DNA from: a virus
Reading direction: 5' to 3' (one strand)
DNA: 64,000 nt
IMG/VR virus record: IMGVR_UViG_3300046740_000358
Coordinates: 11,173 to 75,172 of that record
Shown here: piece by piece, positions 1-64,000 of the stretch
How positions within the stretch are numbered: position 1 is the first letter of the stretch
Layout: the number at the start of each line of letters is the position of its first letter
Position numbers and translations under genes: made by a program
The notes under the pieces: model-generated
What the model was told of the DNA's origin: nothing
Databases searched by the model: none
What the model saw: only the letters and a program-made list of their open reading frames with translations

Positions 1-1003
1 GTGTCGCAGGCGGGTGCCTGTCGTTGAAAGTGTTTGTCGCCGGCGCTCGGTGCGGCGCGGTCGCAATCAGGACCTGGCCGCCCTTGATCCCTTCGTGCGA
101 CGTCACCACCCGAGCGGGTTCGTCGGGCCGGCTGCAGACGGACTCGTCGCCGCCATTCGGGACGTATGCCATCGGTTCCGGCGCCGGCACGCCCGCGATC
201 AAGATCTGGCCTCCCTTGTGGTGCTGGCGCGCGGTGACGGTTCGCGCCGCCTCGTCGCCCGTCGAGCATCGCGTGTCGTCGCCGCCGTTCTTTCGCCCGT
301 CCTCTCCCCGCGCGCGCATCCGCATGTTCACCGGGCGTCCGAGCTCGGCCAGGGGGAGGTGTTCCAGCGCCTGGCGGCAAGTCACGTAGGGCAGCAGCGC
401 GTGCCCGTCGAACGATGCTTGTCCCGTGGCGGGGGCGTGGGTCGGCGCCGGCCACTTCACGCACGGGCCGTCGAGATGGCCGAACCAGAACGGGCGGGAC
501 CGGAATTGCGGCACGCCGAACGAGACCGCGTTGAGAGACGCGAAGTCGCGAACGCAGTACCCGACCGCCGCGAGCGGGGCCAGCACCTCTTGCACCACGT
601 GCCACGACGTCGAGTCCTCGAGCCCCGGCACGTTGCCGATCAGGTACGCGCGCGGCCGCAGCAACCGAATGATCTCGGCGGTGACGTGGAGACAGTCCCG
701 CTCGTCAGCGGTCCCCAAGCGCTTCCCGGCCCGGCTCCAAGGGGTGCAAGGCGGGTCGGCAACGATCAGGTCCAGCCGATCGCCAAACTGCGCCGGCGTG
801 TGCCCGTCCAACGTCGGGCGCCATCCGTGGCGGACCATCTCCGCCAGATCGTTCACGTCGATCTGGATCGGCCGGTGCCCGTGGTTGCGCTCGTACGAAT
901 CGCAGGCGTCGGCGTCTTTGTCGAAGGCCATGTGCATCTTCACGCCAGCGCGGCGAAGGCCCTCCGCCAATCCACCGCTGCAAGGGAATAACTCTATGTT
1001 CAC
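1..1003 (-). CDS. DNA (cytosine-5)-methyltransferase, 3'-truncated by window edge (absent from ORF track)
   Basis: Hand translation from GTG at 1003 gives VNIELFPCSGG (motif I), LIVADPPCTPWSRAGK (catalytic PC), LIGNVPG (motif VI variant) and FGVPQFRSRPF (motif VIII). Confidence 0.9.
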   Translation of the reverse strand, partial: MNIELFPCSGGLAEGLRRAGVKMHMAFDKDADACDSYERNHGHRPIQIDVNDLAEMVRHGWRPTLDGHTPAQFGDRLDLIVADPPCTPWSRAGKRLGTADERDCLHVTAEIIRLLRPRAYLIGNVPGLEDSTSWHVVQEVLAPLAAVGYCVRDFASLNAVSFGVPQFRSRPFWFGHLDGPCVKWPAPTHAPATGQASFDGHALLPYVTCRQALEHLPLAELGRPVNMRMRARGEDGRKNGGDDTRCSTGDEAARTVTARQHHKGGQILIAGVPAPEPMAYVPNGGDESVCSRPDEPARVVTSHEGIKGGQVLIATAPHRAPATNTFNDRHPPAT

Positions 1004-1190
1004 TGGTCGGTCTCCTCGTCTTCAATCGGTTCCCGCTCGCGCGGCAGTCGCTTCCTGGGGCGCAGCAGTTTCACATGCGATGCCCACACCACGAACGTGT
1101 ATCCGGTGATCAGCCGCGGTGCCGCCCGCCAACCGATGCCAGCGCTGGATAGGCGGACGAGATCGCCAACGCGGAGTTCGGCGCGCGCCA

Positions 1191-1424
1191 TCAGGTCCAC
1201 TTCGCGATCAGTTCCGGGGTCAGGCCCTGGCACATCAACCGTTCGGCCACCCTTGCCCGCGAGGTTCCGTGCAGCCCCGTCTTTGCAAGTTCGTCCAGCA
1301 TGGCCGCCACGACAGGGGCGACCGTCATTGTCACCCTGACGCCGCGGTCGTACGCGCGCCCAGTCGCACGCATATGACGGCGGGCCTTCGCCAGTTCCAG
1401 GGCGACTCGAGAAGCCGAAGGCAT
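1191..1424 (-). CDS. small ribbon-helix-helix-like DNA-binding protein
   Basis: VRVTMTV..VAAMLDELAKTG..GTSRARVAERLM fits an RHH strand-helix-helix pattern. Confidence 0.5.
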   Translation of the reverse strand: MPSASRVALELAKARRHMRATGRAYDRGVRVTMTVAPVVAAMLDELAKTGLHGTSRARVAERLMCQGLTPELIAKWT

Positions 1425-1835
1425 CTACTCGTCTCGCCCTGGAACGCTAGAGCGCCGTGCGGCCTTCATCGCCCCGTTGACCTTGACCAACCTGGCGCCC
1501 TGAGCGTCGGCCTTCACCTTGTCGAACCGGAGTTGCTTGCACGTCGGGCACGTGATGCCGGCGCCGGACATCGAGAAGCGGAGGTGAGACCCGCGCTCCG
1601 TGCACGCGGCCACGTCCATCGCAGGACCAACGCGGGCGTGGACGGGCACGCGCTCGAGTTCGGCGATGGCTGCAACGATGGCCGCCTGCAACCCGGGGAG
1701 AGACGCGATCCTTTCGGGAGACAGCACCTGGGCAGCTAGTCCCGACGTCAGCGACTGCTCGATGTCGGCGATGACGATGGTCATGCGATCGATCACCCGG
1801 CGCTTCATCGGCGCCGGGACGTCGAGCCACTTCAT
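1425..1835 (-). CDS. hypothetical protein with C-terminal CxxC
   Basis: Starts MKWLDVP with an ATGA overlap to the upstream gene; contains TCPTCK. Confidence 0.55.
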   Translation of the reverse strand: MKWLDVPAPMKRRVIDRMTIVIADIEQSLTSGLAAQVLSPERIASLPGLQAAIVAAIAELERVPVHARVGPAMDVAACTERGSHLRFSMSGAGITCPTCKQLRFDKVKADAQGARLVKVNGAMKAARRSSVPGRDE

Positions 1836-2113
1836 GGTCGCGCCCCCAGCGGGTTCTCGTCGTCGAGTTCCAGTCCGAGACCCGCCAGCCAGTCCACGTA
1901 CGCCGGCAGCGGCGACCCCAGCAGGTACCGCGACCCGCTGTGCGTGGTGACCGTCCTCCCCTCGGCCGCGACCACCTTGGACGTGATGATGCACTCCCCG
2001 TCGAGGTCGACGAACCCGGACAGATGCGCCGGGGCGAAGTGCGGGCGCACCCGCTGGGCCCGGCTGCCCACAAGTTCCCAGTTCGCGAGGGTGATAACGG
2101 ACTTCGAGCTCAT
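1832..2113 (-). CDS. phage hypothetical protein
   Basis: MSSKSVITLANW...IITSKVV..EGRTVTTHSGSRYLLG; coupled start and stop. Confidence 0.6.
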   Translation of the reverse strand: MSSKSVITLANWELVGSRAQRVRPHFAPAHLSGFVDLDGECIITSKVVAAEGRTVTTHSGSRYLLGSPLPAYVDWLAGLGLELDDENPLGARP

Positions 2114-2356
2114 CGAAACCACTCGTCAACGATGAAGCCGTGCCGGCTGGCCCAGCGCCGGAACAGTTTGGCTTCCTTCCGCGCCTTCCGGTTCGACCTT
2201 CCCCGGTGTAGGTAGTGGACTTGTCGGCGCGTCTTCATCGGCACACCAGCCACGAGGCCACGCCTGCCAGCGCAGCGAGAACCAGCAAGGCCCGGCCCTC
2301 TCGTCGGTAGCGCCGGGAACGCTGGTCGGGGGTTTCGGTCACAAGTTGCGGGGGAT

Positions 2357-2935
2357 TCAAGATGCCACCTCCTGTTTCAATTCTTCCATCGCCGCTCGCA
2401 GGGCCCGCACCTCACGGGACCGCTCCGCCGCTCGCCTGTAACGCCCCAGCGCCGCCACCACCGCCGTCACCGGGATGCCGTACCGCCTCCCCAGGTCGAT
2501 GTAGACGCCGTAGTAGCGCCCCTCGTGCACCACCGCCCCCATCTCCCGAATGAACCTCGGCAGGCCGCGGGCGGCGTACTGCTCGGCCGCGAGGATTGCC
2601 GCGTCCAGCGTGGCCACGCGGGCGGCGAGCTGCGCAGTCGACACGAGGTCTTCTGGTGACGGGGCGCGCCCGGCCGACGTCGGTTCGAAGGCCACCGCTC
2701 GAATCGTTGCGAGGTCGTACCCCCTCGCCAGTCGATTGTCGTCGGTCACGCTCACCGGCAGGGCCCAATGGGTCACGCGGCGCAAAACCTCCTTGCGCTG
2801 GAACCCGTCGAAGCGTCCGGCGTCGAGCGCGACGAGGGTGGCCTCCTGGGCGATGTCATCGCGGGAGACGCCCTGCCATCGGCGAGCGGCCCAGCTGGAA
2901 AACTTGGTGATTGCAAGGGTTGTTGAGGGGGTCAT
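2357..2935 (-). CDS. sigma-70/ECF-like factor (region 2-like N-terminus, HTH-like C-terminus)
   Basis: SRDDIAQEATLVAL resembles ECF region 2; PSPEDLV linker; YIDLGRRYGIPVTAV is HTH-like. Confidence 0.5.
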   Translation of the reverse strand: MTPSTTLAITKFSSWAARRWQGVSRDDIAQEATLVALDAGRFDGFQRKEVLRRVTHWALPVSVTDDNRLARGYDLATIRAVAFEPTSAGRAPSPEDLVSTAQLAARVATLDAAILAAEQYAARGLPRFIREMGAVVHEGRYYGVYIDLGRRYGIPVTAVVAALGRYRRAAERSREVRALRAAMEELKQEVAS

Positions 2936-3210
2936 TCTGACGGCTCCAGATGCCGGGCAAGATGCTTTTCGATGACGTCCGCAAGGTGAAGGTGCTCGTC
3001 CCAGTCGTTGTCGCCGTGGTCGGCGCAGACGGAGCGGAGCGCGGCTACGGTCGCTTCCCGCTCCAAGATCCACTTCGCCCGCGTGGCCTCCGTATCCTCG
3101 TAGCCAAGCTCCATCAGGCACCGCTGCAGCACCGACGTCCACGCCGCGCGGTGTCCCCGGATCCAAACCCGCTCCCCTTCGTCGGTTCTGTCGGCTTCGA
3201 TGGTGCTCAC
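2932..3210 (-). CDS. hypothetical protein
   Basis: 92-aa ORF with GTGA/ATGA coupling at both ends. Confidence 0.65.
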   Translation of the reverse strand: MSTIEADRTDEGERVWIRGHRAAWTSVLQRCLMELGYEDTEATRAKWILEREATVAALRSVCADHGDNDWDEHLHLADVIEKHLARHLEPSE

Positions 3211-3485
3211 GGCTTCACCGCCCGTGCGGCGTCCGCCTGCCCGGCGAGCTTCGCGGCCCGTTCAAGGACATCAGGGTCTGTCCACGACTGCGCCACGCCA
3301 GCCCGATTGTTTCTCTCGGCCGCACGTCGAAGAAAAGCCAGGCCGAATTCGCGACAAGCGTCGAGGCCCATATTCACCACGGACGGCGCGTGGAGTTCGT
3401 GTGCAAGCTCCCGCGCATCCTCCTGCGTGCCGCACGCGAAATAGGTTCCGTGGTGACACACGACGGGATACCCGCTTTCGGTCAC
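3207..3485 (-). CDS. hypothetical protein ending in repeat-encoded DAARAVKP
   Basis: GTG start overlaps the upstream stop (GTGA). Confidence 0.6.
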   Translation of the reverse strand: MTESGYPVVCHHGTYFACGTQEDARELAHELHAPSVVNMGLDACREFGLAFLRRAAERNNRAGVAQSWTDPDVLERAAKLAGQADAARAVKP

Positions 3486-3775
3486 GGCTTCGCCGCCCGT
3501 GCGGCGTCTCGCCACGCTTCGATCCCGCCGGCCCTGATCTCGATAGCGCACGCCTGCAGTTCGAGCTTTCGCGCTACCGCGCCATCATGCAGGGCCGCCG
3601 CCTTTGCTTCGAGGTATGCGGCCACCTGGTCCGTCGTTAGGCCAAGGACCGGAGGATTCGCCGAGTTCAAGCGTCCGCACGCCCGCCCCCATCGGTGCGC
3701 CAAGAAAGCGGCACCAGCCCACAGCACGGAGAGGATCGCTCCGAAAGCAAGAAACACTCGCTCCGAAACCATCAC
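3482..3775 (-). CDS. small membrane protein
   Basis: N-terminal hydrophobic VFLAFGAILSVLWAGAAFLA; ends DAARAAKP. Confidence 0.6.
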   Translation of the reverse strand: MMVSERVFLAFGAILSVLWAGAAFLAHRWGRACGRLNSANPPVLGLTTDQVAAYLEAKAAALHDGAVARKLELQACAIEIRAGGIEAWRDAARAAKP

Positions 3776-4272
3776 GGCGCCTTCCGTGCGGCGTCTAGGG
3801 CCGCGAGGATGGTTGCCGCCGCCCGCTCGCCCTTGTTATCCGCTGGGCTGTGGCCGGAGCCGTACTCTCGGAGTTCTCCGAGCGTCAGACGCAGCGCCGC
3901 CTCCATCTCAGGCGCCAGCCGGATCATCTCGCGGGCGAGGGGAGATGCCAGTTCAATCCAGGAAGCGTCGTTGGTAAGTGTCAAGACGTCCGCACAGTTG
4001 GCGTCTTCCAACCCCCAGGCCATGCCGTACTCTCGCCACCGCCACGGCGCGGGGTGCTCGCCTGTGCCGGCGCGCGACGCGACCTGCGCCGGATGCTCGG
4101 TCGGATGCGATCCGGCGCCCGCGATGCCCTCGGACGCGACGTAAGTCTGGTTGCCGCCCACTCCCCCCACTGACACGACGAACGCCTGTGGGGCATGGCC
4201 AGCAACGATGGTCGCCTCGTCATGTGGTCGTTTGACGGCCTCGCCGCCCTCGTGCTTCTCTTCGTCTGACAT
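3772..4272 (-). CDS. hypothetical protein, paralogue of 51323..51694
   Basis: AGGAG RBS before MSDEEK; shares HPAPW, LEDAN, LASPLA.E.IRLAPEMEAALR and TILAALDAAR with the paralogue. Confidence 0.7.
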   Translation of the reverse strand: MSDEEKHEGGEAVKRPHDEATIVAGHAPQAFVVSVGGVGGNQTYVASEGIAGAGSHPTEHPAQVASRAGTGEHPAPWRWREYGMAWGLEDANCADVLTLTNDASWIELASPLAREMIRLAPEMEAALRLTLGELREYGSGHSPADNKGERAAATILAALDAARKAP

Positions 4273-4315
4273 CGGGTCTCCTCCGTTCAGGGGACTTGCG
4301 GGTGAACCTGGAAAG

Positions 4316-4346
4316 CCCCGGGGGCGCGAGTGAGGCGCCCCCGGGG
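4316..4346. terminator. GC-rich intergenic hairpin
   Basis: CCCCGGGGGCGC...GCGCCCCCGGGG inverted repeat just after the stop at 4347; no U-tract. Confidence 0.4.
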
Positions 4347-4838
4347 TCAACCTTTCGGGGTGGTAACGATTCGCGTGAGGATCACTGTCGTGGTGTCCGA
4401 AGCCACCTGGCCGTGGTCGTAACTCCGCGTGCGAATGACGTCGTCGACGTGGAATTCGTCGCCTTCGATCACCAATGGCTTGCCACTAGTCTGGAGCGCC
4501 GCGATCGTTTCGTAGGCGCGTCTCTGTCTAGCCTCGCGATCGTCCGCTGGTTTGCGGATCGGTTCGGTCACGTCCTCGCGCATCGACACGTGGAAGTCGG
4601 AGAGGATGTCACTGGCGATGGCTTCAGCGGGTTCGGTGTTCTCCGTGGTCGGCAGTAAGCCACCGAGAACGGCATCGACCAGCGCCTGGCGGTCTGTCTT
4701 CATCTCCTCGTCCTCGGCGGCACGGAGGGCGTCGAGGGCAACGATTGCGATACCGCAGAAGGACAATGACGCCGATCCTGACATCGCATCTCCGACGGCC
4801 CGCTCGACGGCCTTGATCAGCGCCTTGGAGTGCCTCAT
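4347..4838 (-). CDS. hypothetical protein
   Basis: MRHSKALIKAVE start with ATGA overlap; protein-like composition. Confidence 0.55.
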   Translation of the reverse strand: MRHSKALIKAVERAVGDAMSGSASLSFCGIAIVALDALRAAEDEEMKTDRQALVDAVLGGLLPTTENTEPAEAIASDILSDFHVSMREDVTEPIRKPADDREARQRRAYETIAALQTSGKPLVIEGDEFHVDDVIRTRSYDHGQVASDTTTVILTRIVTTPKG

Positions 4839-4920
4839 CGCGGCCACCGGAATGGCCACCACGTCACGAGGACCGCGGCGACGATGCAGTCCAAGGCGCC
4901 CACCACGGCCTGGGCTGTGG

Positions 4921-5103
4921 TCACGACTCCACCGAAGGGCGGACCGGGTAGGCCGCGACGGAGCGGCGGATCAGTTCGGCGATCCCCACCCCGTGGGCGC
5001 GCGCCTTCGCCCGCAGGCGGATGTTCTCGGACTTCGTCAACCGGAACACCGGCCCGACAAGCGGGCGTGGAATCCTTGACCTCGGCTCCATCTGTTTCTG
5101 CAT
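4921..5103 (-). CDS. RHH/MobC-like DNA-binding protein, leaderless
   Basis: FRLTKSENIRLRAKARAHGVGIAELIRRSV; ATG lies 7 nt after a -10 box. Confidence 0.65.
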   Translation of the reverse strand: MQKQMEPRSRIPRPLVGPVFRLTKSENIRLRAKARAHGVGIAELIRRSVAAYPVRPSVES

Positions 5104-5110
5104 GCGACAG

Positions 5111-5139
5111 ACGGTATCGTGATATCGCGACCTCGTCAA
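5111..5139 (-). promoter_or_regulatory. sigma70-type promoter TTGACG-N17-TACCGT-N7-ATG
   Basis: Read on the reverse complement; the spacer contains a GATATC palindrome. Confidence 0.6.
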
Positions 5140-5144
5140 ATGCC

Positions 5145-5582
5145 TTATGCGTCGACCGTCGTCAGGTAGATCACGACACGCGGGTTCGCGGCGTCTTTCA
5201 GGCGGCGGCTTCCGTCCCAATGCGCGATCAGGCTGTCATTCATGATGACGCCCGCGTTCTGGAGCGCGTCCCCGATCGCCTGGTAGTAGCCGTTGGCATC
5301 TCCCGTGGCCCGATCGCGGAAGATGCCCGCACGCACCGTCACCGGCTGGTTGATTGCGCCGGCCCTATGCCACTGCTGGCGGAGTTGCCGGATCGCGCTG
5401 TCCGCCCAGTCCTTCGTGAAACTGGCGCTCATGATGAACGGCGTCCCGTCGCGCTTGCGTGCGATGCGCTGGGACGTCTTCTTTGTCCGGGGCGGGCCCA
5501 AGATCTCGAACCGCCACCGCTCGCCGATGGGCTGTAGGTCCAGAGCGGGCGGCTTCGGTTTCTTCGGCTGGCGGCGTGACAT
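5145..5582 (-). CDS. rusA: RusA-like Holliday junction resolvase
   Basis: GPPRTKKTS, GDANGYYQAIGDALQNAGVIMNDSLI (D-x-x-x/DAL/ND acidic pattern), NPRVVIYL. Confidence 0.75.
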   Translation of the reverse strand: MSRRQPKKPKPPALDLQPIGERWRFEILGPPRTKKTSQRIARKRDGTPFIMSASFTKDWADSAIRQLRQQWHRAGAINQPVTVRAGIFRDRATGDANGYYQAIGDALQNAGVIMNDSLIAHWDGSRRLKDAANPRVVIYLTTVDA

Positions 5583-5681
5583 CGCCGACCACCGTGCGCC
5601 CGCCCGCGCGGCGGTGTCAACCACAAACGCAAAACGGGGCCCGACCTGGGCCCCGCATGCTTCGATCTCGACCGGCCTACG

Positions 5682-6440
5682 TCATTCCGCCGTCCACGCC
5701 CCCGGGCCGTTGCCGGGCAAGATGTAGACGCGATCGTTCCGCAGGTCATGCCGGTAGGCGGTCCTGCTGCGCTCGTCGGCCTTCTTGACGGTGACGGCCG
5801 CGATGTACTCGACGCTCGCCTTCGAGCCGAACACGTTGGACGTCGAACCGTCGTCGTTTTCGACGATGATGTACCCATGGCTGTAGTCGCCGGGCTCCGT
5901 GCACGTCCCCATGAAATCCAGTCGTCCAACGCCCTCGCCGAACCACGCGGGGCAGACGAAGTTCGACACCTCGACGTCGCGCGTGACCCGGCCAATGGTT
6001 GCCGCGATCGTGTAGTGGTCGTTTTCCACCGCATCACACACCTCGAGAGCCGTCACGATCCCGGACGCCATCCGCACCCAGCGATCCCCGTACGGATCGC
6101 CAATGAGCTCGAGCGCCTCGTGCCCCATGACCGTCGGGATCGGCTGGCTCCGCCCCCAGGCAAGATCGGGCAGCGCCAAGCCGCCGTGGTCGCCGAGGTA
6201 GCCCGGCGTCTCCAGTGACGGCACGATCTGAATCGGCGCGAAGGATCCGGCGGAGAGGTTGTCGGAGTTCGAATACCCCACCACCTCCACCGGCCTCTTG
6301 ACGGGCAGGTAGTCCTGCCACAGCGGGAGAAAATCGCGCTCGACCTGGATGCGGAGCGCCTCCACGGCGAAGGCGAAATCGTCGGGCTTCATCAGGCCGC
6401 GGTCATTCAGGAACGCGACCTCGCGGACCATGTCCATCAT
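5682..6440 (-). CDS. putative zinc metalloprotease-like protein
   Basis: GHEALELIGDP, LEVCDAVE and VSNFVCPAWF form an HExxE...DP...E-x-x-D pattern. Confidence 0.6.
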   Translation of the reverse strand: MMDMVREVAFLNDRGLMKPDDFAFAVEALRIQVERDFLPLWQDYLPVKRPVEVVGYSNSDNLSAGSFAPIQIVPSLETPGYLGDHGGLALPDLAWGRSQPIPTVMGHEALELIGDPYGDRWVRMASGIVTALEVCDAVENDHYTIAATIGRVTRDVEVSNFVCPAWFGEGVGRLDFMGTCTEPGDYSHGYIIVENDDGSTSNVFGSKASVEYIAAVTVKKADERSRTAYRHDLRNDRVYILPGNGPGAWTAE

Positions 6441-6943
6441 GGGACGCAGATTCCCCAGCCCGGTTTCGGCGCAGGACCCGTCGGCACGCGGCACACCAGC
6501 GGGGGCACGCACGCCGGTGAACAGAACGGACCGGACGCGAGACCAGACGCAAACCGCACCTCGCGCGCCGTCAGGTAGGCCATCGCGTTGGCCGTGACGA
6601 CGTCCGCATTCGGCTGGGCGCTGCCCGGGTGGGCCGCCTTCCGGTTCTCGGCGGCCGTCGCCGCCAGCGCCACCGCGCACACCACCGCATCGTCACCCAC
6701 GCGCTGCGCGAGCTTGGTCAGCAGGCCGACGTAGTCCTTCGACAGAAGGTCGGTGGTGACGTCCGTGATGATGCTCGGCAATTGGCTCTGCACCTTGTCG
6801 GCGGCGCAGTCGACCACGTCGACCACCTTGGTCAGGACGGGCGTCGCTGGCGGCGGCGTCCCCGTGGTTGTGCACCCTGGAACCGCCATCGAGACGGACA
6901 GGAGGGCCAGGAGGAGGGCGGCGGTTCGAATGGACGTGTTCAT
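6437..6943 (-). CDS. putative lipoprotein
   Basis: Signal peptide with lipobox-like VPGC; Pro-rich linker; GGAG RBS. Confidence 0.6.
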   Translation of the reverse strand: MNTSIRTAALLLALLSVSMAVPGCTTTGTPPPATPVLTKVVDVVDCAADKVQSQLPSIITDVTTDLLSKDYVGLLTKLAQRVGDDAVVCAVALAATAAENRKAAHPGSAQPNADVVTANAMAYLTAREVRFASGLASGPFCSPACVPPLVCRVPTGPAPKPGWGICVP

Positions 6944-6964
6944 GGTAGTGGCTCCCTTGCGATT

Positions 6965-7600
6965 TCAGTTGATCCAGGCGGCGAAGTTCCCGCCAGCAGT
7001 GAGCGACACAGTTGCCTGCCAGCACCCCGTCGCGTTTCCACAACTTGCAGGCGGACGGTAGGTGATCGCGCCAGCGACGGCTGTGCCCCCACCCTTGTAG
7101 GTCCAGGTCCCGCCAACGGCGTGGGTGTAGACCGAACACTGGACCCAACTGACGCTGACGAGTTGCGGGTTGTACTGCGGAGCCGGTCCGAGAGCGTCGC
7201 TCATCCCCATCGACTGGCACCGAAGCTGAATTTCAGCAACGGCAGGATTCAAGCTGTAGGTCGCAAACGTGGATGGGGCGACGGGGGCGATGTCCCCGCA
7301 GGTGCCGATGCCCGTCCCGAAAACCTTCATCATCGTACCGGCCGGCTGCGTGGGCGTGTACGGAGGAGGGGGCAGCGGGTAGGGCGCGTAGCCCCAGGAC
7401 TCGACAACCGTCTGGCGAAGCGCGAACGGTCCCTGCCCGCCGAAGTAGTACGCGCCGGCCGGCGTGAACACGCCGCCCACGTTCCACGCGGGGCTCAAGT
7501 ACACCACCGCTGGGTTGACGTAGGCGCGGGCCTCGGCGGCAAACAGACTCACGGCACAAAGCGCGGCGATGGCGAGGAGCGATTTCAGTCGTGGGATCAT
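6965..7600 (-). CDS. secreted protein with signal peptide
   Basis: MIPRLKSLLAIAALCAVSLFAAEARA (AxA cleavage site); GAAAGGA RBS. Confidence 0.65.
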   Translation of the reverse strand: MIPRLKSLLAIAALCAVSLFAAEARAYVNPAVVYLSPAWNVGGVFTPAGAYYFGGQGPFALRQTVVESWGYAPYPLPPPPYTPTQPAGTMMKVFGTGIGTCGDIAPVAPSTFATYSLNPAVAEIQLRCQSMGMSDALGPAPQYNPQLVSVSWVQCSVYTHAVGGTWTYKGGGTAVAGAITYRPPASCGNATGCWQATVSLTAGGNFAAWIN

Positions 7601-7995
7601 GTGATGGGTCCTTTCGGTTGGTCGTCTTGACGTGGAGGGATGGGCGGACGGCGGCGCTCGACTCCGACGTCTCGCATGGTGGTGCGACGGTCGGGCCCGA
7701 AATAGAACTCGTGCCCCCCCAAGCGGATCCAGAAGGAGACGGCACAAAGCGCCCAGTCTCCCCGCTTGCTGGCGATGCACGTGGGCAGCCGGCCAACCTC
7801 GAAGGTGGAGGTCGGCGCCGGCGCGTCGATGACGACGGCGTCCACGCCGCACTTTCGGAAGCACGTTGACGGCGCGGACGTCGGCGTCTGGTCGCCATCC
7901 TCTTCGAACGGCTCCTCGAGGAGATCGTCCGACGGCAGATTGGTGCCATCAGGGACAGTGATCGGGTCGTCCTGGAAGTCGTCGGGCTTGGTCAT
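7597..7995 (-). CDS. hypothetical protein with acidic N-terminus and Cys motif
   Basis: 132-aa ORF with ATGA overlap to the downstream gene. Confidence 0.5.
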   Translation of the reverse strand: MTKPDDFQDDPITVPDGTNLPSDDLLEEPFEEDGDQTPTSAPSTCFRKCGVDAVVIDAPAPTSTFEVGRLPTCIASKRGDWALCAVSFWIRLGGHEFYFGPDRRTTMRDVGVERRRPPIPPRQDDQPKGPIT

Positions 7996-8407
7996 GGGGT
8001 CCGGGCCTAGCCGGGGATTCTACTATCCCTTGCGCCCGGGGGACGAATCGTCACGCCCTGCAGCCCGCTTCCGTCGAGTTTCCGAGGTCTCGTCCGGTGG
8101 ACTGAGGCGTCCGCTCGCGATGTCGAGCGCGTCAGCCTGCGCGATCGCCAGCGTGGCCGCCTGCTCTTGCAGCGGGATCGACTTCCTTATCGCGCTCGCG
8201 GCAGCTCGGAGAACCCACGGGAGATCAGGGCCCTCAACTCCGTTTGTTCTTCGGAGAGTCTCGCAAATAGTATCGACATGGGCTCGGAGGACTTCCCAGG
8301 TTTTGGGATCGATCGCCTTGCGCTGAACCGGCGCACCCTTGACCCCAGATCCCGAACTGCCGTTGCTAGATGACCCATGCGCCATGTCTCCTCGCGTTCG
8401 TTGATCG

Positions 8408-9043
8408 TCACGGCTTCGCAGGGGAAGCGTCGGGGGGGATCTGCTGCACAGCCGGCGCCGCAGCGATGGGCGCTAGCTTGGCCGGCGCCGGCGGCAGTTC
8501 CGGGGGCGGCGCCGCGATCACGGGGGCTGGCTTCGCCTTGCGCAAGGCCAGCTCCTTGCTGTCCCTGGCGGCGTTCTCGCGGACGGCCTTGACCAGGCCG
8601 GCGTCGACCCGCTTCCGCCGCGCGGCCGCCGGCTGGCCCTCGACCACGAAGTCCCGGCCCATCGACTCGATGACCGCGCTCTGCGCCTTGGACGTCGCTT
8701 CAGCCGCGGTGACACGCGCCTCGAGGGCGGCCAACTCCTTCACCAGGTCCCTGGTGGGCGTCGCGAGCTTCTTGTATGCGCGCTTGGTGGTGGCCTCGGC
8801 TTCCACCTCCACCTGGTCGACCTTCTTGTCCGTGTCGGCCTTCCCAGACTGGGAATGCAGCACGGCCAAGACGAGCGCCGCAAGTGCGGGGCCTGCCGCC
8901 ACGGCAATCTTGGGCAGCAGCGGGACCACGGGCTTGATGACGATCCGGAGGCTGGCCCAGACGATGGCCTTGTCCTTTTTCGACAGGAGCGTGTTCGGTG
9001 GCGTCTTCTCGACCCGCTCAAACTCATTGGTCTCAGGCGCCAT
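8408..9043 (-). CDS. membrane-anchored coiled-coil protein (possible lysis/spanin-like component)
   Basis: TM segment IAVAAGPALAALVLAVL followed by coiled coil and a Pro-rich tail; lies directly after the tail fibre. Confidence 0.55.
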   Translation of the reverse strand: MAPETNEFERVEKTPPNTLLSKKDKAIVWASLRIVIKPVVPLLPKIAVAAGPALAALVLAVLHSQSGKADTDKKVDQVEVEAEATTKRAYKKLATPTRDLVKELAALEARVTAAEATSKAQSAVIESMGRDFVVEGQPAAARRKRVDAGLVKAVRENAARDSKELALRKAKPAPVIAAPPPELPPAPAKLAPIAAAPAVQQIPPDASPAKP

Positions 9044-9088
9044 TGGTTAAGTGAAGCACATACGGACTGCACCCGAAAGCGGTGGGTC

Positions 9089-10129
9089 CTAGACGTACTC
9101 CTCAAGGATGATCAAGCCCGGCGATCCGGCTGCGCCGGCGCGGGAGTCGGCGGTGACATCAGCGATCGATCCACCCGAGCCACCGGAACCGTACCCCGAC
9201 GCCGCCGTTCCAACGGCCGTCGTCACGGGGCGCGACCTGGGCCGGCCGCCAACCCCGTAGGGCAACAGTGACGCCCCGCCACCGAGGTCTCCGTAGGAGG
9301 TGGCGTACGCCCGGAACCACCCCTGCTGCCCGTAGACGCCGGGCAGTGCCAACTTCAGAGCCCCCGGGCCCGCGGTCACGGAAGCCGCAGCGCCCGGAAC
9401 GCCACCTGTGCCAGCCGGGGCTGGTGACGAGGACACCAAATTGACCCGCGTGCCGCCGCCACCTCCGGGAGCCGTCCAGGTCGTCGCGCCATCAGTGAAG
9501 GTGGTCGGGCCACCCGCGCCGCCATCGCCGGGCGTAGCGTTGCCAGCGATCCCGGCGGCGCCGAGCGTGTACCCCCAGGTAGCCGGGATGGTCGCGGTCT
9601 CGAACATGCCCCAACTTCCGGTAGCCCCGCCGCCCGCGATGCCTTCGCCGATATTGCCGTCTCCGGCGGCGCCGCCGCCTCCGCCACCACCCCCGCAGAA
9701 CCAGACGCGCGCGTAGCCGCACCCCGTCGCCTTGGCGAGCGTCGTGCCGCTGGTGAGCCACGACGTCCGGATCAAGGACCCCGCCTGCGGCAGCACCATC
9801 AACTCCCAGTGGGTCGTGTCGACTGTCGGGTTCGTACCCGCCGGCGACGCGGTCTTGCAGCGGAACCCGACGCCGCCGTAGGAGACGAAAGACCCGACCA
9901 CGTAGTTGGTCTCGCTGGCGTCCCACTCGGGGAGGCCCTGGGCCATGTAGTAGCGCAGTCCTTGGTGGAACTTCTGCGTCAGCCAGTTCAACGTGCCGCG
10001 CTTGAGTTTCACCGGGAACGGGAGGTACCCGGTGTTGATCAACCCCGCGCTGGGCGCGACGATGTCCGGCGAGCTCGAGACGCTGTTCGCCCACGTGGCG
10101 GAATCGACTGTCGGTTTCGTGATGGCCAT
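9089..10129 (-). CDS. tail fibre protein
   Basis: LNWLTQK fibre N-terminus, CBM-like WDASETNYVVGSFVSYGG, Gly-rich GGGGGGG...GAAGSPGLIILEEY; follows the wedge gene. Confidence 0.8.
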   Translation of the reverse strand: MAITKPTVDSATWANSVSSSPDIVAPSAGLINTGYLPFPVKLKRGTLNWLTQKFHQGLRYYMAQGLPEWDASETNYVVGSFVSYGGVGFRCKTASPAGTNPTVDTTHWELMVLPQAGSLIRTSWLTSGTTLAKATGCGYARVWFCGGGGGGGGAAGDGNIGEGIAGGGATGSWGMFETATIPATWGYTLGAAGIAGNATPGDGGAGGPTTFTDGATTWTAPGGGGGTRVNLVSSSPAPAGTGGVPGAAASVTAGPGALKLALPGVYGQQGWFRAYATSYGDLGGGASLLPYGVGGRPRSRPVTTAVGTAASGYGSGGSGGSIADVTADSRAGAAGSPGLIILEEYV

Positions 10130-10144
10130 GGTGCGCGGTCCCTT

Positions 10145-10858
10145 CTAGATGAACTCGGCCAAGTAGCCGCCGATTGAATCGTCGCCAATTTCGCTCAGGC
10201 CAACGGCGCCCGGGTCGGGGTCATCGTCCCAGCCAACGAAATTTCCCGCAACGTACCAACTCGCGTCGAGGCCGACGCCCATGGGCCGCGGGATGAGATC
10301 GTCGTGGATGGCGGCGACCTCGAAGGCGGTCGGCTGTCGGGCCATCTGCAGATCGATGTACATCATCCCGGGCGACGTGTACGTGATGAGCGTGGCATCG
10401 TTCACGAGCGCGCGCAGGGCCTCGATGATTTCGGGGCCCGAGCCGATGGAACGGTTTCGGATCTTCCGCAGCGCGATCAGGATGCGCAATTCCGCATCAG
10501 ACGCGACGTAATACCCCGCCATCACGCGGCCCTGGCCCACGAGGGACGCCGTCACGTCGAGGTTGACGCCGCTCGCTTGGTCGGGGTCATCTAGCAGCGG
10601 GATCAGCATCAGCGCGTTGGCAACGTCCTGCAGGAGGTAGACGGTCAGCAGGATCCGCGCGGTCAACTTGGGCTTGCCCTGGTACTGGCTGATCAGGCGC
10701 GACAGGGCGACCGTCACGAGATCGGGCGCACCGTTGGCGGCCGTGACGGGGGCGACGCCAGGAATGAACGGAGGCGGGTCCGTGCTGGGCGGTCCGACGA
10801 AGCCACCGCCGCCGGCCCCACCAGGCCCAAACGGGAGCGGTGCGAAAGGTCCGGGCAT
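10145..10858 (-). CDS. baseplate wedge protein (DUF2612-like)
   Basis: LISQYQGKPKL, DQASGVNLDVTASLVGQGR and IPRPMGV. Confidence 0.75.
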   Translation of the reverse strand: MPGPFAPLPFGPGGAGGGGFVGPPSTDPPPFIPGVAPVTAANGAPDLVTVALSRLISQYQGKPKLTARILLTVYLLQDVANALMLIPLLDDPDQASGVNLDVTASLVGQGRVMAGYYVASDAELRILIALRKIRNRSIGSGPEIIEALRALVNDATLITYTSPGMMYIDLQMARQPTAFEVAAIHDDLIPRPMGVGLDASWYVAGNFVGWDDDPDPGAVGLSEIGDDSIGGYLAEFI

Positions 10859-10864
10859 CCGCGC

Positions 10865-11467
10865 CTACTGTTGGGTCGGGTTCGCGACGCCTTCGTCAAT
10901 GACGGCGTAATCGTCCATGCGCACGCCGTTGAGGGAACTGCTCGAGGAGATGCCAGCCCAGAAGTCGAGCGTGTTGACGATCGACATGTCGAAGCCGCCG
11001 CCGAGAACGGGGTTGACCTGCGGGGCGTGAATCACCTGGTCGCCCTGCAGGCTGTCCGTCTGCCCCGACGTCTTCGTGATCTGGATGCCGCGGAAGATGC
11101 CACGGCCGAACAACTTGCCGGTGGTGGCGTCCCCCATGTTGTCCTTGTCGGTCCGCAGCCAGATATCGAACGAGAACGGCAGGACGGCGTGCGCGGACGC
11201 ATTGAACTGGAGCGCCCCAGAGTCGTACACCGTGACCGGACTGGCGATGGTCCCGAGCTTGACCAGAAACTGGATCGTCGGGTTGCCCGTCGTGTTCTTG
11301 AGCGCCCCCCCGCCGCGAAGCCAGATGCCGCGCTTCGTGACCCAGAACCCGCGGTTGAGGTCAACCCGGTCCTCGGGATTGATGATGCTGACGGCGGTGG
11401 TGTAGGTGTCCTGGATAGTCCGCGCCCGGGACTGCCGGGCGAGACACGACGGGAAGAAAAGCGCCAT
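10865..11467 (-). CDS. putative virion-associated beta-rich protein
   Basis: 200-aa ORF within the tail region; has its own leaderless promoter. Confidence 0.55.
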   Translation of the reverse strand: MALFFPSCLARQSRARTIQDTYTTAVSIINPEDRVDLNRGFWVTKRGIWLRGGGALKNTTGNPTIQFLVKLGTIASPVTVYDSGALQFNASAHAVLPFSFDIWLRTDKDNMGDATTGKLFGRGIFRGIQITKTSGQTDSLQGDQVIHAPQVNPVLGGGFDMSIVNTLDFWAGISSSSSLNGVRMDDYAVIDEGVANPTQQ

Positions 11468-11473
11468 TCCTCT

Positions 11474-11502
11474 ATCGTCGGGCCAGAGGGCCCCGGTGTC
11501 AA
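11474..11502 (-). promoter_or_regulatory. promoter TTGACA-N17-GACGAT-N6-ATG (leaderless)
   Basis: Perfect -35 box with canonical spacing, read on the reverse complement. Confidence 0.55.
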
Positions 11503-11524
11503 ACTGGCGCGCGCGAGACGCGGC

Positions 11525-11686
11525 TCAGGCGTCGTCGACGGGCGCAGGGTCGACCACCGCCCAGCCGGCCTCGGTCTTCACGAACGGGGCCCCCCCGAAC
11601 CAAACGAGGTCGCTTGGGCGCACCTGGGCGGCCTCCTCCTCCGTCAGCAGGAGGCGAACCGGGTAGGTCGGGCGGGTGTCGGACAT
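11525..11686 (-). CDS. 53-aa hypothetical protein (below ORF-track cutoff)
   Basis: MSDTRPTYPVRLLLTEEEAAQVRPSDLVWFGG...; preceded by TTGACG-N17-CATGGT. Confidence 0.45.
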   Translation of the reverse strand: MSDTRPTYPVRLLLTEEEAAQVRPSDLVWFGGAPFVKTEAGWAVVDPAPVDDA

Positions 11687-12117
11687 CTGGACGAGGGGCA
11701 CAACGGTCGAACCATGCGCACTGGACCCGATGCCGTCAACCCCCTGTTCCGATTTTGCCGTCAGGAATGAGTGCCGATCGACCGGGCGGCCTCATTCGAA
11801 CGCCAAAAACAGGAAGTAACCGCCTGAACGTCAGGCGTTAAGTCGGGAGGCGCCCGCTCGCATGCGGGTGGTCCGGCGTGCTGCGACCAATGGCCGACTT
11901 ACGACCTGGCCGTGTCCGGGCGCTTCGGGCGCCTCCCCACCTATTCAATCGCGCCAGCCACGCCAACCCGGAAAGACATTCTTCCTCTTTTTCGCCCCCC
12001 GGCGATGGTCCCAAAAGAGGAAGTGAGCATGTACCCCCGCCGCCCTCGTGGCTCCTTTCTTGCCGACTCGCTTGGACGGCGGGGGTGCGGCCTGCGAGTG
12101 GGCCGCGCTGTGCGTGG

Positions 12118-12192
12118 TGGTTGCAGGGGCTGGGATCGAACCAGCGACCTTCGGGTTATGAGCCCAACGAGCTACCGCTGCTCTACCCTGCA
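12118..12192 (-). tRNA. tRNA-Met(CAT), initiator type, CCA encoded
   Basis: TGCAGGGTAGAGCAGCGGTAGCTCGTTGGGCTCATAACCCGAAGGTCGCTGGTTCGATCCCAGCCCCTGCAACCA folds as a cloverleaf with a GGG/CCC anticodon stem and TTCGA loop. Confidence 0.95.
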
Positions 12193-12457
12193 AAAGCCGC
12201 CCGGGTCGACTGGGGACCGAATGCAACGGCAATCCCTCTGCCCGAGCGTCGGACCTCACTGTACCAGAATAGAAACCCCGTAAAAACCACGTATCTATGG
12301 GGGTGGGCGCCACCCCGGGCCCGCCCCGCTGAGCGGTCAGGCGAGGCCCGGAGCGCCGGGCTTGCTCCCCCGGCTGAGGCGTGCGCACCCTACCAGAGCC
12401 GGAAGCCCGCGCGCGACCACTGAACACCCGTCACGTATCGACCAATGTCGATTCGCG

Positions 12458-12486
12458 TTGCACGGCTATCATTCTCGGCCCATGCT
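12458..12486 (+). promoter_or_regulatory. promoter TTGCAC-N17-CATGCT-N6-GTG (leaderless)
   Basis: Spacing read directly from the sequence. Confidence 0.5.
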
Positions 12487-12492
12487 TGATCT

Positions 12493-12708
12493 GTGAGCAA
12501 GACGAACCCAAGACGCGGCGGCAAGCGGCCCGGAGCTGGCCACCCGATCACCACCGGCAGCAACGCGACGGCGAGGGTGGTCTACCGCGTGTCGGCCGCC
12601 CAGCGCGCCGAACTCGCGACCGAGGCCCAGCGCCTCGGTCTGTCCTCCGCCGACCTTGCGGCCAAGCGCCGCGCGTTCCCACCGTCCACCCAAGGAGAAT
12701 CAAAATGA
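12493..12708 (+). CDS. small DNA-binding protein (RGGKRPGAG hook plus RHH-like domain)
   Basis: RGGKRPGAGHP; VVYRVSAAQRAELATEAQRLGLSSADL. Confidence 0.6.
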   Translation: MSKTNPRRGGKRPGAGHPITTGSNATARVVYRVSAAQRAELATEAQRLGLSSADLAAKRRAFPPSTQGESK

Positions 12709-12824
12709 AAATGTCCCGAGTCCTATTCGCCGTTGCCTTTGTCCTCGGCCTCGCCTACGGCGGTGCGGTTGTGGCGAAGTCGGTTTCTGATCTGGTCGTC
12801 GAAGCCAAGGAGTCCGCCCAATGA
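12705..12824 (+). CDS. 39-aa membrane/secreted peptide
   Basis: AAGGAG RBS; MKMSRVLFAVAFVLGLAYGGAVVAK; ATGA overlaps at both ends. Confidence 0.5.
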   Translation: MKMSRVLFAVAFVLGLAYGGAVVAKSVSDLVVEAKESAQ

Positions 12825-13258
12825 ATGCCAAGAAACTGTTCGCGCTGTCGCTCGTCGTTTCGGTTCTTTCAGTCCTGGGATGCAACGATGCACCCGAAGA
12901 CCAGGCCACTGCCGAACTTCGCCTCCCGGGGATCTGCGGGTTCCACGTCGGCCGCTACATCTTCGCGCTGGGCGAACGCCTAGATAGCGGCGCCGGCTGC
13001 CAGTATGCGCCGACCACCGAAGACCTCATCCTGCCTACCGAGCACGCGGGGGTGGCGTGCTCGACGTTCCTGAGCCACTACGCCGCAGAACCCGCCAGCG
13101 GGTACAGCCGCTTTCTGGGACAGGATCAGACGTGCAACTGGTCCAGAAACGGCGACGTGGGAACCTGCGTGATTAATCAAAAGGCCCGCGTCGCGGGCGT
13201 TGAGTGTGCGTCCAAGTTCGCGATGACTTACAAGCGCGTCGAGGTCATCGCTTGGTAG
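12821..13258 (+). CDS. Cys-containing lipoprotein (moron-like)
   Basis: MNAKKLFALSLVVSVLSVLGC lipobox; AAGGAG RBS. Confidence 0.7.
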   Translation: MNAKKLFALSLVVSVLSVLGCNDAPEDQATAELRLPGICGFHVGRYIFALGERLDSGAGCQYAPTTEDLILPTEHAGVACSTFLSHYAAEPASGYSRFLGQDQTCNWSRNGDVGTCVINQKARVAGVECASKFAMTYKRVEVIAW

Positions 13259-13259
13259 G

Positions 13260-14510
13260 TCAGATCTCGGTGGAGATGTTCGTCGTGAAGTCGGCGACCG
13301 CGATCCTGCTCTGACCGCCGGTCGCGATCGTCCCGAACGCGCGCTCCCACGTCGGATATTTGTTGAACGGGATCGCTAGGTCTTCCTGCTGGATGATGTT
13401 GTAGACGTACCCGAGGTAGATCGACTGGACGGCGGGCGCGTCTCCGATCGCGTTGACTGCGGCCAGCACCACGCCATACAGCGGTGCTAATTGTACCGAC
13501 TGCCCCGTCCTAGAATTGTCCTCGCCGTAGTCTGCCAATGCGTTTCTTATCGCAGGCCCCAGCGCCGAAGACACCGCTTGCCCAGCATATTTCTGCTTGA
13601 GTCGCACGTAGTAACAGACTCCGAGCGCGATCGGCCTGTCGAACTTTATCGGCTGCCCGTTCCCTTGCGCATCGATGATGGAGGCGGTGACCGCCCCCAC
13701 CAGCGTCACGCCGCCCGAAGCCTTCGCCCAGATGGCCGCCGCGATGTCGGCGTCGAGTCCCCCGCGCACGACTGCCTGAATCGAGTTGGGCGGGAGGTCC
13801 GTGCTTCCAGGCCGCGCGATGGGAGAGCCGGTCTTGTTCTCGAATACCGCCGCATCCGAGACGCCTTGGATGTTCGCCAGCGCGGCGTAGAGGGAGTCGA
13901 CCACCGACTTCCCCGTCAGCGCCACGGAGGCCGCGCGCCGAATCCGCAGGGCCGCGTCCGTCTCGATGTTCGACCCGAGGTTGACGCCCAGCGCGTTGGT
14001 GCAGCCCGTCCACCCCGAGATCACCGTCTTGATGGCCGTGATGGTGCCGGCGCCGGCGAACACGGGCCCGGTGGTGGTCGCGCGCACGGCCCCGGGCGTC
14101 GCCCCGCTGGCGTCGATGGTGACGTCGGCCAGCGTCTGGAAGTGCGCGGGATCGGCATCGGTGTTGTCGACCAGCGAGCCAGCCGGGATGAAGGTCCCCG
14201 GCGTGCCCGTCAGAATCACGTCGTCCGTGCTGTAACTGGCCCCGTTGCGGGTGATGCCGTTGATCTGGACGAGGCGGGAGAGCGCCGCGCGCTGCGCTCC
14301 CGCGGGTGACCTGGCGACGAACACCGCCTCGGCGAGCTGGCTCACGGTGTCGATGGCCTCTGCCGTGATGCCGTCGTACTGTCCATCAGGCGAGCTCGGG
14401 GTCGTGTCGTAGTCCTGGCCGTAAATGGTCTTCATCGCGGCGTCGACGTTCGCCAGGATGACGTCGAGGCGGTCGCGCGTGAACCCGGTTGCGTCGATGA
14501 CGGTTGCCAT
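13260..14510 (-). CDS. baseplate J-like protein
   Basis: SSPDGQ, LTGTPGTFIPAG, ETDAALRIRR and VFENKTG motifs; position in the operon. Confidence 0.9.
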   Translation of the reverse strand: MATVIDATGFTRDRLDVILANVDAAMKTIYGQDYDTTPSSPDGQYDGITAEAIDTVSQLAEAVFVARSPAGAQRAALSRLVQINGITRNGASYSTDDVILTGTPGTFIPAGSLVDNTDADPAHFQTLADVTIDASGATPGAVRATTTGPVFAGAGTITAIKTVISGWTGCTNALGVNLGSNIETDAALRIRRAASVALTGKSVVDSLYAALANIQGVSDAAVFENKTGSPIARPGSTDLPPNSIQAVVRGGLDADIAAAIWAKASGGVTLVGAVTASIIDAQGNGQPIKFDRPIALGVCYYVRLKQKYAGQAVSSALGPAIRNALADYGEDNSRTGQSVQLAPLYGVVLAAVNAIGDAPAVQSIYLGYVYNIIQQEDLAIPFNKYPTWERAFGTIATGGQSRIAVADFTTNISTEI

Positions 14511-14522
14511 GCTGGTCAGCTC

Positions 14523-14921
14523 CTACGGGCTCAAGGGGTAGAGGTCGGACACGGACCATGCATCGCCGTCGACGTCCTTGCCGCTGGCGTTGATGGTGAC
14601 CATCCTGGTGTTGCGGTCGAAGACCAGATCAAACGACGTGATGCTGGCCACCCCGTTGGTCGTCAGGATGCGAGCCTTCAGCGTGGCCTCGGCGTAGGCG
14701 GCGTTGGCGGGCATGTGGCCGAGGATCGGCTCGACGTCGGTCCCGTCCTGGTACCACGGGACGCCTTCGTTGGCATCGAGGAACCACTCCCCCAAGATCA
14801 CCTTCAGGTTGCACTCGAGGCGCTGGGCGGTCGCGCGTGAGCCGTAGTGAAAGTTGGCCATACCCCGTCCGCGCATTTCGTCGCCGTTGGAGTCGAGCTT
14901 GCGGACGTGCATCGTGGCCAT
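14523..14921 (-). CDS. baseplate wedge / sheath initiator (gp25-like)
   Basis: VRKLDSNGD, LGEWFLDANEGVPW and ILTTNGV. Confidence 0.8.
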   Translation of the reverse strand: MATMHVRKLDSNGDEMRGRGMANFHYGSRATAQRLECNLKVILGEWFLDANEGVPWYQDGTDVEPILGHMPANAAYAEATLKARILTTNGVASITSFDLVFDRNTRMVTINASGKDVDGDAWSVSDLYPLSP

Positions 14922-14933
14922 GCGGTTGCGGCC

Positions 14934-15143
14934 TTAGGCGTCGAGGGCTTGGATCACGAAGTGAAAGACCTCGTCGTACATCTCGAGGAGAGGGCCATCG
15001 GCCACGAGAGACCCGCGGCGTCCCGTGCGCTTGAAGACCCGATCGCCGAGGGCGACGGTATCCGGCACCAGGTCGGGGACGTCGGCGGTCCCGACGGCGC
15101 CCGCCTCGCGGTTGCTGACCAGCATGATTTTCGCCATGGTCAC
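14934..15143 (-). CDS. small hypothetical protein
   Basis: 69-aa ORF co-oriented within the baseplate operon. Confidence 0.4.
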   Translation of the reverse strand: MTMAKIMLVSNREAGAVGTADVPDLVPDTVALGDRVFKRTGRRGSLVADGPLLEMYDEVFHFVIQALDA

Positions 15144-15165
15144 GAGGATACCACCGCCTAGGGCG

Positions 15166-15636
15166 TCAGTGGATCGGCGCGACCGTCGGCGTGGGGGTCG
15201 TCGCCGTCGTGACGATGACGGTCAGGGCGTGCGCGTGCAACTCGGCAGCGATGGCCGCGCAGGCGTCGGCGGCCGATTTCATTCCCGCGATGTTGCCCGC
15301 GAACACCGGCGCGAGGTTCGGACCGGCCCCGGGTGATGTGACCACGCCCGCGAACGCGCCCGCAAACGCGATGGGGGGGGCACCCCAGAACGCCACGAAC
15401 GCCGCCTGCATGGCTGGCGCAGCGGCACCGCCAGACGCGAATGCAGCCCCCAGCGCGCCCGCGAGCACACTCACGGCCCCCGCCACGCTTGGCACACCAT
15501 TGATAGACGACCGGGCGGCCGCCGCATACCCGCCGTACGCCTGCGCCCATCGCTGACCAGCCTCGGCGTGTGACGCGGGGAACGACGTGGCGATGTCCTC
15601 TAGTGCGCTTGCGAGGCTGCCCTGATCCAGCGCCAC
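15166..15636 (-). CDS. Ala-rich virion protein, possibly spike-associated
   Basis: Follows the spike gene; C-terminal LHAHALTV. Confidence 0.55.
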   Translation of the reverse strand: MALDQGSLASALEDIATSFPASHAEAGQRWAQAYGGYAAAARSSINGVPSVAGAVSVLAGALGAAFASGGAAAPAMQAAFVAFWGAPPIAFAGAFAGVVTSPGAGPNLAPVFAGNIAGMKSAADACAAIAAELHAHALTVIVTTATTPTPTVAPIH

Positions 15637-15640
15637 CTGA

Positions 15641-16318
15641 TCACGGCCCCACGAACGCGGTCATTGATTTTATCTTTGCCTTGAAGGCCGCCATGTTGAG
15701 CGGACCGACTCCCGTCGGCCCCATTCCGGTAGCGAAGCTCATTTCGGCGATGCACTCGAGGATCGCTTCCGACAGCACCGCTGCCTGGGCAGACCCCTGC
15801 CCCGTGCCGCCGCCCTCCGGTGGTGTCGCTCGGAAGATGATCGCCCCCTCGCGCGTCCGGAGCTCGGCGGAGGTCATGCTGAACGTGCCGATCGCCCGCG
15901 GCTCGCTCGAGATCCCCGGGATGAACATCGCGTCCGACGGATCGTGGAACCGGATCTCGCTCGGCTCCTGGGTGCCCCCCTTGGCCAGCCAGTGGTCGAT
16001 CGCGCGATCCCCGAAGACCAAGATCCCCTCGTCTCCCTCCTTGATCGGGAACGTGAGGATCAGCGGGCCGCCAGCGGGGAATTGCACCGGCACGTTCACG
16101 CACGGCTGGGCGTCGCGCACCTCGGACCCGCGGAACTTTTTCTTGATGGCCGGCTGCACGCTGGCGGTCTGGGTGACGGGGTCGAAGGACATCACGATCC
16201 CGGGACCGGAGACACAGATCCGCTTGAGCATCGCGCGCGCGGCCGCGCTGTGGGCATCCTCGTCCGAAGCGTTCAACTCCTCGTCGGTGCGGTCTTGGTT
16301 GCTCTCGTCTTCAGCCAT
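15641..16318 (-). CDS. baseplate spike (Gp138-N/gpV-like)
   Basis: PGIVMSFDPVTQTASVQP, VPVQFP, FPIKEGDEGILVFGDRAID and RFHDPSDA. Confidence 0.85.
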   Translation of the reverse strand: MAEDESNQDRTDEELNASDEDAHSAAARAMLKRICVSGPGIVMSFDPVTQTASVQPAIKKKFRGSEVRDAQPCVNVPVQFPAGGPLILTFPIKEGDEGILVFGDRAIDHWLAKGGTQEPSEIRFHDPSDAMFIPGISSEPRAIGTFSMTSAELRTREGAIIFRATPPEGGGTGQGSAQAAVLSEAILECIAEMSFATGMGPTGVGPLNMAAFKAKIKSMTAFVGP

Positions 16319-16321
16319 GGG

Positions 16322-17278
16322 TCACGCCGCCTTTTTCGCTGGGATCGGCTTGCTGAGGGACACGCACAGCGATTCCGTGTGCCACTCCTTGCCGAGAGTA
16401 TCGCCTTTGTGGGTCAGGCTGATCACCTTGTAGAGCCCGTCGGGATCCATGCGGGCCGGGCCGTGCTTTTTCTTCGTGACCTTCTTGCCGGGTTTCTTTG
16501 CGCCGGCGGCCTGCTCGGTGATGGTCCGCAGTTCCTCCTTCAGATCGTTGTTGTCGAGTTGGACCACGCCGCCGATCTTGATGGCCGGGTTCAACAGGCA
16601 CCACGCCTTGATCCCCTTGTCCGTGACCTCCGGCGCCTTCAGCATGCCGGTGTCGGCGCGGATGACGATCGCTTCCCCGGGGAGAGTGCCCTCGAACGGG
16701 ATGAAGTGGAGCACGCCGTTCTGGATGGACCAGTCGCACTCGGCCGCCGCGGCGATCTGGTGGAGGTAGTCGCGGGCCATCCCGTTCATGACCTTGGCCC
16801 TCGAGCGCTTGCCCTTGTTGGCGGCGACCGCCGCCGCGTTGCCAAGCTTCGTCGACTTGAACTGGCTGACGATGTGGTTCAGGACATCCGAGTCCGTGGT
16901 CCCCGCCGCCAGGACGGTGTTGATGACCGTGCCGTAGTAGTCGCCATCGCCGTCGCCCGCGATCAGTTGGGTGATCTGATCGTTGCCCTCCCGGTACCGC
17001 CGCGGGCGAACGAGGTTCCCCGCGAACACGAGGCGGGCTTCGCGCTGGTAGCCGGCGTTGCACTGGACCTCGTCGAACTCCCCCTTGATCCGAGACTCGG
17101 TGTCGTCGGCCAAGTTGTAGATCAGGAACTCGGCGTGATTCGGCGTGTGCTTGATGGTCTTCGTGATCTCGAACTTGATCCGGAAGTCCTGGTTCGCTAC
17201 CGCGCCGTCCCCCGTACTCGCCTTGCCGATCAGGAGTTCGAAGACCCGCCGGTACTGCAGGACCGGATCGGTGCTCAT
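16322..17278 (-). CDS. baseplate hub protein
   Basis: IKFEITK..PNHAEFLIYNL, AGYQ..LVFAG, DGDG, WSIQNG, CLLNPAIK and HKGDTLG. Confidence 0.85.
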   Translation of the reverse strand: MSTDPVLQYRRVFELLIGKASTGDGAVANQDFRIKFEITKTIKHTPNHAEFLIYNLADDTESRIKGEFDEVQCNAGYQREARLVFAGNLVRPRRYREGNDQITQLIAGDGDGDYYGTVINTVLAAGTTDSDVLNHIVSQFKSTKLGNAAAVAANKGKRSRAKVMNGMARDYLHQIAAAAECDWSIQNGVLHFIPFEGTLPGEAIVIRADTGMLKAPEVTDKGIKAWCLLNPAIKIGGVVQLDNNDLKEELRTITEQAAGAKKPGKKVTKKKHGPARMDPDGLYKVISLTHKGDTLGKEWHTESLCVSLSKPIPAKKAA

Positions 17279-17628
17279 GCGCTGGCGTCCGCCGCCGCCT
17301 CGGCCATCTCCTCCGCGCTCAGCCAGTAGACGTTGACGCGCACGCCGAGATCTTCCGACCCGGCGTCGACGTCCGTGTTCGCCTCGTCGAACGGGATCAG
17401 CGACCCGATGCCCAGCGCGTAGGGCGCGAGGATGTCCTGCCCCAGCAGGATCGGCACGCCCGACAGCAACTTGACTTGGTCGATCTGGCGCGTGATGTCG
17501 ACGGTCCAGAACCCGGGATCCCCTGGAATTCCTTCGTTCCAGCGGGTCTCGAAGTCGTACTTGGCCCCGTCGCCCAGGGCGCACGTGAAGACCCTCGAGG
17601 GCTCGCTGTTGAACGGGATGAGGAGCAT
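17275..17628 (-). CDS. small baseplate (plug-type) protein
   Basis: MLLIPF..YDFETRWN..WTVDI..GVPILLGQDILAPY. Confidence 0.7.
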   Translation of the reverse strand: MLLIPFNSEPSRVFTCALGDGAKYDFETRWNEGIPGDPGFWTVDITRQIDQVKLLSGVPILLGQDILAPYALGIGSLIPFDEANTDVDAGSEDLGVRVNVYWLSAEEMAEAAADASA

Positions 17629-18284
17629 CAGAGGACCCCCGTCGCCTGGCCACCGCGCAGGAACACCGACTTCCGCTTGGCGACCGTCTGCTCGGGCGCC
17701 TGCTTGGCCCCGCTGGTGGTCTTCGGGTCGGCCTTGCGCGCGGTCGCCTTGTCGGCCCGCGGGGTGTACTTGACCGTCCTGGTGCTGACGATCCGCACCT
17801 CGCGCAGCGTCGCCCGGAAGAGAAGCGCGCCGCCCGTGCGCTTGTCCTGAGTCGCCCCGAGCTTCTTCAACAGCAGGCTCTCCCGGAGGCCCAGCCCCGT
17901 CTGGTACGAGAACGGGTTCCCCGACGCCTGCAGGTTCAGCATGTTCTGCAACGCTCGCGCGTGGCGGCTCAAGGTGTCGCCGCCGGCTGCAGGCACGAGC
18001 CAGTCGTAATCGCGCGCCAACTCTAGGACTCGGTCCCGGTCGGACTGCCGCATCCCAAGCCAGATCTCCGACACCACCGCGTACATCTCGATCACCTTCG
18101 GCATCAGGACCACGTGGTCCGAGACGATGAAGCCGGTTTCGACCGGGTTGTCCATGATGTCGAGCTCGGAGGTGGTGTCCTCCGAGATCACGGTGTCGAA
18201 CTCGAAGGGCGGCTGGCGCAGGCCGTTCTCGTCGGTCCCCATGATCCAAACGCTCCGCATGGGAGGTGCAGTCATCACCGGCAT
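17628..18284 (-). CDS. baseplate/tail-tube initiator protein
   Basis: FDTVISE..DNPVETGFIVSDHVVLMP; directly after the tape measure gene. Confidence 0.75.
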   Translation of the reverse strand: MPVMTAPPMRSVWIMGTDENGLRQPPFEFDTVISEDTTSELDIMDNPVETGFIVSDHVVLMPKVIEMYAVVSEIWLGMRQSDRDRVLELARDYDWLVPAAGGDTLSRHARALQNMLNLQASGNPFSYQTGLGLRESLLLKKLGATQDKRTGGALLFRATLREVRIVSTRTVKYTPRADKATARKADPKTTSGAKQAPEQTVAKRKSVFLRGGQATGVL

Positions 18285-20563
18285 CAGTATTCCTCGGCGG
18301 TGCTGAGGTTGCGGATCACTCGGGCGTTTTTGGTCTTGGCCTCGTCGCGGACCTGGGCGGCCACCCGCTGGGCGAACCGCTCGACGTCGGCGGGCTTCAT
18401 GGGATCGCCCTCGAACTTGAGATCGCCGAAGGTGAAGTGCTGGTCAATCTTGGTGTCGCCGCCGAGTTTGGACTTGACCAAGTCCAGCATCGCCTGGGGA
18501 GGAGCGTTGGCGGAGCCGCCGTAGGCCGCTCCCTGCATCCCGCCGACGCCGCCCAGCATGGAAGCGATGTCGATGCCGCTGCCCCCGCCGAACTTCCCGA
18601 ACATCTCCTGGAGGCCCGCGACCAGCCCGGTCTTCTTTTCGTCTGCCAGCGCCGACGGGCGGAACCCGGGGCCCTCGGCGGTACCAGCCGCCGGCAGCGC
18701 CCCGCGGGGGGCGTACGGGCTATTCCACGCCCCCTGGGGGCCGGTGTCCTGGCCAGGCAGGCGGACGCCGTCTCCCGCCGCCAGTTCCGCTTTCTCCGAG
18801 AACGTCGGCAGGGTCACCAGCCCGGTGGCGTTCATGGTCTCGGCGAAGGAGTTCCACGCGGCCTTCATCTTGGCCACGAGGTCGTCGAAGTGCGTTCCGA
18901 TCGACACGATGGCCGCGAGGATGGGTCCGAAGACCGGGATGTTCACCAAGAACGCGGCGAAGGACATCCAGTTCTCGCGCATGAAGCCGGTGACCGCCTG
19001 CCAGTTCTGCCACAGCAGGTAGACCGTCGCGCCGGCGGCCAGCAGCGCGGCGATCACCAGGTAGACAGGCGACGCCACCAGCAGGAACGCTGCGGCCGCC
19101 TGCAGGGACGCCACCAGCGCCGCCGCCTTGAATGCGATGAGCACGCCGGCCAACGTCGACACCACCGTGATGACGCCGACGATCGCCACCTGGGCGGCCG
19201 CGCCGAACTCGCTCCAGTGATCCTGGAGGTACCCGACGACCTTGATGGCGCCGTAGATGGCCGCGCCCAGCAGCAGGACCGGGGCGAGAATCCGCGCCAT
19301 GCTGAAAACGGCCGCGAGCGCCGTGCGCACGAACGCGAAGCGCAGCGCGGCCAGGCCCAGTACCAATGTCCCGAGCACGGTCTTGGCCAGCCACAGACCC
19401 GCCGGCCCGAGCTCGGTCACGATCATGCCGGTGACTGACTCCCCCCCCGTGTAGAACGTGTAGAGGTCCTCGGCGATCAGCCCGATGGCCACCAGCAGAG
19501 CCCCGGTGAAGAGGCGCTTGAGGTTCATCAGGCTGTAGACCAGCAGCCCCACGCCCTTGGCCACCTTCTCGAAGGCCAGCCCCGCCATCGCGAACCCCAA
19601 CAGGACCGCCGTCGCCTTCACCGCCATCATCGCGGTGTCCGACTTCAGGAACCACTCCACCAGCGCGGCCACACTCTCCACCGCCTGGGTGACCATACCG
19701 CCGATGCTGTTGCCGACATCGACGACCCGCTTCCCCAGCGCGGTCATCGCTCCGTCCGCCGTGAAGAACGCGGCGTTGAGCTTGGCGATCCCGCGCTTCA
19801 TGCCCTCGAACAGCACCTCGCCCCCGCGGCGGGTGAGCATCTTGGCTGCCGAGATGATCGCGCCCTTCATGGCGTCGAAACTCGAGGCGGACCGCTTCAG
19901 CATCGGGTCGAGCTTGGAGAAACTGGCCTTGAACAACTCGAGCCGCTCGGGAGCGGTCATCTTGTTGAAGGATTCCTGGGTCAGTTTCGCCTGCCCCTGG
20001 ACCTGACGCAGGAACGGCAGGAACCGCTTGAACAGGATGTTGATGCGGGTGGCGTGACCTTGGCCAGCGACGAACAATTCCTGCATCTCGCGGGCGGCCA
20101 CCTGGTGCGGCACCTTCAAGGTGTGCCCGATGGCGGCCAGCTTGTTGGTGAACTCGGTAATCTGCTCGACCTTCCAATCGGGCACGGCGTCCTTGATGAC
20201 CGGGAGCCCGCCGCGGAACATCTCGATGTATTCGTCAGCCTCGCCCGGGAGGAGCGCCGCATCACGGATGATCTGGTCCATCGTCGTCGCGGCTTCCTTC
20301 ATGCCCGCGTTGAAGTCGCTGGAGATGCCGAGGGCGTCGAAGAACCCGGCCAGCGCGATGGTGTTCTGCTCGTATTCGTCGCTGATGTTGGCGATCGCCT
20401 TGACGGCCAGCCCGCCCAGGACGGCGCCGGCGGCCGCGCCGTAGGTCAGGAGTTGCGTCGAAGCCTCCTCGGCTCGCTTCTTGAAGGTCTCAAGGCCGGA
20501 GAAGTCCGGCGCGAAGCCCAGGGCGATGAACAGGCTGTCGATGATCGTGCCGCCGACAGGCAT
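18284..20563 (-). CDS. tape measure protein
   Basis: 759 aa; IIDSLFIALGF N-terminus, hydrophobic/aromatic repeats; follows the chaperones. Confidence 0.9.
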   Translation of the reverse strand: MPVGGTIIDSLFIALGFAPDFSGLETFKKRAEEASTQLLTYGAAAGAVLGGLAVKAIANISDEYEQNTIALAGFFDALGISSDFNAGMKEAATTMDQIIRDAALLPGEADEYIEMFRGGLPVIKDAVPDWKVEQITEFTNKLAAIGHTLKVPHQVAAREMQELFVAGQGHATRINILFKRFLPFLRQVQGQAKLTQESFNKMTAPERLELFKASFSKLDPMLKRSASSFDAMKGAIISAAKMLTRRGGEVLFEGMKRGIAKLNAAFFTADGAMTALGKRVVDVGNSIGGMVTQAVESVAALVEWFLKSDTAMMAVKATAVLLGFAMAGLAFEKVAKGVGLLVYSLMNLKRLFTGALLVAIGLIAEDLYTFYTGGESVTGMIVTELGPAGLWLAKTVLGTLVLGLAALRFAFVRTALAAVFSMARILAPVLLLGAAIYGAIKVVGYLQDHWSEFGAAAQVAIVGVITVVSTLAGVLIAFKAAALVASLQAAAAFLLVASPVYLVIAALLAAGATVYLLWQNWQAVTGFMRENWMSFAAFLVNIPVFGPILAAIVSIGTHFDDLVAKMKAAWNSFAETMNATGLVTLPTFSEKAELAAGDGVRLPGQDTGPQGAWNSPYAPRGALPAAGTAEGPGFRPSALADEKKTGLVAGLQEMFGKFGGGSGIDIASMLGGVGGMQGAAYGGSANAPPQAMLDLVKSKLGGDTKIDQHFTFGDLKFEGDPMKPADVERFAQRVAAQVRDEAKTKNARVIRNLSTAEEY

Positions 20564-20826
20564 CAGTGCTTCTCCTTGGCTTTGCGCTGGCGCTCCATCT
20601 CGACCCGATACCTCCTATGGTACTCCGCTTCCTCGTCCATCAGTTCCCAGAAGTCCGCCAAGTGGTTGATGGTGTAGGTCCCGTCGAGGAGTTCCCTCCG
20701 GCTGCACAGCGGCGGGTCGCGCGCGATGACGCGCATGATTCGCCAGTCGATGTTGGCCGAGACGATCGGCTTGATGTCTACGTCAGGGGGAGCGGGCTCG
20801 AAGGCGAGTCCGCGTCGGAGAAAAAA
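20563..20826 (-). CDS. C-terminal (GT) part of frameshifted tail assembly chaperone
   Basis: -1 frame gives FLRRGLAFEP..IDWRIMR..ELLDGTYTINHLADF, ending at the TMP start. Confidence 0.7.
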   Translation of the reverse strand, partial: FFLRRGLAFEPAPPDVDIKPIVSANIDWRIMRVIARDPPLCSRRELLDGTYTINHLADFWELMDEEAEYHRRYRVEMERQRKAKEKH

Positions 20827-21287
20827 TCGCGGTAATTCTCCCGCAGAGCGGGGAGCAAGACCTGCCACACGAGTTTGGGCCGCCCGCCGAAGACGGTCTG
20901 AAACATGGCGCTGTCCGCCAAGGGGGCGTGTGAGGCGTTCCCCTTCCCCGGCTCCCGCTCGGCGGTGACGTGCGCGAACACCGTCTTGACGATGGCCAAG
21001 TATTCGTTCGGGTCTGCCGTCTGCAGGATCGTCGAGATGGCCTTGAGCGCGCTGGCGCCGCTGGCCTCGTCGGCAGAGAACATCTCCATGACCTGGGCCA
21101 GTGTCAACTTCCGGACGTCCCCCTGTTGGGAGGAGAACGCGATCAGGAGGCGAAAGGCCGTCTCCCCGATCTGCTTGACGATGCGAAGGGAAATGAGAAA
21201 GGACGTCTCCGCCGGCATCACGCCGAACGAAAACGTCCTCCCACCGATGGTCTCTTGGGGTGCGCTCATGGACACCAGCGTATCCAC
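20778..21287 (-). CDS. tail assembly chaperone
   Basis: Lies between tube and TMP; ends LRENYRDFFSD. Confidence 0.8.
   Translation of the reverse strand: MDTLVSMSAPQETIGGRTFSFGVMPAETSFLISLRIVKQIGETAFRLLIAFSSQQGDVRKLTLAQVMEMFSADEASGASALKAISTILQTADPNEYLAIVKTVFAHVTAEREPGKGNASHAPLADSAMFQTVFGGRPKLVWQVLLPALRENYRDFFSDADSPSSPLPLT
20820..20826 (-). other. programmed -1 frameshift slippery site T TTT TTC
   Basis: XXXYYYZ heptamer in GAT TTT TTC links the chaperone to the downstream -1 frame. Confidence 0.75.
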
Positions 21288-21314
21288 GAACGCTCCCCAT
21301 GGTCAAACCAGCCC

Positions 21315-21758
21315 CTACAGGTCGAAGATCGACGCCCCGCCGTAGGTGTGGTCGGTGCGCTCGATGACGAGGGTCCATTCCATGTCGCTGGGCTTCTCGC
21401 CGCGGCCGAAATCGGCGGGCTTCTTGATGTAGCCCACCGTCCCGATCGCCACGTCCTGGAGGGCCTGGTCCTTGGCGTAGAAGCGGATCGGGACGAAGGT
21501 CGCCGGCCCGCCCTCTTGGAGTTCGCACAGCGTCCCCAGGTAGGTGTTCGAAGCGCTGTCGGCGGCGAACTTGAAGGTCACCTCGCCGCTGCGATCGCGG
21601 CTGCGAAAGACGGTCATGCGACCGTCCGCCCCCACCTCGTCGCTGAATGAATCGGTGCGTCGCTTGACGGTGACGACGTCGTCGCCCTTGGCGAACCCCC
21701 CGAGCGTCACCCCGTTGAGGATCCACGTCCAGGAGGCAAAGTCATATGGCATTTTCAT
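21315..21758 (-). CDS. tail tube protein (DUF3277-like)
   Basis: YDF..GFAKGDD..VGADG..SGEVTF..SASNTYL; follows the sheath. Confidence 0.85.
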   Translation of the reverse strand: MKMPYDFASWTWILNGVTLGGFAKGDDVVTVKRRTDSFSDEVGADGRMTVFRSRDRSGEVTFKFAADSASNTYLGTLCELQEGGPATFVPIRFYAKDQALQDVAIGTVGYIKKPADFGRGEKPSDMEWTLVIERTDHTYGGASIFDL

Positions 21759-21788
21759 TGGTCAGGTCTCCTTGGAGGAAGGTCCGTT

Positions 21789-23279
21789 TCAGCGGTCGAA
21801 GACGAAGGTGATGGCCGCGCCGTGGAAGGCGCCAGCGCCCTTGGCGGCGATGGTGATGGGCGGGGTGATGCGGATCGCCCGGTCCGATACCGACTGAGTC
21901 GCCATCGGCTCCATGCGCAGGCGGTAGCCGGTCTTCATGAACTCGCCCTGGGTGACGAGGTTGGCGATCGAAGCGCTGAGCCACGTGCCGGGGGCGAAGA
22001 ACCCGTTTCTCACGAACTTCTCGCAGGCCGGGATCGCCCCCTGCAAGACCTGCTGGCCGCCCGCGTCGGTCTGCTTGACCTTGGTGGTTGGGGTCGCCAG
22101 CGCGGTGAAGACGCCGTTCTGGACCTCGGCCGAGAAGGCGTCGAGGCCAAAGCGCTCGTCCGAAAACACCCCGTCGGCCATCTTGCCGTTCTCGAGCTCG
22201 TTGAGCCCGGTCGCGCCCGGGGCCGCGCGGGTGACGTAGAAGTTCCCGTTTTTGGCCTTCATCGCCGCGATCTGGGTGGGGGTCAGGTTGCTCGCCGTGA
22301 CGCCCGGGAGCTGCTTGAACATCAGCGTCCCCATGCCGTCGATCGCGTTCAGGTTGGTCACCTGCTCGCGCGCCATCGCCGACACCGCCGCGTAGGGCGT
22401 CTCCTGGTAGAGCACGAACGTGTAGCCGTACGATGTCGCCTGGGCGTAGTACATCAGGTCGGTGGTCGACGCCGGGTCGTAGCAGGTGACGTCCGGCGTG
22501 GTGCACCAGAACTTGATCTTGTTGGTCTGGCAGAACGCCATGCAGTCCTTGTTGTCCTGCACGCTGTTCTGCTGGGGAATGGCCAGGCCGTACCAACCGG
22601 CATCGAGCGCCAGCGTGGCGGTCAGGCTGGCGGTCATCGACTCGATGGCGATGCCGTCGACCTTGCGGGCGCCCGTGGTCACGGTGATCTGCAGGAGCGC
22701 CGTGATGTCCACCGGGGCGCCGCCGCCGGTGGGAGCCACCGCGTACGACACGAGGCTGGTCGCGCCGGTGGTGGGGCTGTTGATGACGAAGCGCCCGTTG
22801 GTGAACGTGCACGTCGTCGAGGCGAGGCCCGCGGCGAGCTTGGTCTGAATCAGCGCCGCGACGGCCGCCATGCTGGCCGCGCCCGACAGGTTCAAGGCCG
22901 TGACCTGGATCAGGGTGGCGTTCACCGTGATGTCGAACCCGCCGTTGGTGATCGCGGTGTACGAGGCCAGCACCTGGGTCACGCCGCCGCTCAGCAACTT
23001 GCCCGACTGCGCGGTCAAGAACTGACGACCGATCTTGAACGGACCCGCCGGCCGCGGGATCTGCGCGTAGTACATGTTGGTCGCGAGGTACTCCTCGCTG
23101 GTCGCCGAGAAGCCCGCGGCGGTGGCGTCCGACGGCTGGGCGGTGATCAGCACCCGCGACTCGAGGGGAAGGACGGTGGACCGCCCGACGAACATGCCGG
23201 CGCCGAACCCCTGCACGCCGGGAGGGATCGCCGAGGCAAGCACGGTGACGGGGACGATCGAATCAAGGGTGACGCTCAT
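21789..23279 (-). CDS. tail sheath protein (DUF3383)
   Basis: 496 aa; SEEYLA, TLMFKQLPGV, KVKQTDAG and AGAFH. Confidence 0.9.
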   Translation of the reverse strand: MSVTLDSIVPVTVLASAIPPGVQGFGAGMFVGRSTVLPLESRVLITAQPSDATAAGFSATSEEYLATNMYYAQIPRPAGPFKIGRQFLTAQSGKLLSGGVTQVLASYTAITNGGFDITVNATLIQVTALNLSGAASMAAVAALIQTKLAAGLASTTCTFTNGRFVINSPTTGATSLVSYAVAPTGGGAPVDITALLQITVTTGARKVDGIAIESMTASLTATLALDAGWYGLAIPQQNSVQDNKDCMAFCQTNKIKFWCTTPDVTCYDPASTTDLMYYAQATSYGYTFVLYQETPYAAVSAMAREQVTNLNAIDGMGTLMFKQLPGVTASNLTPTQIAAMKAKNGNFYVTRAAPGATGLNELENGKMADGVFSDERFGLDAFSAEVQNGVFTALATPTTKVKQTDAGGQQVLQGAIPACEKFVRNGFFAPGTWLSASIANLVTQGEFMKTGYRLRMEPMATQSVSDRAIRITPPITIAAKGAGAFHGAAITFVFDR

Positions 23280-23291
23280 GGGCTTACCTCA

Positions 23292-23945
23292 TCAAGGGGT
23301 GATTGTTTTCGTGGTGACGCCGCCGGCCGGGTTCTCGACCGTGATGCCGGTGCTGCCGAGCGAAGCGAAGGTGGAGACGGGAGCATTCTCGGACGCGATC
23401 ACGGAGATGTACAGATCCACCTGCCCGCGGCTCTCGCGGTGGGCGTCGGCGATGCCCGACAGGTTGCGCGCCTTGCTGGCCCCGATGAAGCCGATGTTCG
23501 CCGCGCGCAGCAACTCCGCGAACGTGGTCAGGCGCAGGCGTAGGGGCAGCCGCTTCGCTCGGTCGTAGGCCGCCGTCGTGAAGACGGGCAGCCCCTCGTC
23601 GTCGGCCGCCGGCGCCTTGCCCCGAAAGAAATTGACCGACACGGTCAGGTACTGCTGGACCGTCACGGCCTCGAGCTCGGAGCCGTCCTCCTGGGTGGCG
23701 TTGACGGCCTCCGGGATCGCGGCGTCTTCGTTGTCGATGAACGTGAAGGTCGCGAACTCCTCGCCGACGTTCCCGGTCGGCGCGTCCTGGCCCGCCCACC
23801 GCACGCTGTTCGGCGCCATCTCCATGGCCGCCTCGATGATGTCGCCGATGGCGCGGCCCAGCCGGTCAGACCCGGGGACCTCGAGCCCGACGGGGGGCTC
23901 GCCGCCGTAGTCGGAGGCCCAGCCCTCTTGCCATGCGGTGGTCAT
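23292..23945 (-). CDS. tail terminator / neck protein
   Basis: VRWAGQDAP, VSVNFFRG and ESRGQVDL; directly upstream of the sheath. Confidence 0.7.
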   Translation of the reverse strand: MTTAWQEGWASDYGGEPPVGLEVPGSDRLGRAIGDIIEAAMEMAPNSVRWAGQDAPTGNVGEEFATFTFIDNEDAAIPEAVNATQEDGSELEAVTVQQYLTVSVNFFRGKAPAADDEGLPVFTTAAYDRAKRLPLRLRLTTFAELLRAANIGFIGASKARNLSGIADAHRESRGQVDLYISVIASENAPVSTFASLGSTGITVENPAGGVTTKTITP

Positions 23946-24244
23946 GCGGGAACCCACTTCCCCTCGCGGATGAAACCGTGATGCCCGCACGTCGTGCAGA
24001 GCACGGAGGGGGACAACGTCAGGGGCTCCTCGCTCTCGACGGCCCACGATGGCCTCGTGGTGGTGTCGTTGAGCGGGATGCGAAGGCGCACGTACCCAGA
24101 GCATCGCGCTCCGGCATTATCGTCATGCTCCTCGATGAGCCCGACCACCTGGCCCTCGTAGACCATGGGGATGAGCGTCACTCCGTGGCCGATGTCGATC
24201 TTGCCCTTCTTCTGGTTCTCCAGAACGAGGTAGTCGAGGCTCAT
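23942..24244 (-). CDS. DUF6527-like metal-binding protein
   Basis: W..EPLTLSPSVLC..CGHHGFIREGKW; ATGA coupled on both sides. Confidence 0.65.
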   Translation of the reverse strand: MSLDYLVLENQKKGKIDIGHGVTLIPMVYEGQVVGLIEEHDDNAGARCSGYVRLRIPLNDTTTRPSWAVESEEPLTLSPSVLCTTCGHHGFIREGKWVPA

Positions 24245-24609
24245 GCTGACCTCGGAGGCAAGAAGCCCTCGGCGACGGCGTAGGTGTACCCGTGGGCCTG
24301 CCACGCCTCGGCCTTCATGACCCGGTAGTGCTTGTCCCCGTCGATCACCACGTCCGACAGGACCGCGGCCCCGTCGCCCTTGCGGATCGCGGTGGCGCTC
24401 CAGATCTCCACCAGTTCCGTGGAGCGCTCGCCCTCGGCCATCTGCTCGATGGTCTCCGGCGACGCCGGCTGGATGATGCCCACGGCGGGGATCTCGTCGT
24501 ACCCCTGGACGCGGAACGCTCTCGAGGCGTCGAAGTCCCCGCGGGGTCGCTTGATCGTGAATGACCGGGCGAAGTCCGGATCGGTCATCATCTCCGAAAC
24601 GTCGATCAC
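24241..24609 (-). CDS. head closure/head-tail joining protein
   Basis: IDVSEMMTDPDF..GIIQPAS..EGER; position in the neck region. Confidence 0.75.
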   Translation of the reverse strand: MIDVSEMMTDPDFARSFTIKRPRGDFDASRAFRVQGYDEIPAVGIIQPASPETIEQMAEGERSTELVEIWSATAIRKGDGAAVLSDVVIDGDKHYRVMKAEAWQAHGYTYAVAEGFLPPRSA

Positions 24610-25058
24610 GGCGTCACCTGGTAGGTCACGGTCTGCAGCACTTGCGACGTGTCGATCAGGGGCTTGCTCGACCCCTTACGTCGGATGGTCGACGGGGCGT
24701 TGGGCACCCACGGCCCAGCCACGATCGCCCGCTGGACCTCGCTCTTGCCGTACTCGCCCAGCAGGCCCAGCGCGCGCGATGCCGCCATGCGACCGTCGAT
24801 CACGCCCTTCAGGTTGGCCTTGTTGAGCGCGCGGACCCCGGGCTGCGCCCGCTTGATGCCCGTGCGCAGCGCCGGCCGCTCCGGGATGGTCTCGGTCCCG
24901 AACTCGTTCCACGCGGCCACCTGAGCGACCGACGTCCCGTCAGCGTACTTCGGGCCCTGGGCCCAGCCGATCTTCACGGTGGCGTGCGCCAGCGCGCGCA
25001 AGCGAGCCTCCACGGCGCCCAGGCCGGGGAGTTTCGAGCTTTGTGCATTGGTGCGCAT
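24606..25058 (-). CDS. neck/tail completion protein
   Basis: VAAWNEFGTETIPERP, PNAPSTIRRKGSSKPLIDT. Confidence 0.8.
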   Translation of the reverse strand: MRTNAQSSKLPGLGAVEARLRALAHATVKIGWAQGPKYADGTSVAQVAAWNEFGTETIPERPALRTGIKRAQPGVRALNKANLKGVIDGRMAASRALGLLGEYGKSEVQRAIVAGPWVPNAPSTIRRKGSSKPLIDTSQVLQTVTYQVTP

Positions 25059-25060
25059 GG

Positions 25061-25447
25061 TCAACAGACCGGAGCCGCGAGCGTCGAGCCGCCGAAGACG
25101 AGCTCGACGAGGTAGGTGTACCGCTGGCCGAACCGGGTCCAGCCGTACGGGTTGTTCATGTTGGCCAAGATGACCTGGGCATCGCGCTGGACCAGCACCC
25201 GCCCGACTTGCTTCATCGTCTCGGTCCCGCTGGCGGCGCCGACCGCGCCGACGGTCGCCAAGATCTTGTTGGCCACCAGCCGGTCAGCTACCCAGTTGGT
25301 GACGCCCTCGACGTAGAAGGTGCCCCACTCGGTGACCGACAGGTAGGTAGCCGACGCGGTCAGAGCGGCCTGCACCGTCGGGTCCGGCCACTCCGTGACC
25401 GAATCGAACAGCGGTGTCATGGCCGCCCTGAATTCCGCGACGGTCAT
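25061..25447 (-). CDS. head-tail adaptor (DUF4054-like)
   Basis: MTVAEFRA..WPD..TRFGQRY. Confidence 0.75.
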   Translation of the reverse strand: MTVAEFRAAMTPLFDSVTEWPDPTVQAALTASATYLSVTEWGTFYVEGVTNWVADRLVANKILATVGAVGAASGTETMKQVGRVLVQRDAQVILANMNNPYGWTRFGQRYTYLVELVFGGSTLAAPVC

Positions 25448-25449
25448 GG

Positions 25450-25761
25450 TTACTTCTTGGGCTGCCCCTTGTCGGCTTCCTTGCCCTCGGTAACCGCCTC
25501 GACCACCAGTTGCGGGCGGCCGCGGTGATCGTTCTTCAGCCACGACGCCGTGACCGGGTGGCCCTTCATCCGCTCGATGACGGCCGAGTCGACCTCGACC
25601 TCCCCGGGCGTCTCGATGCCGACGCCGTCCATCCCCGTCCGAATCCCAAGGCGAGGAAATTTGATGAGCCCCGACGCCGCGCCCCCGGGAGCCGCCGCAC
25701 TGCTGACGCCCGGGAGGTCGAAGTCGTGCTCCGCGAAGTTCTTGACGATCACTTTTGCCAT
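25450..25761 (-). CDS. small protein downstream of capsid
   Basis: AAGGAG RBS; MAKVIVKN...HPVTASWL. Confidence 0.65.
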   Translation of the reverse strand: MAKVIVKNFAEHDFDLPGVSSAAAPGGAASGLIKFPRLGIRTGMDGVGIETPGEVEVDSAVIERMKGHPVTASWLKNDHRGRPQLVVEAVTEGKEADKGQPKK

Positions 25762-25874
25762 GGGTCGGTCTCCTTGAAGTCTGGTCTCAGGCGGCGGCCG
25801 AGGACATTCGCGACCGCCACCTGTACGAGATTGGGCGACGAGGCCCGGAGCCGTCAAACCGGCCCCGGCTCCTG

Positions 25875-27002
25875 CTACGTGGTGCCGTCCATGTAGTACA
25901 TGTTGGTGACGCGCTTCACCTCGACACCGGAGAGGCGGAACTCGCCGGGGACCTTGACCTTGGTGTTCTCGAGTTGAGGCGCCAAGTAGGCCAGCGGCAT
26001 CGGGATGTGGAAGACGAGGGTGTCTTCGTTGTTGACGTAGAACGTCGTGCGCCCCGTCGAGCTCGCGCCGGCGGTGGCCGCGGCGAAGATCGGGAGGATG
26101 GTCAACGGCTTGTTGGTGCTGGCCGTGTAGATGTTGTTCTCCTGGAGGAACTTCAGGATCGTGATGTTCGTCGAGTTCGCCGTGTTCAACGGCGTGACGG
26201 ACAGGTACTGCCAAGCCAACTCGGGCAGGCCGACGGTGTCGGGCATCACGTTGAAGCCCGAGTTCGCGTAGACCTTCTGCATCCCGAAAGCGAAGTCGGT
26301 CAGGATCTCCGCCACGGAAGCGGCGGTACTGCCGCCGATGCCGGCCGCGCCGGTCCAGTTCTTCGTCGAAGGGGTGACGGCCGACGTCACGCCCGCGTTG
26401 TTCAGGAGTCCCGTGAGGGCCTTCGGGGTGTCGCCCAGCAGGCCGACGCGGTTGCAGAAGCGCTGGTACGCCTGCACCGACGCCTGGAACCGGCGCTCAG
26501 ACAGCGGCGCCTTCAGCAGGGCCGTCGTCCGGATCTCCTGCTGCGTGAACATGTACCCGACCTCGGCGCCGTGGATGTTGAAGGTCTTCTCCGACCAGGA
26601 CACGTCGGCGTTGCCCGTGTCGTTGGCCTGAGAGTCAGCCCACTTGGCCTGACCGACCTGGTCTTCGATCTGGTAGCGGATCGAGGTTGCCGCGGGCCCT
26701 GCTTCGCCCGTGATCGGCAGGAGCCGCGTGTACTGCATCGGCTCGTAGTACCGGGGCAGGATCTTGGCCTCGGTGTACGCGAGTTGCGAGACGAAGAAGG
26801 CATAGCCTTCCGCCGCGTCACCCGCGCGCGGGCGCCGGCGCAGCATCGCCTGCTGCTCGGACGGGCTCCCGACCACGGTGTACAGCAAGGGCCGGAACAT
26901 GGCGTCGAGGGCTTCGACGCGGTCCTGGTTCACCCACGCTTCCTTCAACTCGCCCGGGGCAAGCTGCTCGTCGGCGACCAGCACTCTCTTCAGGTTCTTC
27001 AT
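25875..27002 (-). CDS. major capsid protein (DUF2184 family)
   Basis: FFVSQLAYTE, GLLNNAGV, TILKFLQENN, IPMPL and YMDG. Confidence 0.92.
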   Translation of the reverse strand: MKNLKRVLVADEQLAPGELKEAWVNQDRVEALDAMFRPLLYTVVGSPSEQQAMLRRRPRAGDAAEGYAFFVSQLAYTEAKILPRYYEPMQYTRLLPITGEAGPAATSIRYQIEDQVGQAKWADSQANDTGNADVSWSEKTFNIHGAEVGYMFTQQEIRTTALLKAPLSERRFQASVQAYQRFCNRVGLLGDTPKALTGLLNNAGVTSAVTPSTKNWTGAAGIGGSTAASVAEILTDFAFGMQKVYANSGFNVMPDTVGLPELAWQYLSVTPLNTANSTNITILKFLQENNIYTASTNKPLTILPIFAAATAGASSTGRTTFYVNNEDTLVFHIPMPLAYLAPQLENTKVKVPGEFRLSGVEVKRVTNMYYMDGTT

Positions 27003-27052
27003 TTTGGTTGTCTTTCGCTTTGTGGTTGAAGGTGGTGGACTGGACCGGCCGA

Positions 27053-27604
27053 TTAGGTCGTGACGCGACCGCGGACGCCGAGGCCCTGGACGAGGAGACG
27101 CGCCAACGCGCCCGACGCCACCGTGTCGAGGTACTTCGAGTTCAAGAGAACGATGCGGCCCGTGGTGGCCACGCCGCCCTTGCTCGAGGCGAAGGCTCCG
27201 GCGGTGGCGTTGCCGGCGCCGCCCGCGGTGATGATCAGGCCCTCGTCGCCTTCGCGAACGGCCTCAGCGACCTGGACCCAGATGCAGCCCTCGATCAGGT
27301 ACGGGACGTTCTGGTACTGGGCGTACGACACCACGCCCGCCACCGAAGATGGCGCCACGATCGCGTTGCGAACGGAGATGCCCGCGTAGCGATCGCCGTC
27401 AGCCGCCCAGGGCTTGACCTGCTGGTCGGTACCAGCCGCCGGCGCCGCCGCTCCCGTCGCGGCGATTGCCACGCCGAAGTCGATGCCCGTCGCGCTGCTG
27501 TTGATTCCCGTGAGGACCCGCGCCGGGAACTGCGCCGAGATCATACCCGCGTAGGCGATCTCGAATTCCCGTCCGCCAGCCGTTGCCAAAGTCGCAAGTG
27601 CCAT
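27053..27604 (-). CDS. capsid decoration/cement protein
   Basis: AYAGMI..IDFGVAI..GISVR..EGCIWV; between protease and MCP. Confidence 0.75.
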   Translation of the reverse strand: MALATLATAGGREFEIAYAGMISAQFPARVLTGINSSATGIDFGVAIAATGAAAPAAGTDQQVKPWAADGDRYAGISVRNAIVAPSSVAGVVSYAQYQNVPYLIEGCIWVQVAEAVREGDEGLIITAGGAGNATAGAFASSKGGVATTGRIVLLNSKYLDTVASGALARLLVQGLGVRGRVTT

Positions 27605-27661
27605 TGCTCATTCTCCTTGTAGTGGGGCCCGTTGTCCGTTTCGTTTCGTGGAGCGCGGGCC

Positions 27662-29011
27662 CTACTGCCGCGCCTCTTCGAGAACCGCTTCCGCCTCGGC
27701 GACCTTGCCCAGCCGGTGCAGCCGGTTGGCCTCGGTGACCGCATCCATGCCGGTGAAGCGCGGGGGCTTCCCGGCCTTCTGCGGCGCGCTGGTCGACGTC
27801 TCGCCGGCGCCGGCGCTGCCACCGCCAGCCAGCGCGGCGTCGCGGGCGCGGACGTCGGCGTCGTTGGCGCTGGCGTCACCCGTTCCGCGGAGGCGCTTGG
27901 CGATCGCGGCCGTCGTCGAGAACGTCGCGGTCACCACCTCGGCAGGAGCCTTGTCGAGCGCCACGGCCCCGAGGCCAGCGGTCACGATCGGCTTCAACTC
28001 TTCATCGTTCGCCATGATGGCCCCCAGCACCTCGAGGCGGATCGCGGGGACCGTCTTCCCCTTGCTGTCGAAGTCCTTCACCAAGATCATCGCGTCGCCG
28101 ACCACGGAGGTTCGTTCGATGGCGGCGAGCTCGACCAGGGCGGGGATGCCGTCCAGTTTCTTCTTGGCCTCGTCCAGCGCCGCGTCGGTCGCGCGCTTGG
28201 CGGCCTCGGCCGTGGACAACTTGCCCTCGGCAGCGTCGGCGCGCTCCTTCTCCATGTTGCGGCTCTTGGTCATGGCGTCGTGGGCCATGTAGCAGTCCTG
28301 CAGGCCGGTCATGTGACGGTCGTAGGCGTCCTGGACGTTGGTGACCTCGTTCTCGGCGACAGTGAACGAGAACCCCGGGACGGTGATGTCTCCGATCTTC
28401 TTGTCCTTCACGGTGATGCGCATGCTGGTCTCCTTGGTTGGCTGGGTCGGGTTGCGGTCCGCGATTCGAAGGGCGGGACCGCCCCGAGCCGCATCAACGA
28501 TCGCTACGTGGTTGCCTGTGATCCCTCGCTGGATGCCGTCGTACGCCTGGCCGTTGAACGTGCCAGGCGTCATGTCGAGGTCGAAGTCGTACCCGCACGA
28601 AAGCTGTACGGTGCCCTCTTTCTCGACGACGTCGATCGCGGTCTGGTCGCGGATCAGCAGCACGGCGGCGGTGGTGTCTCCGGCTGGCCGGACCTCGTGG
28701 ACGTCGCCAGCGGCCACGCGCTTCCACTCTTTCGAGTCCACGCCCTTGGTCGGGTGCGTGACGGTGAGGGTGGCGCGCTCGAAGCTGGCCAGCGTGTCCT
28801 TCGAGAAGACCTCCGCCCGGGGGCGGAAGAGGCGGACCACGCGGTCGGGATCGCCGTCCGTCAGCCCGAGCTCGCGTGCGCGGTACGGCTGCACGTTGTC
28901 GGCCGTCGAGATCAGAGCAGGCGCAGAGAGGAATCCCTCGCGCGTGCGCGTCCGCTGGCTGGCGGTGCCGCGGAGATCCCACGTCGACAGGTCGACGACG
29001 GTGATTTTCAC
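27662..29011 (-). CDS. prohead protease/scaffold (DUF2213)
   Basis: REGFL, RPRAEVFS, TVTHP, QLSCGY and NHVAIVDAARGG, then a coiled-coil scaffold. Confidence 0.9.
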   Translation of the reverse strand: MKITVVDLSTWDLRGTASQRTRTREGFLSAPALISTADNVQPYRARELGLTDGDPDRVVRLFRPRAEVFSKDTLASFERATLTVTHPTKGVDSKEWKRVAAGDVHEVRPAGDTTAAVLLIRDQTAIDVVEKEGTVQLSCGYDFDLDMTPGTFNGQAYDGIQRGITGNHVAIVDAARGGPALRIADRNPTQPTKETSMRITVKDKKIGDITVPGFSFTVAENEVTNVQDAYDRHMTGLQDCYMAHDAMTKSRNMEKERADAAEGKLSTAEAAKRATDAALDEAKKKLDGIPALVELAAIERTSVVGDAMILVKDFDSKGKTVPAIRLEVLGAIMANDEELKPIVTAGLGAVALDKAPAEVVTATFSTTAAIAKRLRGTGDASANDADVRARDAALAGGGSAGAGETSTSAPQKAGKPPRFTGMDAVTEANRLHRLGKVAEAEAVLEEARQ

Positions 29012-29334
29012 GCGGCCCCCTTCGGGACTTCGTTCACGGCGTCTTCGGCGGACCTCTGGATCGCGTCGGCGCGCGGAGAGTTCACGATCGCAGCGCGAAT
29101 GCCCGTCAGCGCCCGGAGGGCACCGCCCGCATCCACCGCTTCGTTGGCCGCCTGTCGGATTTCATCCAATCTCGGGTACGAATGAGCAAAGGAGGACGCC
29201 GCCAGACGCCGAGCGCCCGCAATGATCCCGTCGTACTGCTCGACCTCTATGCCGATCACCTCAAGGAGGCGGCCAGTGCACGGATCGGCAAGCCACTTCT
29301 CCCACTGCGCGGGCGTGATCTTGAACTTGGTCAC
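29008..29334 (-). CDS. hypothetical protein inserted in head module
   Basis: GTG start with GTGA coupling on both sides. Confidence 0.55.
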   Translation of the reverse strand: MTKFKITPAQWEKWLADPCTGRLLEVIGIEVEQYDGIIAGARRLAASSFAHSYPRLDEIRQAANEAVDAGGALRALTGIRAAIVNSPRADAIQRSAEDAVNEVPKGAA

Positions 29335-30236
29335 GCGGCCTCGCCCTCGCCGAACTCGTCCGGCAGATCGCCGAGGTTGATGATCGGGCGCGCGCCGCAG
29401 CGGCAGTTGATGTCCTCGCCCGGGTGGACGTGATCGCCATCGACCAAGGGGCGCGCATCCCACCGGCACCGCTGGCCCTCCATGTCGAGGTGGGACTTGC
29501 GCTCGCGCTGGTCCAGCACGCCGGCCCAGGTGTACTCCTCGATCCCCAGCGACGTCTGGCGGACCTCATTGAAGGCCGCGTTCATCTTCGAGGTCTGGTC
29601 ACGGGCGATCAGGCGAGCCCGGCGCTCGGTGATGTGGCCGATCTCGACGAGATCCTTCGCGAGGTCTTCCCAGCGCTGGCCGTCCACCCAGGCCCGCGTG
29701 ACGGCGTTTCGCACCCGGCCGAGGTAGCGCTCCGGGATCGTGGTGATCAGGTCGGCGGCCGCCTGGGCGGCGTCGCGCATGGCGGGAACGATGGCATGGC
29801 CGATCGCGCTCGAGGGCTTCAGCAACTGCGAGACGTCCACGCGCACCGACTCGAAGATCGCCTTGGTCAGGCGCTCGTCGACGTTCGCCAAGTTCTTCTG
29901 GACCGCCAGCGCCGCGAGGTATTCGGCCTGCGCGCGGGTGTTGCCGATCTGGGCCGCCAGCGCGTCGAGGCGGCGTGTCCCGTGTCCCGGGAGGCTCGAC
30001 CGCGGGCGCGGCGCCGCATCCCATGCGTGGGAGGGCTCCGCGAACATGGCCCGCAGATCGGCGATCGCGGCGGCGCCGGCGACCGTCATCCGCTTGACCA
30101 GTTGCAGGAGTTCCCAGCGCAGCCAGATCTCGCTGGCCATGCTCCTTGAGATCGCCCGCAACCGCCGCTCGCGGTTTCGCAGCCGCGCCACGTGCGGGTG
30201 CGGCAAAACGAAGTGTCGGATCAGGGCGTGAGGCAC
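29331..30236 (-). CDS. head morphogenesis protein (Mu gpF/SPP1 gp7 family)
   Basis: RARLIARDQTSKMN, YTW..DQRERKSH and HPGEDINCRC. Confidence 0.9.
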   Translation of the reverse strand: MPHALIRHFVLPHPHVARLRNRERRLRAISRSMASEIWLRWELLQLVKRMTVAGAAAIADLRAMFAEPSHAWDAAPRPRSSLPGHGTRRLDALAAQIGNTRAQAEYLAALAVQKNLANVDERLTKAIFESVRVDVSQLLKPSSAIGHAIVPAMRDAAQAAADLITTIPERYLGRVRNAVTRAWVDGQRWEDLAKDLVEIGHITERRARLIARDQTSKMNAAFNEVRQTSLGIEEYTWAGVLDQRERKSHLDMEGQRCRWDARPLVDGDHVHPGEDINCRCGARPIINLGDLPDEFGEGEAA

Positions 30237-30246
30237 GGCTCGCGCA

Positions 30247-30276
30247 ATGATAGAGGCACCGTCCGAGGCGCCTCAA
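30247..30276 (-). promoter_or_regulatory. putative late promoter TTGAGG-N18-TATCAT of head-tail operon
   Basis: Same architecture as 49767-49796. Confidence 0.55.
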
Positions 30277-30291
30277 TGCACGGGACGTGCC

Positions 30292-30480
30292 TTATGTACG
30301 TACAACGGGAGGCAAGGCGAACGCTTTCAGGGCGGATTCGATCGCGTCTGTCAGCGTCATCTCCCGCGCGCGCGCTGCCTTTTCGGCCGCTTTTCTGACG
30401 TCGACAGGGATCCAGACGTTCACGCGGACGTAGTTGCCGCCCTTGCTCCGATCGATGGTTTGCCGAGACCGTCGCGCCAC
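30292..30480 (-). CDS. RHH-like DNA-binding protein, leaderless
   Basis: VRVNVWIPVDVRKAAEKAARAREMTLTDAIESAL; TTGACG-N17-TCGGAT-N7-GTG upstream. Confidence 0.65.
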   Translation of the reverse strand: MARRSRQTIDRSKGGNYVRVNVWIPVDVRKAAEKAARAREMTLTDAIESALKAFALPPVVRT

Positions 30481-30516
30481 TCCAAGGATCCGACACCGTT
30501 TTCGCCCCGTCGTCAA

Positions 30517-32170
30517 GGCGGGTTACCATGACGTCCATGGCCACATTCTGGGATCGGGTGTTCCGCCGCCAACCTACAGCCGACGCGAGCTCCCTGGCTC
30601 CCCGGGCCCCCAGTGACGCGATGCTGGCCGCCATCGGGCGCGACAGCGCAGTGGCAGCGACGGCGCCGAGCCGCCCTGGCGTGTGGGACGGGATCCAGAA
30701 CTGGGCCGCCGGCATCGGTGCCGGTCCCGACAAGCGCCTCGGGAATGCGTTCAACCCGATCGCGTTCCTGACCAGGCAGGAGTGCGAGGCGTACTACAAC
30801 GGCGACTGGGTGATGGCCGCCGCGGTGGACAAGCCCGTGGAGGACATGACCAGGAACTGGCCGACCCTCGTGTGGCCGGGCAAGGACAAGGACGAAGCGG
30901 CAACCAGCGCGCTCGCGGACGTAGAGGACGAACTGCAGATCCGCGAGCACGTCGTCGAGGCCATGACCTGGGGGCGACAGTTTGGCGGCGCCGCCCTGAT
31001 CCTCATCATCTCGGGTGAGGATGACTGGTCGCTCCCGATCGGGTACAAGCGCGGCGCCATCGTCGCCCCCGGGACGCAGCCCAACTATGACGCGATCGGC
31101 GTTGGGGATCTCGACCTCGTCTACCCGGTAGACCGCCACCGCCTTGCCCCCACCGGCATGGCCGACAACGCGCGCCGCGATCCCAGGACGGGCAAGTCCA
31201 ACCAGAACTTCGGGCAGCCGCTGGCCTACAGCTTCACGGACGAGGCGGGCATCAGCGAGTACAACGTCCACTGGTCGCGGGTGATCCGCTTCCACGGCAA
31301 GCGCCTGTCCCGATACGACTGGTGGCGGAACGGCCGCTGGCACGCGAGCGTGTTCCAGAAGATTCAGACCGACGTGATGGACTATGCCGCCTCCCGCGCT
31401 TCGACGGCGACGCTGGGCCTCGAGCAGGCGGTGGACATCCTGAACATCCCGGGGCTCGCCGAGAAACTGTCGACGCCCCTGGGCCGCACGCAGGTGATGG
31501 ACCGCATCGCCTTCGGCGCGAACCTCAAGGGGCTCAACCGCGTCTGGCTGCTGGACGGCGGCAACAAGACCGTCAACCGTGACCCCGAGATGTACTCCCA
31601 GAAAAAGGTCGACTACAGCGGGTCGGCAGCGGCGTTGGAAAGTTGGATGTACATCATCAGCGGCGCGACGGGCGTGCCGGTCACGCGGCTATTCGGGCGC
31701 TCCCCGGGCGGGCTGAACAGCACCGGGGACAGCGACATGAAAAACTACCGCGAGCAATGCGCGAACGGGCAACAGACCGACATGCGCCCCGCGCTGCTGC
31801 GCCTGTACGAGGTGGTGATTCGCAGCGCCATCGGCTACATGCCCGACGACCTCAAGATCGTGTTCCCCCCGATCGACGATCCCAGCCGCTCGGAGGCGGC
31901 CGAGATCTTGGCGAAGGAAGCGACGGCCTACAAAGCCTTCGTCGACATGGGGATGCCCCTCGGGATCGTCATGCGGGAGTTGAAGTCGAAGGGAACCTCG
32001 TTCACGACCCTCGAGGACGCCGACGTCTCGGCCGCAGCGGACCTCGACAAGCAGGACGCGGAGCTCGCCAAGGCGGGCGCGAAGGCGCAGGCGGCGGCGT
32101 TCAAGAAGGGCGAGGTACCGGGGGCGCCCGGCAAGACGAGGCCGGCGCCGGCGGAGTAGGGTCACCCGGC
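30517..32170. repeat. imperfect inverted repeats GGCGGGTTACC (30517-30527) / GGTCACCCGGC (32160-32170) abutting portal ATG and TAG
   Basis: 9/11 match, read directly. Confidence 0.6.
30528..32159 (+). CDS. portal protein (DUF1073 family), inverted relative to its operon
   Basis: AVDKPVEDMTRNW, WGRQFGGA, VHWSRVIRF and IPV/VPVTRLFGRSPGGLNSTGDSDMKNY. Confidence 0.92.
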   Translation: MTSMATFWDRVFRRQPTADASSLAPRAPSDAMLAAIGRDSAVAATAPSRPGVWDGIQNWAAGIGAGPDKRLGNAFNPIAFLTRQECEAYYNGDWVMAAAVDKPVEDMTRNWPTLVWPGKDKDEAATSALADVEDELQIREHVVEAMTWGRQFGGAALILIISGEDDWSLPIGYKRGAIVAPGTQPNYDAIGVGDLDLVYPVDRHRLAPTGMADNARRDPRTGKSNQNFGQPLAYSFTDEAGISEYNVHWSRVIRFHGKRLSRYDWWRNGRWHASVFQKIQTDVMDYAASRASTATLGLEQAVDILNIPGLAEKLSTPLGRTQVMDRIAFGANLKGLNRVWLLDGGNKTVNRDPEMYSQKKVDYSGSAAALESWMYIISGATGVPVTRLFGRSPGGLNSTGDSDMKNYREQCANGQQTDMRPALLRLYEVVIRSAIGYMPDDLKIVFPPIDDPSRSEAAEILAKEATAYKAFVDMGMPLGIVMRELKSKGTSFTTLEDADVSAAADLDKQDAELAKAGAKAQAAAFKKGEVPGAPGKTRPAPAE

Positions 32171-33601
32171 GTTCGGTCCGAAGGCGTCGAAGATGGACGA
32201 GGGCCCCTTCGCGATGTTCCAGCCGTTCGACATGGCATCCACCTGGTCGTCGTGGGCGTCGCCAACGCCCGTGAACTTCGAGCACTCGTCCAAGAACTTC
32301 CCCAGCCATTTCGGGGCGTCCTTCAGTTCGAAGGCGGGCACCAGCAGCCGACCGATGTTCCAAGCTGCGGCGGCCGGCTGGGCGCGGGTGAACTTGTCGC
32401 CGATAGGGACCACCTCGACGATCCGCTCGACGCCAAGTTCTCGGAGCATCTGCGGGATCGCCAGGAACGCCCCCACGCACTCTACCCCGATGGGGGTCTG
32501 CCCCCACTCCTCCTGGATGGCCAGCAGGTCACGCACGAACGCTGGGATCGTCTTCTGCTCGCGGTAGACGTAGCGAACGTAACCGATGATGTAGCGGCGG
32601 CCGTCGTCTTCGACGACATCCCGGATCGACATGACCACCACCGCGCTGTAGTCGGCCGATGTCCTTTGGCTGGCAGCGGGGTCGGACATCAGGATGAGAC
32701 GACACCCCTCGAAAGACGTTGTCGCAGGATCGTAGTAGTGCGCCTCTCCGAATACGGATCCGCCGCGTGGGCGGGGGGCGCCCTGGTAAAGGGAGGCGAA
32801 CGCGAACTCTCCGAGATCTTCCTCTCGTTCCTCGAGCTTCTTGAGCGGGTAGAGTTCGGGCCACAGCGCTTCGCCGGGCTGACGGTTGAGTGGATCGTCC
32901 TTCTCGGCGATGGCCGACAAGTTGATCACCTTCCAGCCCTCGCGCTTGGAAAGGCGCCCGATCAGGTCGTCTTCATGCCAGCGGGTGTGGATGACGAACA
33001 CCGACGCGCCCTCGAGCCGGGTCAGCGCCACCGTCTTGAACCAGTCGTCTACTTTCTCACGGAATACCTCGCTGTAGGCGTCAACCGGGCCCTTGAATGG
33101 GTCGTCGACGACCAGCATGCCCTTTATGCGCTGGCCCGTGAGGCCCGATCCGATGCCGCCGGCAAGCAGGCCACCTCCCTGCGTGGTGCGCCACTCGCTC
33201 TTGTTGTCGGTTGACTTCGAGATCTTGATCCCAGCGCGCCCGGCGAGCTCGCGCGCCAGCACGCTTTTCGAATGCGCCTGCTGGGAGTTGTAGGAGAAGT
33301 AACCGTTCGGGTCGGACGGGTGCCGGGACAACCACCAAGCGATCGCGTTCACGAACAGCGTGGTCTTGGCGTGTCCCGGGGGAAGCGAGATCAGGACGCG
33401 GACGGGCTCGAGTTGCGCGCGCTCAAGTTCCGCGATGATGGGGTAGAGGTGCCGCGGCGCCGGGTGGTGCGGGGACATCCGCGCGATGAAGTCGCGAAGC
33501 GACTCCCCGCCGCTCATCCCCTCCAAGCATGTCAGAAGTTCGTTCTGCTCAGACTCAGAGAGGGTCGCCCACTCCTCAGGTGTCAGATCCGGAATGTCCA
33601 T
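32162..33601 (-). CDS. terL: terminase large subunit
   Basis: PPGHAKTT (Walker A variant), LVVDDP (Walker B), TRWHEDDL, YQGAP and HDDQVDA. Confidence 0.95.
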   Translation of the reverse strand: MDIPDLTPEEWATLSESEQNELLTCLEGMSGGESLRDFIARMSPHHPAPRHLYPIIAELERAQLEPVRVLISLPPGHAKTTLFVNAIAWWLSRHPSDPNGYFSYNSQQAHSKSVLARELAGRAGIKISKSTDNKSEWRTTQGGGLLAGGIGSGLTGQRIKGMLVVDDPFKGPVDAYSEVFREKVDDWFKTVALTRLEGASVFVIHTRWHEDDLIGRLSKREGWKVINLSAIAEKDDPLNRQPGEALWPELYPLKKLEEREEDLGEFAFASLYQGAPRPRGGSVFGEAHYYDPATTSFEGCRLILMSDPAASQRTSADYSAVVVMSIRDVVEDDGRRYIIGYVRYVYREQKTIPAFVRDLLAIQEEWGQTPIGVECVGAFLAIPQMLRELGVERIVEVVPIGDKFTRAQPAAAAWNIGRLLVPAFELKDAPKWLGKFLDECSKFTGVGDAHDDQVDAMSNGWNIAKGPSSIFDAFGPNAG

Positions 33602-34040
33602 CCGGCTTCTTTGTTCGAGCCTTGGCCCGTGCGATCAGTTCTGCCGCGCGGTCGCGCTTCTCCGCGGAACTCATCATCTGCACTTGGGCGATGGACAGGG
33701 GCGCTCCGTCCGGGCCAGCGACTTCGATCTTGCGAGGACCCGTGACGTCCATCGTCTCGAAGACCATCTCGATCGACGGCTCGCGGCCGAGGAGAGCGTT
33801 CTTGTACAGCGACGCCATCACGTTCTCGACACGGGGGACCTTGCGCGATCCGCTCTTGTCGGTGATGTCCTGAGCATCTGCAGCGAAGTAGTCCTGGACC
33901 TTTTGGCGCCAGTTCACGCCGGTCTTTCCGAGTGGGTTGAGCACCTGGCCTGGCTTGATGGGCCGTAGATTGGCGATCCGCCGCTCACGGGCCTCCGGCG
34001 TCTCCGTCCTCTTGCGCCGCGTCTTGGGTTGCCGTGCCAT
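33576..34040 (-). CDS. terS: terminase small subunit
   Basis: GGAGG RBS; NLRPIKPGQVLNPLG and KIEVAGPDGAPL; directly upstream of terL. Confidence 0.75.
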   Translation of the reverse strand: MARQPKTRRKRTETPEARERRIANLRPIKPGQVLNPLGKTGVNWRQKVQDYFAADAQDITDKSGSRKVPRVENVMASLYKNALLGREPSIEMVFETMDVTGPRKIEVAGPDGAPLSIAQVQMMSSAEKRDRAAELIARAKARTKKPDGHSGSDT

Positions 34041-34130
34041 CGTTTCGGTGTCTCCTCCCGCCCATGATACCCTGAGACCTTGACACCCCGTCAATCTGAC
34101 CGGGGGAACCTCACGTGAAGGAGCGCAACC

Positions 34131-34241
34131 ATGGCGACGAAGAAGGCGAAGAAGACCGGGGCGAAGGGCAAGAACGGAAAGACGGGCGGCGGCAAGGGCG
34201 GCAAGCGTGCCGCGGGTGGTGGCGGCAAGGGCGGGGGCTAG
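34131..34241 (+). CDS. 36-aa Lys/Gly peptide ending GKGGG (not in ORF track)
   Basis: AAGGAG RBS at 34118-34123; MATKKAKKTGAKGKNGKTGGGKGGKRAAGGGGKGGG*. Confidence 0.75.
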   Translation: MATKKAKKTGAKGKNGKTGGGKGGKRAAGGGGKGGG

Positions 34242-34252
34242 ATAACCCTGGA

Positions 34253-34282
34253 GCCTCCCTCCTTTTGATTCAGGAGGGGGGC
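34253..34282 (+). terminator. hairpin between the two peptide genes
   Basis: GCCTCCCTCCT-loop-AGGAGGGGGGC, 11-bp stem with one G-U pair. Confidence 0.5.
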
Positions 34283-34296
34283 ACCCGAGGCACGCC

Positions 34297-34485
34297 ATGC
34301 CAACGAAATCCGGGATGCCCACGGCTGCTGAAAATAGGGCCGGGAACGAGTTCTTCAGAAAGAACGCGCTGAACAACGCCAAAATGCGCGCGCGGTACGC
34401 GGCCCGGAAGGCAGCAGCCGGAAAAGGCCGGGGCGCCAAGGGCGCGAAGCGCTCTGGCAAGTCCGCAGGCAAGGGTGGGGGCTGA
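34297..34485 (+). CDS. 62-aa basic peptide ending GKGGG
   Basis: GAGG RBS; ...GKGRGAKGAKRSGKSAGKGGG*; stop abuts the next gene's GTG. Confidence 0.75.
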   Translation: MPTKSGMPTAAENRAGNEFFRKNALNNAKMRARYAARKAAAGKGRGAKGAKRSGKSAGKGGG

Positions 34486-35160
34486 GTGAGTCAGCTTTCA
34501 GAATCGCTCGCGGTCCTCACGAGGGGCCGCGAGCTTTCTGATTCTGTCCTGGTCGCCTACTCGGGTGGCAAGGACTCGATGGTCGTGCTCGACATGTGCG
34601 TGAACACCTTCAAGCGCGTCGAGGCGTTCATGATGGAGTTCGTTCCCGGGATGCCCATGAATGACGAGCGCTGCGCCTACGCCAAGTCGCGCTGGGGCGT
34701 CACCGTCCGCCGCGGCTACCCGGATCCCTCGGGCGTCGCCGCCCTCGAGGAGGGCATCTTCTGCGACTACCCAAAGAAGAAAGGGAAGCCGCTCCACTAC
34801 CGTCAGGTCCACGAGCTCGCCCGGCGTGACAGCGGCGTCACCCTGGTAGCCACCGGCCACAAGCGCAGCGATTCCATGGGCAGACGGGCCGAGTTGCTTC
34901 GCGTCGAGAAAGACCCCCTGCGCCTGACCCCCCTCGCCGCCTGGAACAAGGCCGACGTGCTGGGCTACCTGAAGGCCAAGAACATCCCCCTCCCCCGTGA
35001 CGAGGGGCGCAACAGCAACGCGATCGGCCTGGGGGACAAGTTCCTCCTGTGGGCCTACGACCACAGCCGGCCCGACTTCGACCGGATCGCCTCCGTCTTC
35101 CTGTACGCCCCCGCATTGATCTGGCGCCGGACGTTCTACCCCGAGACTGCTGAGGACTGA
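34486..35160 (+). CDS. PP-loop (PAPS-reductase-fold) adenine-nucleotide alpha-hydrolase
   Basis: VAYSGGKDS, TGHKRSDS and PLAAWNKADV; lacks the C-terminal ECGLH of true PAPS reductases. Confidence 0.85.
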   Translation: MSQLSESLAVLTRGRELSDSVLVAYSGGKDSMVVLDMCVNTFKRVEAFMMEFVPGMPMNDERCAYAKSRWGVTVRRGYPDPSGVAALEEGIFCDYPKKKGKPLHYRQVHELARRDSGVTLVATGHKRSDSMGRRAELLRVEKDPLRLTPLAAWNKADVLGYLKAKNIPLPRDEGRNSNAIGLGDKFLLWAYDHSRPDFDRIASVFLYAPALIWRRTFYPETAED

Positions 35161-35165
35161 CCACC

Positions 35166-35916
35166 ATGGCCAAGGCACCGCGCGAGCCGACGACGTCGAA
35201 GGCGCCCAAACCTCCCAAGGCGGCGGAGCCCGTCCCCCACCTCACGAACGAGACCTTCAAGATGGAGGTCGTCCCTCGGACGAAGATCAAGCCAGCTCCG
35301 TACAACCCGCGGTCCATCACCAGCGAGGCCAAGCGCAAGTTGGGGGCTGTGATCGACTCCCTCGGGATGCTGATGCCCTTGGTCTGGAACAAGCGCTCCG
35401 GCAACCTGGTCAGCGGGCACCAGCGGCTCAACAAGCTCGGACAAGACCATGGGGTACCCGTCGAAACAGAAGGACTACACGTTGACGGTGGCGGTGGTCG
35501 ACCTGGACGACGCCCACGAGCGGGCCGCCAACGCCGCGATCAACAACGCGGCCGCGCAGGGCGACTTCGACATGGAGGCGCTCGAGAACATGCTCCGCTT
35601 CCCCGGGGTCTCCGAGAACATCGAGGCCACCGGGTGGGACCAAGCCGACGTGATGCGGCTATTCGGGTCGATGGACACGTCCAGCAGCGACGCGGCCAAG
35701 GAAGCGCAGGCGGCTGCTGACGCTGCCCGAGCGCACGCCGAGAAGTACGACGCCGAGATGCAGGCCGCCCACCAGAAGAGTTCCGACGACTTCTTCATGG
35801 TCGTCATCTTCAAGGACTCGGACGCCCGGACCGCCTTCGCCACGAAGCACGGCCTCGACGACAACCGCTACCAGTCCGCGGCGGCCTTCGAAGCGCTGAT
35901 CGCCGGCGACGACTGA
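35166..35916 (+). pseudogene. ParB/Srx-domain protein interrupted by a 1-nt frameshift at about 35439
   Basis: PAPYNPR..PLVWNKRSGNLVSGHQRL continues as KLDKTMGY..TVAVVDLD..ANAAINN..GDFD if one G is removed (751-1=750 nt). Confidence 0.75.
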
Positions 35917-36068
35917 TCCGGGGCCCACGCCAGCACCGCCGCTCGGATCGCCGCGCTGACCGTCAGGCCGGCCACCGATGCCTTGCGCTTCAGGCCCTCG
36001 AGTTCGGACGGCGACAGCCGCACCCGGACGGGTGGGATCTCGGTCCGCTTGTGGTTGGTCCTGCCCAT
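35868..36068 (-). CDS. MobC/RHH-like DNA-binding protein
   Basis: VRVRLSPSELEGLKRKASVAGLTVSAAIRAAV; GGAGG RBS. Confidence 0.65.
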   Translation of the reverse strand: MGRTNHKRTEIPPVRVRLSPSELEGLKRKASVAGLTVSAAIRAAVLAWAPDQSSPAISASKAAADW

Positions 36069-36091
36069 GTGCCGTTTTCCCGCCTCCCGCT

Positions 36092-36107
36092 TTGTGTGGC
36101 CACACAA
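36092..36107. promoter_or_regulatory. perfect 16-bp palindrome TTGTGTGGCCACACAA, operator candidate in divergent intergenic region
   Basis: Read directly; adjacent to the + strand promoter TTGCGA-N17-CACGTT (36117-36145). Confidence 0.55.
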
Positions 36108-36151
36108 TCTCGCCCCTTGCGAATCCCCGCGATCGGCCCCACGTTCCCCCC

Positions 36152-36313
36152 ATGAACCTCGTAACCGTCTCGGGCCTCGTGATGCTGGTCGGTGGGCTCC
36201 TCTACTTGCTCCCGGGGGCCCCCGCTCCTGAGCGCCTGGGCCGGCTGTCGACCATGGGGCTGGTCATGTTCGGGGTGGGGTTGTTCTCGCTGCTCGTCCG
36301 CGCTTGGCGCTGA
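36152..36313 (+). CDS. 53-aa two-TM membrane protein, leaderless
   Basis: Two hydrophobic helices; ATG lies 6 nt after the -10 box. Confidence 0.6.
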   Translation: MNLVTVSGLVMLVGGLLYLLPGAPAPERLGRLSTMGLVMFGVGLFSLLVRAWR

Positions 36314-36638
36314 CGCCGTTCGCCCGGCACATCGCCTCGACGCTCGGGTAGAGCGCGTGCCCCCCGTCGCTCACCACCTCCAGCGCGGCGGCCGCCTCCC
36401 CGTCCGTGAGCACCTTCATCCGCAGGGCGATCGACGGCAGCCCGCGCGCCCTCTGGTCCAGCAGCCATCCCGCGCAGAACCCGCGCTCGGCGTCGGGCAA
36501 CCCGCCTTGCTTGTGGCAAGCGTAGGTGGCTACGATCTGGTCGGCCTCGGTCTCCAGCAGGCGTTCGAATTCCTCCCGGTCCCACAACTTCCTCGGCGCG
36601 TCCTTGCGGTACGGGCAGTTCTCACAGGGGGTCTTCAT
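36264..36638 (-). CDS. DUF6283-like Cys/His protein
   Basis: PCENCPYRKD..W..EEF..L..ACHK..CAGWL. Confidence 0.65.
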   Translation of the reverse strand: MKTPCENCPYRKDAPRKLWDREEFERLLETEADQIVATYACHKQGGLPDAERGFCAGWLLDQRARGLPSIALRMKVLTDGEAAAALEVVSDGGHALYPSVEAMCRANGVSAKRGRAARTTPPRT

Positions 36639-36646
36639 GTGGGCTC

Positions 36647-37033
36647 TCACGGTGCGGGCTCCACGTAGGGCTCGTCGAAGTCGAGCCAAGTATCAGCGCC
36701 TGCCGCAATGCTGACCACCCCGATACCGTGGGCCGCGCAGAAGGCATCAGCCGCTTGCAGGATGGCCGACCGTCTCTCCTGCGCTCTGTAGCCGTATCGG
36801 TAGCCTGCCTCGGCCGCCATCAGCACCAAGTCGATGGTGTTGGTTTCCCGGTCCGTGGTCCAGCAGCGCCGGCACAGCCGAGGGCGTTCGGTCACCCGGA
36901 TCGGGATGCCGCACGCCCTGCAGGTCCCGTTCGGCGTGTTCGCCTTCACCTCGGCCCACGCCAAGCGCTCGTCCTTCAGCTTGGCGCGCGCGGCCGCCCT
37001 CTCCTGGCAGTGGGGGCACTTGGGGCAACTCAT
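36647..37033 (-). CDS. Zn-finger hypothetical protein
   Basis: CPKCPHC, CRACG and LCRRC. Confidence 0.55.
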   Translation of the reverse strand: MSCPKCPHCQERAAARAKLKDERLAWAEVKANTPNGTCRACGIPIRVTERPRLCRRCWTTDRETNTIDLVLMAAEAGYRYGYRAQERRSAILQAADAFCAAHGIGVVSIAAGADTWLDFDEPYVEPAP

Positions 37034-37036
37034 GGC

Positions 37037-37786
37037 TCAGAACCGATCCGGCTCGAGGGCAGCGGGCTCCGCCTCGCCCGGCGATTGCTCCCCGGGCAAG
37101 TCCGGCATGCTCGGGTCCACCTCCCGCACCAGCGCCGCGATCCCCTTGGTGACCGCCTCGTCAGCCCCGGCCGACTGGGCCAGCGTCTGCGCGATCCTCG
37201 TCACGCAGTAGGCGTTCGCGTGGTACCCCCGGCGTGTGAACTTCAGCAGGCGCAGCATGGTGCCGCCGGCGGTGTTGCCGGCAGGCGCCATGAAGCGCAG
37301 CCGCTTGGCCGCCATGTCGACGTAGAAGCGCGGGTCGCAGACCGAGAGCCACTGCCCTGCGGCGGCGTCGCACCAGATGGCGGCGCGCGCGATCGTGAAG
37401 TCGAACGATTCGATCAACTTCCTCGGGTCGTCGAACGTCCACTTCGTGATGAACTGGATCATCAGTTCGCCGCGGGCGGTGAGGGAGATCGCGTTGTCGG
37501 TCTCGGTCCGTCGGTACTCGATAGGCCGCGCCTCGTCCTCGAGCGCGGTGCACACCAGCTTTCCAGCCATCACGGTGGCGGCGACCTCATTCGCGCAGAA
37601 CACGTCGACGTCGGAGGGCTTCTCGTTCGCGATCACCGTGCGGATGAACCCGCCGGCCACCACCAGCGGGGTGGTGCGGTTCTTGTCGGTCATCATCCAG
37701 CGCAACTTCGACGGCAGGCGGCGCGCGATGCGCTCCACGTCGTCGGGGTCAAGTTCGGTCGTTTCCATCGTCGCCCTTTCGCTCAT
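37037..37786 (-). CDS. nucleotidyltransferase (CCA/poly(A) polymerase head-like)
   Basis: VVAGGFIR..PSDVDVF, FDFTI and RLLKFTRRGY. Confidence 0.75.
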   Translation of the reverse strand: MSERATMETTELDPDDVERIARRLPSKLRWMMTDKNRTTPLVVAGGFIRTVIANEKPSDVDVFCANEVAATVMAGKLVCTALEDEARPIEYRRTETDNAISLTARGELMIQFITKWTFDDPRKLIESFDFTIARAAIWCDAAAGQWLSVCDPRFYVDMAAKRLRFMAPAGNTAGGTMLRLLKFTRRGYHANAYCVTRIAQTLAQSAGADEAVTKGIAALVREVDPSMPDLPGEQSPGEAEPAALEPDRF

Positions 37787-38244
37787 GGTCCCTCGATCTC
37801 CCCTCGGTACGTCCACAGCCCGAGCTGCCCGCGGACTGGAATCGGCGTCTTGAACAGCCGGGGTTTGGCCAACTCCCAAGCGAACCGGCCTAGCGTGAAG
37901 TCTCCCCACCCGAGGTGGTCTGTCCACTTGATGGCGCCGGCGGGTCGGCAGGCCACGAGGTCGACCGCGCCGAGGATGCAGCCCAGTCCCAGGGATTCGT
38001 TCTCGGTGAGTTCGCGGAACCTGCGCGCCAGCGCCGAGTCGTTTGTCCCCGTGTCTATCGCGGCGAACGGCGCGCCGTTGCGGACGCCATTCCGGATGAC
38101 CGAGAAGTCCACCGCCTTCCCCGCGTGGATCAGCAGCGGGCCGCGGTACTTCGTTGGCCAGGACCGCGTCTCGAAGCGCTTCAGCCCGGCGAAGATGGCG
38201 GCCACGTGGGGTTGCTTGATCGTGATGGTCTTGTGTTCGGTCAT
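37783..38244 (-). CDS. ASCH domain protein
   Basis: TIKQPHVAAIFAGLKRFETRSWPTKYRGPLLIHAG...PIPVRGQLGLW. Confidence 0.9.
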   Translation of the reverse strand: MTEHKTITIKQPHVAAIFAGLKRFETRSWPTKYRGPLLIHAGKAVDFSVIRNGVRNGAPFAAIDTGTNDSALARRFRELTENESLGLGCILGAVDLVACRPAGAIKWTDHLGWGDFTLGRFAWELAKPRLFKTPIPVRGQLGLWTYRGEIEGP

Positions 38245-39353
38245 CGGAACCTCCGGATCGTCCTGTCACGCCACACCTCCGGCTCGCGCTCCATCGCTTG
38301 GCCGCCGTACCGCGCCAGAAAGTCCGCCCGCCACGTTGCCCGCTTGCGCCGCGCCGCCGCTACGACGCGCCTATTCCAGGCCAGCGACAGGAGGGCGATA
38401 CCAGCCGTGAATGCCTCGTGGTGGGTGGCCAGCGCCATCCCGTGCGCGGCCAGCCACGCCAGTCCGTACAGTTCTGCCCCGACGATCGCCAAGCAGACGG
38501 CGAATCCGATCAGGAACAACCCGAGGCGTATCACCGCATCCTCGACATCTGGAGGCGGTATGCCTCCTCTTTCCATCCGTCGTCTGTGTCCACGTATCTC
38601 GGCGTCGGCCTGACCTTCGGCAGGACGGGGACCTCGGCCGTCACCTCGGCGCGCGGTTTGCGCTCGAGCTCGCGCGCCAGCAGGCCCATCACCCGTTCGA
38701 CCTCTTCGGGCGTCGCCTTGTACACCACCAAGGAGCGGCGGACCCAGTCCAGAGCCTTGTCACGCGCTCCGCACATCCACGCGGACTGAGTCCCCCACGT
38801 GACGTTGTAGCCGTTGCCGCCACCGGGGGAGCGCTCGATGACGATGACCACGGCCTGGGTCATCCGTGCACCAAGTTCGTCACGAGCGTATTCCAGTCGA
38901 GCCCCTGGTTGACGACCAACGCTTGAAACGCCGCCTCCCCGTAGGGCTCCGCGTGGCCATTGGCTGCGGCCTGGCGGTTTGCCGCCTCCATTCCTATCGC
39001 CTCGATCATTCCCGCTGCGGCCTGAGCGATGACCATCGCTGCCTTCTTCGCGTCGGGGCAATCCATCAGGCCACCATCCCCGCCGCCCGCGCGACCACCT
39101 GGGTTGCCAACTCCACGAGGTGCGCGCTCGCCTTCTGCAAGTCCTCGGCGGCGCACGAGATGCACAGCAGCCCCCCGCGCTTCGTCACCACCACCGCGAG
39201 TTCGTCGCAGCAGGCGCAGACGGCCGTCCCCTCGCGACAGCCAGCGTGGCACTCCTCGACGACCTCCTCCGTGTTCGGGTCTCCCGGGCCCAGGACGCCG
39301 ACGTCGAACACCACCTCCCCGCGTCCCTCACATTCGCTGCATTCAATCGGCAT
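38241..39353 (-). other. run of four small coupled hypothetical ORFs (about 38241-38576, 38531-38863, 38860-39066, 39066-39353)
   Basis: Overlapping start/stop junctions; one has a TM segment and one is Cys-rich. Confidence 0.55.
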
Positions 39354-39356
39354 GGC

Positions 39357-39611
39357 TCACCCCCTGACGTTCGTTACCCGCTTCATCGGCGCAGGCACCG
39401 GGCCGCGCTCCAAGCGCTCCCGGATCACCTCGGCCCGCGTGGTCTTGCGCCTCTCGGCGTCGGCGTCGATTTCCTCGAGGAGATCGCTCGACAGCCGCGT
39501 GTGGATCGGCGTCATCTTCGGCGTCTTCTCCCGCAGGAGTTCCGCCAGCGTGATTCCGCGTCGCCTCGCCTCGGCGGACAGCGCGGCATCCAGGTCGGTT
39601 GTCTTGCCCAT
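39357..39611 (-). CDS. CopG/RHH protein, possibly tandem RHH
   Basis: AEARRRGITLAELLR followed by IHTRLSSDLLEEIDADAERRKTTRAEVIRERL. Confidence 0.7.
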   Translation of the reverse strand: MGKTTDLDAALSAEARRRGITLAELLREKTPKMTPIHTRLSSDLLEEIDADAERRKTTRAEVIRERLERGPVPAPMKRVTNVRG

Positions 39612-39706
39612 GGCTACGTGCTCCCCGTGTTGTGCATCCCGTGTATCTATCACGACGATACCCGTCCTGCCAATACCGCCAAGAGGAGGGGCTTGGTGGC
39701 GGGCAT

Positions 39707-40272
39707 CTAGCGGTGTCCCCTGTCTGCCTGGATCTGACGCGCGGCTTTCGCGGCGGCTTCGCGCGCGTCGAACACGTCGACCTCACGCCCGGTGACCGTC
39801 GTGTGCAGGCCATTCGACCAGCGGACCCGCGCTCCCGCCTGGTCGACGGACACTACGACGCCGGAATCCGCGTCGTAGCCGTCGCCCACCCCTGGGCGAG
39901 TCGCGACCCAATTGCCAGCCTTGATCTCGATACCCGCGTGGTTGGTCATGGCTACGCGACCTCCGTGATTCTTGCGTGTTCGTTGCGGCAACGGATTCCG
40001 CCCGGTCCGACGCCGTGCTGCTGAATCGCCTCAATCGGCGAGAATGCGCAGCCTAGGCAAACGAACCTGTGATCGGATATCGCAACGGTCAACGCCGTCG
40101 TCTCGTGCTCACCGTTCTCGGAGCAGCAGCCCCGACGAAACACCCCCTGGGAGTCCTCTCCTACTCCACGCGATCCACAGTTGGTGCACGGCTCAGCGGC
40201 GAGCAACTGCACACCGGGGAGCAGAGGTCGCAGCGACAGGATGCCGATCAGGTCTCTATTCGAAGCGTTCAT
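39707..40272 (-). other. two small hypothetical ORFs (39707-39949 SH3-like; 39952-40272 Cys-rich)
   Basis: GGAGG and AAGGAG RBS before the ATGs. Confidence 0.5.
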
Positions 40273-40335
40273 GGTGGGTCTCCTTGTTTCCGTCGGGCTC
40301 AACCTCCCGACGCTTTGGGTTAGTTGGTTGTGGGA

Positions 40336-42279
40336 CTAGCCTCGGCCGTTGATTACGACCATGGCCACGCGAACGTCGGTGCCTTCGCTGCGAAACGATC
40401 CCGGGGGGAGTGGGCGGTACGAACCGCCGCACTCCTCAATCAGCGGCGCGAACGCCTCGCGACGCCCGGGCCCGTCGGCGCAGAGCGCGACCAGCCGGCC
40501 GTCGGGCTTGAGGAACGTATGCGCGTGAAGAATGTGCGCGATGTCCGCGCCCCGCACGAACGGGGGGTTCATGACGACCCGATCAAACCGTGCCAGCGCC
40601 ATGCCTCCGCCGGACACGCCGACGCTCGTGCTCAGGAAGTCCTCGACCACCACCGTTACGGCAAGGTGCCTCGGCAGCGCATGCGCAACGCTCGCGTTGA
40701 TCTCGACGGCTACCACCTCGGCGGCCTGCCCTCCGCCCGTGCGCGCTTGCTCGGCGTCGCCGATGGCCTCGAGGATTCGTCCCGTGCCCGCGCTGGGCTC
40801 GAGGACACGCATCCCCGGCCCGATGTCCGCGATCTCGACCATCCGCGCGGCCAGGGGGGCGGGGGTCGGGAACAACTGCGGCGCGCTGACCACCGTGACG
40901 CCGGCCTTCATGGACTGCTCGATGGCCTTGAACGGTGCGGCGGCGGCGTCCCGCTCGGCGCGGGCTGGCGCGGTCGCTGCGCGGTCTGCGGCGCGCTGTT
41001 CCAAGCGGGCCAACTCCTCGCGCGCCGCGCGGTCAACTTCACGCGCATGGTGATCGGCGCGCATCTTGGCTTCCTCGGCGCCCGGCTTGTCGTGCTTCTT
41101 TGAGTCGGTCAGATAGACGGCCGACTGCCCGTAGCCTACGCCGCTCACCTCAACGGCAGCGGCGCCACGCGCGGCCATGATGCGGCGCAAGGGGGAGTTG
41201 CAGACGATTCGGATCCGGTGCGTGCGGCACTCTGACAGCCGCGTGCCCTTGTAACTCGGGTCGACCTTGGCCAACTCCGCCTTGGTGACGCCGATCGCCG
41301 GCTCGCGGACAACGTCGCGGCCATACAGATACGCCACCTCGCCCGAGTAGTTGAGGATCGGCAGGTCTGACTTGGTCTTCGGCTTTGGGGGCGGCGTCCA
41401 CCCGGACTCCCCCAGCATGGTGCGCTCGTACGCGATGCGGTTCGTCAAGTGCTCGATCCACCGATTCGTGCTGGACTCCGGGTCCAGCGTTCGCCCAGCG
41501 TTCGCCAGCACGGAAGCGGCGGCCCACTTCTCGTCAACGATCCCGTCTTCCAGCGCCGACCACAGGCTCATGTCCCCTTCGTACTGCGATGCGGGGGGCT
41601 GGCGGGGGAACTCGGCCAGCGGAAAGCGTCGCGAGAAGTGGTTCATGTTTGCCAGCGCCAGCGCCTGGGCCTTGGTCAAGCCCTCTTGCGACCACGCCTT
41701 GACCGTCGCCTCGGCCTTGGCAATCGCTCGCTGGTACCCGCGGAGCTCGGCCTCGAGGGTCTTGATCCGCCGCGCCCGGACGGCCGGGAGTTCCTTGTAT
41801 TCGGCGTGCGCCAGCGCGGCGGCAGCTCGGCCCGTCCAGTAGGTCGACGTCTTCCACATCTTCACGGCCTTGGCCATGCCGCTCTGAATCCGTTCGGCGT
41901 CCTTCCGGGCCTTCCGCTCGGAGTGGTGACCGACAAGGATCGGCTGCCCGAACTCGAACCGCTTGGACACCTGTTCGACCTGGCGGCGGGCCCCGTCGGC
42001 ATCCGCCGCGCGGCGCTCGCTGTAGCCGTCGAACCGATCCGCGCGTGCCTCGGCTCGCTCGGCCAAAGTGGTGCTCTCGTCTTCGAGATCGTCTTGCCCC
42101 GACAGTTCGAGTGCCAGATCTTCGCGGGCGGGCGACCACACCGCATAGAAAACCTCCTGCTTGGGTGCCCACCCGTATCCCAGCGCCTTGACCCGCTGGT
42201 AGGTCTCGGTGTCGAGCTTCGCGCTGGCGCTGATTCGGATCTTGTCGTCGGCGGGGTCGTACGTTGCTGAAATGATCAT
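40336..42279 (-). CDS. DUF3560-domain protein fused to class I methyltransferase
   Basis: ATYDPADDKIR, FGQPILVGHHSERKARKD, then QLFPTP, VLEPSAGTG and VVMNPPF. Confidence 0.85.
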   Translation of the reverse strand: MIISATYDPADDKIRISASAKLDTETYQRVKALGYGWAPKQEVFYAVWSPAREDLALELSGQDDLEDESTTLAERAEARADRFDGYSERRAADADGARRQVEQVSKRFEFGQPILVGHHSERKARKDAERIQSGMAKAVKMWKTSTYWTGRAAAALAHAEYKELPAVRARRIKTLEAELRGYQRAIAKAEATVKAWSQEGLTKAQALALANMNHFSRRFPLAEFPRQPPASQYEGDMSLWSALEDGIVDEKWAAASVLANAGRTLDPESSTNRWIEHLTNRIAYERTMLGESGWTPPPKPKTKSDLPILNYSGEVAYLYGRDVVREPAIGVTKAELAKVDPSYKGTRLSECRTHRIRIVCNSPLRRIMAARGAAAVEVSGVGYGQSAVYLTDSKKHDKPGAEEAKMRADHHAREVDRAAREELARLEQRAADRAATAPARAERDAAAAPFKAIEQSMKAGVTVVSAPQLFPTPAPLAARMVEIADIGPGMRVLEPSAGTGRILEAIGDAEQARTGGGQAAEVVAVEINASVAHALPRHLAVTVVVEDFLSTSVGVSGGGMALARFDRVVMNPPFVRGADIAHILHAHTFLKPDGRLVALCADGPGRREAFAPLIEECGGSYRPLPPGSFRSEGTDVRVAMVVINGRG

Positions 42280-43330
42280 GAAAGCCTCGCGATCGTGAGA
42301 AACGCCGCCGCTGCGGCGTGGAGTCGTTGGTTGCTGTGCGGCTGCGGACAGAAAACATCGTGCCCGCCTGTCAACACCTGGATAACCTCCGTCGCGGCGG
42401 CGTGGTTCGCCTCCAAGGCTTCTCCTGCGATCTTCAATACCCACGCCTCAAGCTGCGCACGCGGCATCATGAAATCACCTCGGCTAGTTCTCGGCGCGCG
42501 TCATTGTGACACCGCTTCGAAGATCTCCAACAACTCGGCCCGCACCGCCTCCAGCCGTTGGAGCCGCGATCGGTGTTGGTCGCGCGCCATGGGGAACGCC
42601 GTGTCGCCGAGGGGGTAGTAGTCGCGCGCGTTCGGCGAGCACTCGGCCACCGCGTCGATCGCCAGCCGGACCGCGCCCTCGGCCTTCGCCAATTGCGATT
42701 CAAGCTCGTCGCGCGACGTGCCGTTGAGATGGACCATCGGCGCGATCCCGCCCACCGGCATTCCCGACCCGTCGACGACGTAATAGGTGTCTCCGGTTGA
42801 TGCCGCCATCCGCCCCGCCATCGCGCGAGCTTCTCCCAGATCCGTCGACTCGTGGACCGTCCTATCGCCGCGCTGGCGATTCCCGCGCTTCACGAAGTAT
42901 TCGCCCGTTAGCATTTCTCGACCTCCGAACACGTCGGACGGTGGAACCGCTCGCCGCCGCACTTCGTGCAGGCATAGCCGCCGACTACGCCGCAGATCGT
43001 GCAAGACCCCGTCTCGTCCACGCCACCCGCTACCGCGCAGTCCCCATCTGTGGTGTGCTGGACCGTCGCGGGGACCTCGGTGGTCGCCAATTGGTGACCG
43101 CACGCGCCGCATCGATAGCCGACGACGTGACAGATGTCTGCGCACGTTTCGGTTTCTTCGTAATCCCATTCCAACGGCTCGGCGCTATTCACCGTGATGT
43201 CCTGAGATGCGCCGATTAGTTGCTCCTCCACGAGATCTGATCCGATCACGTCGATGCCACACCCCGGGCACGTGTCCGGGAGTTCCATCTCCACCTCGGT
43301 AACGGTGACCTTGTCCATCTTGATCTTCAT
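42276..43330 (-). other. three small early-region ORFs (42276-42470, 42501-42914, 42908-43330 Cys-rich)
   Basis: RBS and coupled junctions; VHLNGTS...PNARDYY in the middle ORF. Confidence 0.55.
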
Positions 43331-43417
43331 GATCGGTGTCTCCTTAGTTCCTTTCGTGGTCTCGTCAGTACGCGCGTCACGCGCAGACCGGGGGCCTGCC
43401 CCTCCCGGTTTCGACCT

Positions 43418-44398
43418 TTACGCGGTTGCCCGCTGCTCTTCCTCTCCCTCGTCCGGCACCATCTCCACACAGTCGTACGGGTGATCGGCGTCCGGACTCG
43501 GATCCATCGCGTCGGCGTCCAGCGCTTTTTGAAGCGCGGCCCCGTCGATGAATTCCGCTTCAAAGATGTGAGTCACCTGGAACAGTTTGGCAATTTCCAA
43601 GTGAAACGCATTGTTACCAGGCGCCTTCTCCTTTCGCAGTAGCAGCACCACCCCCGACGCGCTTTTCGTGACGTTCACAACGTGCGCCGCTACATCCGCC
43701 AACGTCTGAGCCGTTCGGTAGCGCGTCCCGAACCGAGTCCGAAGCGAGTTTGACGACCAACCCTTGCGAGCTAGCGTGTTCGCCCGCGTATCCACGATCG
43801 CGGTGATGCCCAGCGCGGCAACGATCCGATCCAAGTGCTCGGGGAGCATCCCCTCATAGCCGATCGTGAAGACGGCCCGCGACAGACCGAAAAGCGGATC
43901 GGTCGGCGCGTCCTGCGGAACATCCGCCACAACAGCCGCGCGCGGTATCACCGCAAGCTCGGTTGACGGCTCGGCAACCACGTCGATCGCGCCCTTGCGC
44001 TTGCGCGATGCCTTTGTCGGCGTCTCGATCGGCACCACTTCCGGCCCAGACGTCGGCACCATGTCCGCCAGCGCGACCGGCGCCGATGCCTTGATCTCCC
44101 ACGTCCCGATCGCGTCCGGCGCATGTAGCGCGTCGCGCACCTCCGTCATCGTCGCTACGGCCTTTGACCCATCCGACATGACCCGCCAAACCACCTGCCC
44201 ACCGATCGGCGCCTTTAACCAGTCGAGCAATTCCTTACGCGCCCAGCCGAGACGCCGTGCCCGTGCCGTCATTGCCTCGTCCGTCTCGTTTTCCCCTCGG
44301 CGGAGATTGTCCACGCGGATCGTAGCTGTCATCCCATCGTCCAGCATTTCGTATGCCGCGACCGTCGGCGGACCCTGAACCTTCTTTGCTCGCTTCAT
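43418..44398 (-). CDS. hypothetical protein with degenerate DUF488-like C-terminus
   Basis: VFTIGYEG...ITAIVDTR...RKGWSSNSL. Confidence 0.6.
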   Translation of the reverse strand: MKRAKKVQGPPTVAAYEMLDDGMTATIRVDNLRRGENETDEAMTARARRLGWARKELLDWLKAPIGGQVVWRVMSDGSKAVATMTEVRDALHAPDAIGTWEIKASAPVALADMVPTSGPEVVPIETPTKASRKRKGAIDVVAEPSTELAVIPRAAVVADVPQDAPTDPLFGLSRAVFTIGYEGMLPEHLDRIVAALGITAIVDTRANTLARKGWSSNSLRTRFGTRYRTAQTLADVAAHVVNVTKSASGVVLLLRKEKAPGNNAFHLEIAKLFQVTHIFEAEFIDGAALQKALDADAMDPSPDADHPYDCVEMVPDEGEEEQRATA

Positions 44399-44418
44399 CT
44401 TGAATTCCCCTTTCTGTT

Positions 44419-45482
44419 TTACGGATATGTGTAGCCAAGTACCTTGCGGATCTGACGCTTGAACACCGCGCGTCGCGCGCTCGTCATTCCGTCGACGTTC
44501 GATCGTGCGGCGGCGAGCGCCTCTATCGCTGCGTCAATCTCGCGCGTCGCGCTAGAGCCGACCCACCTATTGCCGCCTCGGACGGCGGCGCGTGCGACGC
44601 GTATCGCATTGCGCGCATTTTTCAACCATTCGAGCGTTGCCTTTGTTGCGATCTTGTCCACGTCAGACCTCCACTTGCGCGTCGTGCGCGGCTAGAAATT
44701 GCTCCCAAAGTTGAAGCTTCAACTCGTGCCAGAAACCGAGAACGGCCTTCCGTGACAGCGCGCGGAGTCGGTTCGGATTCTTGCGGCAAGCCATGCCGCG
44801 CATCATTCGAACCACTGCGCGATACGAGAGACCCGTTCGGAATGCCGAGTATCCCGGCACCCCCCCTCCCCATTTCGCGTCCCTGTAAGCGTCTCGCTTG
44901 CTCACGGACCGCTTGCGTGCGCCCGTCATCGGCGGACCTTTCGCTTGTACGGTCCGACCATGACCCCCCCATCGACCCCCTCGCCCGTAACGGCGTCCAC
45001 TGCCGGAAAGTGCCGAATGTCCAGACACCCCGCCTCTGCTACGCGCTCTGAGAATGCGTTTCGCTCTGCGATCGTCGCAAATACCGCGTGATAGTCGGCC
45101 GGACCCATGTCTCCGCTATTCCACGACACCCCGAAACCGTTAGCCTCCGATGTCATCGGCGGACCTTCCCTTTGCACGCGGCGCAGAGCGATTCATCTAC
45201 CTCCGCCGCTTGCTTGCCGCACCCGTCGCAATCGTGAAACGGTTCACCCGTCCTTGCGTCAATCCCGCGTGCCGTCGCGAACGCCACGATCGCGCGGCGC
45301 AATCCCTTCGCCGTCCCACCTACGGACGGAAAGAGCACCCCAGCCTGCGCGGCGTATGCCCGCGCGCGACGCATTCCCTCGGCCCTCGACACGCCCTTGT
45401 CCATGCCCATCTCGCCCGTAGCGTGTTCGGTCCAAGAGAAAGCATCCTGCAAAACCAACCGGAGATTTGTCGTCGTCGCCAT
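44419..45482 (-). other. four small first-transcribed ORFs (44419-44661, 44663-44929, 44926-45156, 45153-45482)
   Basis: ATGA-coupled chain downstream of a near-consensus promoter. Confidence 0.55.
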
Positions 45483-45489
45483 GTAGAAG

Positions 45490-45517
45490 AGTATACAGAC
45501 GATATCGGCGCTATCAA
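45490..45517 (-). promoter_or_regulatory. near-consensus promoter TTGATA-N16-TATACT-N7-ATG with CGATATC boxes
   Basis: Read directly; CGATATC at 45500, 45530 and 45569. Confidence 0.65.
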
Positions 45518-45622
45518 TACCTCCTAGACCGATATCTATCTACAACGTCACTTTATGACGCCGTGCGCCGATATCGCTCTGAGCCCCTACAGAACGCGCC
45601 TAGACCCGCCGATGCCTCTCCT

Positions 45623-45772
45623 ATGCCCATGCCCCTCCCCGTCGTTTCCGTGCGCGTACGGCTCGCAACGTTGCTCACGTGCCGCGCCCTTGACCAACGT
45701 CTGCCTGCCGACGTGCGCGCGGCCTACCTGCGATCGGCGTGGCGCCTACTGCGCGACGTAGCTACCGAGTAG
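45623..45772 (+). CDS. small divergent ORF
   Basis: MPMPLPVVSVRVRLATLL...; weak support. Confidence 0.3.
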   Translation: MPMPLPVVSVRVRLATLLTCRALDQRLPADVRAAYLRSAWRLLRDVATE

Positions 45773-45794
45773 CCCGCCAGCGCGGCGCCTGCCG

Positions 45795-46190
45795 TCACGA
45801 CCGGAACGCGGGGGAGACCGCGAGCCAGTAGCCCTGGCCAGCGGGAGGGACCGTCTGCTGGTGGCCGGCGTTGTCCGTGATGACGAAACGGAGATCGTGG
45901 TTGCTCCCAGGAGGGACGACGGGCCCCCCGGTAGAAAGCCAGTCGATCCAGATGGTGCCGCGCTTCACTGTGGGCGAGGTCTGCCGGATGACCACGCCGC
46001 GGGTGACCTTGGGATCGGTTGTGACCCGGTTCTGGTACTCGACGACAACCGTCTTGAACGTCAGGTCGGCGTTCTGCAGGTTCATCGGCAGGCCGACGAT
46101 CGAAGGGGCCACGGGCGCGTCCAGGAGCACGATCTCCTCGAGGGGGCCGGTGTCGCCGGGGCCGAGGGCAATGTCGGGAACTGCGCTCAT
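45795..46190 (-). CDS. BppU-N-like virion adaptor protein
   Basis: IALGPGDTGP..LQNADLTF..GTIWIDW..DLRFVITD..QTVP; AGGAG RBS. Confidence 0.6.
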   Translation of the reverse strand: MSAVPDIALGPGDTGPLEEIVLLDAPVAPSIVGLPMNLQNADLTFKTVVVEYQNRVTTDPKVTRGVVIRQTSPTVKRGTIWIDWLSTGGPVVPPGSNHDLRFVITDNAGHQQTVPPAGQGYWLAVSPAFRS

Positions 46191-46202
46191 GTTGGTGTGC
46201 TC

Positions 46203-49019
46203 CTACGTGGCCTGTGGGTCGGGCTTCACAACGATGATAGACGCATGCCCCCCCGGGAACCTAGCGGCGGCATGACCGCGCGGGAAGACGGCGCCGGCGT
46301 GACGGCGAAGGTGGGCGATGGTATCGGGCAGGATCCAGAGCGCGCCCGCCGCAGCGAAGGACTTGACGATGACGGTCGCAGTGCCGGTGATGAAGGTCGA
46401 CCCGCTGACCCCGCTGGCGGTCACAGCGAAGGGGGCGAGCGCGGCGGCGACCTGGGCGACGTAGGTCTCGAGGCCAGAGCCAGCAGCACCAGCGGGCGGG
46501 ATAGCGGCAGATCCGCTCCCCGTGATGGTCTCAGTGCCGGCGCCAGCGGCGGCGGGGGAGCGCGCGGCCGCGCTGCCCGAACCCGAGAACGTCTGGACCG
46601 CGGCGGCCAAGGCAGCGAAGGAGGCCAAGGCGGCGGCTCCCGTGCCGGTGATCCCGTTGACCGCCGATCCCGTTGCGGTGGCGGCGAAGGGTTGCTCAGC
46701 GGCCGACCCCGTCCCGGTGAACGTCTCGCCCCCAGAACTCGCGGCGGCGAAGGCTTGGAGCGCGGCCACTAGCGCCCCCGTGAAGGTCTCCGCGCCCGAA
46801 CCTGCAGCCGCGAACGGGGACACCGCCGCGCTGCCGGCGCCGATGATGCCCCCGGTGGTGCCAGCGCCGCTGGCGGCGAATGCCTGGAGGGCGGCGGCCA
46901 CCGTGGCGGTGAACGTCTCCAGGGCGGCGGCAGACGCCCCGAACGGCGCCAAGGCGGCCGAGGCGGTGGCTGTGAAGGTCTCCGCCCCAGTGGCGCTCGA
47001 GGCGAAGGGCGAGGCCGCTGCCGAGGCGGTGCCGCTGATCCCGCTTCCGCTGACCCCGGTGGCCGCCGCCGCGAATGCCTGGACCGCCGCGACAGCCGCC
47101 GCCGTGAAGGTCTCGAGCGCGGCGGCCGCTGCACCGAAGGGCTGGGTGGCGGCGCTGGCCGTCCCCGTGAACGTCTGCGCGCCCGAGCTCGCGCCCGCGA
47201 AGGGCTGCTCAGCCGCGGATCCAGATCCGCTGTAGGTCTCGGCTCCCGCTCCCGCCGCGCCGAACGGAGCCTCGGCCGCCGATGCCGTGGCAGTGTACAG
47301 TTCCGTCCCGATGGCTGCAGCGGCGAAGGGGGACTCGGCCCCACTTCCGCTCCCAGAGAATGTCTCGGCGCCGGCGCCGCTCCCAGCGAACGGGGCCTCA
47401 GCCGCCGCGCCCGATCCGGCGAAGGTCTCGGCGCCAGCGCCGGCCGCGCCGAATGGCGACACCGCAGCCGAGGCGGTGCCCCAGATCGCAGATACCAAGC
47501 CAGACCCACTTGCAGAAAACGGCGAGACCGCCGCCGCCGCAGTCGAGGTGAACGTCTCCGCGCCAGCGCCAGCCACGGCCACGGGTGGGAGCGCCGCCGA
47601 CCCGGTGCCGCTGTAGGTCTCGGTGCCAGATCCCGATCCCCCAAAGGGGGACGCAGCGGCGGCTCCCGTGCCGGTGAAGCCGCTCGTGCCCTTGCGAACG
47701 CGAACCAATAGCCCAGGGCCGCGGAGGTTCGTCGATGTTCCGCCGATCGTGGCCGTCATCGTGACGGCGGTGCTGCCAGACGCGGCGGTGACGGTCGCGA
47801 CGGCCGCCAGCCCGCCGATGTCGTTGCCCGTGGCGATCTTGAAGTCGGCGATCTCGGAGACGGTCCCCGTCGTCAGTCCCGTGCCCGTGAACGCCTCGGC
47901 AGACGCCCCGCTGGCGATGTCCGTCGGAGAGCACATCAGCCCGATCAGGACGTCCGCCGCCGCGACGTCCACCGCCCCGAACGTCAGCGACACGTTGCCA
48001 GCGCTCGTGTCCTCGGCGTCGGACGTCGCGAAGTCGTAGGTGCCGTTGTTGGATCTGACCTGGATGAAGAACGCCCACGCGACGTTGTTAGTGCCGGTCG
48101 TGATCGTCAGCGTTCCGGACTCGCTCCCCGTGACCGTGTCCTTTTTGTAGAGGTATAGATTGGTGTTGCCAGTGTCAGCGCCGAGGGTCGCGCCGTAGCC
48201 TCCGGCCGCGAGCTTCGACGCCAGCAGGGTGAACCCGGCCGGCGTGGTGACGGTCCCCCCGTTCGCTGTCGACGGCTTCTGACCGACAACCAGCAGCAGG
48301 CCGTCGTCGGCTGTGAGAGACGGGTACGTCGGCGTGGGGTTCGTCGCGCTGTTGGCCACGGCGCTGATGGCGATGTACTCGATGTCACCGGGAACTGGCA
48401 GCCGCACCAAGTGCGCCTGCATCTTGACGGTGCCCGTCGTGTAGGTCGGGGTGACGCTGAACGTCCCCATCGCCCCCGCTGACAGGTTCTCCTTGGTGGC
48501 GACTGCGATGTTCGCCCAGTCTCGGTGAACGTCGGCGCGCTCCGTTGCGCTGTTCGTCCAGGACGCAAAACTGGTGTTCGAGCCGACGTTCTCGTCCGCC
48601 ATCATCACGGCAATGGCGATGTCGTCTCCGGCGACTGCGGTCACGTTGTTGGTCGGCGTCCCGGTCGCCCCGCTAGCTACGCTGGCGCCCGCCTTGAAGT
48701 CGACGACCCAGGCCCCCTGAGTGCGTCCGCTCCACGCGGTGGCAATCCAAGCGTGCTCCCAAGTGCCGCCGTTGAATGGGAATGACCACGGGGCGCTAGC
48801 GACCTCAGCCGCGTTTTTCTGGAACGTGTAAAGCGTCTGCCCGCCGACGGAGTCGGTGTCCTGGCGCAGGAGCGTGAACCCAGACGGCGCGGCGACGGTG
48901 TTGTCGACGTTCACCATCATCTGGACCAAGATCCTATCCCCCGCCGACGCGCCGGCAGGCGCCGACACGGACGCGGCCGTTCCCACCCCGGTCCCAGATG
49001 ATGCGCCTACGTACGCCAT
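46203..49019 (-). CDS. 938-aa fibre-like virion protein: two beta-rich N-terminal domains plus about 21 repeats of about 21 aa
   Basis: APSGFTLL/TPAGFTLL domains, then repeats such as AETFTGTASAAxxPFAAxGxG. Confidence 0.75.
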   Translation of the reverse strand: MAYVGASSGTGVGTAASVSAPAGASAGDRILVQMMVNVDNTVAAPSGFTLLRQDTDSVGGQTLYTFQKNAAEVASAPWSFPFNGGTWEHAWIATAWSGRTQGAWVVDFKAGASVASGATGTPTNNVTAVAGDDIAIAVMMADENVGSNTSFASWTNSATERADVHRDWANIAVATKENLSAGAMGTFSVTPTYTTGTVKMQAHLVRLPVPGDIEYIAISAVANSATNPTPTYPSLTADDGLLLVVGQKPSTANGGTVTTPAGFTLLASKLAAGGYGATLGADTGNTNLYLYKKDTVTGSESGTLTITTGTNNVAWAFFIQVRSNNGTYDFATSDAEDTSAGNVSLTFGAVDVAAADVLIGLMCSPTDIASGASAEAFTGTGLTTGTVSEIADFKIATGNDIGGLAAVATVTAASGSTAVTMTATIGGTSTNLRGPGLLVRVRKGTSGFTGTGAAAASPFGGSGSGTETYSGTGSAALPPVAVAGAGAETFTSTAAAAVSPFSASGSGLVSAIWGTASAAVSPFGAAGAGAETFAGSGAAAEAPFAGSGAGAETFSGSGSGAESPFAAAAIGTELYTATASAAEAPFGAAGAGAETYSGSGSAAEQPFAGASSGAQTFTGTASAATQPFGAAAAALETFTAAAVAAVQAFAAAATGVSGSGISGTASAAASPFASSATGAETFTATASAALAPFGASAAALETFTATVAAALQAFAASGAGTTGGIIGAGSAAVSPFAAAGSGAETFTGALVAALQAFAAASSGGETFTGTGSAAEQPFAATATGSAVNGITGTGAAALASFAALAAAVQTFSGSGSAAARSPAAAGAGTETITGSGSAAIPPAGAAGSGLETYVAQVAAALAPFAVTASGVSGSTFITGTATVIVKSFAAAGALWILPDTIAHLRRHAGAVFPRGHAAARFPGGHASIIVVKPDPQAT

Positions 49020-49045
49020 CTAAAGCGCGGCCTCCGCGCCGCGAG

Positions 49046-49339
49046 TTACTTGGCCTTAGGGGTGACGGTGCCAACCGCGCTGACGGCAGGACCTGCCACG
49101 CCGGCCGTGCCGGTGTTGTCGCCAGTGGCGACCGTGCCGGGGCGCTCCGGGAACACGGGCAGCGTCGACTCGTCTGTGATGAACTCGGCTTCGTGGATCA
49201 TCACCCAGCCCTCACGTCCGTGCATGCGCTCGCACTCGGCCTTGATGGGCGCCTGCTGCGCCTCCGTGGGAGGGGAGCGGAACGCATGGGAGGTCACGAT
49301 CCCCGCCTTCTGATGCCGAACAAAGTAGACCTTCGCCAT
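49046..49339 (-). CDS. small protein of displaced structural module
   Basis: AAGGAG RBS; 97 aa. Confidence 0.6.
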   Translation of the reverse strand: MAKVYFVRHQKAGIVTSHAFRSPPTEAQQAPIKAECERMHGREGWVMIHEAEFITDESTLPVFPERPGTVATGDNTGTAGVAGPAVSAVGTVTPKAK

Positions 49340-49348
49340 GGGGACTCC

Positions 49349-49759
49349 TTACGCGGCCTGAGTGATCGACAGGGAGGTGACGGCGACCGCAGCGCCGGCC
49401 GAGATGGCTACGCTGTTCAGGTTCAGGTTCGCGCCCGACGTCCCGACGCTGCCGTCCAAGACCGCGTCTCCGCGGGTGCCTCCCGACTTCACCAGCGAGA
49501 ACCAAGTGGCGGTCCCGGCGGCGTTCGCGCTCGAGTCGGAGGTGATGGCGTTGGCGGCCTTGGCCCCGGCGGACGCAGCGGCGAACGCCGTGGCGTTCAG
49601 GGTGAGTTCGGCCAGCAGGACCTGGGCGCCCAGGGCGGTATCCGCGTCCGTTGGCTGGGTGCCGTCATAGATCCGAAGGAACCCACCGTTGAGCGGGTCG
49701 AAGCCGGCGTTAAGGGCGAGGTTTCGCGATGCCGCCGCGGTCTTCGGGTTGAGCGCCAT
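49349..49759 (-). CDS. small beta-rich virion fibre/decoration subunit
   Basis: LRIYDGTQP..LLAELTL..GTATWF..DGSVGTSGANLNL, a motif set I recall from phage structural proteins. Confidence 0.7.
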   Translation of the reverse strand: MALNPKTAAASRNLALNAGFDPLNGGFLRIYDGTQPTDADTALGAQVLLAELTLNATAFAAASAGAKAANAITSDSSANAAGTATWFSLVKSGGTRGDAVLDGSVGTSGANLNLNSVAISAGAAVAVTSLSITQAA

Positions 49760-49766
49760 GCCAGCA

Positions 49767-49796
49767 AGGATAGGGCCGGGGGCTCGGACCCCTCAA
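49767..49796 (-). promoter_or_regulatory. putative late promoter TTGAGG-N18-TATCCT-N7-ATG
   Basis: Matches the head-operon promoter at 30247-30276. Confidence 0.55.
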
Positions 49797-49831
49797 CAAC
49801 GGGGCCGAGACTTGCGTACGTACCAGCATGG

Positions 49832-50445
49832 TCAGGTCATCAAGATCGGCTCGAACCAGTGCCGGATGTTCCCAGTCTTGCCGGTGGCCTCTTCGGCTCC
49901 TGGCATCCCGAAGGCCGTCAGGACACGCGCGCACTCCGTATCATCAGGTGGCCGCCCGCGCTTCTCGATAGCCAGCCACCAATAGATGGCGTCCGCCTTC
50001 TCTGGCGAGGTCTCCTTGCCCAGACGCGACACGACCACAAGCCCGCCATACGACCACGCTTCCGAGTCCGCTGGCGCCGGCAGTCGGGTCCAGTGCGATG
50101 GCGGGCGGCGTGGCCGCCGCGGGTCCGCTGGCGGGTGGTGCGACGCCCGGAACATCCGCTCGGCGAGCTTCTCCACGGCCGCGCGCTCGGCGGCGGCGCC
50201 CTTGAATGGCTCGTCTTCGACTCGGTAGCGGCGCGTTTTTGTCTTCATATCGTCTGCTCGAGGCGCATGCAGTCTGGGCAAAACACCTTCGGGTAGTGGT
50301 CGACGTCCCAGCCGCCTGCTGCGGCGTTACCGATCAGGGCGTCGTCGTTTTCCCCGGGCTGGGAGACCTCGATCTCTTTGCACGGCTTGCCCGCGTCGTC
50401 GGTGCCGTCGCACCGCAGGACGCGGACCATCTCCAGCGTGATCAC
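49832..50445 (-). other. two small ORFs (49832-50248; 50245-50445 with CD..C / FCPDC Zn-finger)
   Basis: Coupled junctions. Confidence 0.55.
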
Positions 50446-51326
50446 TTCGACTCCCCCATGGCCGCGCGCAGTTCGCGGACGTAGGGCTCATAGACGACTC
50501 GGATCGTCTCCTCAGCCAGCGCGTATTCTGGGTTGGCGTACTGGGTGACCTCGCCGCCGGGGGACATGCGAAGGGACGAGAAGTGCCAGGCTACGAGTGT
50601 TCCACCGGCAACCGACGGTCCGTGCCGAGGTTCGTCCGGTCCGATCGCAGCCGCTTGGCTAGGCGCGAACTTCTTCGAGGTCCACGGCCCCGGGAACGCC
50701 CACGGGGGCAGGATGCTGGCCCCGCGAATAAGTGACAGCTCCTCCAGGAACTTCTGGTCCGCGAACTTCCCGTCTTCGGCGCGGAAGTAGCACCACGCGC
50801 GGGTCATGTCCGCCCAGCGACGGGCGATCTCCGCATCCCGCATGATGACCGACCCGCTGTTGTGGACGCCGTACAACTCGGCGTGGCTTTCGTGGGTGAT
50901 GCCGGGGAGGCCCTCGGCGGCGCACGCGAAGTAGTGGGGCATGAGGCCCATCGGCGCTTGGTGCAACTCAACTTGTTCGAACAGCGGCTCGGGCGAGGAG
51001 AAGAAATAGAGATCGGCGTCGAGTTGGCACACTGAATCGACAACGCCCCCGCGAAGTAGCAGCGCGGTCAGGTCGCCGCGCGCCGACCACATGCGCTCGT
51101 GCAGCGTCCGCGGCGGGCCCGGCAACTTACAGGTCATCCACGCCTCGGCGAGCTCGGGATGCGCCACCACGCCTCCCGCGTTCGGGCCCTCGGCCCAGGC
51201 CGTGACGTCGTCATCCCACGGCAGAACGTTGAGGGTGAACGGCGCGCAGTGCCGCACCATCGAGGCGTGCAGCACCTTCAGGCGTGGAATGAACGCGCGA
51301 TCGCAAACCGTGACGTAGTGTCTCAT
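50442..51326 (-). CDS. GT-A fold glycosyltransferase
   Basis: LHASM, QLDADLYFFSSP (DxD), HNSG, FADQKFLE and WHFS. Confidence 0.8.
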   Translation of the reverse strand: MRHYVTVCDRAFIPRLKVLHASMVRHCAPFTLNVLPWDDDVTAWAEGPNAGGVVAHPELAEAWMTCKLPGPPRTLHERMWSARGDLTALLLRGGVVDSVCQLDADLYFFSSPEPLFEQVELHQAPMGLMPHYFACAAEGLPGITHESHAELYGVHNSGSVIMRDAEIARRWADMTRAWCYFRAEDGKFADQKFLEELSLIRGASILPPWAFPGPWTSKKFAPSQAAAIGPDEPRHGPSVAGGTLVAWHFSSLRMSPGGEVTQYANPEYALAEETIRVVYEPYVRELRAAMGESK

Positions 51327-51694
51327 GTTGCCTTCCTAGGAACGGTCACCGCCCGTGCGGCGTCGAGGGCCGCGAGGATTGTTCCGATCGAACAGCCAGT
51401 CTCGTGGGCAGGCGCCGGTTCGAATGCGTGAAATACGACGCCACATTCGTAACACGCCGTTTCTTCGCGGTCGGAGATCCATTCCAGCCGGCGCAGCGCC
51501 GCCTCCATCTCCGGGGCGAGGCGGATCAACTCACCAGCCAGGGGCGACGCCAAGCGGACGTTCGGATCGTCGAAGTCGAACTCTCCGGAGATGACCTCGC
51601 GTCCATTCGCATCTTCGAGCCGCCAAGGCTTCCGAATGCCTCCCGAATCCGTCGTCATGGCCCACTGCCACGGCGCTGGGTGCTTGTCGCTCAT
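51323..51694 (-). CDS. hypothetical protein, paralogue of 3772..4272
   Basis: Shared HPAPW / LASPLA / IRLAPEMEAALR blocks. Confidence 0.7.
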   Translation of the reverse strand: MSDKHPAPWQWAMTTDSGGIRKPWRLEDANGREVISGEFDFDDPNVRLASPLAGELIRLAPEMEAALRRLEWISDREETACYECGVVFHAFEPAPAHETGCSIGTILAALDAARAVTVPRKAT

Positions 51695-51981
51695 CTGCCT
51701 TCCGCCCTTCTGTTGACCGCTTCGATTTCATCCCTTGGGTAGCCAAGCACCATCATCAACGTTGCGATCTGCACGTCGAGGCGCATCCGGATCAGGCGCC
51801 TCTCGTCGGCGTCGGGCTCCGTGGGAGTCAGCCACCCGTCCGGCTCAATCCAGCCGACGCGCGCCTCGTCCTGGATGTACAGCAGCGATTGCAGCAGTTC
51901 CTGGCTGGCCATCGTCCGCACGGGCCCCGGTGTGCTGATGGCTGCCGCGGCGATGACGCCGATGTCTTCCATCCGCGTCAC
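51691..51981 (-). CDS. hypothetical protein
   Basis: Coupled start and stop. Confidence 0.5.
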   Translation of the reverse strand: MTRMEDIGVIAAAAISTPGPVRTMASQELLQSLLYIQDEARVGWIEPDGWLTPTEPDADERRLIRMRLDVQIATLMMVLGYPRDEIEAVNRRAEGR

Positions 51982-52757
51982 CGCGACACCAACGTTCTTT
52001 CCGCCCAGTGGATAGGGCTGTCATCCTTGGACGACGCGAGCCACGCCGTTTCCTTTGCGATCGCCCCCAGCACCCCCGGGCCGTAGCCGCGGCCCGAGTA
52101 GATATTCTTGATGACGTTCGACGGCTGGCACTCCGAGGCGAAGGCTACCCGGTGGAACACGTCCCATGCTTGCCCATTCGGCGTGACGTGGATGCTCGGG
52201 CGGTCGACCCACATCGACAAGTGCAGCAGCATCGACCCGTTCACGTGCTGACCAGGGCCTGGGCGGTCCATCAGGCAGCCGGTCACGCGCTTGCCGTTGG
52301 CCAAGGCGCGATCGTGCTCGATCCTCAGCCGGTCAATCCAGTCGACCGACAGGGGGCACCCGTCGTGCTCGATCGTGAACACGGACGGGCGCCCGTGGCC
52401 AGCCTGCCATTGCTCGGCGAGCGTCCACACCGTCCCTGCCCACAGCGCGTTCGCTCCGTCGGGGTGGCTAGTGCGGGGCTCTTTGCCGACCTCATCCATG
52501 GGGTCCTTGATGGCCAGCGCCATCGTCGGGATCTTCTCTCGGCACCGCGCCAGCGTCGCCTGCAGGTCCGGCGAGTCTGGGCAGTCGGCCCGCCGGCACA
52601 GCGCCAGCGCGACATCGCATCGGGGTTTTGCCTCGATGTCCGCCAGCAGTCGCGCGAGCCGGAGGGCGAGCTCGGCGTCACCGCTCCAGTATTGAAGCGC
52701 GATCACGAAACCTTCCATTGGCGTGTCCACGTAGTTGCTCTCCATCGGTGCTGGCAT
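51978..52757 (-). CDS. putative glycosyltransferase-like protein
   Basis: HPDGAN, FTIEHDGCPL..DW (ExD), HVNG and AWDV. Confidence 0.5.
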   Translation of the reverse strand: MPAPMESNYVDTPMEGFVIALQYWSGDAELALRLARLLADIEAKPRCDVALALCRRADCPDSPDLQATLARCREKIPTMALAIKDPMDEVGKEPRTSHPDGANALWAGTVWTLAEQWQAGHGRPSVFTIEHDGCPLSVDWIDRLRIEHDRALANGKRVTGCLMDRPGPGQHVNGSMLLHLSMWVDRPSIHVTPNGQAWDVFHRVAFASECQPSNVIKNIYSGRGYGPGVLGAIAKETAWLASSKDDSPIHWAERTLVSR

Positions 52758-52887
52758 TCTTGGTTCTCTGCTCGCTCGAAGTGGGCGCCGAAGGACGCGT
52801 GCCCCGGCAAGGGCACGTACCTCTCACGAAATGAGACAAAATGAGCGATACGAGTGCGCCTTCGGCGCCCACTACGGGCGCAACTGT

Positions 52888-53523
52888 TCAGTCCGTCCAG
52901 AGCTTGTCGTCGTCTTCCTTGCGCCGCGCCTCGTGGTCCTCGCCGCCGTCCGCGGTCTCGGGGGCCTTCGCCGCGTCCTTCTTCTCCTTCGCCGTGGCGT
53001 CCGCCTTCACCTGGTTCTCGTCCTTCACGGACGCCAGCGCGGTCACGGTGCCGGGCTTCTTGGGCATCATCTTTTGCTTCTCTTCGGCGGTCATAGTCCT
53101 CGAGGCGAGGATCTCCTCAGTGTCGAGGCGCACCGTGTGGACGATATTCGCCGCGAAGACTCCGAACAGGCCGACCTTGTGCTCCTGGTCTTCGATGCCG
53201 CTCTCCATCGCCCGCATGAGTTGATCGAACTCTGCCTTGGACTTCTTGATCTTCGCGTTGATATTGTCGTCGAAATTCTTCTTCTCCATCTCCAAGCCGC
53301 CGATCTGTTTCCAGACCTTGTTGTGCTTGTCGACGCGCTCGTCCTTCTCCTTGGCCGACAACTTGACCGGGATCGACTTCAGGAACGTCTCCAGCGGCTT
53401 GACGTCCTTCCCCTTGGTGTTGAAGGTCTTCACGGCCTTGGCTGGCTTGGCGGGCTTCGCTGCGGCGGCCTTCGGATCTTTGGCGGGCTTGGCCTTCGTG
53501 GTGGTCGGCTTCTTTGATGACAT
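52888..53523 (-). CDS. Lys-rich coiled-coil phage protein, possibly DNA-binding
   Basis: Histone-like KPAK N-terminus; VRLDTEEIL..RTMTAEEKQ; GAAAGGA RBS. Confidence 0.7.
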   Translation of the reverse strand: MSSKKPTTTKAKPAKDPKAAAAKPAKPAKAVKTFNTKGKDVKPLETFLKSIPVKLSAKEKDERVDKHNKVWKQIGGLEMEKKNFDDNINAKIKKSKAEFDQLMRAMESGIEDQEHKVGLFGVFAANIVHTVRLDTEEILASRTMTAEEKQKMMPKKPGTVTALASVKDENQVKADATAKEKKDAAKAPETADGGEDHEARRKEDDDKLWTD

Positions 53524-53559
53524 GCGGGGCGGTTCCTTTCGGGGTCGGTTGGTTAGGGG

Positions 53560-55362
53560 TTACTCGGTGAACACGTCGGCGATCGTGACGTCTCCCCCGC
53601 TTGGTCCATGTATCAGGTCGAGCGTGCGCAGCCCAGAGAGGCCGTTGGCGAATGTCGAACTCGTGGCGCTGTATCCGGTAACGGCGGAAAGGGCCTCGCG
53701 CGAAATCGTTCGCGCCCCATAGATGCGCGCCAGCATCACGCCTTCGCAGCGGTTCAACTTCGGCACCCAATATTCCAAGAGGGCGTGGCCACGCGGTGGC
53801 GGCTCGGACCCCAGTCCCATCGACGTCGCACGCTCTTTCCCCGCGTCGGTAATTCGCCGCCGCCCGTTGTCGCCGTCCAGCAGGCCAGCCACGCGGAGTT
53901 CCGACAGAGCGTTCGCGAACGTCGAACTGGTCTTGCGGTACCCGGACAGCGCCGAGATCGTGGGGTCGGACGCCACACCGCGTGACGCCAGCACGCCGAG
54001 GATAGCGCGACCGGCCCGAGACAGTTGCGTCGCGCTGACGGCATCGGCGTGCATTTCCCTCTGGCCAGCAACCGTTCTTACGCTCGGGTTAAGTCCGTTG
54101 ACGTGGTCGGCGACGGACGGCGGCAATGTCACCGTGCGCGGCGCCGAGTCGCGAATCCCAAGCGCCACGCCCACCTCGGGGAACGCTCCGATGATGCCCA
54201 GTCCGTGCGCGCGCACGTCGATCACAAGCGCCATCAACTTGGCCAATTCCTCGTCGACCTGCTTCCGGATTGCGGCGAACCTCGGCCCGGCCTTTGCCAA
54301 TTCAACATCGAACAGCCGTCGGATCTCCTTGGGGCATCGGTATTCGATCCGCACCTCCGCCTTGGCTGGGTTCTTTACCATTCCAGCCGGAGGCGCCTTG
54401 GTAGCGCGCTCGAGTTCGGCGATCCGGGCCTTCAGCGCCTTGGGGTCGTTTGCCTTCGCGTCGGCCACCACCTGGGCCATCGACGATTCCAGCGCGGCCA
54501 AGTCCAGCGGCTTCGTGGTGACGGCTGCCCGGCTGGCCCCCGGTGTCGAGCTGGCGTCGTAGGTCGTCTTAGCCGCCAACGTGTGCATCCCGTAGACGTT
54601 GAAGACCGATGGGCTCCAGACGATGGCGGTCCCCATCTTCAGGCTGGGCAGTTCCCCTGCAACCTCGGTGCGGCCGGCGATGCCCTTCTGCTGGACCCAG
54701 TCCGCGATCGTCTTCCGCTCCTGGGGACCCAGCATCCGGAAGCCGAACACGTTCTCGGAGAGGTTCAGGACACCTTTGTTCAACTTCTGCGGGCGCAGCG
54801 ACAGCAGGATCAATCCGATGCCGAAGTTCCGGCCGACTGACGCGATGTCATCGAACGACCCGAGGCACCGGGCCATGTCGGGGGAGGCGTGCTGCACCAT
54901 CTGCGGGATCACGTCCTGTGCTTCCTCGAGGATGAGAGACACCGCCGAAGGCTTGCGCTTCTTTGCGTCGATGAACGCCTCGGCGAAGTCGGCGCAGAAC
55001 CGGATCCGCTCCCCCTTCCGCATCATCGAAATGTCCAGGACCGCCGATGACCCGCTCGCTGCCAGCGCCTCGGCCACCTGGCGCCCCGCCTGCGGGGACA
55101 GCGTGATGTCGCCGTGGGTACCGCCCAGGACGGGAATCTTGAAGCGGCTCGGCGTCTTCCCGTCCGGCTGCAGGCGCAGGCCGAACCACGGCCCCACCTG
55201 GTCAATGACGATCACGGGAATCCCGGCGTCCATCAATCCCTCGGCGATGACGCCGGCAGTGGTGCTCTTGCCGCTCCCGCGGATGCCCAGCAAGGCGGTT
55301 ACCGACGTGGCCAGCGCCAGCGCGTCGAGGTCGAGGCCCTTACCAACGTGAACCTTTTTCAT
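53560..55362 (-). CDS. HerA/FtsK-superfamily ATPase with two C-terminal wHTH-like repeats
   Basis: GIRGSGKST (Walker A), LILEEAQ (Walker B), GRNFGIG and RPQKLNK; SSTFAN twice. Confidence 0.85.
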   Translation of the reverse strand: MKKVHVGKGLDLDALALATSVTALLGIRGSGKSTTAGVIAEGLMDAGIPVIVIDQVGPWFGLRLQPDGKTPSRFKIPVLGGTHGDITLSPQAGRQVAEALAASGSSAVLDISMMRKGERIRFCADFAEAFIDAKKRKPSAVSLILEEAQDVIPQMVQHASPDMARCLGSFDDIASVGRNFGIGLILLSLRPQKLNKGVLNLSENVFGFRMLGPQERKTIADWVQQKGIAGRTEVAGELPSLKMGTAIVWSPSVFNVYGMHTLAAKTTYDASSTPGASRAAVTTKPLDLAALESSMAQVVADAKANDPKALKARIAELERATKAPPAGMVKNPAKAEVRIEYRCPKEIRRLFDVELAKAGPRFAAIRKQVDEELAKLMALVIDVRAHGLGIIGAFPEVGVALGIRDSAPRTVTLPPSVADHVNGLNPSVRTVAGQREMHADAVSATQLSRAGRAILGVLASRGVASDPTISALSGYRKTSSTFANALSELRVAGLLDGDNGRRRITDAGKERATSMGLGSEPPPRGHALLEYWVPKLNRCEGVMLARIYGARTISREALSAVTGYSATSSTFANGLSGLRTLDLIHGPSGGDVTIADVFTE

Positions 55363-55841
55363 TGTGCCTTTCGTCCCCCACGGACACGCCGCCCGGCTCG
55401 CTCAGGGAGGGAGTCTGGTTGAACCGGACGGCGTGCCTCAATGGCGGAATCTCTCCACTGCAGCCACCGCGCGAGCCTATCGCGCAGTGGGACAAACTTG
55501 TATTCGTCGTGGTACCGGCAGAGCGGCACGTCTTCTGGTCCGTGCGACGGCGATTCAGCGCACAGCCGACACGTCGTCAGGTGGCCCTTTTCGTTCCGCT
55601 CCTGCGCGTATCTGTCGCGTCGACTGAAGATCAGGCGCATGGCCGCCATCCGATAGGCCACCGCTCTCCCAACCACGAACCGCGCGCGCCGCTTTCTGGT
55701 CGCTAGGTACTCGGCGCCTGTCGCTTCGTCGTAATAGAAAACGTGCCCGTCGTACTCCCATTCGACGCGGTACTGGACGCGCACCACGCGGGTGATTCTG
55801 ACGCACGGACGGGTGCCCAGCGGTGCGATCGGATTGTTCAT
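55359..55841 (-). CDS. hypothetical protein
   Basis: ATGA coupled; CRLC..CRYH. Confidence 0.5.
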   Translation of the reverse strand: MNNPIAPLGTRPCVRITRVVRVQYRVEWEYDGHVFYYDEATGAEYLATRKRRARFVVGRAVAYRMAAMRLIFSRRDRYAQERNEKGHLTTCRLCAESPSHGPEDVPLCRYHDEYKFVPLRDRLARWLQWRDSAIEARRPVQPDSLPERAGRRVRGGRKAQ

Positions 55842-56701
55842 TTTGACATGGCCACTTGGGCAGCCAGGGCGGAGGTCATGAAAAAGAGTTCCTTCACCTT
55901 GCCCCGCTTGGCGGTGTCGGAGTTGATGCTCCGCGCGGCCATGATGCTCTCGACCGCGGCCCCGTCGTAAAGTTGGCGGGCAAGGTCCACGTTGGCGTTG
56001 CAGGCCAGCGCCGACACGCCCGCTCGGTCGATGCGCGCGAACTCGGCCGCCAACCGCTGCTGGTCCTCGAGCACGAAGCCTCCCTTGGTGTACGACGTGA
56101 ATGACGCCGTTTTGCTGACCGGGAAGTACGGCGGATCCCATACGATCGCGTCGCCGAGGCGGGCCTTGCGCGTGACGTCGGCGAAGTCCGCGCAGACGAT
56201 CGTGACCTTCCTATCGTTCAGGACCTGGGCGCACGCCTTCAGCCGGGCCGGCGAGACGAATATCTCCATCTTCGCGTTGTCGCCATAAGGGATGTTCATC
56301 TCCCCCGCGGCGTTCACACGCCACATGCCGTTGAACCCGGCCTTGTTCAGGAAGATGTACCGCGCCCCCCTGGCCTCGTCGGTCATCTTCCCCGTCCGCT
56401 GGGCCCGCACCCGGAGGTAGTGGGACTTGCTGTGCCGGTGGCGGGCGAGCTCGCGCAGCACCCCCACATGGTTCCGCTGGATGGCGAGCCACGTCCGGAT
56501 CAACTCCTCATTCGCGTCCGCCAGCACCGCCGACCGGAAGCGCCCCGCCTGCGCGAGGGCCCAGAACAGCGCCCCCCCGCCCACGAACGGCTCGTAATAG
56601 GTCGCGATGGTCGCCGGCATCAACTCCAGCAGCCGCCAGACGCAATGGCCCTTTCCCCCCGTCGCCTTGATGAAGGGCGCGGCCTTCGATTCAGTCCCCA
56701 T
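55838..56701 (-). CDS. dam: DNA adenine methyltransferase (Dam/D12 class)
   Basis: GGK, YYEPFVGGGA, DANEELI, LNKAGFNGMWRVN and WDPPY. Confidence 0.9.
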   Translation of the reverse strand: MGTESKAAPFIKATGGKGHCVWRLLELMPATIATYYEPFVGGGALFWALAQAGRFRSAVLADANEELIRTWLAIQRNHVGVLRELARHRHSKSHYLRVRAQRTGKMTDEARGARYIFLNKAGFNGMWRVNAAGEMNIPYGDNAKMEIFVSPARLKACAQVLNDRKVTIVCADFADVTRKARLGDAIVWDPPYFPVSKTASFTSYTKGGFVLEDQQRLAAEFARIDRAGVSALACNANVDLARQLYDGAAVESIMAARSINSDTAKRGKVKELFFMTSALAAQVAMSK

Positions 56702-56709
56702 GCAGATAC

Positions 56710-59700
56710 CTATCGGCCCGGCGGGGGATATTCGATCGGAGTTTCTTCGGAATTCGACGACGGCGCCTCCGCCGTCCCGCCCGCCTTGGGCGCTGGCGTG
56801 CCGTCGCACATGCCTCGCGATGCTTGTACGTTCCTGCGGGCAGTGTCTTCCCAAAACCAGTACCACCACGCCATGCACCGTTCCCGTTCCTCCTCCACCG
56901 CCTCGGCCACGCGGGTATCAATCTGCGCCGTCCGCTCGCCCGCCCGTGAGGTCCATTCCGCCAAGTCATGCTCCAGCCGCTCCGCCGTCGAGTGAGCAAT
57001 CTTGGCCGCCTGTTCGTGGTCGCGCGCCTCGCGTTCAAGTAGGGCGACCTTGCGGGTCAGTTCGTCGTTCGACACTTCGAGACCATGGATGATGGCGTCG
57101 CGGGTGGTCAGCTGCGACTCAAGAATACCGATCGTGTCGTCGAGTTGCTGCGCCCCTTCCTCAGCGAAGTTCAGTCGGTCGGCGATGTCAGCGAATTGTC
57201 GCCTCGCTTCGTCGCGTTCGTCCGTGAGACCGGCGACGCGTTCACGAAACTCCTTCGTAACCTTGAAGTCGGCTTCACGTTGGCGGTCGGCCGCGTTCGC
57301 GTCGTCGTCGCGGCCTTGCTCCTCGGCTTCAAGTTGAGCCTCCAACCCGGCCGTGCGCTCCGTGAGACTGGCGACGCGGGCTTCGAGGGTGGCGAATTGC
57401 TCCCTGGCCTCACTGAGCGGCGTGGGGTGTCCAAGGTCCTGGTCGCACTCGGAATAGCCGCAGCGTCCGCCGCACTGGCACGGCGCAACGGGCGTGGCGG
57501 CTATAGCGTGAACGGCTCGTCCATCAGCGATCTTGGAACCCGTCGGACCTTCCGTAGATACGCGAGCACCTGCCGTATGGCTTTCAGGTCCCGAAGCATT
57601 CGCGCCTTCTCTTTCTTGGTCATTGGGTCCTTTCGCGGGCGTGGCGGCTGGCTCGGCGATGGGCGCATCCTTCGCGAGTCCACCAAATCGCATCGAACCC
57701 ATGCCGCCCACGTCGCGTGACTTGCGCTCCTCAAGGATTCGAGGCGCGACGCGAGCGCGGGCGGCGATTAGATCGGCCTCTACTCGGAGATATCCTCGAA
57801 CTTCAAGAGGTAGTGCTTCTTCGGAATGAAGACCCCGTGAGCGCCCTGGTTCGTTATGGACATCTCGATCTTTCCGCTCGGTGTCGCCTCCGACCATGAG
57901 GCATTCCCCGGGCCGCTCGCCGCCGTGAACTCCACCACCTCCTGGTTGTACTCGTTCTTCTTCACGCTCGTGCATCGGAACTTCGCCTGAATCGTCATCT
58001 TCGGTCCTTTCTGTTGGTCGTTGTTCGGTCGGTTGCGAATCTACCGGCGCGCTCGGCTCGGCGATGGGCTCCAAGATGTCGAAGCACCCAGCGTTCCACC
58101 ACGGCACGAATGCTGGCGACCTATGCGCCCAATTCACCTGCATTGGTGCGTCCATCGGACGATCTTCGCGCCGGTCGCGCGGCTGCCCTCCGACGAGCCT
58201 AGCCAGCACGATCCACGTCCCCCTCGGCGGGACCTCAACCCCCGGCCCGCTCCTCCCGACCACGCGGTGACCAGCCGGCGCGCTCGGCTCGGCTGCCTGC
58301 TTTTTACAGTTGCACCACTCCGGGCGAGTCTCGCCGCAGTTTGCGCACCTCGGCTGCTCGGCTGCCTGCTGGACCGGGGCGTCCTTCGCTTCGTTTCGCG
58401 CCCGGGTTCGGCAGAACTCGGTGCAGAAACATGGGTGCTCGTCTCCGCTATTTTCCGGCTTGAAGCAGGCTGCCCATTTCTCCCCGCCGCGCCCGGTGCA
58501 GTGGCGGTCGCCCGAGACGCCAACCTTCCCGCACCCATCCTTGCACGGCCCGCTCGGGTTGAACCCATCGGCCCATCGGCCGTCGGCGTGGCGGACGATG
58601 CGATAATGCGCGCGGTGAAATCGTTTCTCGCCGGCCAGTCGAACGGGGTCCTCGGTGCCTGTCGCCCAGCGACGAACAGACCCCGCACGACAACGCTTCG
58701 ACCACGAGGCAACGACCGTGCCCGCATCTGGCTCATCACGTCCGACGACCTCCGGAACTTCCCCCGTCGGCACGAACCGCGACCAGTCGACCTCCTCGGC
58801 GGGCTGGACGGGGACCAGCGCGCCCATCTCGACGGCGTGACGAGGGCAGGCGGCGCGTTCGTTGTTGGAATGCATGTAGGGCGAAGCGGCCACGCAGTCA
58901 GCGCGGCCCGTTCCCGTGCCTTGGTCGTATCCGTGGAAACACTTCCAGTGGTACGGGGATTGAAGGCGCCACCCCTCGCCCAAAACGAACCCATCGGGCA
59001 CGCCGCCAGTCGACGGGGGCTCCGGGCGATCGCACTTCATGGCGGCCCGGCGCTTCTGGATACGGTACCACTCTTCGGTTCCGTAGTGCGGGCGATACGA
59101 GCAATTCCCGGCGACGCATCCTTGCTCGGGCGTCGACCTGAGTGGCCAACCGCAGATTTCGCACTTGAACGGTTGCTCGGCTGCCTTCGTCTCGACTGCG
59201 CACCAGCCACAACCGGGGCACTTCGGTTGCTCGGCTGCCTGCTGGACATGCCCGAACCCATCGCACGGGCACCCCGAATCGCCGTCGCCCATGCAAGGCC
59301 CATTGCCCGCCTGGGAATGGTCGAATCTGTAGTGAGAACAGAATGCGCACGCTGCCCTGGCCGGCTCGGCTGCCTGCTGGACCGGGACCAGGGCGCCCAT
59401 TTCGACGGCGTGAGCGGCGCAGGCTCCGTGGACGCTGGTCCAGGCCGTCGCGGCTTTGCCGCAGTAGTATCGCGCTGGAAGATCTACGACGAATCCACAT
59501 ACCTGCGTATATCCAAGGCCCGCCTCCCACCCGCTTCCCAAGACGAACCCATCGGGCACGCCGCCAGCCGACGTGGGTTCCTTTTCCGGTGTCGTCGGTT
59601 GCTCCTTGGTAATCTCCCATGTCCTGCCGTCGATAGAACGGGCGTGGCAACCGGCGCAGACGATGAATATGCCGTCCTGTCGATGGACCGACGGGGGCTC

Positions 59701-60444
59701 CGGGCGAGACGGGGCGGGGGGATGCCAACTACACACGTAGCCTTCGCCGGGGTGACGGGCGACTTTCTGACAACCGGGGCACGGCTCTCCGGGGTGCTGC
59801 GGATGGTCGGGCATCGCCAACGCCGGCTCGACCTTGGGAGACGAGGCGGGCGTGTTCTTGAACCCGGGTAGGAACTGAACTCCGACGGTGTGCTCGACAG
59901 CCGGCCGCCACGTCAGTCCGCAGTTCTGGCACGAGTGCGTGTGGTGTGGCTTCGTCGCGAATTCCCCTTCGTCGATATGAAGCGTGCTGCACGTCGGGCA
60001 CGGGATACGCATCGGTATCGCCGAGGGCTTCGCCTGCTCGACCTTGGGCTCGGCGGGGCGGATACAGACGCCAGCGTCGCGACATTCCTTCGACGTGAAG
60101 TGCTGGCGCCGCGCCGTACGAAAGCACCTGGTCGGAAATTGGCAGTAATGCCCGTTCATCTCCAGGTCTTCGGTGTCGAGACGGCTCCCGCATTCCGGCG
60201 AGCACGTCGCCCCCGTCGTCGGTTGCGGCGGGTCGACCCGCGCGAGCCTAGACGTTTCCGCGCTGACGCGGTCAAGCAGCCGGTCAACTCTCGCCAGGTC
60301 ATACGGCTCACCCCCCGCGTCTCGCTTCGGGAGCGCCGCGAGGAAGGCGCTCACTGTCGCCCAGTTGACGTCTACCCACGCTGAGCCAACCGCGCGTAAT
60401 AGCGCCGCCTTGAAGTCGTCCACGCTGTACCGTCGGTCATTCAT
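56710..60444 (-). CDS. 1244-aa mosaic protein of Cys/His-rich modules with C-terminal coiled coil
   Basis: AGGAG RBS before MNDRR; repeated linkers QQAAEQP, GGVPDGFVLG, HAVEMGALVPVQ, RPEPPS, PKVE, PIAEP and AATP. Confidence 0.7.
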   Translation of the reverse strand: MNDRRYSVDDFKAALLRAVGSAWVDVNWATVSAFLAALPKRDAGGEPYDLARVDRLLDRVSAETSRLARVDPPQPTTGATCSPECGSRLDTEDLEMNGHYCQFPTRCFRTARRQHFTSKECRDAGVCIRPAEPKVEQAKPSAIPMRIPCPTCSTLHIDEGEFATKPHHTHSCQNCGLTWRPAVEHTVGVQFLPGFKNTPASSPKVEPALAMPDHPQHPGEPCPGCQKVARHPGEGYVCSWHPPAPSRPEPPSVHRQDGIFIVCAGCHARSIDGRTWEITKEQPTTPEKEPTSAGGVPDGFVLGSGWEAGLGYTQVCGFVVDLPARYYCGKAATAWTSVHGACAAHAVEMGALVPVQQAAEPARAACAFCSHYRFDHSQAGNGPCMGDGDSGCPCDGFGHVQQAAEQPKCPGCGWCAVETKAAEQPFKCEICGWPLRSTPEQGCVAGNCSYRPHYGTEEWYRIQKRRAAMKCDRPEPPSTGGVPDGFVLGEGWRLQSPYHWKCFHGYDQGTGTGRADCVAASPYMHSNNERAACPRHAVEMGALVPVQPAEEVDWSRFVPTGEVPEVVGRDEPDAGTVVASWSKRCRAGSVRRWATGTEDPVRLAGEKRFHRAHYRIVRHADGRWADGFNPSGPCKDGCGKVGVSGDRHCTGRGGEKWAACFKPENSGDEHPCFCTEFCRTRARNEAKDAPVQQAAEQPRCANCGETRPEWCNCKKQAAEPSAPAGHRVVGRSGPGVEVPPRGTWIVLARLVGGQPRDRREDRPMDAPMQVNWAHRSPAFVPWWNAGCFDILEPIAEPSAPVDSQPTEQRPTERTEDDDSGEVPMHEREEERVQPGGGGVHGGERPGECLMVGGDTERKDRDVHNEPGRSRGLHSEEALPLEVRGYLRVEADLIAARARVAPRILEERKSRDVGGMGSMRFGGLAKDAPIAEPAATPAKGPNDQEREGANASGPESHTAGARVSTEGPTGSKIADGRAVHAIAATPVAPCQCGGRCGYSECDQDLGHPTPLSEAREQFATLEARVASLTERTAGLEAQLEAEEQGRDDDANAADRQREADFKVTKEFRERVAGLTDERDEARRQFADIADRLNFAEEGAQQLDDTIGILESQLTTRDAIIHGLEVSNDELTRKVALLEREARDHEQAAKIAHSTAERLEHDLAEWTSRAGERTAQIDTRVAEAVEEERERCMAWWYWFWEDTARRNVQASRGMCDGTPAPKAGGTAEAPSSNSEETPIEYPPPGR
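57501..57623 (-). CDS. nested 40-aa ORF in alternative frame
   Basis: GAAAGGA RBS; MTKKEKARMLRDLKAIRQVLAYL; bounded by 14-bp direct repeats. Confidence 0.5.
   Translation of the reverse strand: MTKKEKARMLRDLKAIRQVLAYLRKVRRVPRSLMDEPFTL
57780..57998 (-). CDS. nested 72-aa phage-type protein in alternative frame
   Basis: GAAAGGA RBS; AKFRC..ATPSGKIEMSITN..F..K.Y..F, a motif I recall from stand-alone phage genes. Confidence 0.65.
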   Translation of the reverse strand: MTIQAKFRCTSVKKNEYNQEVVEFTAASGPGNASWSEATPSGKIEMSITNQGAHGVFIPKKHYLLKFEDISE

Positions 60445-60568
60445 CGGTCTTCTCCTGCTTTCTTGCTTTCTTGCTCTGTCGTTTCCGCCACAATCCGACG
60501 AACACCGCTGGCAGCGCGACCAGCAGAAACAGCGCCGGGAACGCGGCGCAGGCGACGATTTCACTCAT
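60437..60568 (-). CDS. 43-aa membrane peptide
   Basis: MSEIVACAAFPALFLLVALPAVFVGLWRKR; overlaps the 60444 start. Confidence 0.45.
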   Translation of the reverse strand: MSEIVACAAFPALFLLVALPAVFVGLWRKRQSKKARKQEKTDE

Positions 60569-62812
60569 CGGTCGTCCCCTTGTCGCTCGCGTCGGCCAGG
60601 AAGGTCGACGTGTCAATTTCTATTGTCGTCATTCCCGCGTTGAACCGCCATCGATACAGCAGCCCGCGCGCCGCTTCCAACTTCACCGCGAGCGCTCCGT
60701 GCGCAAGGGCAAAGATGTCCCGTTCGGCCTTCGCGGCGGCGAGATCGTCGGCGAGTCGAACGATGACGTTCGACACCACCTCGTGCCGCCACTCCCAATC
60801 CTCGCGCAGGCCCTCGCGTGCGGAAGTGACAACGGCGGAAACAAGTCCAGGGTCCTCGTCCGTCGGGCGGCTCATCGCGCACCGCCGAATCGAATCTCAT
60901 ACGTCCCGTTGTGCATCGACGCGGCGACCACGCCCCAGAAGTACCCGCACATCCACTCCCAACTCACCTCCCACCCCGCGACCAAACGCCGAACGGGCCG
61001 ATCTCCCATCGCTTCGTCGTGCTCATTTCGCTGCCCTCGCCTTCGCCAGTGATACGCCCTCCGGGTGCCCCTTCTTTCGCGAACCGTAGAACACGCGCCG
61101 CTTTCGCATCGGCATCGCGGCCAGTTCCTTGGCGACGCCAGGGTCGGATATCGACAGCATCGAAGAACGGGCGCTCTCCATGGACCGAACGGCTGCGCGC
61201 TTCTGCGGCCTATCGGACGGCGCCTCTGCCAACGCCGCTGCCAGATCGGGGCTTGCGTACAGGTGACCTCGTGAGTCCATTATCGTTTCGCCTTTCCCGC
61301 CCCGGGGCGCTTCGTGGGTTTCGTTGCCTGGTCGATGGTCGTGATGGCCTGGTGCCACCAGTCCCCCGTCTCGAATCCCTTCTTCGACCGGAAGTAGCGG
61401 TTCAGTTCCCGCAGCGCAGGCGCGATGGTGCGGCGGATTCGACGGCGCTCATCGTCGATGCCCACCACGAATCCCTCCGCGTAGTCGGGGCCTTCTTCCG
61501 CGCGGAGGCCCGCGACCAAGTCGCGTCGGCGCTTGTCGTCGCTCATTTCGTCCTGGCCTTTCTCGCGTTGACGTGGTCGACGTTCGCGACCTCGCATCGG
61601 CTGTTTTTGTCATCCCAGACGCTCAGCGGACCGCCCCATGCAAACTGGTTGAAGTGCTGCCCTGTCTCGCCGCTGTCACGGCACTTAAACCGAAAGTGGC
61701 CATCGCCAAGCGGCGCGAAGTCGATCAAGTGAACCGGACGAGGAGCGAGCTTCATCATCTCGCCTTTCTCGCCCCGGGGCGCTTCGTGGGTTTCGTTGCC
61801 TTGCAAACGAACGCGCGGCACGATGGGGCGCCGCAGTGAAAATGTTCAAGAGGAAAATCGAACGGACGTTTGCAGTTAGGGCACGTCTCGCGGTCCGGTT
61901 GCTTCGCCGGGCGCTTCGTGGGTTTGGTTGCCGAGTCGATGGCGTCCATCAGGGCGACCACTGCGGGGTAGGCGCGGTTCCAGGGTCGCTTGCTGTCTGC
62001 GGCTCCCCTCGCATTCCCCAGCGCGGGCGCGATGGCGAGGCGGATTTCCTTGGTGGCCTCCTTGCGGCCGTGCGCCACGCCTTCGTCGAAATGCGCCTTC
62101 TTCCATCGGCTGTACGACTCGGCGTTGAACGGCTTGTTGTCGAGGTTGCGCAGGTCGGTCGGAATTGTCGTGGACGTCATCCCGCAGAGGCAACTCGGAA
62201 TGGACAGTCCCGGCTCCCTCGGACGCTCGCCGCAAGCGTCGCACCGACCGTGCACGTCGAGGCGCTGGCCGAATGGACCGCGTTCGCATTGCTTCGTTGC
62301 CATCAGCCGCCCTCCTTCGCCCGCGCGTCTATGTTCAGCAGCCAAGCGAGCGCGTCTGCGCATCTGATAACCATTGCCGTTCGCTCGATCGGACAAGGAA
62401 CCGTGCGTGACATGTTGCGCGCCTCCCGTGAAACCTCGGCCCAAATGCCCGCCTCCGCCGCCGCGCGGTCGCCGTCGATGGGCGGGACGGCGGGGCGCCC
62501 GGTATTGCGGCACGCATCGGTATCGAACCACGTAAACGGGCCGCCTCGCTCCAATGGCTCCAGCACGAAGCAATGCTCACCGCGCGGAGGCAACTCGCCG
62601 GTACCGCACCACGGTCTGCATTCTGACTTCGCCGGCTCAGCTAGGCCGCGCTGGCAGAGGGCTTCTATGTAGCCCCAGGCCACGTCGGAGTTATGCGCAA
62701 GAGGAGGCGGAACGACGTCTGACTTCGACCCCCGGTATCGTCGATGCATCCGCGCCGACTCCACATCAGCCAGCAGTTCCTTCAGCGCGAGACGCGCGGG
62801 GTCGGTGCTCAT
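60561..62812 (-). other. chain of small ORFs (60561-60875, 61023-61280, 61280-61546, 61543-61758, 61755-62303, 62303-62812)
   Basis: Coupled junctions; shared ATKPTKRP ends. Confidence 0.55.
61288..61932. repeat. 42-bp direct repeat (61288-61329, 61760-61801; partial 61909-61932) encoding ATKPTKRPG
   Basis: Read directly; one mismatch between the two long copies. Confidence 0.85.
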
Positions 62813-62825
62813 GTCAGTAGCCCTT

Positions 62826-63236
62826 TCATCGTCGCGATCTCCTATTCCCCGCCGACAGGTAGCGAGACGTGGTCTCCGCGATCCACCCATCTTGCAACTC
62901 GCTCCGACCAGCGGCGCCCAACGCATCGAACACGCCGTACCCGCCCCACTTTCCCGTGATGTCCTCGTGGTGGCCGTCGCAGCAAGGTACTGTCGTGTCC
63001 TCGCCCGACTTCATCCCCATGCCCGGTTTCTTGCCAGCGTGGTGGGGAACCACGCGACCGCGGCACGGGCCCCAACCAACGCGGGCGATGCACTCTTGCT
63101 CGCGGCACCAGTCGCGTCGGGCGGTGTCGACGACGGCGATCTTGGTCTTGCTGCGCTGGTTGATGTACTTGCGGCGCTGCTGGCCAGGGCGCATGGGTGG
63201 CTTGCGCGGAAGGGGCTTCGGAAAGGCAGGCGTCAC
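62826..63236 (-). CDS. DUF968/HNH-like Zn-binding protein
   Basis: WCREQEC..VPHHAG..GMGMKS.D.TVPCCDGHH. Confidence 0.65.
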   Translation of the reverse strand: MTPAFPKPLPRKPPMRPGQQRRKYINQRSKTKIAVVDTARRDWCREQECIARVGWGPCRGRVVPHHAGKKPGMGMKSGEDTTVPCCDGHHEDITGKWGGYGVFDALGAAGRSELQDGWIAETTSRYLSAGNRRSRR

Positions 63237-63291
63237 TTGTGCGCCGCCTCTTTCTTCCGCGCCGCCTTCACGGCTGCTTCCTCGGGCGACA

Positions 63292-64000
63292 TCATGACCC
63301 GAACGCCTCCAGTCGCTTGGCGATGTCCTCGATGTCGGCGCACGCTCTGTCAAGCGCCTCCCCGGCCTCGTTCGAGACCAACCGGACGGGGGCGAACTGA
63401 ATCACCTTCTCGCGGATGGCCTGGGCGAACGCCGCCAACTTCTCCCTGTCTGGGCGCAGGGCCTCGGCCCGCTCTCGCTCGGCGATGGCGACCGCTTCGT
63501 CATCCGTCTGCAGGGCAGCGTGCACCACGCCGCACGCCTTGCCGTCCGTGATCGAACGTCCGCAGGATTCACAAGGGATAGCTCGCAGACGGGCGCGCTC
63601 GACGGCGGCCCGTTCTTGCAGGTCGCGCAACGCTGATTCCTGTGCCTCGCGCTCGGTGCGCTCCTTCTCTTCCTTGATCTTGCGCTCCGCCTCGGCCTTC
63701 TCGGCTTCGAACTTCCGCCGGTCCTCGTCGAGCTTCTTTCGCTCGGCGGCCTGGCGCTGCTCCTCTTTCTTGCGGGCCACCTCGAGCTTGGCGCTCTCCT
63801 GGTTGAGGCGGTCCTGCTCGATGCCCTGCAGGCGGGCGGTCTCGGCGATGGCCGCTTCCTGCGCGGCGAGCTCGGCGCGCGTGGCAGCCTCCGCGGCTTC
63901 CCGGGCCTCGCGCTCCACCCGTTCGCGCTCGAGGCGCTCGGCGTTCTCGACCAGGAACTTGGCGTGGGCCTCCTCTTTCTCGATGACCTTGATCGCTTCG
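63292..64000 (-). CDS. coiled-coil protein, 5'-truncated by window edge
   Basis: E/R/A/K-rich heptads; EALRPDREKL. Confidence 0.65.
   Translation of the reverse strand, partial: EAIKVIEKEEAHAKFLVENAERLERERVEREAREAAEAATRAELAAQEAAIAETARLQGIEQDRLNQESAKLEVARKKEEQRQAAERKKLDEDRRKFEAEKAEAERKIKEEKERTEREAQESALRDLQERAAVERARLRAIPCESCGRSITDGKACGVVHAALQTDDEAVAIAERERAEALRPDREKLAAFAQAIREKVIQFAPVRLVSNEAGEALDRACADIEDIAKRLEAFGS

Follow-up and report, generated by a model that had tools for sequence, protein, structure and literature searches.

A portal gene reversed alone within an E217/Pam3-type head module is a fixed single-gene inversion and part of a recurrent, probably inherited layout

Few features of tailed-phage genomes are as conserved as the single-strand order of large terminase, portal and head genes, on which tools for annotation and for prophage finding depend. 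In the soil phage described here, the portal gene alone runs against this order, which raises the question of whether the gene was flipped recently, still flips within the population, or has inherited its orientation. The stretch of DNA analysed, referred to as the window, comprises 64,000 nucleotides, from base 11173 to base 75172 of an IMG/VR virus record that is 75,172 bp long and carries direct terminal repeats; the GC content is 66.5%. The features of the locus are as follows.

25875-27002, minus strand: major capsid protein (PF09950, E 1.8e-54; phrog_264)
27053-27604, minus strand: cement/decoration protein of the E217 gp24/Pam3 gp6 type (PF22758, E 1.8e-15)
27662-29011, minus strand: DUF2213 head maturation protease/scaffold (Pfam E 3e-47; phrog_530)
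29331-30236, minus strand: MuF-like head morphogenesis protein (gpF), GTG start (PF04233, E 1e-19; phrog_324)
30247-30276, minus strand: sigma70-like sequence TTGAGG-N18-TATCAT, putative promoter of the head operon
30292-30480, minus strand: small conserved basic protein, 62 aa per source gene call (homologues P0041 and P0042)
30514-30520, plus strand: Shine-Dalgarno-like sequence AAGGCGG, 7 nt ahead of the portal ATG
30517-30527, no strand: left arm of the inverted repeat, GGCGGGTTACC, directly before the portal ATG
30528-32159, plus strand: portal protein, 543 aa, intact (PF06381, E 9e-67; phrog_146, E 7e-91)
32160-32170, no strand: right arm of the inverted repeat, GGTCACCCGGC, overlapping the last two codons and stop of terL
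32162-33601, minus strand: large terminase terL, 479 aa, 'type A' (PF03237/PF17289), tail-to-tail with the portal gene
33576-34040, minus strand: small-terminase-like (terS-like) gene with Shine-Dalgarno sequence GGGAGGAG (weak DUF5681 match)
34064-34094, minus strand: sigma70-like sequence TTGACG-N19-TATCAT, putative promoter before the terS-like/terL pair

By third-codon-position GC (GC3, 0.91 for the portal gene), the portal gene is the sole confident plus-strand gene between 17628 and 33601. This strand survey, together with Pfam and PHROGs naming, confirms an earlier reading of the sequence only, in which the portal had been described as the one structural gene on that strand. The portal protein matches positions 2-356 of the 357 in the PF06381 profile, and the E217/Pam3-type head module is complete, with PF06381, MuF, DUF2213, PF22758 and PF09950 genes adjacent and each above the Pfam gathering cut-off. 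The terS-like gene is assigned by position, its DUF5681 match (E 7e-4) lying below the Pfam cut-off. Translation of the portal gene from the ATG at 30528 ends at a TAG at 32157-32159 and that of terL at 32162-32164 (TCA on the plus strand), so that the two genes converge across a gap of 2 bp, as had been noted earlier. All three genes at the two portal junctions are intact.

The sequence-only reading also drew attention to two inverted 11-mers that abut the ATG and the TAG of the portal gene, and these are borne out by direct reading: the reverse complement of the right arm is GCCGGGTGACC, which matches the left arm at 9/11 positions, with a longest exact run of 5 nt and no extension beyond 11 nt. 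The left arm lies within the ribosome-binding region of the portal gene and the right arm spans the final two codons and the stop of terL. In exact register, a match of at least 9/11 is expected at 3.5e-4 of random placements in this genome, and the portal is the only one of 65 confident genes of the genome to exceed 5/11. If any offset is allowed, the chance rises to 1% within 15-nt flanks and to 8% within 30-nt flanks, and the surrounding 3.2-kb region holds 415 imperfect inverted pairs of at least 10 nt. The repeat at the portal ends is thus a genuine outlier genome-wide, though a short one.

Inverting 30524-32163 in silico reproduces the coupling that had been predicted for the opposite orientation. 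The re-inverted terL encodes 481 aa ending ...GPNAGLP (stop), 2 aa more than at present, its TGA overlaps the portal ATG by 4 nt (ATGA), and the junction would read terL-...TTACCATGA...-portal. Gene coordinates reveal that 4-nt overlaps are common in this genome. The description of the gene as flipped exactly from start to stop holds for the reading frame, whose ATG and TAG the repeat abuts, and is less secure for the gene as translated. The closest relatives carry Ile at the codon aligned with the first ATG, and the first Met that they share aligns with the second ATG (30537), which would place the true start 9 nt downstream of the repeat if translation begins there. The source gene call begins further in, at Met32 (P0001, 512 aa).

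A repeat placed precisely at both ends of a gene invites the explanation of an active invertible switch, in which the segment flips within the population, by a host recombinase or through the short repeats, and so toggles portal expression or its coupling to terL; the existence of both portal orientations among related phages is also consistent with this. The sequence-only reading, which had offered a switch on an essential packaging gene as one option, recognised no invertase in the window, and extending the search to the whole 75,172-bp genome gave the same result, with no match to PF00239 or PF00589 at E<=1 while controls were positive, so that the complete genome is without a serine or tyrosine recombinase. 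Inverted crossover sites of about 26 bp or more do not flank the portal gene; the arms, 11 nt with 2 mismatches, are well under the length of known crossover sites. In Logan's independent assembly of one public run (the probable source, a soil metagenome), a 74,601-bp contig covers 29500-33200 with 0 differences at a depth of 38. Neither a second contig nor a strand-changing joint at either portal junction was found among the Logan contigs at this depth, contigs being a form of data from which rare variants drop out. One joint, at 32254/32965, has a 23-nt side with 90% likeness, comes from another organism and was ignored. Relatives are fixed in one state and do not carry the repeats, and there is no obvious benefit to a phage in turning off an essential virion gene. 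We therefore regard a switch as very improbable.

A second explanation, that the orientation of the portal segment is an assembler's error, has to be considered for a genome that comes from a metagenome assembly and was inspected as contigs. The independent Logan contig reproduces the stretch without a difference, the junction genes are whole, the same layout is found in six other assemblies from other samples, and 11-nt repeats are far shorter than any k-mer used by assemblers. An artefact is scarcely credible on this evidence, and the two explanations, switch and artefact, together deserve a few per cent. In an otherwise co-linear terS-terL-portal-gpF-protease-cement-capsid block, the portal alone has been inverted, and this state is fixed and heritable.

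Related phages provide the main insight into how this orientation arose. Approximately 190 loci with related portals were fetched from GTDB genomes, IMG/VR and JGI metagenomes, and the terL, gpF, protease, cement and capsid genes were placed in them by tblastn. In six further independent assemblies from different metagenomes the portal alone lies on the plus strand, flanked on either side by genes of the minus strand. These loci are L002 (a contig from a Pseudomonadota MAG), L082, L083, L089 and L193 (all IMG/VR) and L162 (a JGI metagenome). In all of them the minus strand carries the terL, protease and capsid genes, together with gpF and cement where these could be located; L089 yielded no gpF, cement went unscored in L193, and the contig of L162 breaks off within gpF. 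Pfam confirms a convergent downstream terL in L002, L082, L083 and L089. The reversed portal stands head-to-head with gpF, or, in L089, with the protease/scaffold gene instead. On the other side, L162 and L083 show a four-base tail-to-tail overlap of the portal and terL reading frames, and a few small minus-strand genes separate the two genes in L002, L082 and L089.

All six reversed portals are full-length PF06381 proteins. They are 31-45% identical to that of the window and to those of other reversed lineages, with L002, L082 and L162 71-73% identical among themselves. The portal is co-oriented in all other loci with an identifiable neighbour gene (∼150 of the ∼190 fetched), and that of the window thus has the orientation opposite to that in related genomes of otherwise the same gene order. 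The short inverted homology at both ends of the portal gene in the window is absent from the six other reversed loci, and no flanking inverted repeat above chance was observed at the portal ends in these six or in canonical kin. Relatives that share the orientation and do not conserve the repeats are what the sequence-only reading itself had named as speaking against a recent event or a switch. The group to which these genomes belong is one of uncultured high-GC phages with E217/Pam3-type head genes, and the lone reversed portal recurs within it.

The closest canonical counterparts are four loci, L163, L197, L198 and L200, with the full terS-terL-portal-gpF-protease-cement-capsid order and with portals 55-69% and capsids 60-75% identical to those of the reversed L162, L002 and L082. 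With canonical outgroups as the root of the portal tree, the reversed lineages fall into a basal grade and a nested clade. The grade consists of the three earliest ingroup branches (the window with P0002; L083 with L193; and L089), and the nested clade, L162/L002/L082, sits next to the canonical L163 group. A single reversed clade is rejected (AU test p = 3.8e-5, log-likelihood difference 90.6), and parsimony requires three changes of portal orientation. Orientation has changed at least twice within the group. One early flip followed by later reversions and several independent flips fit these data equally well, and either history requires that one gene was precisely inverted more than once. 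The reversed layout is widespread in the group and is possibly the ancestral state there. Third-codon-position GC and AT skew was considered as a clock of the time spent on a strand and was uninformative, tracking the coding strand in all genes.

The gene opposite the reversed portal has a history of its own. Three types of terL, ∼20-23% identical to one another, are distributed over these phages: type A in the window, L162, L197, L198 and L200; type B in L002, L082 and L163; and type C in L083 and L089. L163 and L198 have portals that are 99.8% identical and terL genes of different types, their sequences being identical from the last terL codons onward, and inserts of 0.7-1 kb separate the portal from terL in L197 and L200. 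With three unrelated terL types and insertions of small genes, the terL/portal boundary is a recombination hot spot, and the reversed portal opposes terL throughout, across all three types.

The portals nearest to that of the window, with 71-75% identity to it, fall in one 90% cluster and are known here as proteins only; exact-peptide scans of IMG/VR with the portal and the small protein returned no closer ones. They are:

P0002, on a 12,076-bp NCBI contig with no other known proteins
P0044, on a 21,203-bp NCBI contig with no other known proteins
P0043, on a 74,505-bp NCBI/Logan contig that also encodes the small protein P0042 and the terL P0128

P0043 is an over-extended call of 648 aa, in which 100 surplus residues are encoded by the 300 nt ahead of the portal gene proper. 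The sequence AAGGCGGG at the Shine-Dalgarno-like site of the window portal gene is compatible with the residues EKAG in this upstream in-frame translation. A codon-compatibility test, validated by its recovery of the known antisense overlap in the window, ruled out that the upstream stretch is the antisense of P0042 or an alternative frame of the C-terminus of terL P0128. The stretch bears no resemblance to window proteins in any frame, and the amino-acid composition of the extension assigns neither frame nor strand. The terL tails also differ, P0128 ending IFDAFGSTAPT (stop) and the window protein IFDAFGPNAG (stop). Since the closest relative differs both in the 300 nt that precede its portal gene and in its terL tail, the two junctions of the window are not conserved there.

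How the 11-nt repeat is best understood depends on whether it marks a breakpoint. We favour, at a probability of roughly 0.6, an inherited layout in which the repeat is a coincidence between the ribosome-binding region of the portal gene and the last codons of terL. Alternatively, the window lineage may have undergone an inversion of its own after its split from the other reversed lineages, with the repeat as its surviving footprint: the ancestral portal would have been co-oriented and translationally coupled to terL (...GCC GGG TTA CCA TGA), and illegitimate recombination between the 11-nt inverted sequences would have flipped it before the new state was fixed. This is consistent with a register unique among the 65 genes, with the restoration, on re-inversion, of the 4-nt overlap and a terL just 2 aa longer, with the occurrence of such overlaps both in this genome and between the terL and portal matches of distant canonical kin (for example L042 and L045), with the repeated changes of orientation in the group, with a left junction and a terL tail that are not shared with the closest relative, and with the lack of a recognisable portal promoter in the present orientation. 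It is weakened by the basal position of reversed lineages in the ingroup, where one old flip with later reversions is as parsimonious as four flips, and by the absence of a retained repeat from every one of the six other reversed loci. In addition, the match is short and inexact, both arms fall in functional sequence, the repeat was found after looking at the portal gene alone, and the overlap argument loses force if the true start is the second ATG. Since orientation has changed more than once and the repeat is a genome-wide outlier, a lineage-specific event of this kind keeps an appreciable, though minor, probability.

Several observations bear on how far coincidence can be stretched. The exact-register repeat sits at the ends of the one gene that is reversed. 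Given the repeat, restoration of the ATGA has a chance estimated at ∼8%, and register and overlap together would arise by chance with a probability near 1e-3, a rough estimate before allowing for the post-hoc search; the pair is hard to dismiss as pure coincidence. As regards an inherited layout, an old and adapted arrangement might show a portal promoter and none was found, and the junctions of the window are not conserved at 71-75% portal identity.

Overall, the switch is rejected, and the fixed inversion is best seen as a recurrent and probably inherited layout, not as a demonstrably recent event. The earlier proposal of a recent fixed inversion by micro-homology accordingly stands as regards a fixed inversion; a recent date and a micro-homology mechanism are possible features of it. 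A broader and more tentative view is that orientation has been recurrently toggled, with precise inversions fixed several times. This might reflect selection for the reversed state, in which transcription that meets terL tail-to-tail, or release from coupling to it, would determine how much portal is made or when, or the window phage may stand close to one micro-homology event whose repeat is still visible.

The reversed layout appears workable, since both flanking minus-strand operons seem to have sigma70-like promoters of their own. The motif TTGAGG-N18-TATC[AC]T has two copies in the window against 0.00 expected by chance: one (30276 to 30247) lies 10 nt upstream of the gpF start, and the other (49796 to 49767) is ahead of the fibre gene(s). 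The promoter-like site before the terS-like gene (34094 to 34064) is followed by its Shine-Dalgarno sequence. It is likely that the terS-terL unit is transcribed from the site at 34094 and the unit from gpF onward from that at 30276, and with such promoters the flanking units would seem independent of read-through across the portal gene. Among the reversed relatives, a comparable head-operon promoter was observed in L089 only.

The portal gene itself probably forms a monocistronic unit, with AAGGCGG as the ribosome-binding site for its translation. Even at a lenient threshold, a scan of the plus strand ahead of the gene gave no sigma70-like promoter, so its transcription must begin at a site of a kind that was not recognised. 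Such a promoter, probably weak or activator-dependent, may lie in or near the small divergent gene at 30292-30480, which sits between the gpF promoter and the portal gene with 47 nt between the two starts. Homologues of the small protein are P0041 (73%) and P0042 (66%), and its predicted fold, a beta-hairpin with two helices (pLDDT 62), has no PDB match. A by-eye guess that it is a ribbon-helix-helix protein was unsupported, with no Pfam match and an E value of 0.045 to the NCBIfam family YlcI/YnfO. An Rfam scan returned nothing but a tRNA at 12121-12192. There is no terminator between portal and terL, terminator-like sites occurring at chance level, and the portal and terL transcripts would consequently be expected to overlap in antisense. 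Such an overlap could keep the output of the portal or of terL low.

Reversal of the portal alone shows that this gene needs neither co-transcription nor translational coupling with terL. The reversal is stable over deep divergence and persists through terminase swaps, and its state has changed more than once. The reversed L162/L002/L082 and the canonical L163/L197/L198 offer a natural comparison for studies of convergent transcription as a means of tuning a low-copy virion protein. The case also illustrates that the attractive reading of short repeats as a switch is best answered by examining relatives.

The full-text literature that was searched gave no account of a portal gene reversed on its own, nor of a portal gene inverted recurrently with breakpoints so close to both of its ends. 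Among cultured phages, Iodobacter phage phiPLPE, Edwardsiella phage PVN06 and Caudoviricetes sp. MW202455 belong to the same PF06381 portal lineage, their portals being 39-50% identical to the reversed portal of L002, but their terS, terL and portal genes are co-oriented. phiPLPE and PVN06 do have blocks of small opposite-strand genes after the portal, with the portal itself not reversed. The uncultured L163, L197, L198 and L200 share the MuF, DUF2213 and capsid genes and, unlike the window, also have terS, terL and portal on one strand.

In phage P2, the portal (Q) and large terminase (P) genes form one operon, and the late units Q-P and O-N-M-L diverge from a shared intergenic promoter region. 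As in P2-like phages (Peduoviridae), the portal of the window is read opposite to the scaffold and capsid genes, in units that diverge from a shared intergenic region. In those phages, portal and large terminase are neighbours on the same strand, with the scaffold gene O on the other, and the reading of the portal against the scaffold/capsid genes is a fixed, family-wide layout (PMC3091744). Here, unlike in P2, terL shares the strand of the capsid genes, and only the portal is turned round, its end facing that of terL across 2 bp. The portals also belong to different families, PF06381 here and the PBSX type in the P2-like phages described in PMC3091744. The window therefore does not have a P2-type layout, because terL stays with the capsid genes, as it does in all reversed relatives.

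The locus resembles the invertible segments of Mu (G/Gin), P1 (C/Cin), e14 (Pin) and Salmonella (Hin) in being bounded by inverted repeats. In those systems, a dedicated serine invertase is encoded beside the segment and acts at crossover sites of about 26 bp or more, the orientation of the segment decides which genes are expressed, both orientations coexist in the population, and the targets are tail-fibre or flagellin genes. The portal segment differs from them in that there is no recombinase, the 11-nt arms match at 9/11 and a single orientation is seen. It may also be compared with the fixed micro-homology inversions of phages and bacteria, which arise in one step at very short inverted sequences and are inherited as gene order. 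As an inversion of that type it would differ in that both breakpoints would have to lie almost exactly at the two ends of a single essential gene, and the same outcome recurs in related lineages.

Two canonical close relatives in which terL and portal are co-oriented, L163 and L198, are 99.8% identical in the portal and 96–97% in the protease and capsid genes, whereas their large terminases belong to different types and are only about 22% identical. The two sequences coincide from the final terL codons onwards, and the crossover is therefore placed within the 3′ end of terL. Sequence comparison thus indicates that these near-identical phages have swapped their terminase, the gene corresponding to 32162–33601 in the window. 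In L163, gpF lies in two frames (3855–4704; tblastn pieces 3855–4274 and 4276–4704), a split due to a frameshift or else to misassembly.

Upstream of terL in the window, the longest open reading frame (33576–34472, minus strand) encodes 298 aa and is probably over-extended; an in-frame ATG at 34040, accompanied by a promoter and a strong Shine-Dalgarno sequence, would yield a terS-like protein of 154 aa that matches DUF5681 weakly. Three sites in the window form one sigma70-like promoter family, and a promoter-like site is found in L089, a related phage with a reversed portal:

Window 30247–30276, minus strand, TTGAGG-N18-TATC[AC]T, gpF
Window 49767–49796, minus strand, TTGAGG-N18-TATC[AC]T, fibre gene
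Window 34064–34094, minus strand, TTGACG-N19-TATCAT
L089 5041–5069, minus strand, promoter-like TTGAGG-N17-GACCAT, directly 5′ of the first head gene

At gpF and the fibre gene the −10 element ends just 7–10 nt before the start codon, and this spacing suggests that their leaders are very short or absent. The L089 site has a −35 hexamer identical to that of the head-operon promoter of the window.

A small basic protein of 62 aa is encoded in the window (30292–30480, minus strand), with the gpF promoter on one side and the portal on the other, and is retained in a further two metagenomic contigs (P0041, 73%; P0042, 66%). It has no match to any family or PDB entry, and its fold is predicted, with low confidence, to comprise a β-hairpin and two helices.

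Several portals carry C-terminal additions. The reversed portal of L193 (6902–9286, plus strand; 794 aa) ends in a PF18823 ‘InPase’ domain (E 1e-29), a fusion likewise listed for the database proteins P0027 and P0031. A conserved tail of ∼45 aa (GGW.VYSEG...KRLA.VEYFKN) is found at the C-termini of four other reversed portals (L002, L082, L162 and L089) and of P0003 and P0004, but is missing from the portals of the window, L163 and L198. The tail has no match in Pfam; it may resemble DUF2188.

Blocks of small genes on the opposite strand are present in two cultured relatives:

L201 (phiPLPE) 5993–7549, opposite-strand small-gene block
L202 (PVN06) 3619–4149 and 5160–6816, opposite-strand small-gene blocks

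In the wider group, the portal flanks tolerate reversed insertions: in phiPLPE and PVN06 the portal itself is canonical, with opposite-strand small genes lying between it and the head-protein genes.

What the first reader, a model, noticed from the sequence alone, without database searches (positions are those of the whole stretch)
34118..35916. Two GKGGG-tailed basic peptides + PP-loop enzyme + ParB/Srx: candidate peptide-conjugation system beside the terminase
Seen: a + strand operon divergent from terS. It begins with two RBS-bearing Lys/Gly-rich peptides (36 aa, missed by the ORF track, and 62 aa) that differ elsewhere but both end in GKGGG-stop, separated by a hairpin. Next comes an abutting SGGKDS PP-loop protein lacking the ECGLH redox tail and CC/CxxC cluster of PAPS/APS reductases, then a ParB/Srx protein. 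Known: PP-loop enzymes activate substrates by adenylation; C-terminal Gly-Gly is the activated end of ubiquitin/ThiS/MoaD; PAPS-reductase-like + ParB pairs exist (IbrA/IbrB). Inference: the enzyme adenylates the C-terminal Gly and ligates these protamine-like peptides to DNA, to a protein or to each other's Lys. This would be an E1-independent tag without a beta-grasp fold, perhaps shielding or condensing packaged DNA.
Basis: partly seen in the sequence, partly recalled or inferred. Interest (0 to 1): 0.9.

Follow-up and report, generated by a model that had tools for sequence, protein, structure and literature searches.

The report
Glycine-tailed peptides with phage PP-loop/ParB module
A soil phage encodes two tiny, very basic proteins that both end in the same glycine tail, next to an ATP-activating 'PP-loop' enzyme and a ParB-like DNA-binding protein. 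This set recurs in hundreds of phage lineages, including three cultured phages, and nobody has measured what it does.

Summary
ORFs 34131..34241 (36 aa) and 34297..34485 (62 aa) both end GKGGG-stop. Each has a ribosome-binding site and gene-like GC3. A non-redox PP-loop protein (34486..35160) and a ParB-like gene follow.

In 35 non-redundant homologous loci (GC 40-70%), a rule blind to glycine picks an upstream basic ORF ending in G in 24 (control 7.8%) and in GG in 16 (control 0.6%). Glycine codons vary at the third base. The tail persists where no start codon follows, so it is not just a Shine-Dalgarno by-product. ParB-like follows the enzyme in nearly all family loci that reach far enough downstream. 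An ASCH-domain gene is a neighbour in about half.

The module occurs in cultured phages: Lactobacillus LR1 and JNU_P7, and Bacteroides BS-TP2. The enzyme family has about 500 clusters at 50% identity.

The chemistry is untested. C-terminal glycine adenylation and transfer, probably onto phage DNA, is the best guess. The co-fold gave no answer, and 9-10 of 35 loci have basic peptides without a glycine end.

This scan already met the module on at least eight other DNAs. I found no paper describing the peptide partner.

The parts
34041..34130 (.). Divergent intergenic region between terS (- strand) and the peptide operon (+ strand). It contains AAGGAG (34118..34123), the RBS of peptide A.
   Evidence: No sigma-70 consensus was found.
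34131..34241 (+). Peptide A: 36 aa, Lys/Gly-rich, no acidic residue, ends GKGGG-stop.
   Evidence: (GC3 0.89). No start codon lies within 55 nt downstream, so this tail is not an SD element.
34253..34282 (+). RNA hairpin between the two peptide genes: 11-bp stem, 8-nt loop, no U-tract.
   Evidence: z = -2.6. Not conserved in other twin-peptide loci.
34297..34485 (+). Peptide B: 62 aa, basic, ends GKGGG-stop. Its stop codon abuts the GTG start of the enzyme gene.
   Evidence: GC3 0.76; one glycine codon is GGT where peptide A has GGC.
34486..35160 (+). Stand-alone PP-loop ATP pyrophosphatase of the PAPS-reductase superfamily: 224 aa, SGGKDS, GxKRSDSxxRR, no redox Cys tail, no Fe-S cysteines.
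   Evidence: (pLDDT 92).
35166..35447 (+). ParB/Srx-like protein, N-terminal part (APYNPR, WN.R.GN.V.GHQRL). The frame then runs on out of register to 35720.
   Evidence: (phrog_9353 positions 8-67; phrog_620).
35443..35449 (+). Site of the 1-nt (+1) frame break in the ParB-like gene (GAC C ATG).
   Evidence: homologues read straight through; identical in a Logan contig of the only holder run, possibly the source sample, depth about 38.
35449..35916 (+). ParB-like protein, C-terminal part. It starts at its own ATG and includes the conserved DF(Y/F)xVVxF...RY end domain.
   Evidence: (phrog_9353 positions 76-228).
37783..38244 (-). ASCH-domain gene. It is a recurrent neighbour of the module elsewhere. 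Here it lies 1.9 kb beyond ParB.
   Evidence: also for the cultured phages.
33576..34040 (-). Small terminase-like gene (weak DUF5681 match), divergent from the module.
   Evidence: E = 7e-4, below cut-off. BS-TP2 has a DUF5681 gene in the TerS position after ParB.
32162..33601 (-). Large terminase.
   Evidence: phrog_38, E = 3e-79.

Best explanation
The region is one instance of a widespread phage module with up to four parts:
- one or two ribosomally made, disordered, polycationic micro-proteins whose last ~7 residues are small (G/S/A/T) and usually end in Gly;
- a stand-alone PP-loop ATP pyrophosphatase;
- a ParB/Srx-fold protein;
- often an ASCH (PUA-like) protein.

The most likely working model has four steps, all of them inferred:
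1. The basic body of the peptide and the ParB-like protein bring the system to phage DNA around the time of packaging.
2. The PP-loop enzyme uses ATP to adenylate a carboxylate, most probably the free alpha-carboxylate at the end of the thin glycine tail.
3. The activated peptide is passed to an amine acceptor, most plausibly an exocyclic amine of a DNA base.
4. ASCH acts as reader or trimmer of the product.

Shown here: the parts are real genes, and they are linked over long evolutionary distances. Selection acts on the glycine residues rather than on the nucleotides. The enzyme keeps the ATP-binding PP-loop but lacks every feature of sulfate reduction.

Inferred only: which group is adenylated, what the acceptor is, and what ASCH does. 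In this phage the ParB-like gene carries a frameshift, so the module may be impaired or may run on two ParB pieces.
For: **The genes are real.** Both small ORFs have an RBS and gene-like GC3. The twin tail motif is unique in the window.

**The link is conserved.**
- 24/35 non-redundant loci have an upstream basic ORF ending in G, against 7.8% in 4342 control picks (p = 5e-19).
- 16/35 end in GG, against 0.6% (p = 3e-27).
- The Gly tail is present in both deep clades of the enzyme tree.
- Outgroup PP-loop loci show no consistent Gly-ended basic ORF: 4 of 15 have a doubtful one, in a search span of about 1,150 nt.

**Selection is on the protein.** Third bases of 122 tail glycine codons are C 57, T 32, A 19, G 14, and paralogous tails differ synonymously. 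The tail is also found when the gap to the next start exceeds 25 nt (6/12 by the blind rule; peptide A here).

**Tails match within a phage.** Twin peptides in one phage share their tail while their bodies do not align: the window, L005, L055, L058, L060 and JNU_P7.

**The partners point to DNA.**
- ParB-like follows the enzyme in nearly all family loci that reach far enough downstream.
- A homologue folds like the CDP-bound ParB N-domain (6sdk, rmsd 3.4 A over 142 columns).
- It matches the ParB part of phage methyltransferase fusions.
- ASCH is adjacent in 20 loci. ParB-ASCH and ParB-PUA fusions are on record (PMC12704722).

**Chemical precedents.**
- PP-loop folds that adenylate carboxylates are the top structural matches (LarE, Z 15.7; also NAD synthetase and QueC).
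- The TtuA-TtuB entry 5gha pairs a PP-loop enzyme with a sulfur carrier.
- Mom moves activated glycine onto N6 of adenine in DNA (PMC13219725).
- ASCH proteins hydrolyse N4-acylcytidine (PMC6972931).
Against: - There is no direct evidence on the chemistry.
- About 9-10 of 35 loci have a basic peptide that ends in K (4), Q (2), H or V, or show no clear candidate. Terminal glycine is therefore frequent but not obligatory.
- The peptides have no detectable sequence relatives. Their conservation rests on composition, position and tail.
- The structure search cannot tell a carboxylate-activating PP-loop enzyme from a base-activating or phosphate-activating one: LarE, GMP synthetase, FAD synthase, APS reductase, TilS and TtuA all score Z 13-16.
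- Within PF01507 the known substrates are sulfate or phosphate groups rather than carboxylates (own knowledge).
- The ParB-like gene is frameshifted here, and the 75-kb genome has no second ParB_N.
- ASCH lies 1.9 kb away on the other strand in this phage.
Confidence: 0.45

Rival explanations
1. The micro-proteins are free-standing polycations, like protamine or histone H1, that bind or condense phage DNA or help packaging. They are only co-transcribed with the PP-loop/ParB pair. The glycine end is a floppy terminus with no chemistry, and the enzyme works on something else.
For: - The peptides have 20-40% K+R and almost no acidic residues, and some carry AKKK/PKKK repeats like H1 tails (L014, L016).
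- The module sits next to the terminase genes.
- A quarter of the loci lack the Gly end.
Against: - A purely electrostatic role does not explain why the very last residue is Gly in 24/35 loci (control 7.8%).
- It does not explain why twin peptides in one phage keep the same tail while their bodies diverge.
- It does not explain why the gene stays glued to this one enzyme clade across very divergent phages (identity to the window 25-45%; tree branches often above 0.5 changes per site).
Confidence: 0.25
2. Reverse polarity, as in TilS, GMP synthetase or Cap9. The enzyme adenylates a carbonyl or carboxyl group on a base or nucleotide, and an amine of the peptide (Lys side chain or N-terminus) attacks. 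The result is a lysidine-like DNA-peptide link. The glycine tail only docks the peptide.
For: - TilS with ATP and lysine is among the top fold matches (2e89).
- Most PP-loop enzymes that act on nucleic acids activate a base carbonyl (own knowledge).
- QueC-family Cap9 and QatC conjugate to a protein amine.
- The peptides are Lys-rich.
Against: - The conserved feature is the C-terminal end. No conserved Lys position or N-terminal Gly exists: the peptides start MATKK and MPTKS.
- QueC (PF06508) scores only E = 0.08, below its cut-off.
Confidence: 0.1
3. Sulfur chemistry. The Gly tail carries a thiocarboxylate, as in TtuB, ThiS or MoaD, and feeds sulfur to a DndC/BrxP/TtuA-like PP-loop enzyme that thiolates DNA, on the backbone or on a base.
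For: - Foldseek's top hits are TtuA, including its complex with the sulfur carrier TtuB (5gha). LarE is the top VIA-align match.
- BrxP is the best PADLOC hit (E = 9e-7, PP-loop stretch only).
- DndB-DndC is a ParB-like plus PAPS-reductase-like pair (PMC10853773).
- BrxP systems make phosphorothioate (abstract of PMC12914056).
Against: - The enzyme has no Fe-S cysteine triad or DndC cysteine dyad. Only Cys38 is near-invariant.
- The phage genome has no ThiF-type E1 and no cysteine desulfurase.
- The peptides are far too short and low in complexity for a beta-grasp fold.
Confidence: 0.07
4. The small ORFs or their tails are by-products: G-rich Shine-Dalgarno sequences for the next gene, regulatory leader ORFs, or chance ORFs of GC-rich DNA.
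For: The tail of peptide B (GGT GGG GGC TGA) lies just before the GTG of the enzyme gene and can serve as its SD.
Against: - Peptide A has the same tail with no start within 55 nt.
- Tails persist at gaps above 25 nt, and also in AT-rich phages where the Gly-ended proteins lie downstream of the enzyme (JNU_P7 and LR1).
- G is the least used third base in tail glycine codons.
- GC3 and RBS fit real genes.
- Composition-matched controls give 7.8% G ends.
Confidence: 0.03

Closest known systems
Phage and prophage gene pairs annotated 'PAPS reductase family protein' plus 'ParB-like nuclease' before the terminase (Lactobacillus phages LR1 and JNU_P7, Bacteroides phage BS-TP2); more distantly IbrA/IbrB (YbdN/YbdM)
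   Same: - The enzyme clade is the same (24-30% identity over 69-95% of the protein).
- The order is the same: PP-loop, ParB-like, TerS, TerL.
- These cultured phages also carry Gly-ended basic proteins next to the enzyme.
   Different: - In the records I read, the small proteins are annotated only as hypothetical. I found no paper describing a function for the pair or a peptide partner.
- IbrA-type proteins are about twice as long: phrog_424 has 460 positions, and only positions 160-324 match.
- In this window the module is divergent from terS and the ParB gene is split.
TtuA-TtuB (and Ncs6-Urm1): a PP-loop enzyme that works with a sulfur-carrier protein ending in Gly-Gly
   Same: - A PP-loop enzyme is paired with a separately encoded protein whose C-terminal Gly-Gly is the reactive end.
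- It is the top Foldseek match (5b4f, 5gha; E about 1e-8).
   Different: - TtuB is a beta-grasp protein activated by an E1-like enzyme, and TtuA needs an Fe-S cluster.
- Here the partner is a 36-62 aa polycation, the enzyme has no cluster cysteines, and the phage genome has no E1.
- VIA-align gives Z 12.9, no better than many other PP-loop enzymes.
QueC-family Cap9-CdnD (type IV CBASS deazaguanylation) and QatC-QatB
   Same: A PP-loop enzyme conjugates at a flexible, glycine-bearing protein terminus. Cap9 is a structural neighbour (9nto, Z 13.0).
   Different: - Those systems use the N-terminal amine of the partner and a 7-deazaguanine carboxylate.
- They are host defence systems.
- Here the conserved glycine is at the C-terminus, the enzyme belongs to PF01507 rather than QueC, and the genes are phage genes.
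DndB-DndC, BrxP and DpdB-DpdA: ParB-like NTPases working with DNA-modifying enzymes
   Same: A ParB-fold protein is paired with a DNA-modification enzyme. DndC and BrxP are PAPS-reductase-like PP-loop proteins.
   Different: There is no cysteine desulfurase, no DndD/E, and no cluster cysteines. Those systems have no small Gly-tailed peptide on record.
Mom of phage Mu (Gly-tRNA-dependent glycylation of N6-adenine in DNA)
   Same: A phage enzyme moves a carboxyl-activated glycine onto a DNA base amine to escape restriction. This is the nearest precedent for the proposed acceptor chemistry.
   Different: Mom is a GNAT enzyme that uses charged tRNA and a single glycine. It is not a PP-loop enzyme and does not use a ribosomal peptide.
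Ubiquitin-like and Pup tagging
   Same: - The tag has a flexible tail that ends in Gly-Gly, sometimes with 1-2 extra residues. Here that is GGGGQ, GAGQ and GGGGGSH in L055, L014 and L024.
- A basic residue often lies shortly before the glycines.
   Different: There is no beta-grasp fold and no E1/E2 or PafA/Dop. The activating enzyme would belong to a different superfamily.

Membership tests
PP-loop ATP pyrophosphatase / PAPS_reduct superfamily (PF01507) | SGGxDS PP-loop motif at the N-terminus | tested here: met
   SGGKDS at residues 26-31, near-invariant in 29 homologues.
PP-loop ATP pyrophosphatase / PAPS_reduct superfamily (PF01507) | Profile score above Pfam's gathering cut-off | tested here: met
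   44.5 bits against a cut-off of 22.5, E = 2e-11.
PP-loop ATP pyrophosphatase / PAPS_reduct superfamily (PF01507) | Adenine-nucleotide alpha-hydrolase fold | tested here: met
   Model pLDDT 92.4. LarE Z 15.7, FAD synthase PAPS domain Z 14.5, APS reductase Z 14.0.
PAPS/APS reductase proper (CysH) | C-terminal ECGLH catalytic cysteine; for APS reductase, the CC...CxxC Fe-S cysteines | tested here: not met
   The protein ends ...FYPETAED. There is no conserved C-terminal Cys, and only Cys38 is near-invariant. NCBIfam CysH/APS models score 17-35 bits against cut-offs of 154-553.
ParB/Srx superfamily | ParB N-domain fold with the G-x-x-R (Box II) region | tested here: met
   The intact homologue from L004 (43% identical to the window's N part) matches ParB-CDP 6sdk at E = 1.6e-6, rmsd 3.4 A over 142 columns, and also sulfiredoxin. 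GGHQR is near-invariant. PHROG ParB-like families match at E = 4e-12.
ParB/Srx superfamily | Match to Pfam ParB_N (PF02195) | tested here: inconclusive
   No Pfam hit for the window's pieces or for intact homologues. The family is too diverged for that profile.
ParB/Srx superfamily | Intact reading frame in this phage | tested here: not met
   +1 frame break at about 35447. The Logan contig is identical.
Ubiquitin-like / ThiS / MoaD / TtuB carriers | C-terminal Gly-Gly | tested here: met
   Both peptides end GKGGG. 16/35 loci end in GG.
Ubiquitin-like / ThiS / MoaD / TtuB carriers | Beta-grasp fold of about 65-100 residues | tested here: not met
   The peptides have 36 and 62 residues of Lys/Gly/Ala-rich low-complexity sequence. 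They have no sequence relatives.
Ubiquitin-like / ThiS / MoaD / TtuB carriers | E1-like (ThiF/MoeB) adenylating enzyme | tested here: not met
   PF00899 is absent from the 75-kb phage genome, while the control rings in 14/14 genomes. A host enzyme cannot be excluded.
DndC / BrxP DNA phosphorothioation | Cysteine desulfurase partner and cluster or dyad cysteines | tested here: not met
   PF00266 is absent from the genome. No conserved Cys set. BrxP matches only over the PP-loop (residues 15-40).
QueC family (Cap9/QatC) | QueC profile match and a partner with an N-terminal glycine motif | tested here: not met
   PF06508 scores E = 0.08, 12.8 bits against a cut-off of 22. The peptides start MATKK and MPTKS.
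IbrA/IbrB | IbrA-type length with a C-terminal extension beyond the PP-loop domain | tested here: not met
   224 aa. Only positions 160-324 of the 460-position phrog_424 match. All 150 best relatives are stand-alone proteins of 159-311 aa, mostly 220-250.
Gly-tailed peptide + PP-loop + ParB phage module (this scan's own working class) | Small basic ORF with a small-residue tail ending in Gly beside the enzyme, with ParB-like directly after it | tested here: met
   The module is near the terminase genes. ASCH lies within 2 kb.

The most novel reading that the evidence does not exclude
A PP-loop enzyme acts as an E1-independent activator of the C-terminal glycine of ribosomally made polycationic peptides. 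It attaches them covalently to exocyclic amines of phage DNA bases (N-acyl C or A), guided by a ParB-fold NTPase, and an ASCH protein reads or trims the adduct. This would be a peptide-type DNA hypermodification made at packaging time, and a new class of peptide tagging.
Probability: 0.17. Interest if true: 0.95.

Novelty: new variant of a known kind. Interest (0 to 1): 0.7.

Why it matters
Gene pairs labelled 'PAPS reductase' plus 'ParB-like nuclease' appear in many phage genomes, and no function is known for them. Showing that they come with a dedicated Gly-tailed micro-protein, and often with an ASCH protein, turns a vague annotation into a testable system.

If the tail is activated by the PP-loop enzyme, this would be peptide tagging without an E1 or a beta-grasp fold. 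It might also be the first ribosomal peptide used as a DNA modification. That would bear on restriction and defence evasion, on packaging, and on tools for DNA-peptide conjugation.

The module is present in genetically workable phages: prophage LR1 of Lactobacillus reuteri ATCC PTA 6475, L. gasseri phage JNU_P7, and Bacteroides phage BS-TP2. The question can therefore be settled at the bench.

Tried and rejected
The closest relative (P0002, 65% identity) and most of the roughly 500 clusters could not be seen in context. I used viral and metagenome loci instead.
- **Complex prediction** (enzyme alignment + 62-aa peptide + ATP + Mg) returned 'no answer', score 0.00. This is no evidence either way.
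- **Peptide sequence searches:** the 62-aa peptide found nothing in the 5.8-billion-protein search. BLASTP of the two peptides against each other gave no alignment.
- **Fusion search:** a search for longer, fused forms of the enzyme gave only two distant proteins. N-terminal extensions in eight relatives are not peptide fusions.
- **Promoters and terminators:** no sigma-70 promoter was found between terS and peptide A. The two terminator-like hits are at chance level and lie inside genes.
- **RNA evidence:** no RNA holder is listed for the region. The only run is a DNA run kept as contigs that may be the source sample, so expression could not be examined.
- **Genome contigs** gave only two distant relatives.
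- **Pfam and NCBIfam** gave nothing for the ParB-like protein.
- **Leader peptides:** I considered and rejected the idea that the small ORFs are leader peptides. In the Lactobacillus phages they lie downstream of the enzyme and are 123-141 aa long.
- I reran it from references.
Full report
**What is in the window.** The window is bases 11173-75172 of a 75,172-bp virus record with direct terminal repeats. The only public run that holds the stretch is labelled a soil metagenome.

Between the small terminase-like gene (33576..34040, - strand) and a ribbon-helix-helix gene (35868..36107, - strand) lies a + strand operon:
- AAGGAG at 34118..34123, 7 nt before the first ATG.
- A 36-aa ORF, 34131..34241.
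- An 11-bp hairpin, 34253..34282.
- GAGG, then a 62-aa ORF, 34297..34485.
- Directly after its TGA, a GTG-started 224-aa PP-loop gene, 34486..35160.
- A ParB-like gene, 35166..35916.

Both small ORFs end GKGGG-stop. That codon pattern occurs only at these two places in 64 kb, with none expected. Their in-frame GC3 (0.89 and 0.76) matches the neighbouring genes (0.77-0.91) and exceeds the other two frames (0.57-0.69). The two tails differ at one synonymous base, GGC against GGT. Outside the tail the two peptides do not align. The hairpin is real (z = -2.6) but has no U-tract. It is not a conserved part of the module, because twin peptides elsewhere are only 12-27 nt apart.

**The enzyme.** It matches PF01507 above the cut-off. 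It carries SGGKDS and a GxKRSDSxxRR motif, and it models with pLDDT 92. It has no C-terminal ECGLH and no Fe-S cysteines. It scores far below every NCBIfam cut-off for CysH, APS reductase, CysD, TilS and LarE.

Structure search places it among PP-loop enzymes in general: LarE Z 15.7, GMP synthetase 14.8, FAD synthase 14.6, APS reductase 14.0, CysD, QueC, TilS, NAD synthetase, Cap9 13.0 and TtuA 12.9. So the fold says 'ATP-dependent adenylation' but does not name the substrate.

The database gene call (P0001, 193 aa) starts at Met32 and cuts off the PP-loop. Homologues show that the GTG start is right. The family is large: 502 clusters at 50% identity score E <= 1e-30, and 1180 score E <= 1e-10. 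All 150 best are stand-alone proteins of 159-311 aa, mostly 220-250.

**The ParB-like gene.** PHROG profiles match the N piece (positions 8-67 of phrog_9353) and the C piece (positions 76-228) in two different frames. In 20 intact homologues aligned the gene is a single ORF of about 235-300 aa. The window's pieces together cover the whole family, with all conserved residues intact. The break lies between ...GHQRLNKLGQD and GYPSKQKDYTLTV, and one extra base (GAC C ATG) accounts for it.

A Logan contig of the only holder run, which may be the window's own source sample, is identical at depth about 38. A one-off assembly slip is therefore unlikely. The genome holds no other ParB_N.

The intact homologue from L004 folds like the CDP-bound ParB N-domain. 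It also matches the ParB part of phage ParB-methyltransferase fusions. ParB-like genes are split in L003 and in the cultured phage JNU_P7 as well, at a different place.

I aligned 29 enzyme homologues and fetched 69 loci from viral and metagenome contigs. I then picked the candidate by a rule that ignores glycine: the most basic + strand ORF of 20-130 aa whose stop lies within -12 to +150 nt of the enzyme start.

| Measure | 35 non-redundant loci | 4342 control picks (random anchors, both strands, same loci) | p |
|---|---|---|---|
| Ends in G | 24 | 7.8% | 5e-19 |
| Ends in GG | 16 | 0.6% | 3e-27 |
| At least 3 G in the last 5 | 21 | 0.6% | 8e-39 |

In 28 Gly-ended peptides, the last seven residues are small (G/S/A/T) in 20-28 cases per position. 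K/R is enriched at positions -8 to -10.

The peptide bodies are not conserved. Only closely related loci align, and there the substitutions and in-frame indels keep the frame and the tail (L035/L057, L030/L062, L004/L005).

On the enzyme tree the Gly tail is present in both deep clades. It needs at least three changes to other endings, with K tails arising at least twice. Outgroup PP-loop loci at or below 29% identity show no consistent Gly-ended basic ORF; 4 of 15 have a doubtful one in a search span of about 1,150 nt.

**Rival: the tail is only a ribosome-binding site.** Here that could hold for peptide B, whose tail lies just before the GTG. It cannot be the general cause, for four reasons:
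- Peptide A has the same tail 55 nt from the next start.
- By the blind rule, 6/12 peptides with a gap above 25 nt still end in G.
- G is the rarest third base in tail glycine codons (14 of 122), and paralogous tails differ synonymously.
- In the Lactobacillus phages the Gly-ended proteins lie downstream of the enzyme.

**Wider module.** ParB-like follows the enzyme in nearly all family loci that reach far enough downstream. An ASCH-domain gene (PF04266) lies either directly before the peptide or convergent right after ParB in 20 loci. In the window it is 37783..38244 on the - strand, 1.9 kb away.

The ASCH count used family-derived queries, so it is a lead and not a statistic. It does fit published fusions of the ParB fold to ASCH and to the PUA-like DUF3850 (PMC12704722). 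It also fits the known N4-acylcytidine amidohydrolase activity of ASCH proteins (PMC6972931 and a 2026 preprint on tRNA ac4C erasers).

Three cultured phages carry the module:

| Phage | Gene order |
|---|---|
| Bacteroides phage BS-TP2 | ASCH, 53-aa protein ending ...GSNG, PP-loop, ParB-like, DUF5681 TerS, TerL, portal |
| Lactobacillus phage JNU_P7 | ASCH, PP-loop, two proteins of 123 and 140 aa ending ...GSKGG and ...GSRGG, split ParB |
| Lactobacillus phage LR1 (L. reuteri ATCC PTA 6475) | PP-loop, 141-aa protein ending ...GKSSG, 'nuclease' (ParB position), TerS, TerL |

**How it most likely works.**

Shown:
- The genes are real.
- The peptide is linked to the enzyme and to ParB over long evolutionary distances.
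- Selection acts on the terminal glycines.
- The PP-loop is intact and the redox features are absent.
- The ParB fold is of the kind fused to DNA methyltransferases.

Inferred: a thin, flexible tail that ends in a free glycine carboxylate is what enzymes of several families thread into an adenylation site. Among PP-loop enzymes, several adenylate carboxylates (LarE, NAD synthetase, QueC; own knowledge). I therefore take C-terminal adenylation by the PP-loop enzyme as the most likely step.

DNA is the most likely target, given the ParB-like partner, the basic peptide body, ASCH, and expression beside the packaging genes. Mom of phage Mu shows that carboxyl-activated glycine can be put on N6 of adenine in DNA (PMC13219725).

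I rate the whole model at 0.45. The specific version, a peptide N-acylated onto DNA bases, gets about 0.17.

The main rival (0.25) is that the peptides are free DNA-binding polycations and are only co-expressed with the enzyme. The lesser rivals are reverse polarity of the TilS or Cap9 type (0.10), a thiocarboxylate sulfur relay (0.07), and by-product ORFs (0.03). The remainder is unassigned.

Points against the main model:
- Nine to ten of the 35 loci have other endings (K, Q, H, V) or no clear candidate.
- Within PF01507 the known substrates are sulfate or phosphate groups.
- The co-fold gave no answer (listed under Tried and rejected only).

**Comparison with what is known.** The nearest described things are the phage gene pairs annotated 'PAPS reductase' plus 'ParB-like nuclease', and IbrA/IbrB. 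None of these has a measured mechanism. I found no paper that mentions a Gly-tailed peptide partner. I ran nine full-text searches, one of which (IbrA/IbrB) returned only unrelated papers.

Analogous systems differ at defining features:
- TtuA-TtuB needs a beta-grasp carrier, an E1 and an Fe-S cluster.
- Cap9 and QatC use an N-terminal glycine and a QueC fold.
- DndB/C and BrxP need a desulfurase and cysteines.
- Pup and ubiquitin use other ligases.

**Earlier findings of this scan.** The same module was reported on at least eight other DNAs (e1-6008959, e1-5625679, e1-5982908, e1-5982918, e1-5752163, e1-5930958, e1-5982933, e1-5323960). Those notes reached the same general reading. I re-derived the statistics independently.

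- Codon-level and gap-stratified tests against the SD rival.
- The enzyme tree with tail labels.
- The ASCH link with support from the literature.
- Three cultured phages as test beds.
- The ParB frameshift.
- The absence of E1, desulfurase and a second ParB in the complete phage genome.

**Verdict.** The system is a new variant of a known but uncharacterised phage gene pair. Interest is 0.7.

Noticed in passing
window 35440-35455: The ParB-like gene is broken by a single extra base, and the C piece begins with its own ATG at the junction. ParB-like genes of the same module are also split in L003 (around 4000-4146) and in cultured Lactobacillus phage JNU_P7 (two annotated CDS). Those splits lie at a different place, near the end of the ParB N-domain. 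Repeated splitting may be tolerated or may have a function.
   Followed up: partly
window 30528-34040 compared with L003:1-2900: In L003 (the closest fetched locus), portal, terS, terL and the peptide-PP-loop-ParB module all lie on one strand. In the window, terS-terL lie on the opposite strand between portal and module. The two phages therefore differ by an inversion of the terS-terL block. The terL of L003 gave no tblastn match to the window's terL at E <= 1e-3, while terS and portal are homologous.
   Followed up: partly
window 34486-34581: Database gene calls for this enzyme (P0001, 193 aa) and its closest relative (P0002, 194 aa) start at an internal Met and cut off the SGGKDS PP-loop. 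The true start is the GTG that abuts the stop of the 62-aa ORF. The 62-aa ORF itself did not appear among the candidates of the large protein collection.
   Followed up: yes
window 36264-36689 (-) and 36647-37033 (-): Between the ParB-like gene and the ASCH gene lie a DUF6283 protein (E = 1.5e-24) and a 128-aa Cys-rich protein with no family match. Their relation to the module is unknown.
   Followed up: no
L055:57-455; L014:2530-2886; L024 (upstream of 365): Some module peptides carry one or two residues after the glycine run (GGGGQ twice, GAGQ, GGGGGSH). This recalls Pup-GGQ and ubiquitin-like precursors that need C-terminal processing.
   Followed up: no
L072:2468-3133 and L075:2435-3133: In the Lactobacillus phage clade the PP-loop motif reads SMGKDS instead of SGGKDS. 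The Gly-ended partner proteins there are larger (123-141 aa), with a region that looks folded. They may be better subjects for co-folding or crystallography.
   Followed up: no

Follow-up and report, generated by a model that had tools for sequence, protein, structure and literature searches.

A 1244-codon mosaic open reading frame in a soil myophage: small Cys-rich modules, reiterated linkers and an insertion with nested genes

Introduction

Is an open reading frame (ORF) of 1244 codons, whose translation strings together short Cys/His-rich segments and reused linkers, a single phage gene, and how could it have been assembled? The question is posed by positions 56710-60444 (minus strand) of the window, the 64,000-nt stretch of DNA analysed here, which comes from a DTR phage record with GC-rich DNA (67% GC). 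Recombination "linker sequences" have long been postulated in modular phage evolution. A first-pass annotation made from the letters alone had read the locus as an accordion that gains and loses Zn-binding mini-domains by recombination at its linkers and feeds a constant C-terminal coiled coil.

Results

On the minus strand, the frame is free of stops from 60564 down to 56710 and ends at a stop codon (56710-56712), with neither a stop nor a frameshift across the whole 3.7 kb of the ORF. The ATG at 60444 is the sole in-frame start with a Shine-Dalgarno motif (AGGAGA, spacing 6-7). GC3 in the long-ORF frame is 0.72-0.86 across 60420-58140 and 57540-56880, and separate searches with M3, M9 and the family core (described below) found homologues in the same frame; both lines of evidence mark the greater part of the long ORF as a real gene. 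Its sequence was listed in one DNA run (contigs only), probably the source run, and in zero RNA runs; a single, independent Logan contig of that run (depth 38) is identical over 56000-61000. Profile searches of the predicted protein (P0001) in Pfam, PHROGs and NCBIfam gave weak coiled-coil matches only, PDB sequence searches gave no match, and no match in the fold and family searches indicated a function.

In the 1244-aa product, Pro/Ala/Glu-rich linkers would connect some 14 small modules of 13-100 aa, most of them rich in Cys/His and of the zinc-ribbon type, as well as one small beta-barrel; the mosaic architecture recognized earlier was borne out. Zinc binding by the modules is predicted from their CxxC patterns; 47 of the 54 Cys residues precede an insertion discussed below. 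The N-terminal helical domain (60220-60444; P0001 residues 41-115) resembles, as judged by eye, the N-termini of relatives P0087 and P0102, and P0023 aligns to residues 67-237.

M3 (59845-60018) is a 55-aa zinc-ribbon module with the pattern CPxC...HIDEGEFATKPHHTHxCQxCG...GVQFLPGFKN, with PKVE repeats on either side that agree in 17 of 18 nt (offset 210). It has 75 homologues at 45-85% identity, 34 of which are no longer than 120 aa, with the module often at the extreme C-terminus; in the alignment, C7, C30, C33, H14, H25, H26 and H28 are invariant, and C10 nearly so. The two CxxC/CxxH knuckles of a zinc ribbon are present, and the AlphaFold model (pLDDT 71) has the beta-hairpins that would carry them, with only generic Zn-ribbon folds matching; the fold search gave nothing significant, the best non-significant matches being ZitP, ribosomal ribbons and LysW, and the ESM Atlas returned unnamed viral clusters only. 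An HNH nuclease was considered for the His cluster and rejected on inspection of the motif spacing, as HHTH directly precedes the second CxxC. Phages of Citromicrobium, Erythrobacter and Burkholderia have homologues of M3 within their arrays of small early genes. The ~47-aa module M9 (59029-59169; CxxCGWPL...GCxxGNCSYRP...W..IQ.RR) is likewise promiscuous: it is matched by 138 collected proteins, 54 of them no longer than 120 aa and consisting almost wholly of M9. Both modules are thus widespread and often constitute entire small phage proteins; the other modules were met only in relatives of 204-797 aa.

M6 (59365-59571; GGVPDGFVLGxGW ... HAVEMGALVPVQ) is a paralogue of M10 (58795-59013), which is the second copy of the VPDGF/HAVEMGAL module; the two share a 25-nt exact repeat and a 73-nt repeat at 75% identity, and modules homologous to M6 occur in P0075, P0079, P0082 and P0083. 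Three QAAE(Q)P linkers (59161-59382, with repeats of 15-23 nt) enclose M7 (residues 402-442) and M8 (448-460), after which M9 follows. The family core (58354-58794) consists of M11, the small beta-barrel (DWSRFVPT...RHADGRWADG), and M12 (GPCxxxCG...CFxxxxxxCTxFCRxR); it is collinear in P0077-P0083, P0102, P0114, P0140, P0171 and L006-L011, with D, W, F, P, RHA and GRW invariant. M11 was modelled with a pLDDT of ~90 and gave weak Tudor/SH3-like matches (Z <= 3.5), the fold search with the core model yielded no significant match, the ESM Atlas returned nothing for it, and a search with the core found no close relative in GTDB species genomes. M14 (58055-58293; GHRVVGRSGP...WNAGCFDILEPIAEP), with homologues in P0075, P0077 and P0098, is flanked by a 19-nt exact AEPSAP repeat (58275-58293 / 58044-58062, offset 231). 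Finally, the C-terminal part (56710-57502) holds a CQCGGRCGYSEC mini-module, a PLSE motif, a coiled coil (about 56881-57417; residues 1050-1228 weakly match Tropomyosin/SMC/Rad50 coiled coils) and a conserved tail rich in Trp, ERERCMAWW...GTPAPK, which aligns to P0077 at E 5e-7 and has counterparts in P0083, P0098, P0114, P0140, L009 and L010.

Maximal exact direct repeats of 14 nt or more (14-25 nt) number 12 in the ORF, and each of the 12 is offset by a multiple of 3, extending what had been noticed for three; when the codons of the ORF were shuffled 300 times, such repeats numbered 0.07 on average and 2 at most. The three already measured were recovered at 58985-59009 / 59543-59567 (25 nt, offset 558), 57650 / 58055 (15 nt, offset 405) and 57489 / 57636 (14 nt, offset 147); the pair around M14, a second 19-nt pair at 59011 / 59689 (offset 678) and further exact linker repeats of 15-23 nt are added here. 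A peptide repeat search found HAVEMGALVPVQ, RPEPPS and PKVE twice each, as first reported, together with GGVPDGFVLG, also twice, and counted five AAE(Q)P linkers where about six had been estimated. In every QAAE(Q)P copy (5/5), the linker is encoded by GCA GCC GAG. As GCA accounts for only 6% of the Ala codons in ten confident genes, its presence in all of them shows that the linkers were copied as DNA and are DNA-level copies of one another. Several units, moreover, have exact in-frame direct repeats on both flanks.

With the DWSRF...RHADGRWADG core, the PLSE-coiled coil and the ERxRC...GxPAP tail in one frame, the long ORF belongs to an unnamed mosaic family and exceeds in length every other member seen. 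The relatives (204-797 aa; the nearest 30-48% identical to the long-ORF protein) carry differing subsets and orders of the same modules, as an accordion would lead one to expect; shuffling is constrained, however, since several of them keep the sub-order VPDGY/HAVEMGAL, then DWSRF/RHADGRWADG, then a Cys module. A conserved coiled coil with the tail is present in about half of the relatives. Linkers in other lineages read GKPDEAP, AAEPTP or APAEPLS.

Peptide patterns retrieved no close relative of the ORF or the phage from IMG/VR, residues 240-850 found none in isolate phages, and megablast of 50000-64000 gave no match. A word search among 706-2247-aa proteins returned no close relative, and missed P0080 and P0082, which a representative search recovered. 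As no relative above 50% identity was found, a recent gain or loss event is unobservable: the modularity, the DNA-level ancestry of the linkers, the flanking repeats and the varied relatives partly support the accordion proposal, and ongoing change was not seen. The run yielded no variant contig either, contigs being prone to drop rare variants, and a single "joint" in its data (22-nt side, 85% likeness setting) was dismissed as noise. The neighbours of L005/L012, the sole long-context relative obtained, gave no informative Pfam match.

The linker between M14 and the coiled coil holds an in-frame insertion of 552 nt (405 + 147) at 57503-58054. The insertion is described here for the first time; the genes nested in it had already been noted in a separate first-pass finding. 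Its layout is R1a (58055-58069), cassette B and R1b (57650-57664), followed by R2a (57636-57649), cassette C and R2b (57489-57502), the flanks being the 15-nt and 14-nt repeats given above. The insertion has a GC content of 0.60 vs 0.665 for the ORF and the window; inside it, GC3 of the long-ORF frame is 0.38-0.57, GC at its codon position 1 reaches 0.80-0.87, and its translation is rich in G, E, R and A and poor in Cys and His. Two relatives lack it: in P0077, ILEPIAEPPAPA leads straight to the coiled coil, and in P0075 a linker of just 14 aa precedes the next Cys module. Rfam gave no match to a recognized intron or RNA element at E <= 1 over 56500-60900, a search that an element of an unknown kind would escape.

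Gene B (57780-57998, minus strand) encodes 72 aa in the +1 frame relative to the long ORF, with its own AAAGGA ribosome-binding site (RBS) and a GC3 of 0.83. It matches phrog_6978 (E 7e-6), and its full-length homologues are free-standing annotated genes of ~75 aa in seven isolate-phage records; in 29 IMG/VR loci, the matches lie inside open frames of 79-188 codons. Judged by these homologues, gene B is a bona fide conserved phage gene. ORF C (57501-57623, minus strand; 40 aa) uses the same frame and has a GAAAGGACC RBS, and GC at the long-ORF position 1 is ~0.70 over it; since no homologue was found in isolate phages at E <= 1, RBS and composition are what weakly suggest a gene there. The offsets of 405 and 147, formerly taken to bound protein modules of the long ORF, thus delimit cassettes with separate genes in another frame, even though the repeats themselves are real.

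Discussion

Altogether, we consider it likely (probability of about two in three) that the long ORF is a single, real gene in the 75-kb genome of a soil myophage, that its product is a beads-on-a-string protein, and that it was shaped by shuffling and by one insertion. Modules would have been gained, duplicated and lost through recombination between the reiterated linker sequences, and a PIAEP.AATP linker would have taken in the lower-GC insertion with its two small +1-frame genes. As the insertion adds a whole number of codons, none of them a stop in the long-ORF frame, the long protein is probably still made, with the insertion read as a 184-residue disordered spacer, while genes B and C would be translated from their own ribosome-binding sites.

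A bolder form of this reading, which we put forward only tentatively as rather improbable, takes the 14-23-nt linkers as portable recombination sites and the ORF as a gene-capture platform for stand-alone small phage genes. An in-frame landing followed by loss of the stop would create a new module, as M3 and M9 look like captures; an out-of-frame landing would leave nested genes such as B and C, tolerated only if the long frame stays open. Such a process would be integron-like or exon-shuffling-like within phage coding sequence.

It is unlikely that the insertion broke the gene, leaving the N-terminal modules to run into meaningless read-through, with the coiled coil and tail uncoupled and decaying. 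The long frame was open in 0.19 of synonymous resamplings, in 0.04 when the spacers were also shuffled, and in 0.23 of cases empirically, for the same frame offset in confident genes; with an additional factor of 1/3 for a length that is a multiple of 3, chance could suffice at roughly 1-8% or more, and the test for selection holding the frame open was not significant. GC3 of the long-ORF frame does collapse within the insertion, and long junk frames are common in DNA of 67% GC; in L017, a junk frame of 325 aa overlies a gene B homologue. On the other hand, both flanks of the insertion are family-typical, with high GC3 and in the same frame, the entire 3.7 kb remains open, and a protein with flexible linkers is the kind likeliest to tolerate a disordered insertion.

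The long ORF lies in a non-structural minus-strand block, directly followed by genes for a Dam-type methyltransferase and a HerA/FtsK-like ATPase, the other neighbours being unknowns. It may act as an early-made, oligomeric, multivalent scaffold whose mini-domains each bind a target, either nucleic acid or of the host, and so serve host takeover or anti-restriction, an assignment that we hold with low confidence. Lar, the restriction-alleviation protein of the Rac prophage (PF14354), is like the modules a small CxxC...CxxC protein of the early region. A Lar-like module ends relative P0078 (E 3.4e-5, 24.4 bits), below the Pfam gathering cutoff of 28.6, and the long-ORF protein has no Lar match, so that the anti-defence display suggested earlier is backed by context and by this one sub-threshold module in one relative, and is at present unsupported.

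Ea22-type proteins of lambdoid phages are early-region, non-essential-looking products with a coiled-coil part and mosaic segments swapped between phages, and the first-pass annotation had likened the locus to these Ea22/Ead mosaics. In these respects the two are indeed alike; the long ORF nevertheless holds many more modules, repeats its linkers within the gene, is rich in Cys and shows no sequence relationship to them. As P0001 has no match at E <= 0.1 in PHROGs, which we take to include the Ea22 families, the likeness is one of analogy only.

Another parallel is offered by the polyvalent proteins of phages and conjugative elements, with 2-15 domains and a proposed use in phage-host conflict (Iyer, Burroughs, Anand, de Souza, Aravind 2017, PMC5512222). 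Like them, the long ORF encodes a multidomain protein of a mobile element (~14 modules and a coiled coil), with variable content and with domains that also occur alone; it differs in its Cys-rich mini-domains, its conserved coiled coil and tail, and its position away from virion or T4SS genes. That it is a polyvalent protein in that sense, packaged in the virion and injected along with the DNA, seems quite improbable to us. The large size, the number of domains and the way their arrangement varies among relatives would fit, and the phage has other large multidomain genes, e.g., 40336-42444 of the window, with matches to giant PHROGs that contain a methyltransferase. However, profile searches found no enzymatic or conflict domain of the characteristic kinds (MPTase peptidase, ART, methylase, helicase, nuclease), no MuF or portal domain and no conjugation-linked one; the neighbourhood is not one of portal, MuF, terminase or conjugation genes, and the virion head and tail are encoded more than 20 kb away, at 13-34 kb of the window.

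About as improbable is a polyprotein cut at the (V)QQAAE(Q)P-like linkers into small zinc-ribbon proteins, equivalent to those that other phages make early from stand-alone genes. The linker motif varies very little, elsewhere M3 and M9 each form an entire protein, and polyvalent proteins are processed by peptidase domains (PMC5512222), but profile searches found no peptidase domain in the ORF, the differing linkers of other lineages fit spacers better than a conserved cleavage site, and the conserved coiled coil and tail favour an intact multivalent protein. A chance frame over a string of separate small genes, with no single protein, is largely refuted: high GC yields many long spurious ORFs and two small genes taken as real do lie inside, but GC3 favours the long-ORF frame for ~3.1 of the 3.7 kb, no in-frame internal Shine-Dalgarno motif with a start exists, a separate gene would need a stop to end, and the same modules are fused in single proteins of relatives.

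If the preferred reading of a single, shuffled gene holds, the locus shows a phage protein assembled from small stand-alone early proteins, with the recombination linkers sitting inside the reading frame and their shared rare codon serving as DNA-level evidence. It also indicates that entire foreign genes can be accommodated in a flexible linker with the long reading frame uninterrupted. The phage is uncultured and a close relative is lacking; the value of the locus lies in its evolutionary anatomy rather than in a demonstrated mechanism. A family without annotation is defined, and its widespread mini-domains M3 and M9, which neither Pfam nor the named PHROGs contain, are candidates for a role in host takeover or anti-restriction that can be tested cheaply, one by one.

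Phages also have morons and nested genes, Rz1 inside Rz being an example of the latter. Such genes and gene B are alike in being complete small genes with their own RBS, in another frame within a larger ORF; overprinting is reviewed in PMC8227390. Unlike in overprinting, the nested gene B is the older and widely conserved partner, and the long-ORF frame above it is the novel reading: gene B appears to have come in with an insertion flanked by linker repeats rather than to have overprinted sequence already in place.

Coding signal and genomic setting of the long open reading frame

The frame encoding the mosaic Cys/His-rich protein is open on the minus strand from 60564 to 56710. Its first possible start, GTG 60564, overlaps the stop of the upstream gene (GTGA), and ATG 60444 is preceded by an AGGAGA Shine-Dalgarno motif, being the sole in-frame start of the entire ORF to have one. 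The 104-aa upstream gene (stop 60561-60563) and ATG 60444 are separated by 117 nt, in which a terminator-like hairpin of GC pairs, followed by a T-rich tail, is found (60532-60549, minus strand). Because of this hairpin and the weak GC3 between the two candidates, together with the Shine-Dalgarno motif, ATG 60444 is preferred, and the protein obtained from it has the 1244 aa reported in the first-pass annotation. Given the upstream hairpin, the long ORF may start its own transcription unit, or may be attenuated. GC3 in this frame stays at 0.72-0.86 between 60420 and about 58140 and returns to that range over 57540-56880, and homologues of modules M3 and M9 and of residues 513-842 occur in the same frame. 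An antisense open frame of 616 aa (58021-59871, plus strand) failed the GC3 coding filter and was judged a chance frame typical of GC-rich DNA.

The source is a 75,172-bp virus record with direct terminal repeats (IMG/VR), of which the window covers bases 11173-75172; the GC content of the window is about 67%. The phage is a myovirus according to its PHROG matches, which comprise tail sheath, baseplate hub and wedge, major head protein, head protease, portal and large terminase; these genes lie at 13-34 kb of the window. Among public sequencing runs the sequence is present in one only, a soil metagenome, and the Logan contig from it (74,601 nt, depth 38) agrees with the window at every base of 56000-61000. 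The long open frame thus cannot be put down to a single assembler, although the two assemblies probably draw on the same reads.

The long ORF belongs to an extended block of non-structural genes on the minus strand. The next gene after it encodes an orphan Dam-type N6-adenine methyltransferase (55838-56701, minus strand; PF02086, E = 2e-39), with its likely start at ATG 56701, 8 nt past the stop codon of the long ORF (56710-56712); with GTG 56878 as the start, which is unlikely, the gene would share 169 nt with the long ORF. It is followed by a 600-aa HerA/FtsK-like ATPase (53560-55362, minus strand) with a HerA/DUF87 P-loop N-terminus, which shows weak similarity to a large-terminase PHROG and is distinct from the true terminase at 32162-33601.

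Repeated linkers and module relatives

All the repeats listed earlier were recovered at their positions, and spacing in multiples of three, noted for three of them, holds for 12 of the 12 maximal exact direct repeats of at least 14 nt in the long ORF (lengths 14-25 nt); 300 codon shuffles of the ORF gave a mean of 0.07 such repeats and a maximum of 2. The AEPSAP repeat (19 nt exact, offset 231) brackets M14 (58293-58055), the PKVE repeat (17/18 nt identical, offset 210) brackets M3 (60018-59845), and RPEPPS recurs as 19 nt exact at offset 678. The GGVPDGFV repeat (25 nt exact), with HAVEMGALVPVQ, marks both ends of the paralogous modules M6 (59571-59365) and M10 (59013-58795), which have repeated ends and unalignable centres. 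Moreover, the QAAE(Q)P linkers are encoded by GCA-GCC-GAG in 5/5 copies, whereas in ten confident genes of the same phage only 6% of alanines are encoded by GCA; the linkers were therefore copied as DNA and are not merely convergent peptides.

Searching the modules separately, as had been proposed, recovered stand-alone M3 and M9, and multi-module relatives of residues 513-842. M3 (residues 183-237) matched 75 proteins at 45-85% identity, M9 (residues 466-512; 59169-59029) was matched by 138 of the collected proteins, and residues 513-842 had matches in a group of multi-module proteins (30-48% identity). Small proteins (<=120 aa), nearly the whole of which is spanned by the module, make up 34/75 of the M3 carriers and 54/138 of the M9 carriers, and the two modules differ from the remaining ones in existing as stand-alone small proteins. 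M3 is frequently found at the extreme C-terminus of its proteins; its copies in isolate phages sit among small early genes arranged in arrays, or are joined to other domains, the carriers being Citromicrobium phage RXM gp77, Erythrobacter phage L02 and Burkholderia phage BcepF1 gp044. In the last of these (locus L015, 2538-3704), M3 is fused to a further partner, making up the C-terminus of a 388-aa protein whose annotation is that of a sulfatase-modifying-factor enzyme.

The relatives of the long ORF form a recognisable family. The sub-order M6/10-M11-M12 (M11-M12 at 58794-58354), a PLSE(R) motif ahead of the coiled coil and an ERxRC...GxPAP tail are recurrent, and apart from these the architecture is variable. 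Relative P0077 (498 aa) carries M11-M12-(Cys)-M14, a coiled coil and the tail ERARCLAWFW...GKPAP; P0083 (366 aa, locus L005) carries M3, an M6-like module, Cys, M11, coiled coil and tail; P0075 has M6, M14, Cys modules and a coiled coil; P0098 (204 aa) passes from M14 directly to the tail; and P0082 (797 aa) combines M11-M12 with two M6-like modules and a coiled coil. As the listed relatives sharing the M11-M12 core are all <=797 aa, the 1244-aa protein is the largest family member seen. P0078 and P0079 are without a coiled coil; in P0078 (locus L006) it is replaced by a C-terminally fused Lar-like restriction-alleviation zinc module (residues 359-410; PF14354, 24.4 bits, slightly below cutoff). 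Linker re-use is lineage-specific, with QAAEQP in the long ORF, GKPDEAP in P0087 and P0102, AAEPTP in P0031 and APAEPLS in loci L005, L009 and L010.

An insertion with nested genes

GC3 of the long ORF drops to 0.38-0.57 between 58080 and 57600, and GC at the first codon position climbs to 0.80-0.87 over 58080-57780, being about 0.70 afterwards; this shift is the signature of +1-frame coding. The +1 frame of the insertion located here (57503-58054; 405 + 147 = 552 nt) holds two ORFs. Gene B (57780-57998, minus strand; 72 aa, GC3 0.83) has an AAAGGA RBS 6 nt upstream and matches phrog_6978 (E = 7e-6). Its full-length homologues are annotated free-standing genes of about 75 aa at unrelated genome positions, carried by Rhizobium phage PPF1, Synechococcus phages, Escherichia phage Fraca and others; they also occur in 29 IMG/VR loci with a GC of 35 to 67%, all within open frames of 79-188 codons. 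ORF C (57501-57623, minus strand; 40 aa) has a GAAAGGACC-type RBS like that of gene B, and a homologue search with it gave none in isolate phages at E <= 1.

The insertion is laid out as R1a (PIAEP, 15 nt), cassette B, R1b abutting R2a (AATP, 14 nt), cassette C and R2b. Free of it, the long ORF would read ...CFDILEPIAEPAATPVAPCQCGG..., a junction that parallels those of P0077 (...CYDILEPIAEPPAPAVG, then coiled coil) and P0075 (...CFDILEPIPAAPVEEPAVPPVCSWTCG...). Its GC content is 60% (gene B 57%, cassette C 56%), versus 66.5% for the long ORF and the window; its translation in the host frame is rich in G/E/R/A and poor in Cys/His, and no Rfam family matches it.

The insertion preserves the host frame, without a host-frame stop. 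Synonymous-codon resampling of B and C left that frame open in 19% of trials, and in 4% when the spacers were also shuffled, while 23% of 184-codon windows of the ten confident genes are open in the matching frame offset. The chance of a frame-keeping, stop-free insertion is about 1-8%, including a factor of 1/3 for a length that is a multiple of 3, and selection for an open host frame is suggestive but not significant; at locus L017, a junk 325-aa frame spans the gene B homologue. The main rival reading is that of a decaying gene, in which the frame over the insertion would be open by this chance; however, the flanks on either side retain family-typical sequence in a single frame. For this reason, and since a disordered spacer should do little harm to a protein whose modules are joined by flexible linkers, we favour continued translation of the host protein through the insertion, with a probability of about 0.7.

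Proposed mechanism, function and comparison with known systems

The first-pass annotation had described an accordion locus, gaining and losing modules by recombination at the linkers; its observation is confirmed and its interpretation partly supported. The linkers are copied as DNA, in-frame repeats flank modules, module content varies among relatives, M3 and M9 stand alone, and a foreign cassette sits at a linker. The recombination itself we infer: exchange between reiterated linkers would add, duplicate or remove units, and some modules would have begun as captured stand-alone genes.

The predicted structure of M3 is a generic zinc ribbon (pLDDT 71), and its alignment contains an invariant His/Asp cluster that could be a second metal site. 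M11 is confidently predicted as a small beta-barrel with weak Tudor/SH3-like similarity (Z <= 3.5); neither prediction assigned a function. Indirect hints of an early host-interaction or anti-restriction role come from the early-gene setting in which M3 homologues lie, the adjoining orphan Dam methylase, the fast turnover of architecture and the sub-threshold Lar-like module of P0078. In our working model, the protein would be a coiled-coil oligomeric, multivalent scaffold bearing many independent binding modules.

Polyvalent proteins (Iyer et al. 2017, PMC5512222) are functionally similar. Two of the features that define them are missing, however: the long-ORF protein has none of their characteristic domains of enzymatic or peptidase type, and its gene does not lie in a context of packaging or conjugation, so that we do not class the protein with them. 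The suggested resemblance to Ea22 is an analogy only, as the protein is without any PHROG match at E <= 0.1. Classical overprinting differs, since the embedded gene here is the older, conserved one. The locus represents a previously unannotated variant of a known theme, mosaic multidomain phage proteins, plus an unusual gene-in-linker insertion. Elsewhere in the window, a 702-aa protein (40336-42444, minus strand), which may be fragment-like or of polyvalent type, matches through its C-terminal 200 residues segments of giant PHROG profiles (1200-3900 positions) annotated as DNA methyltransferase.
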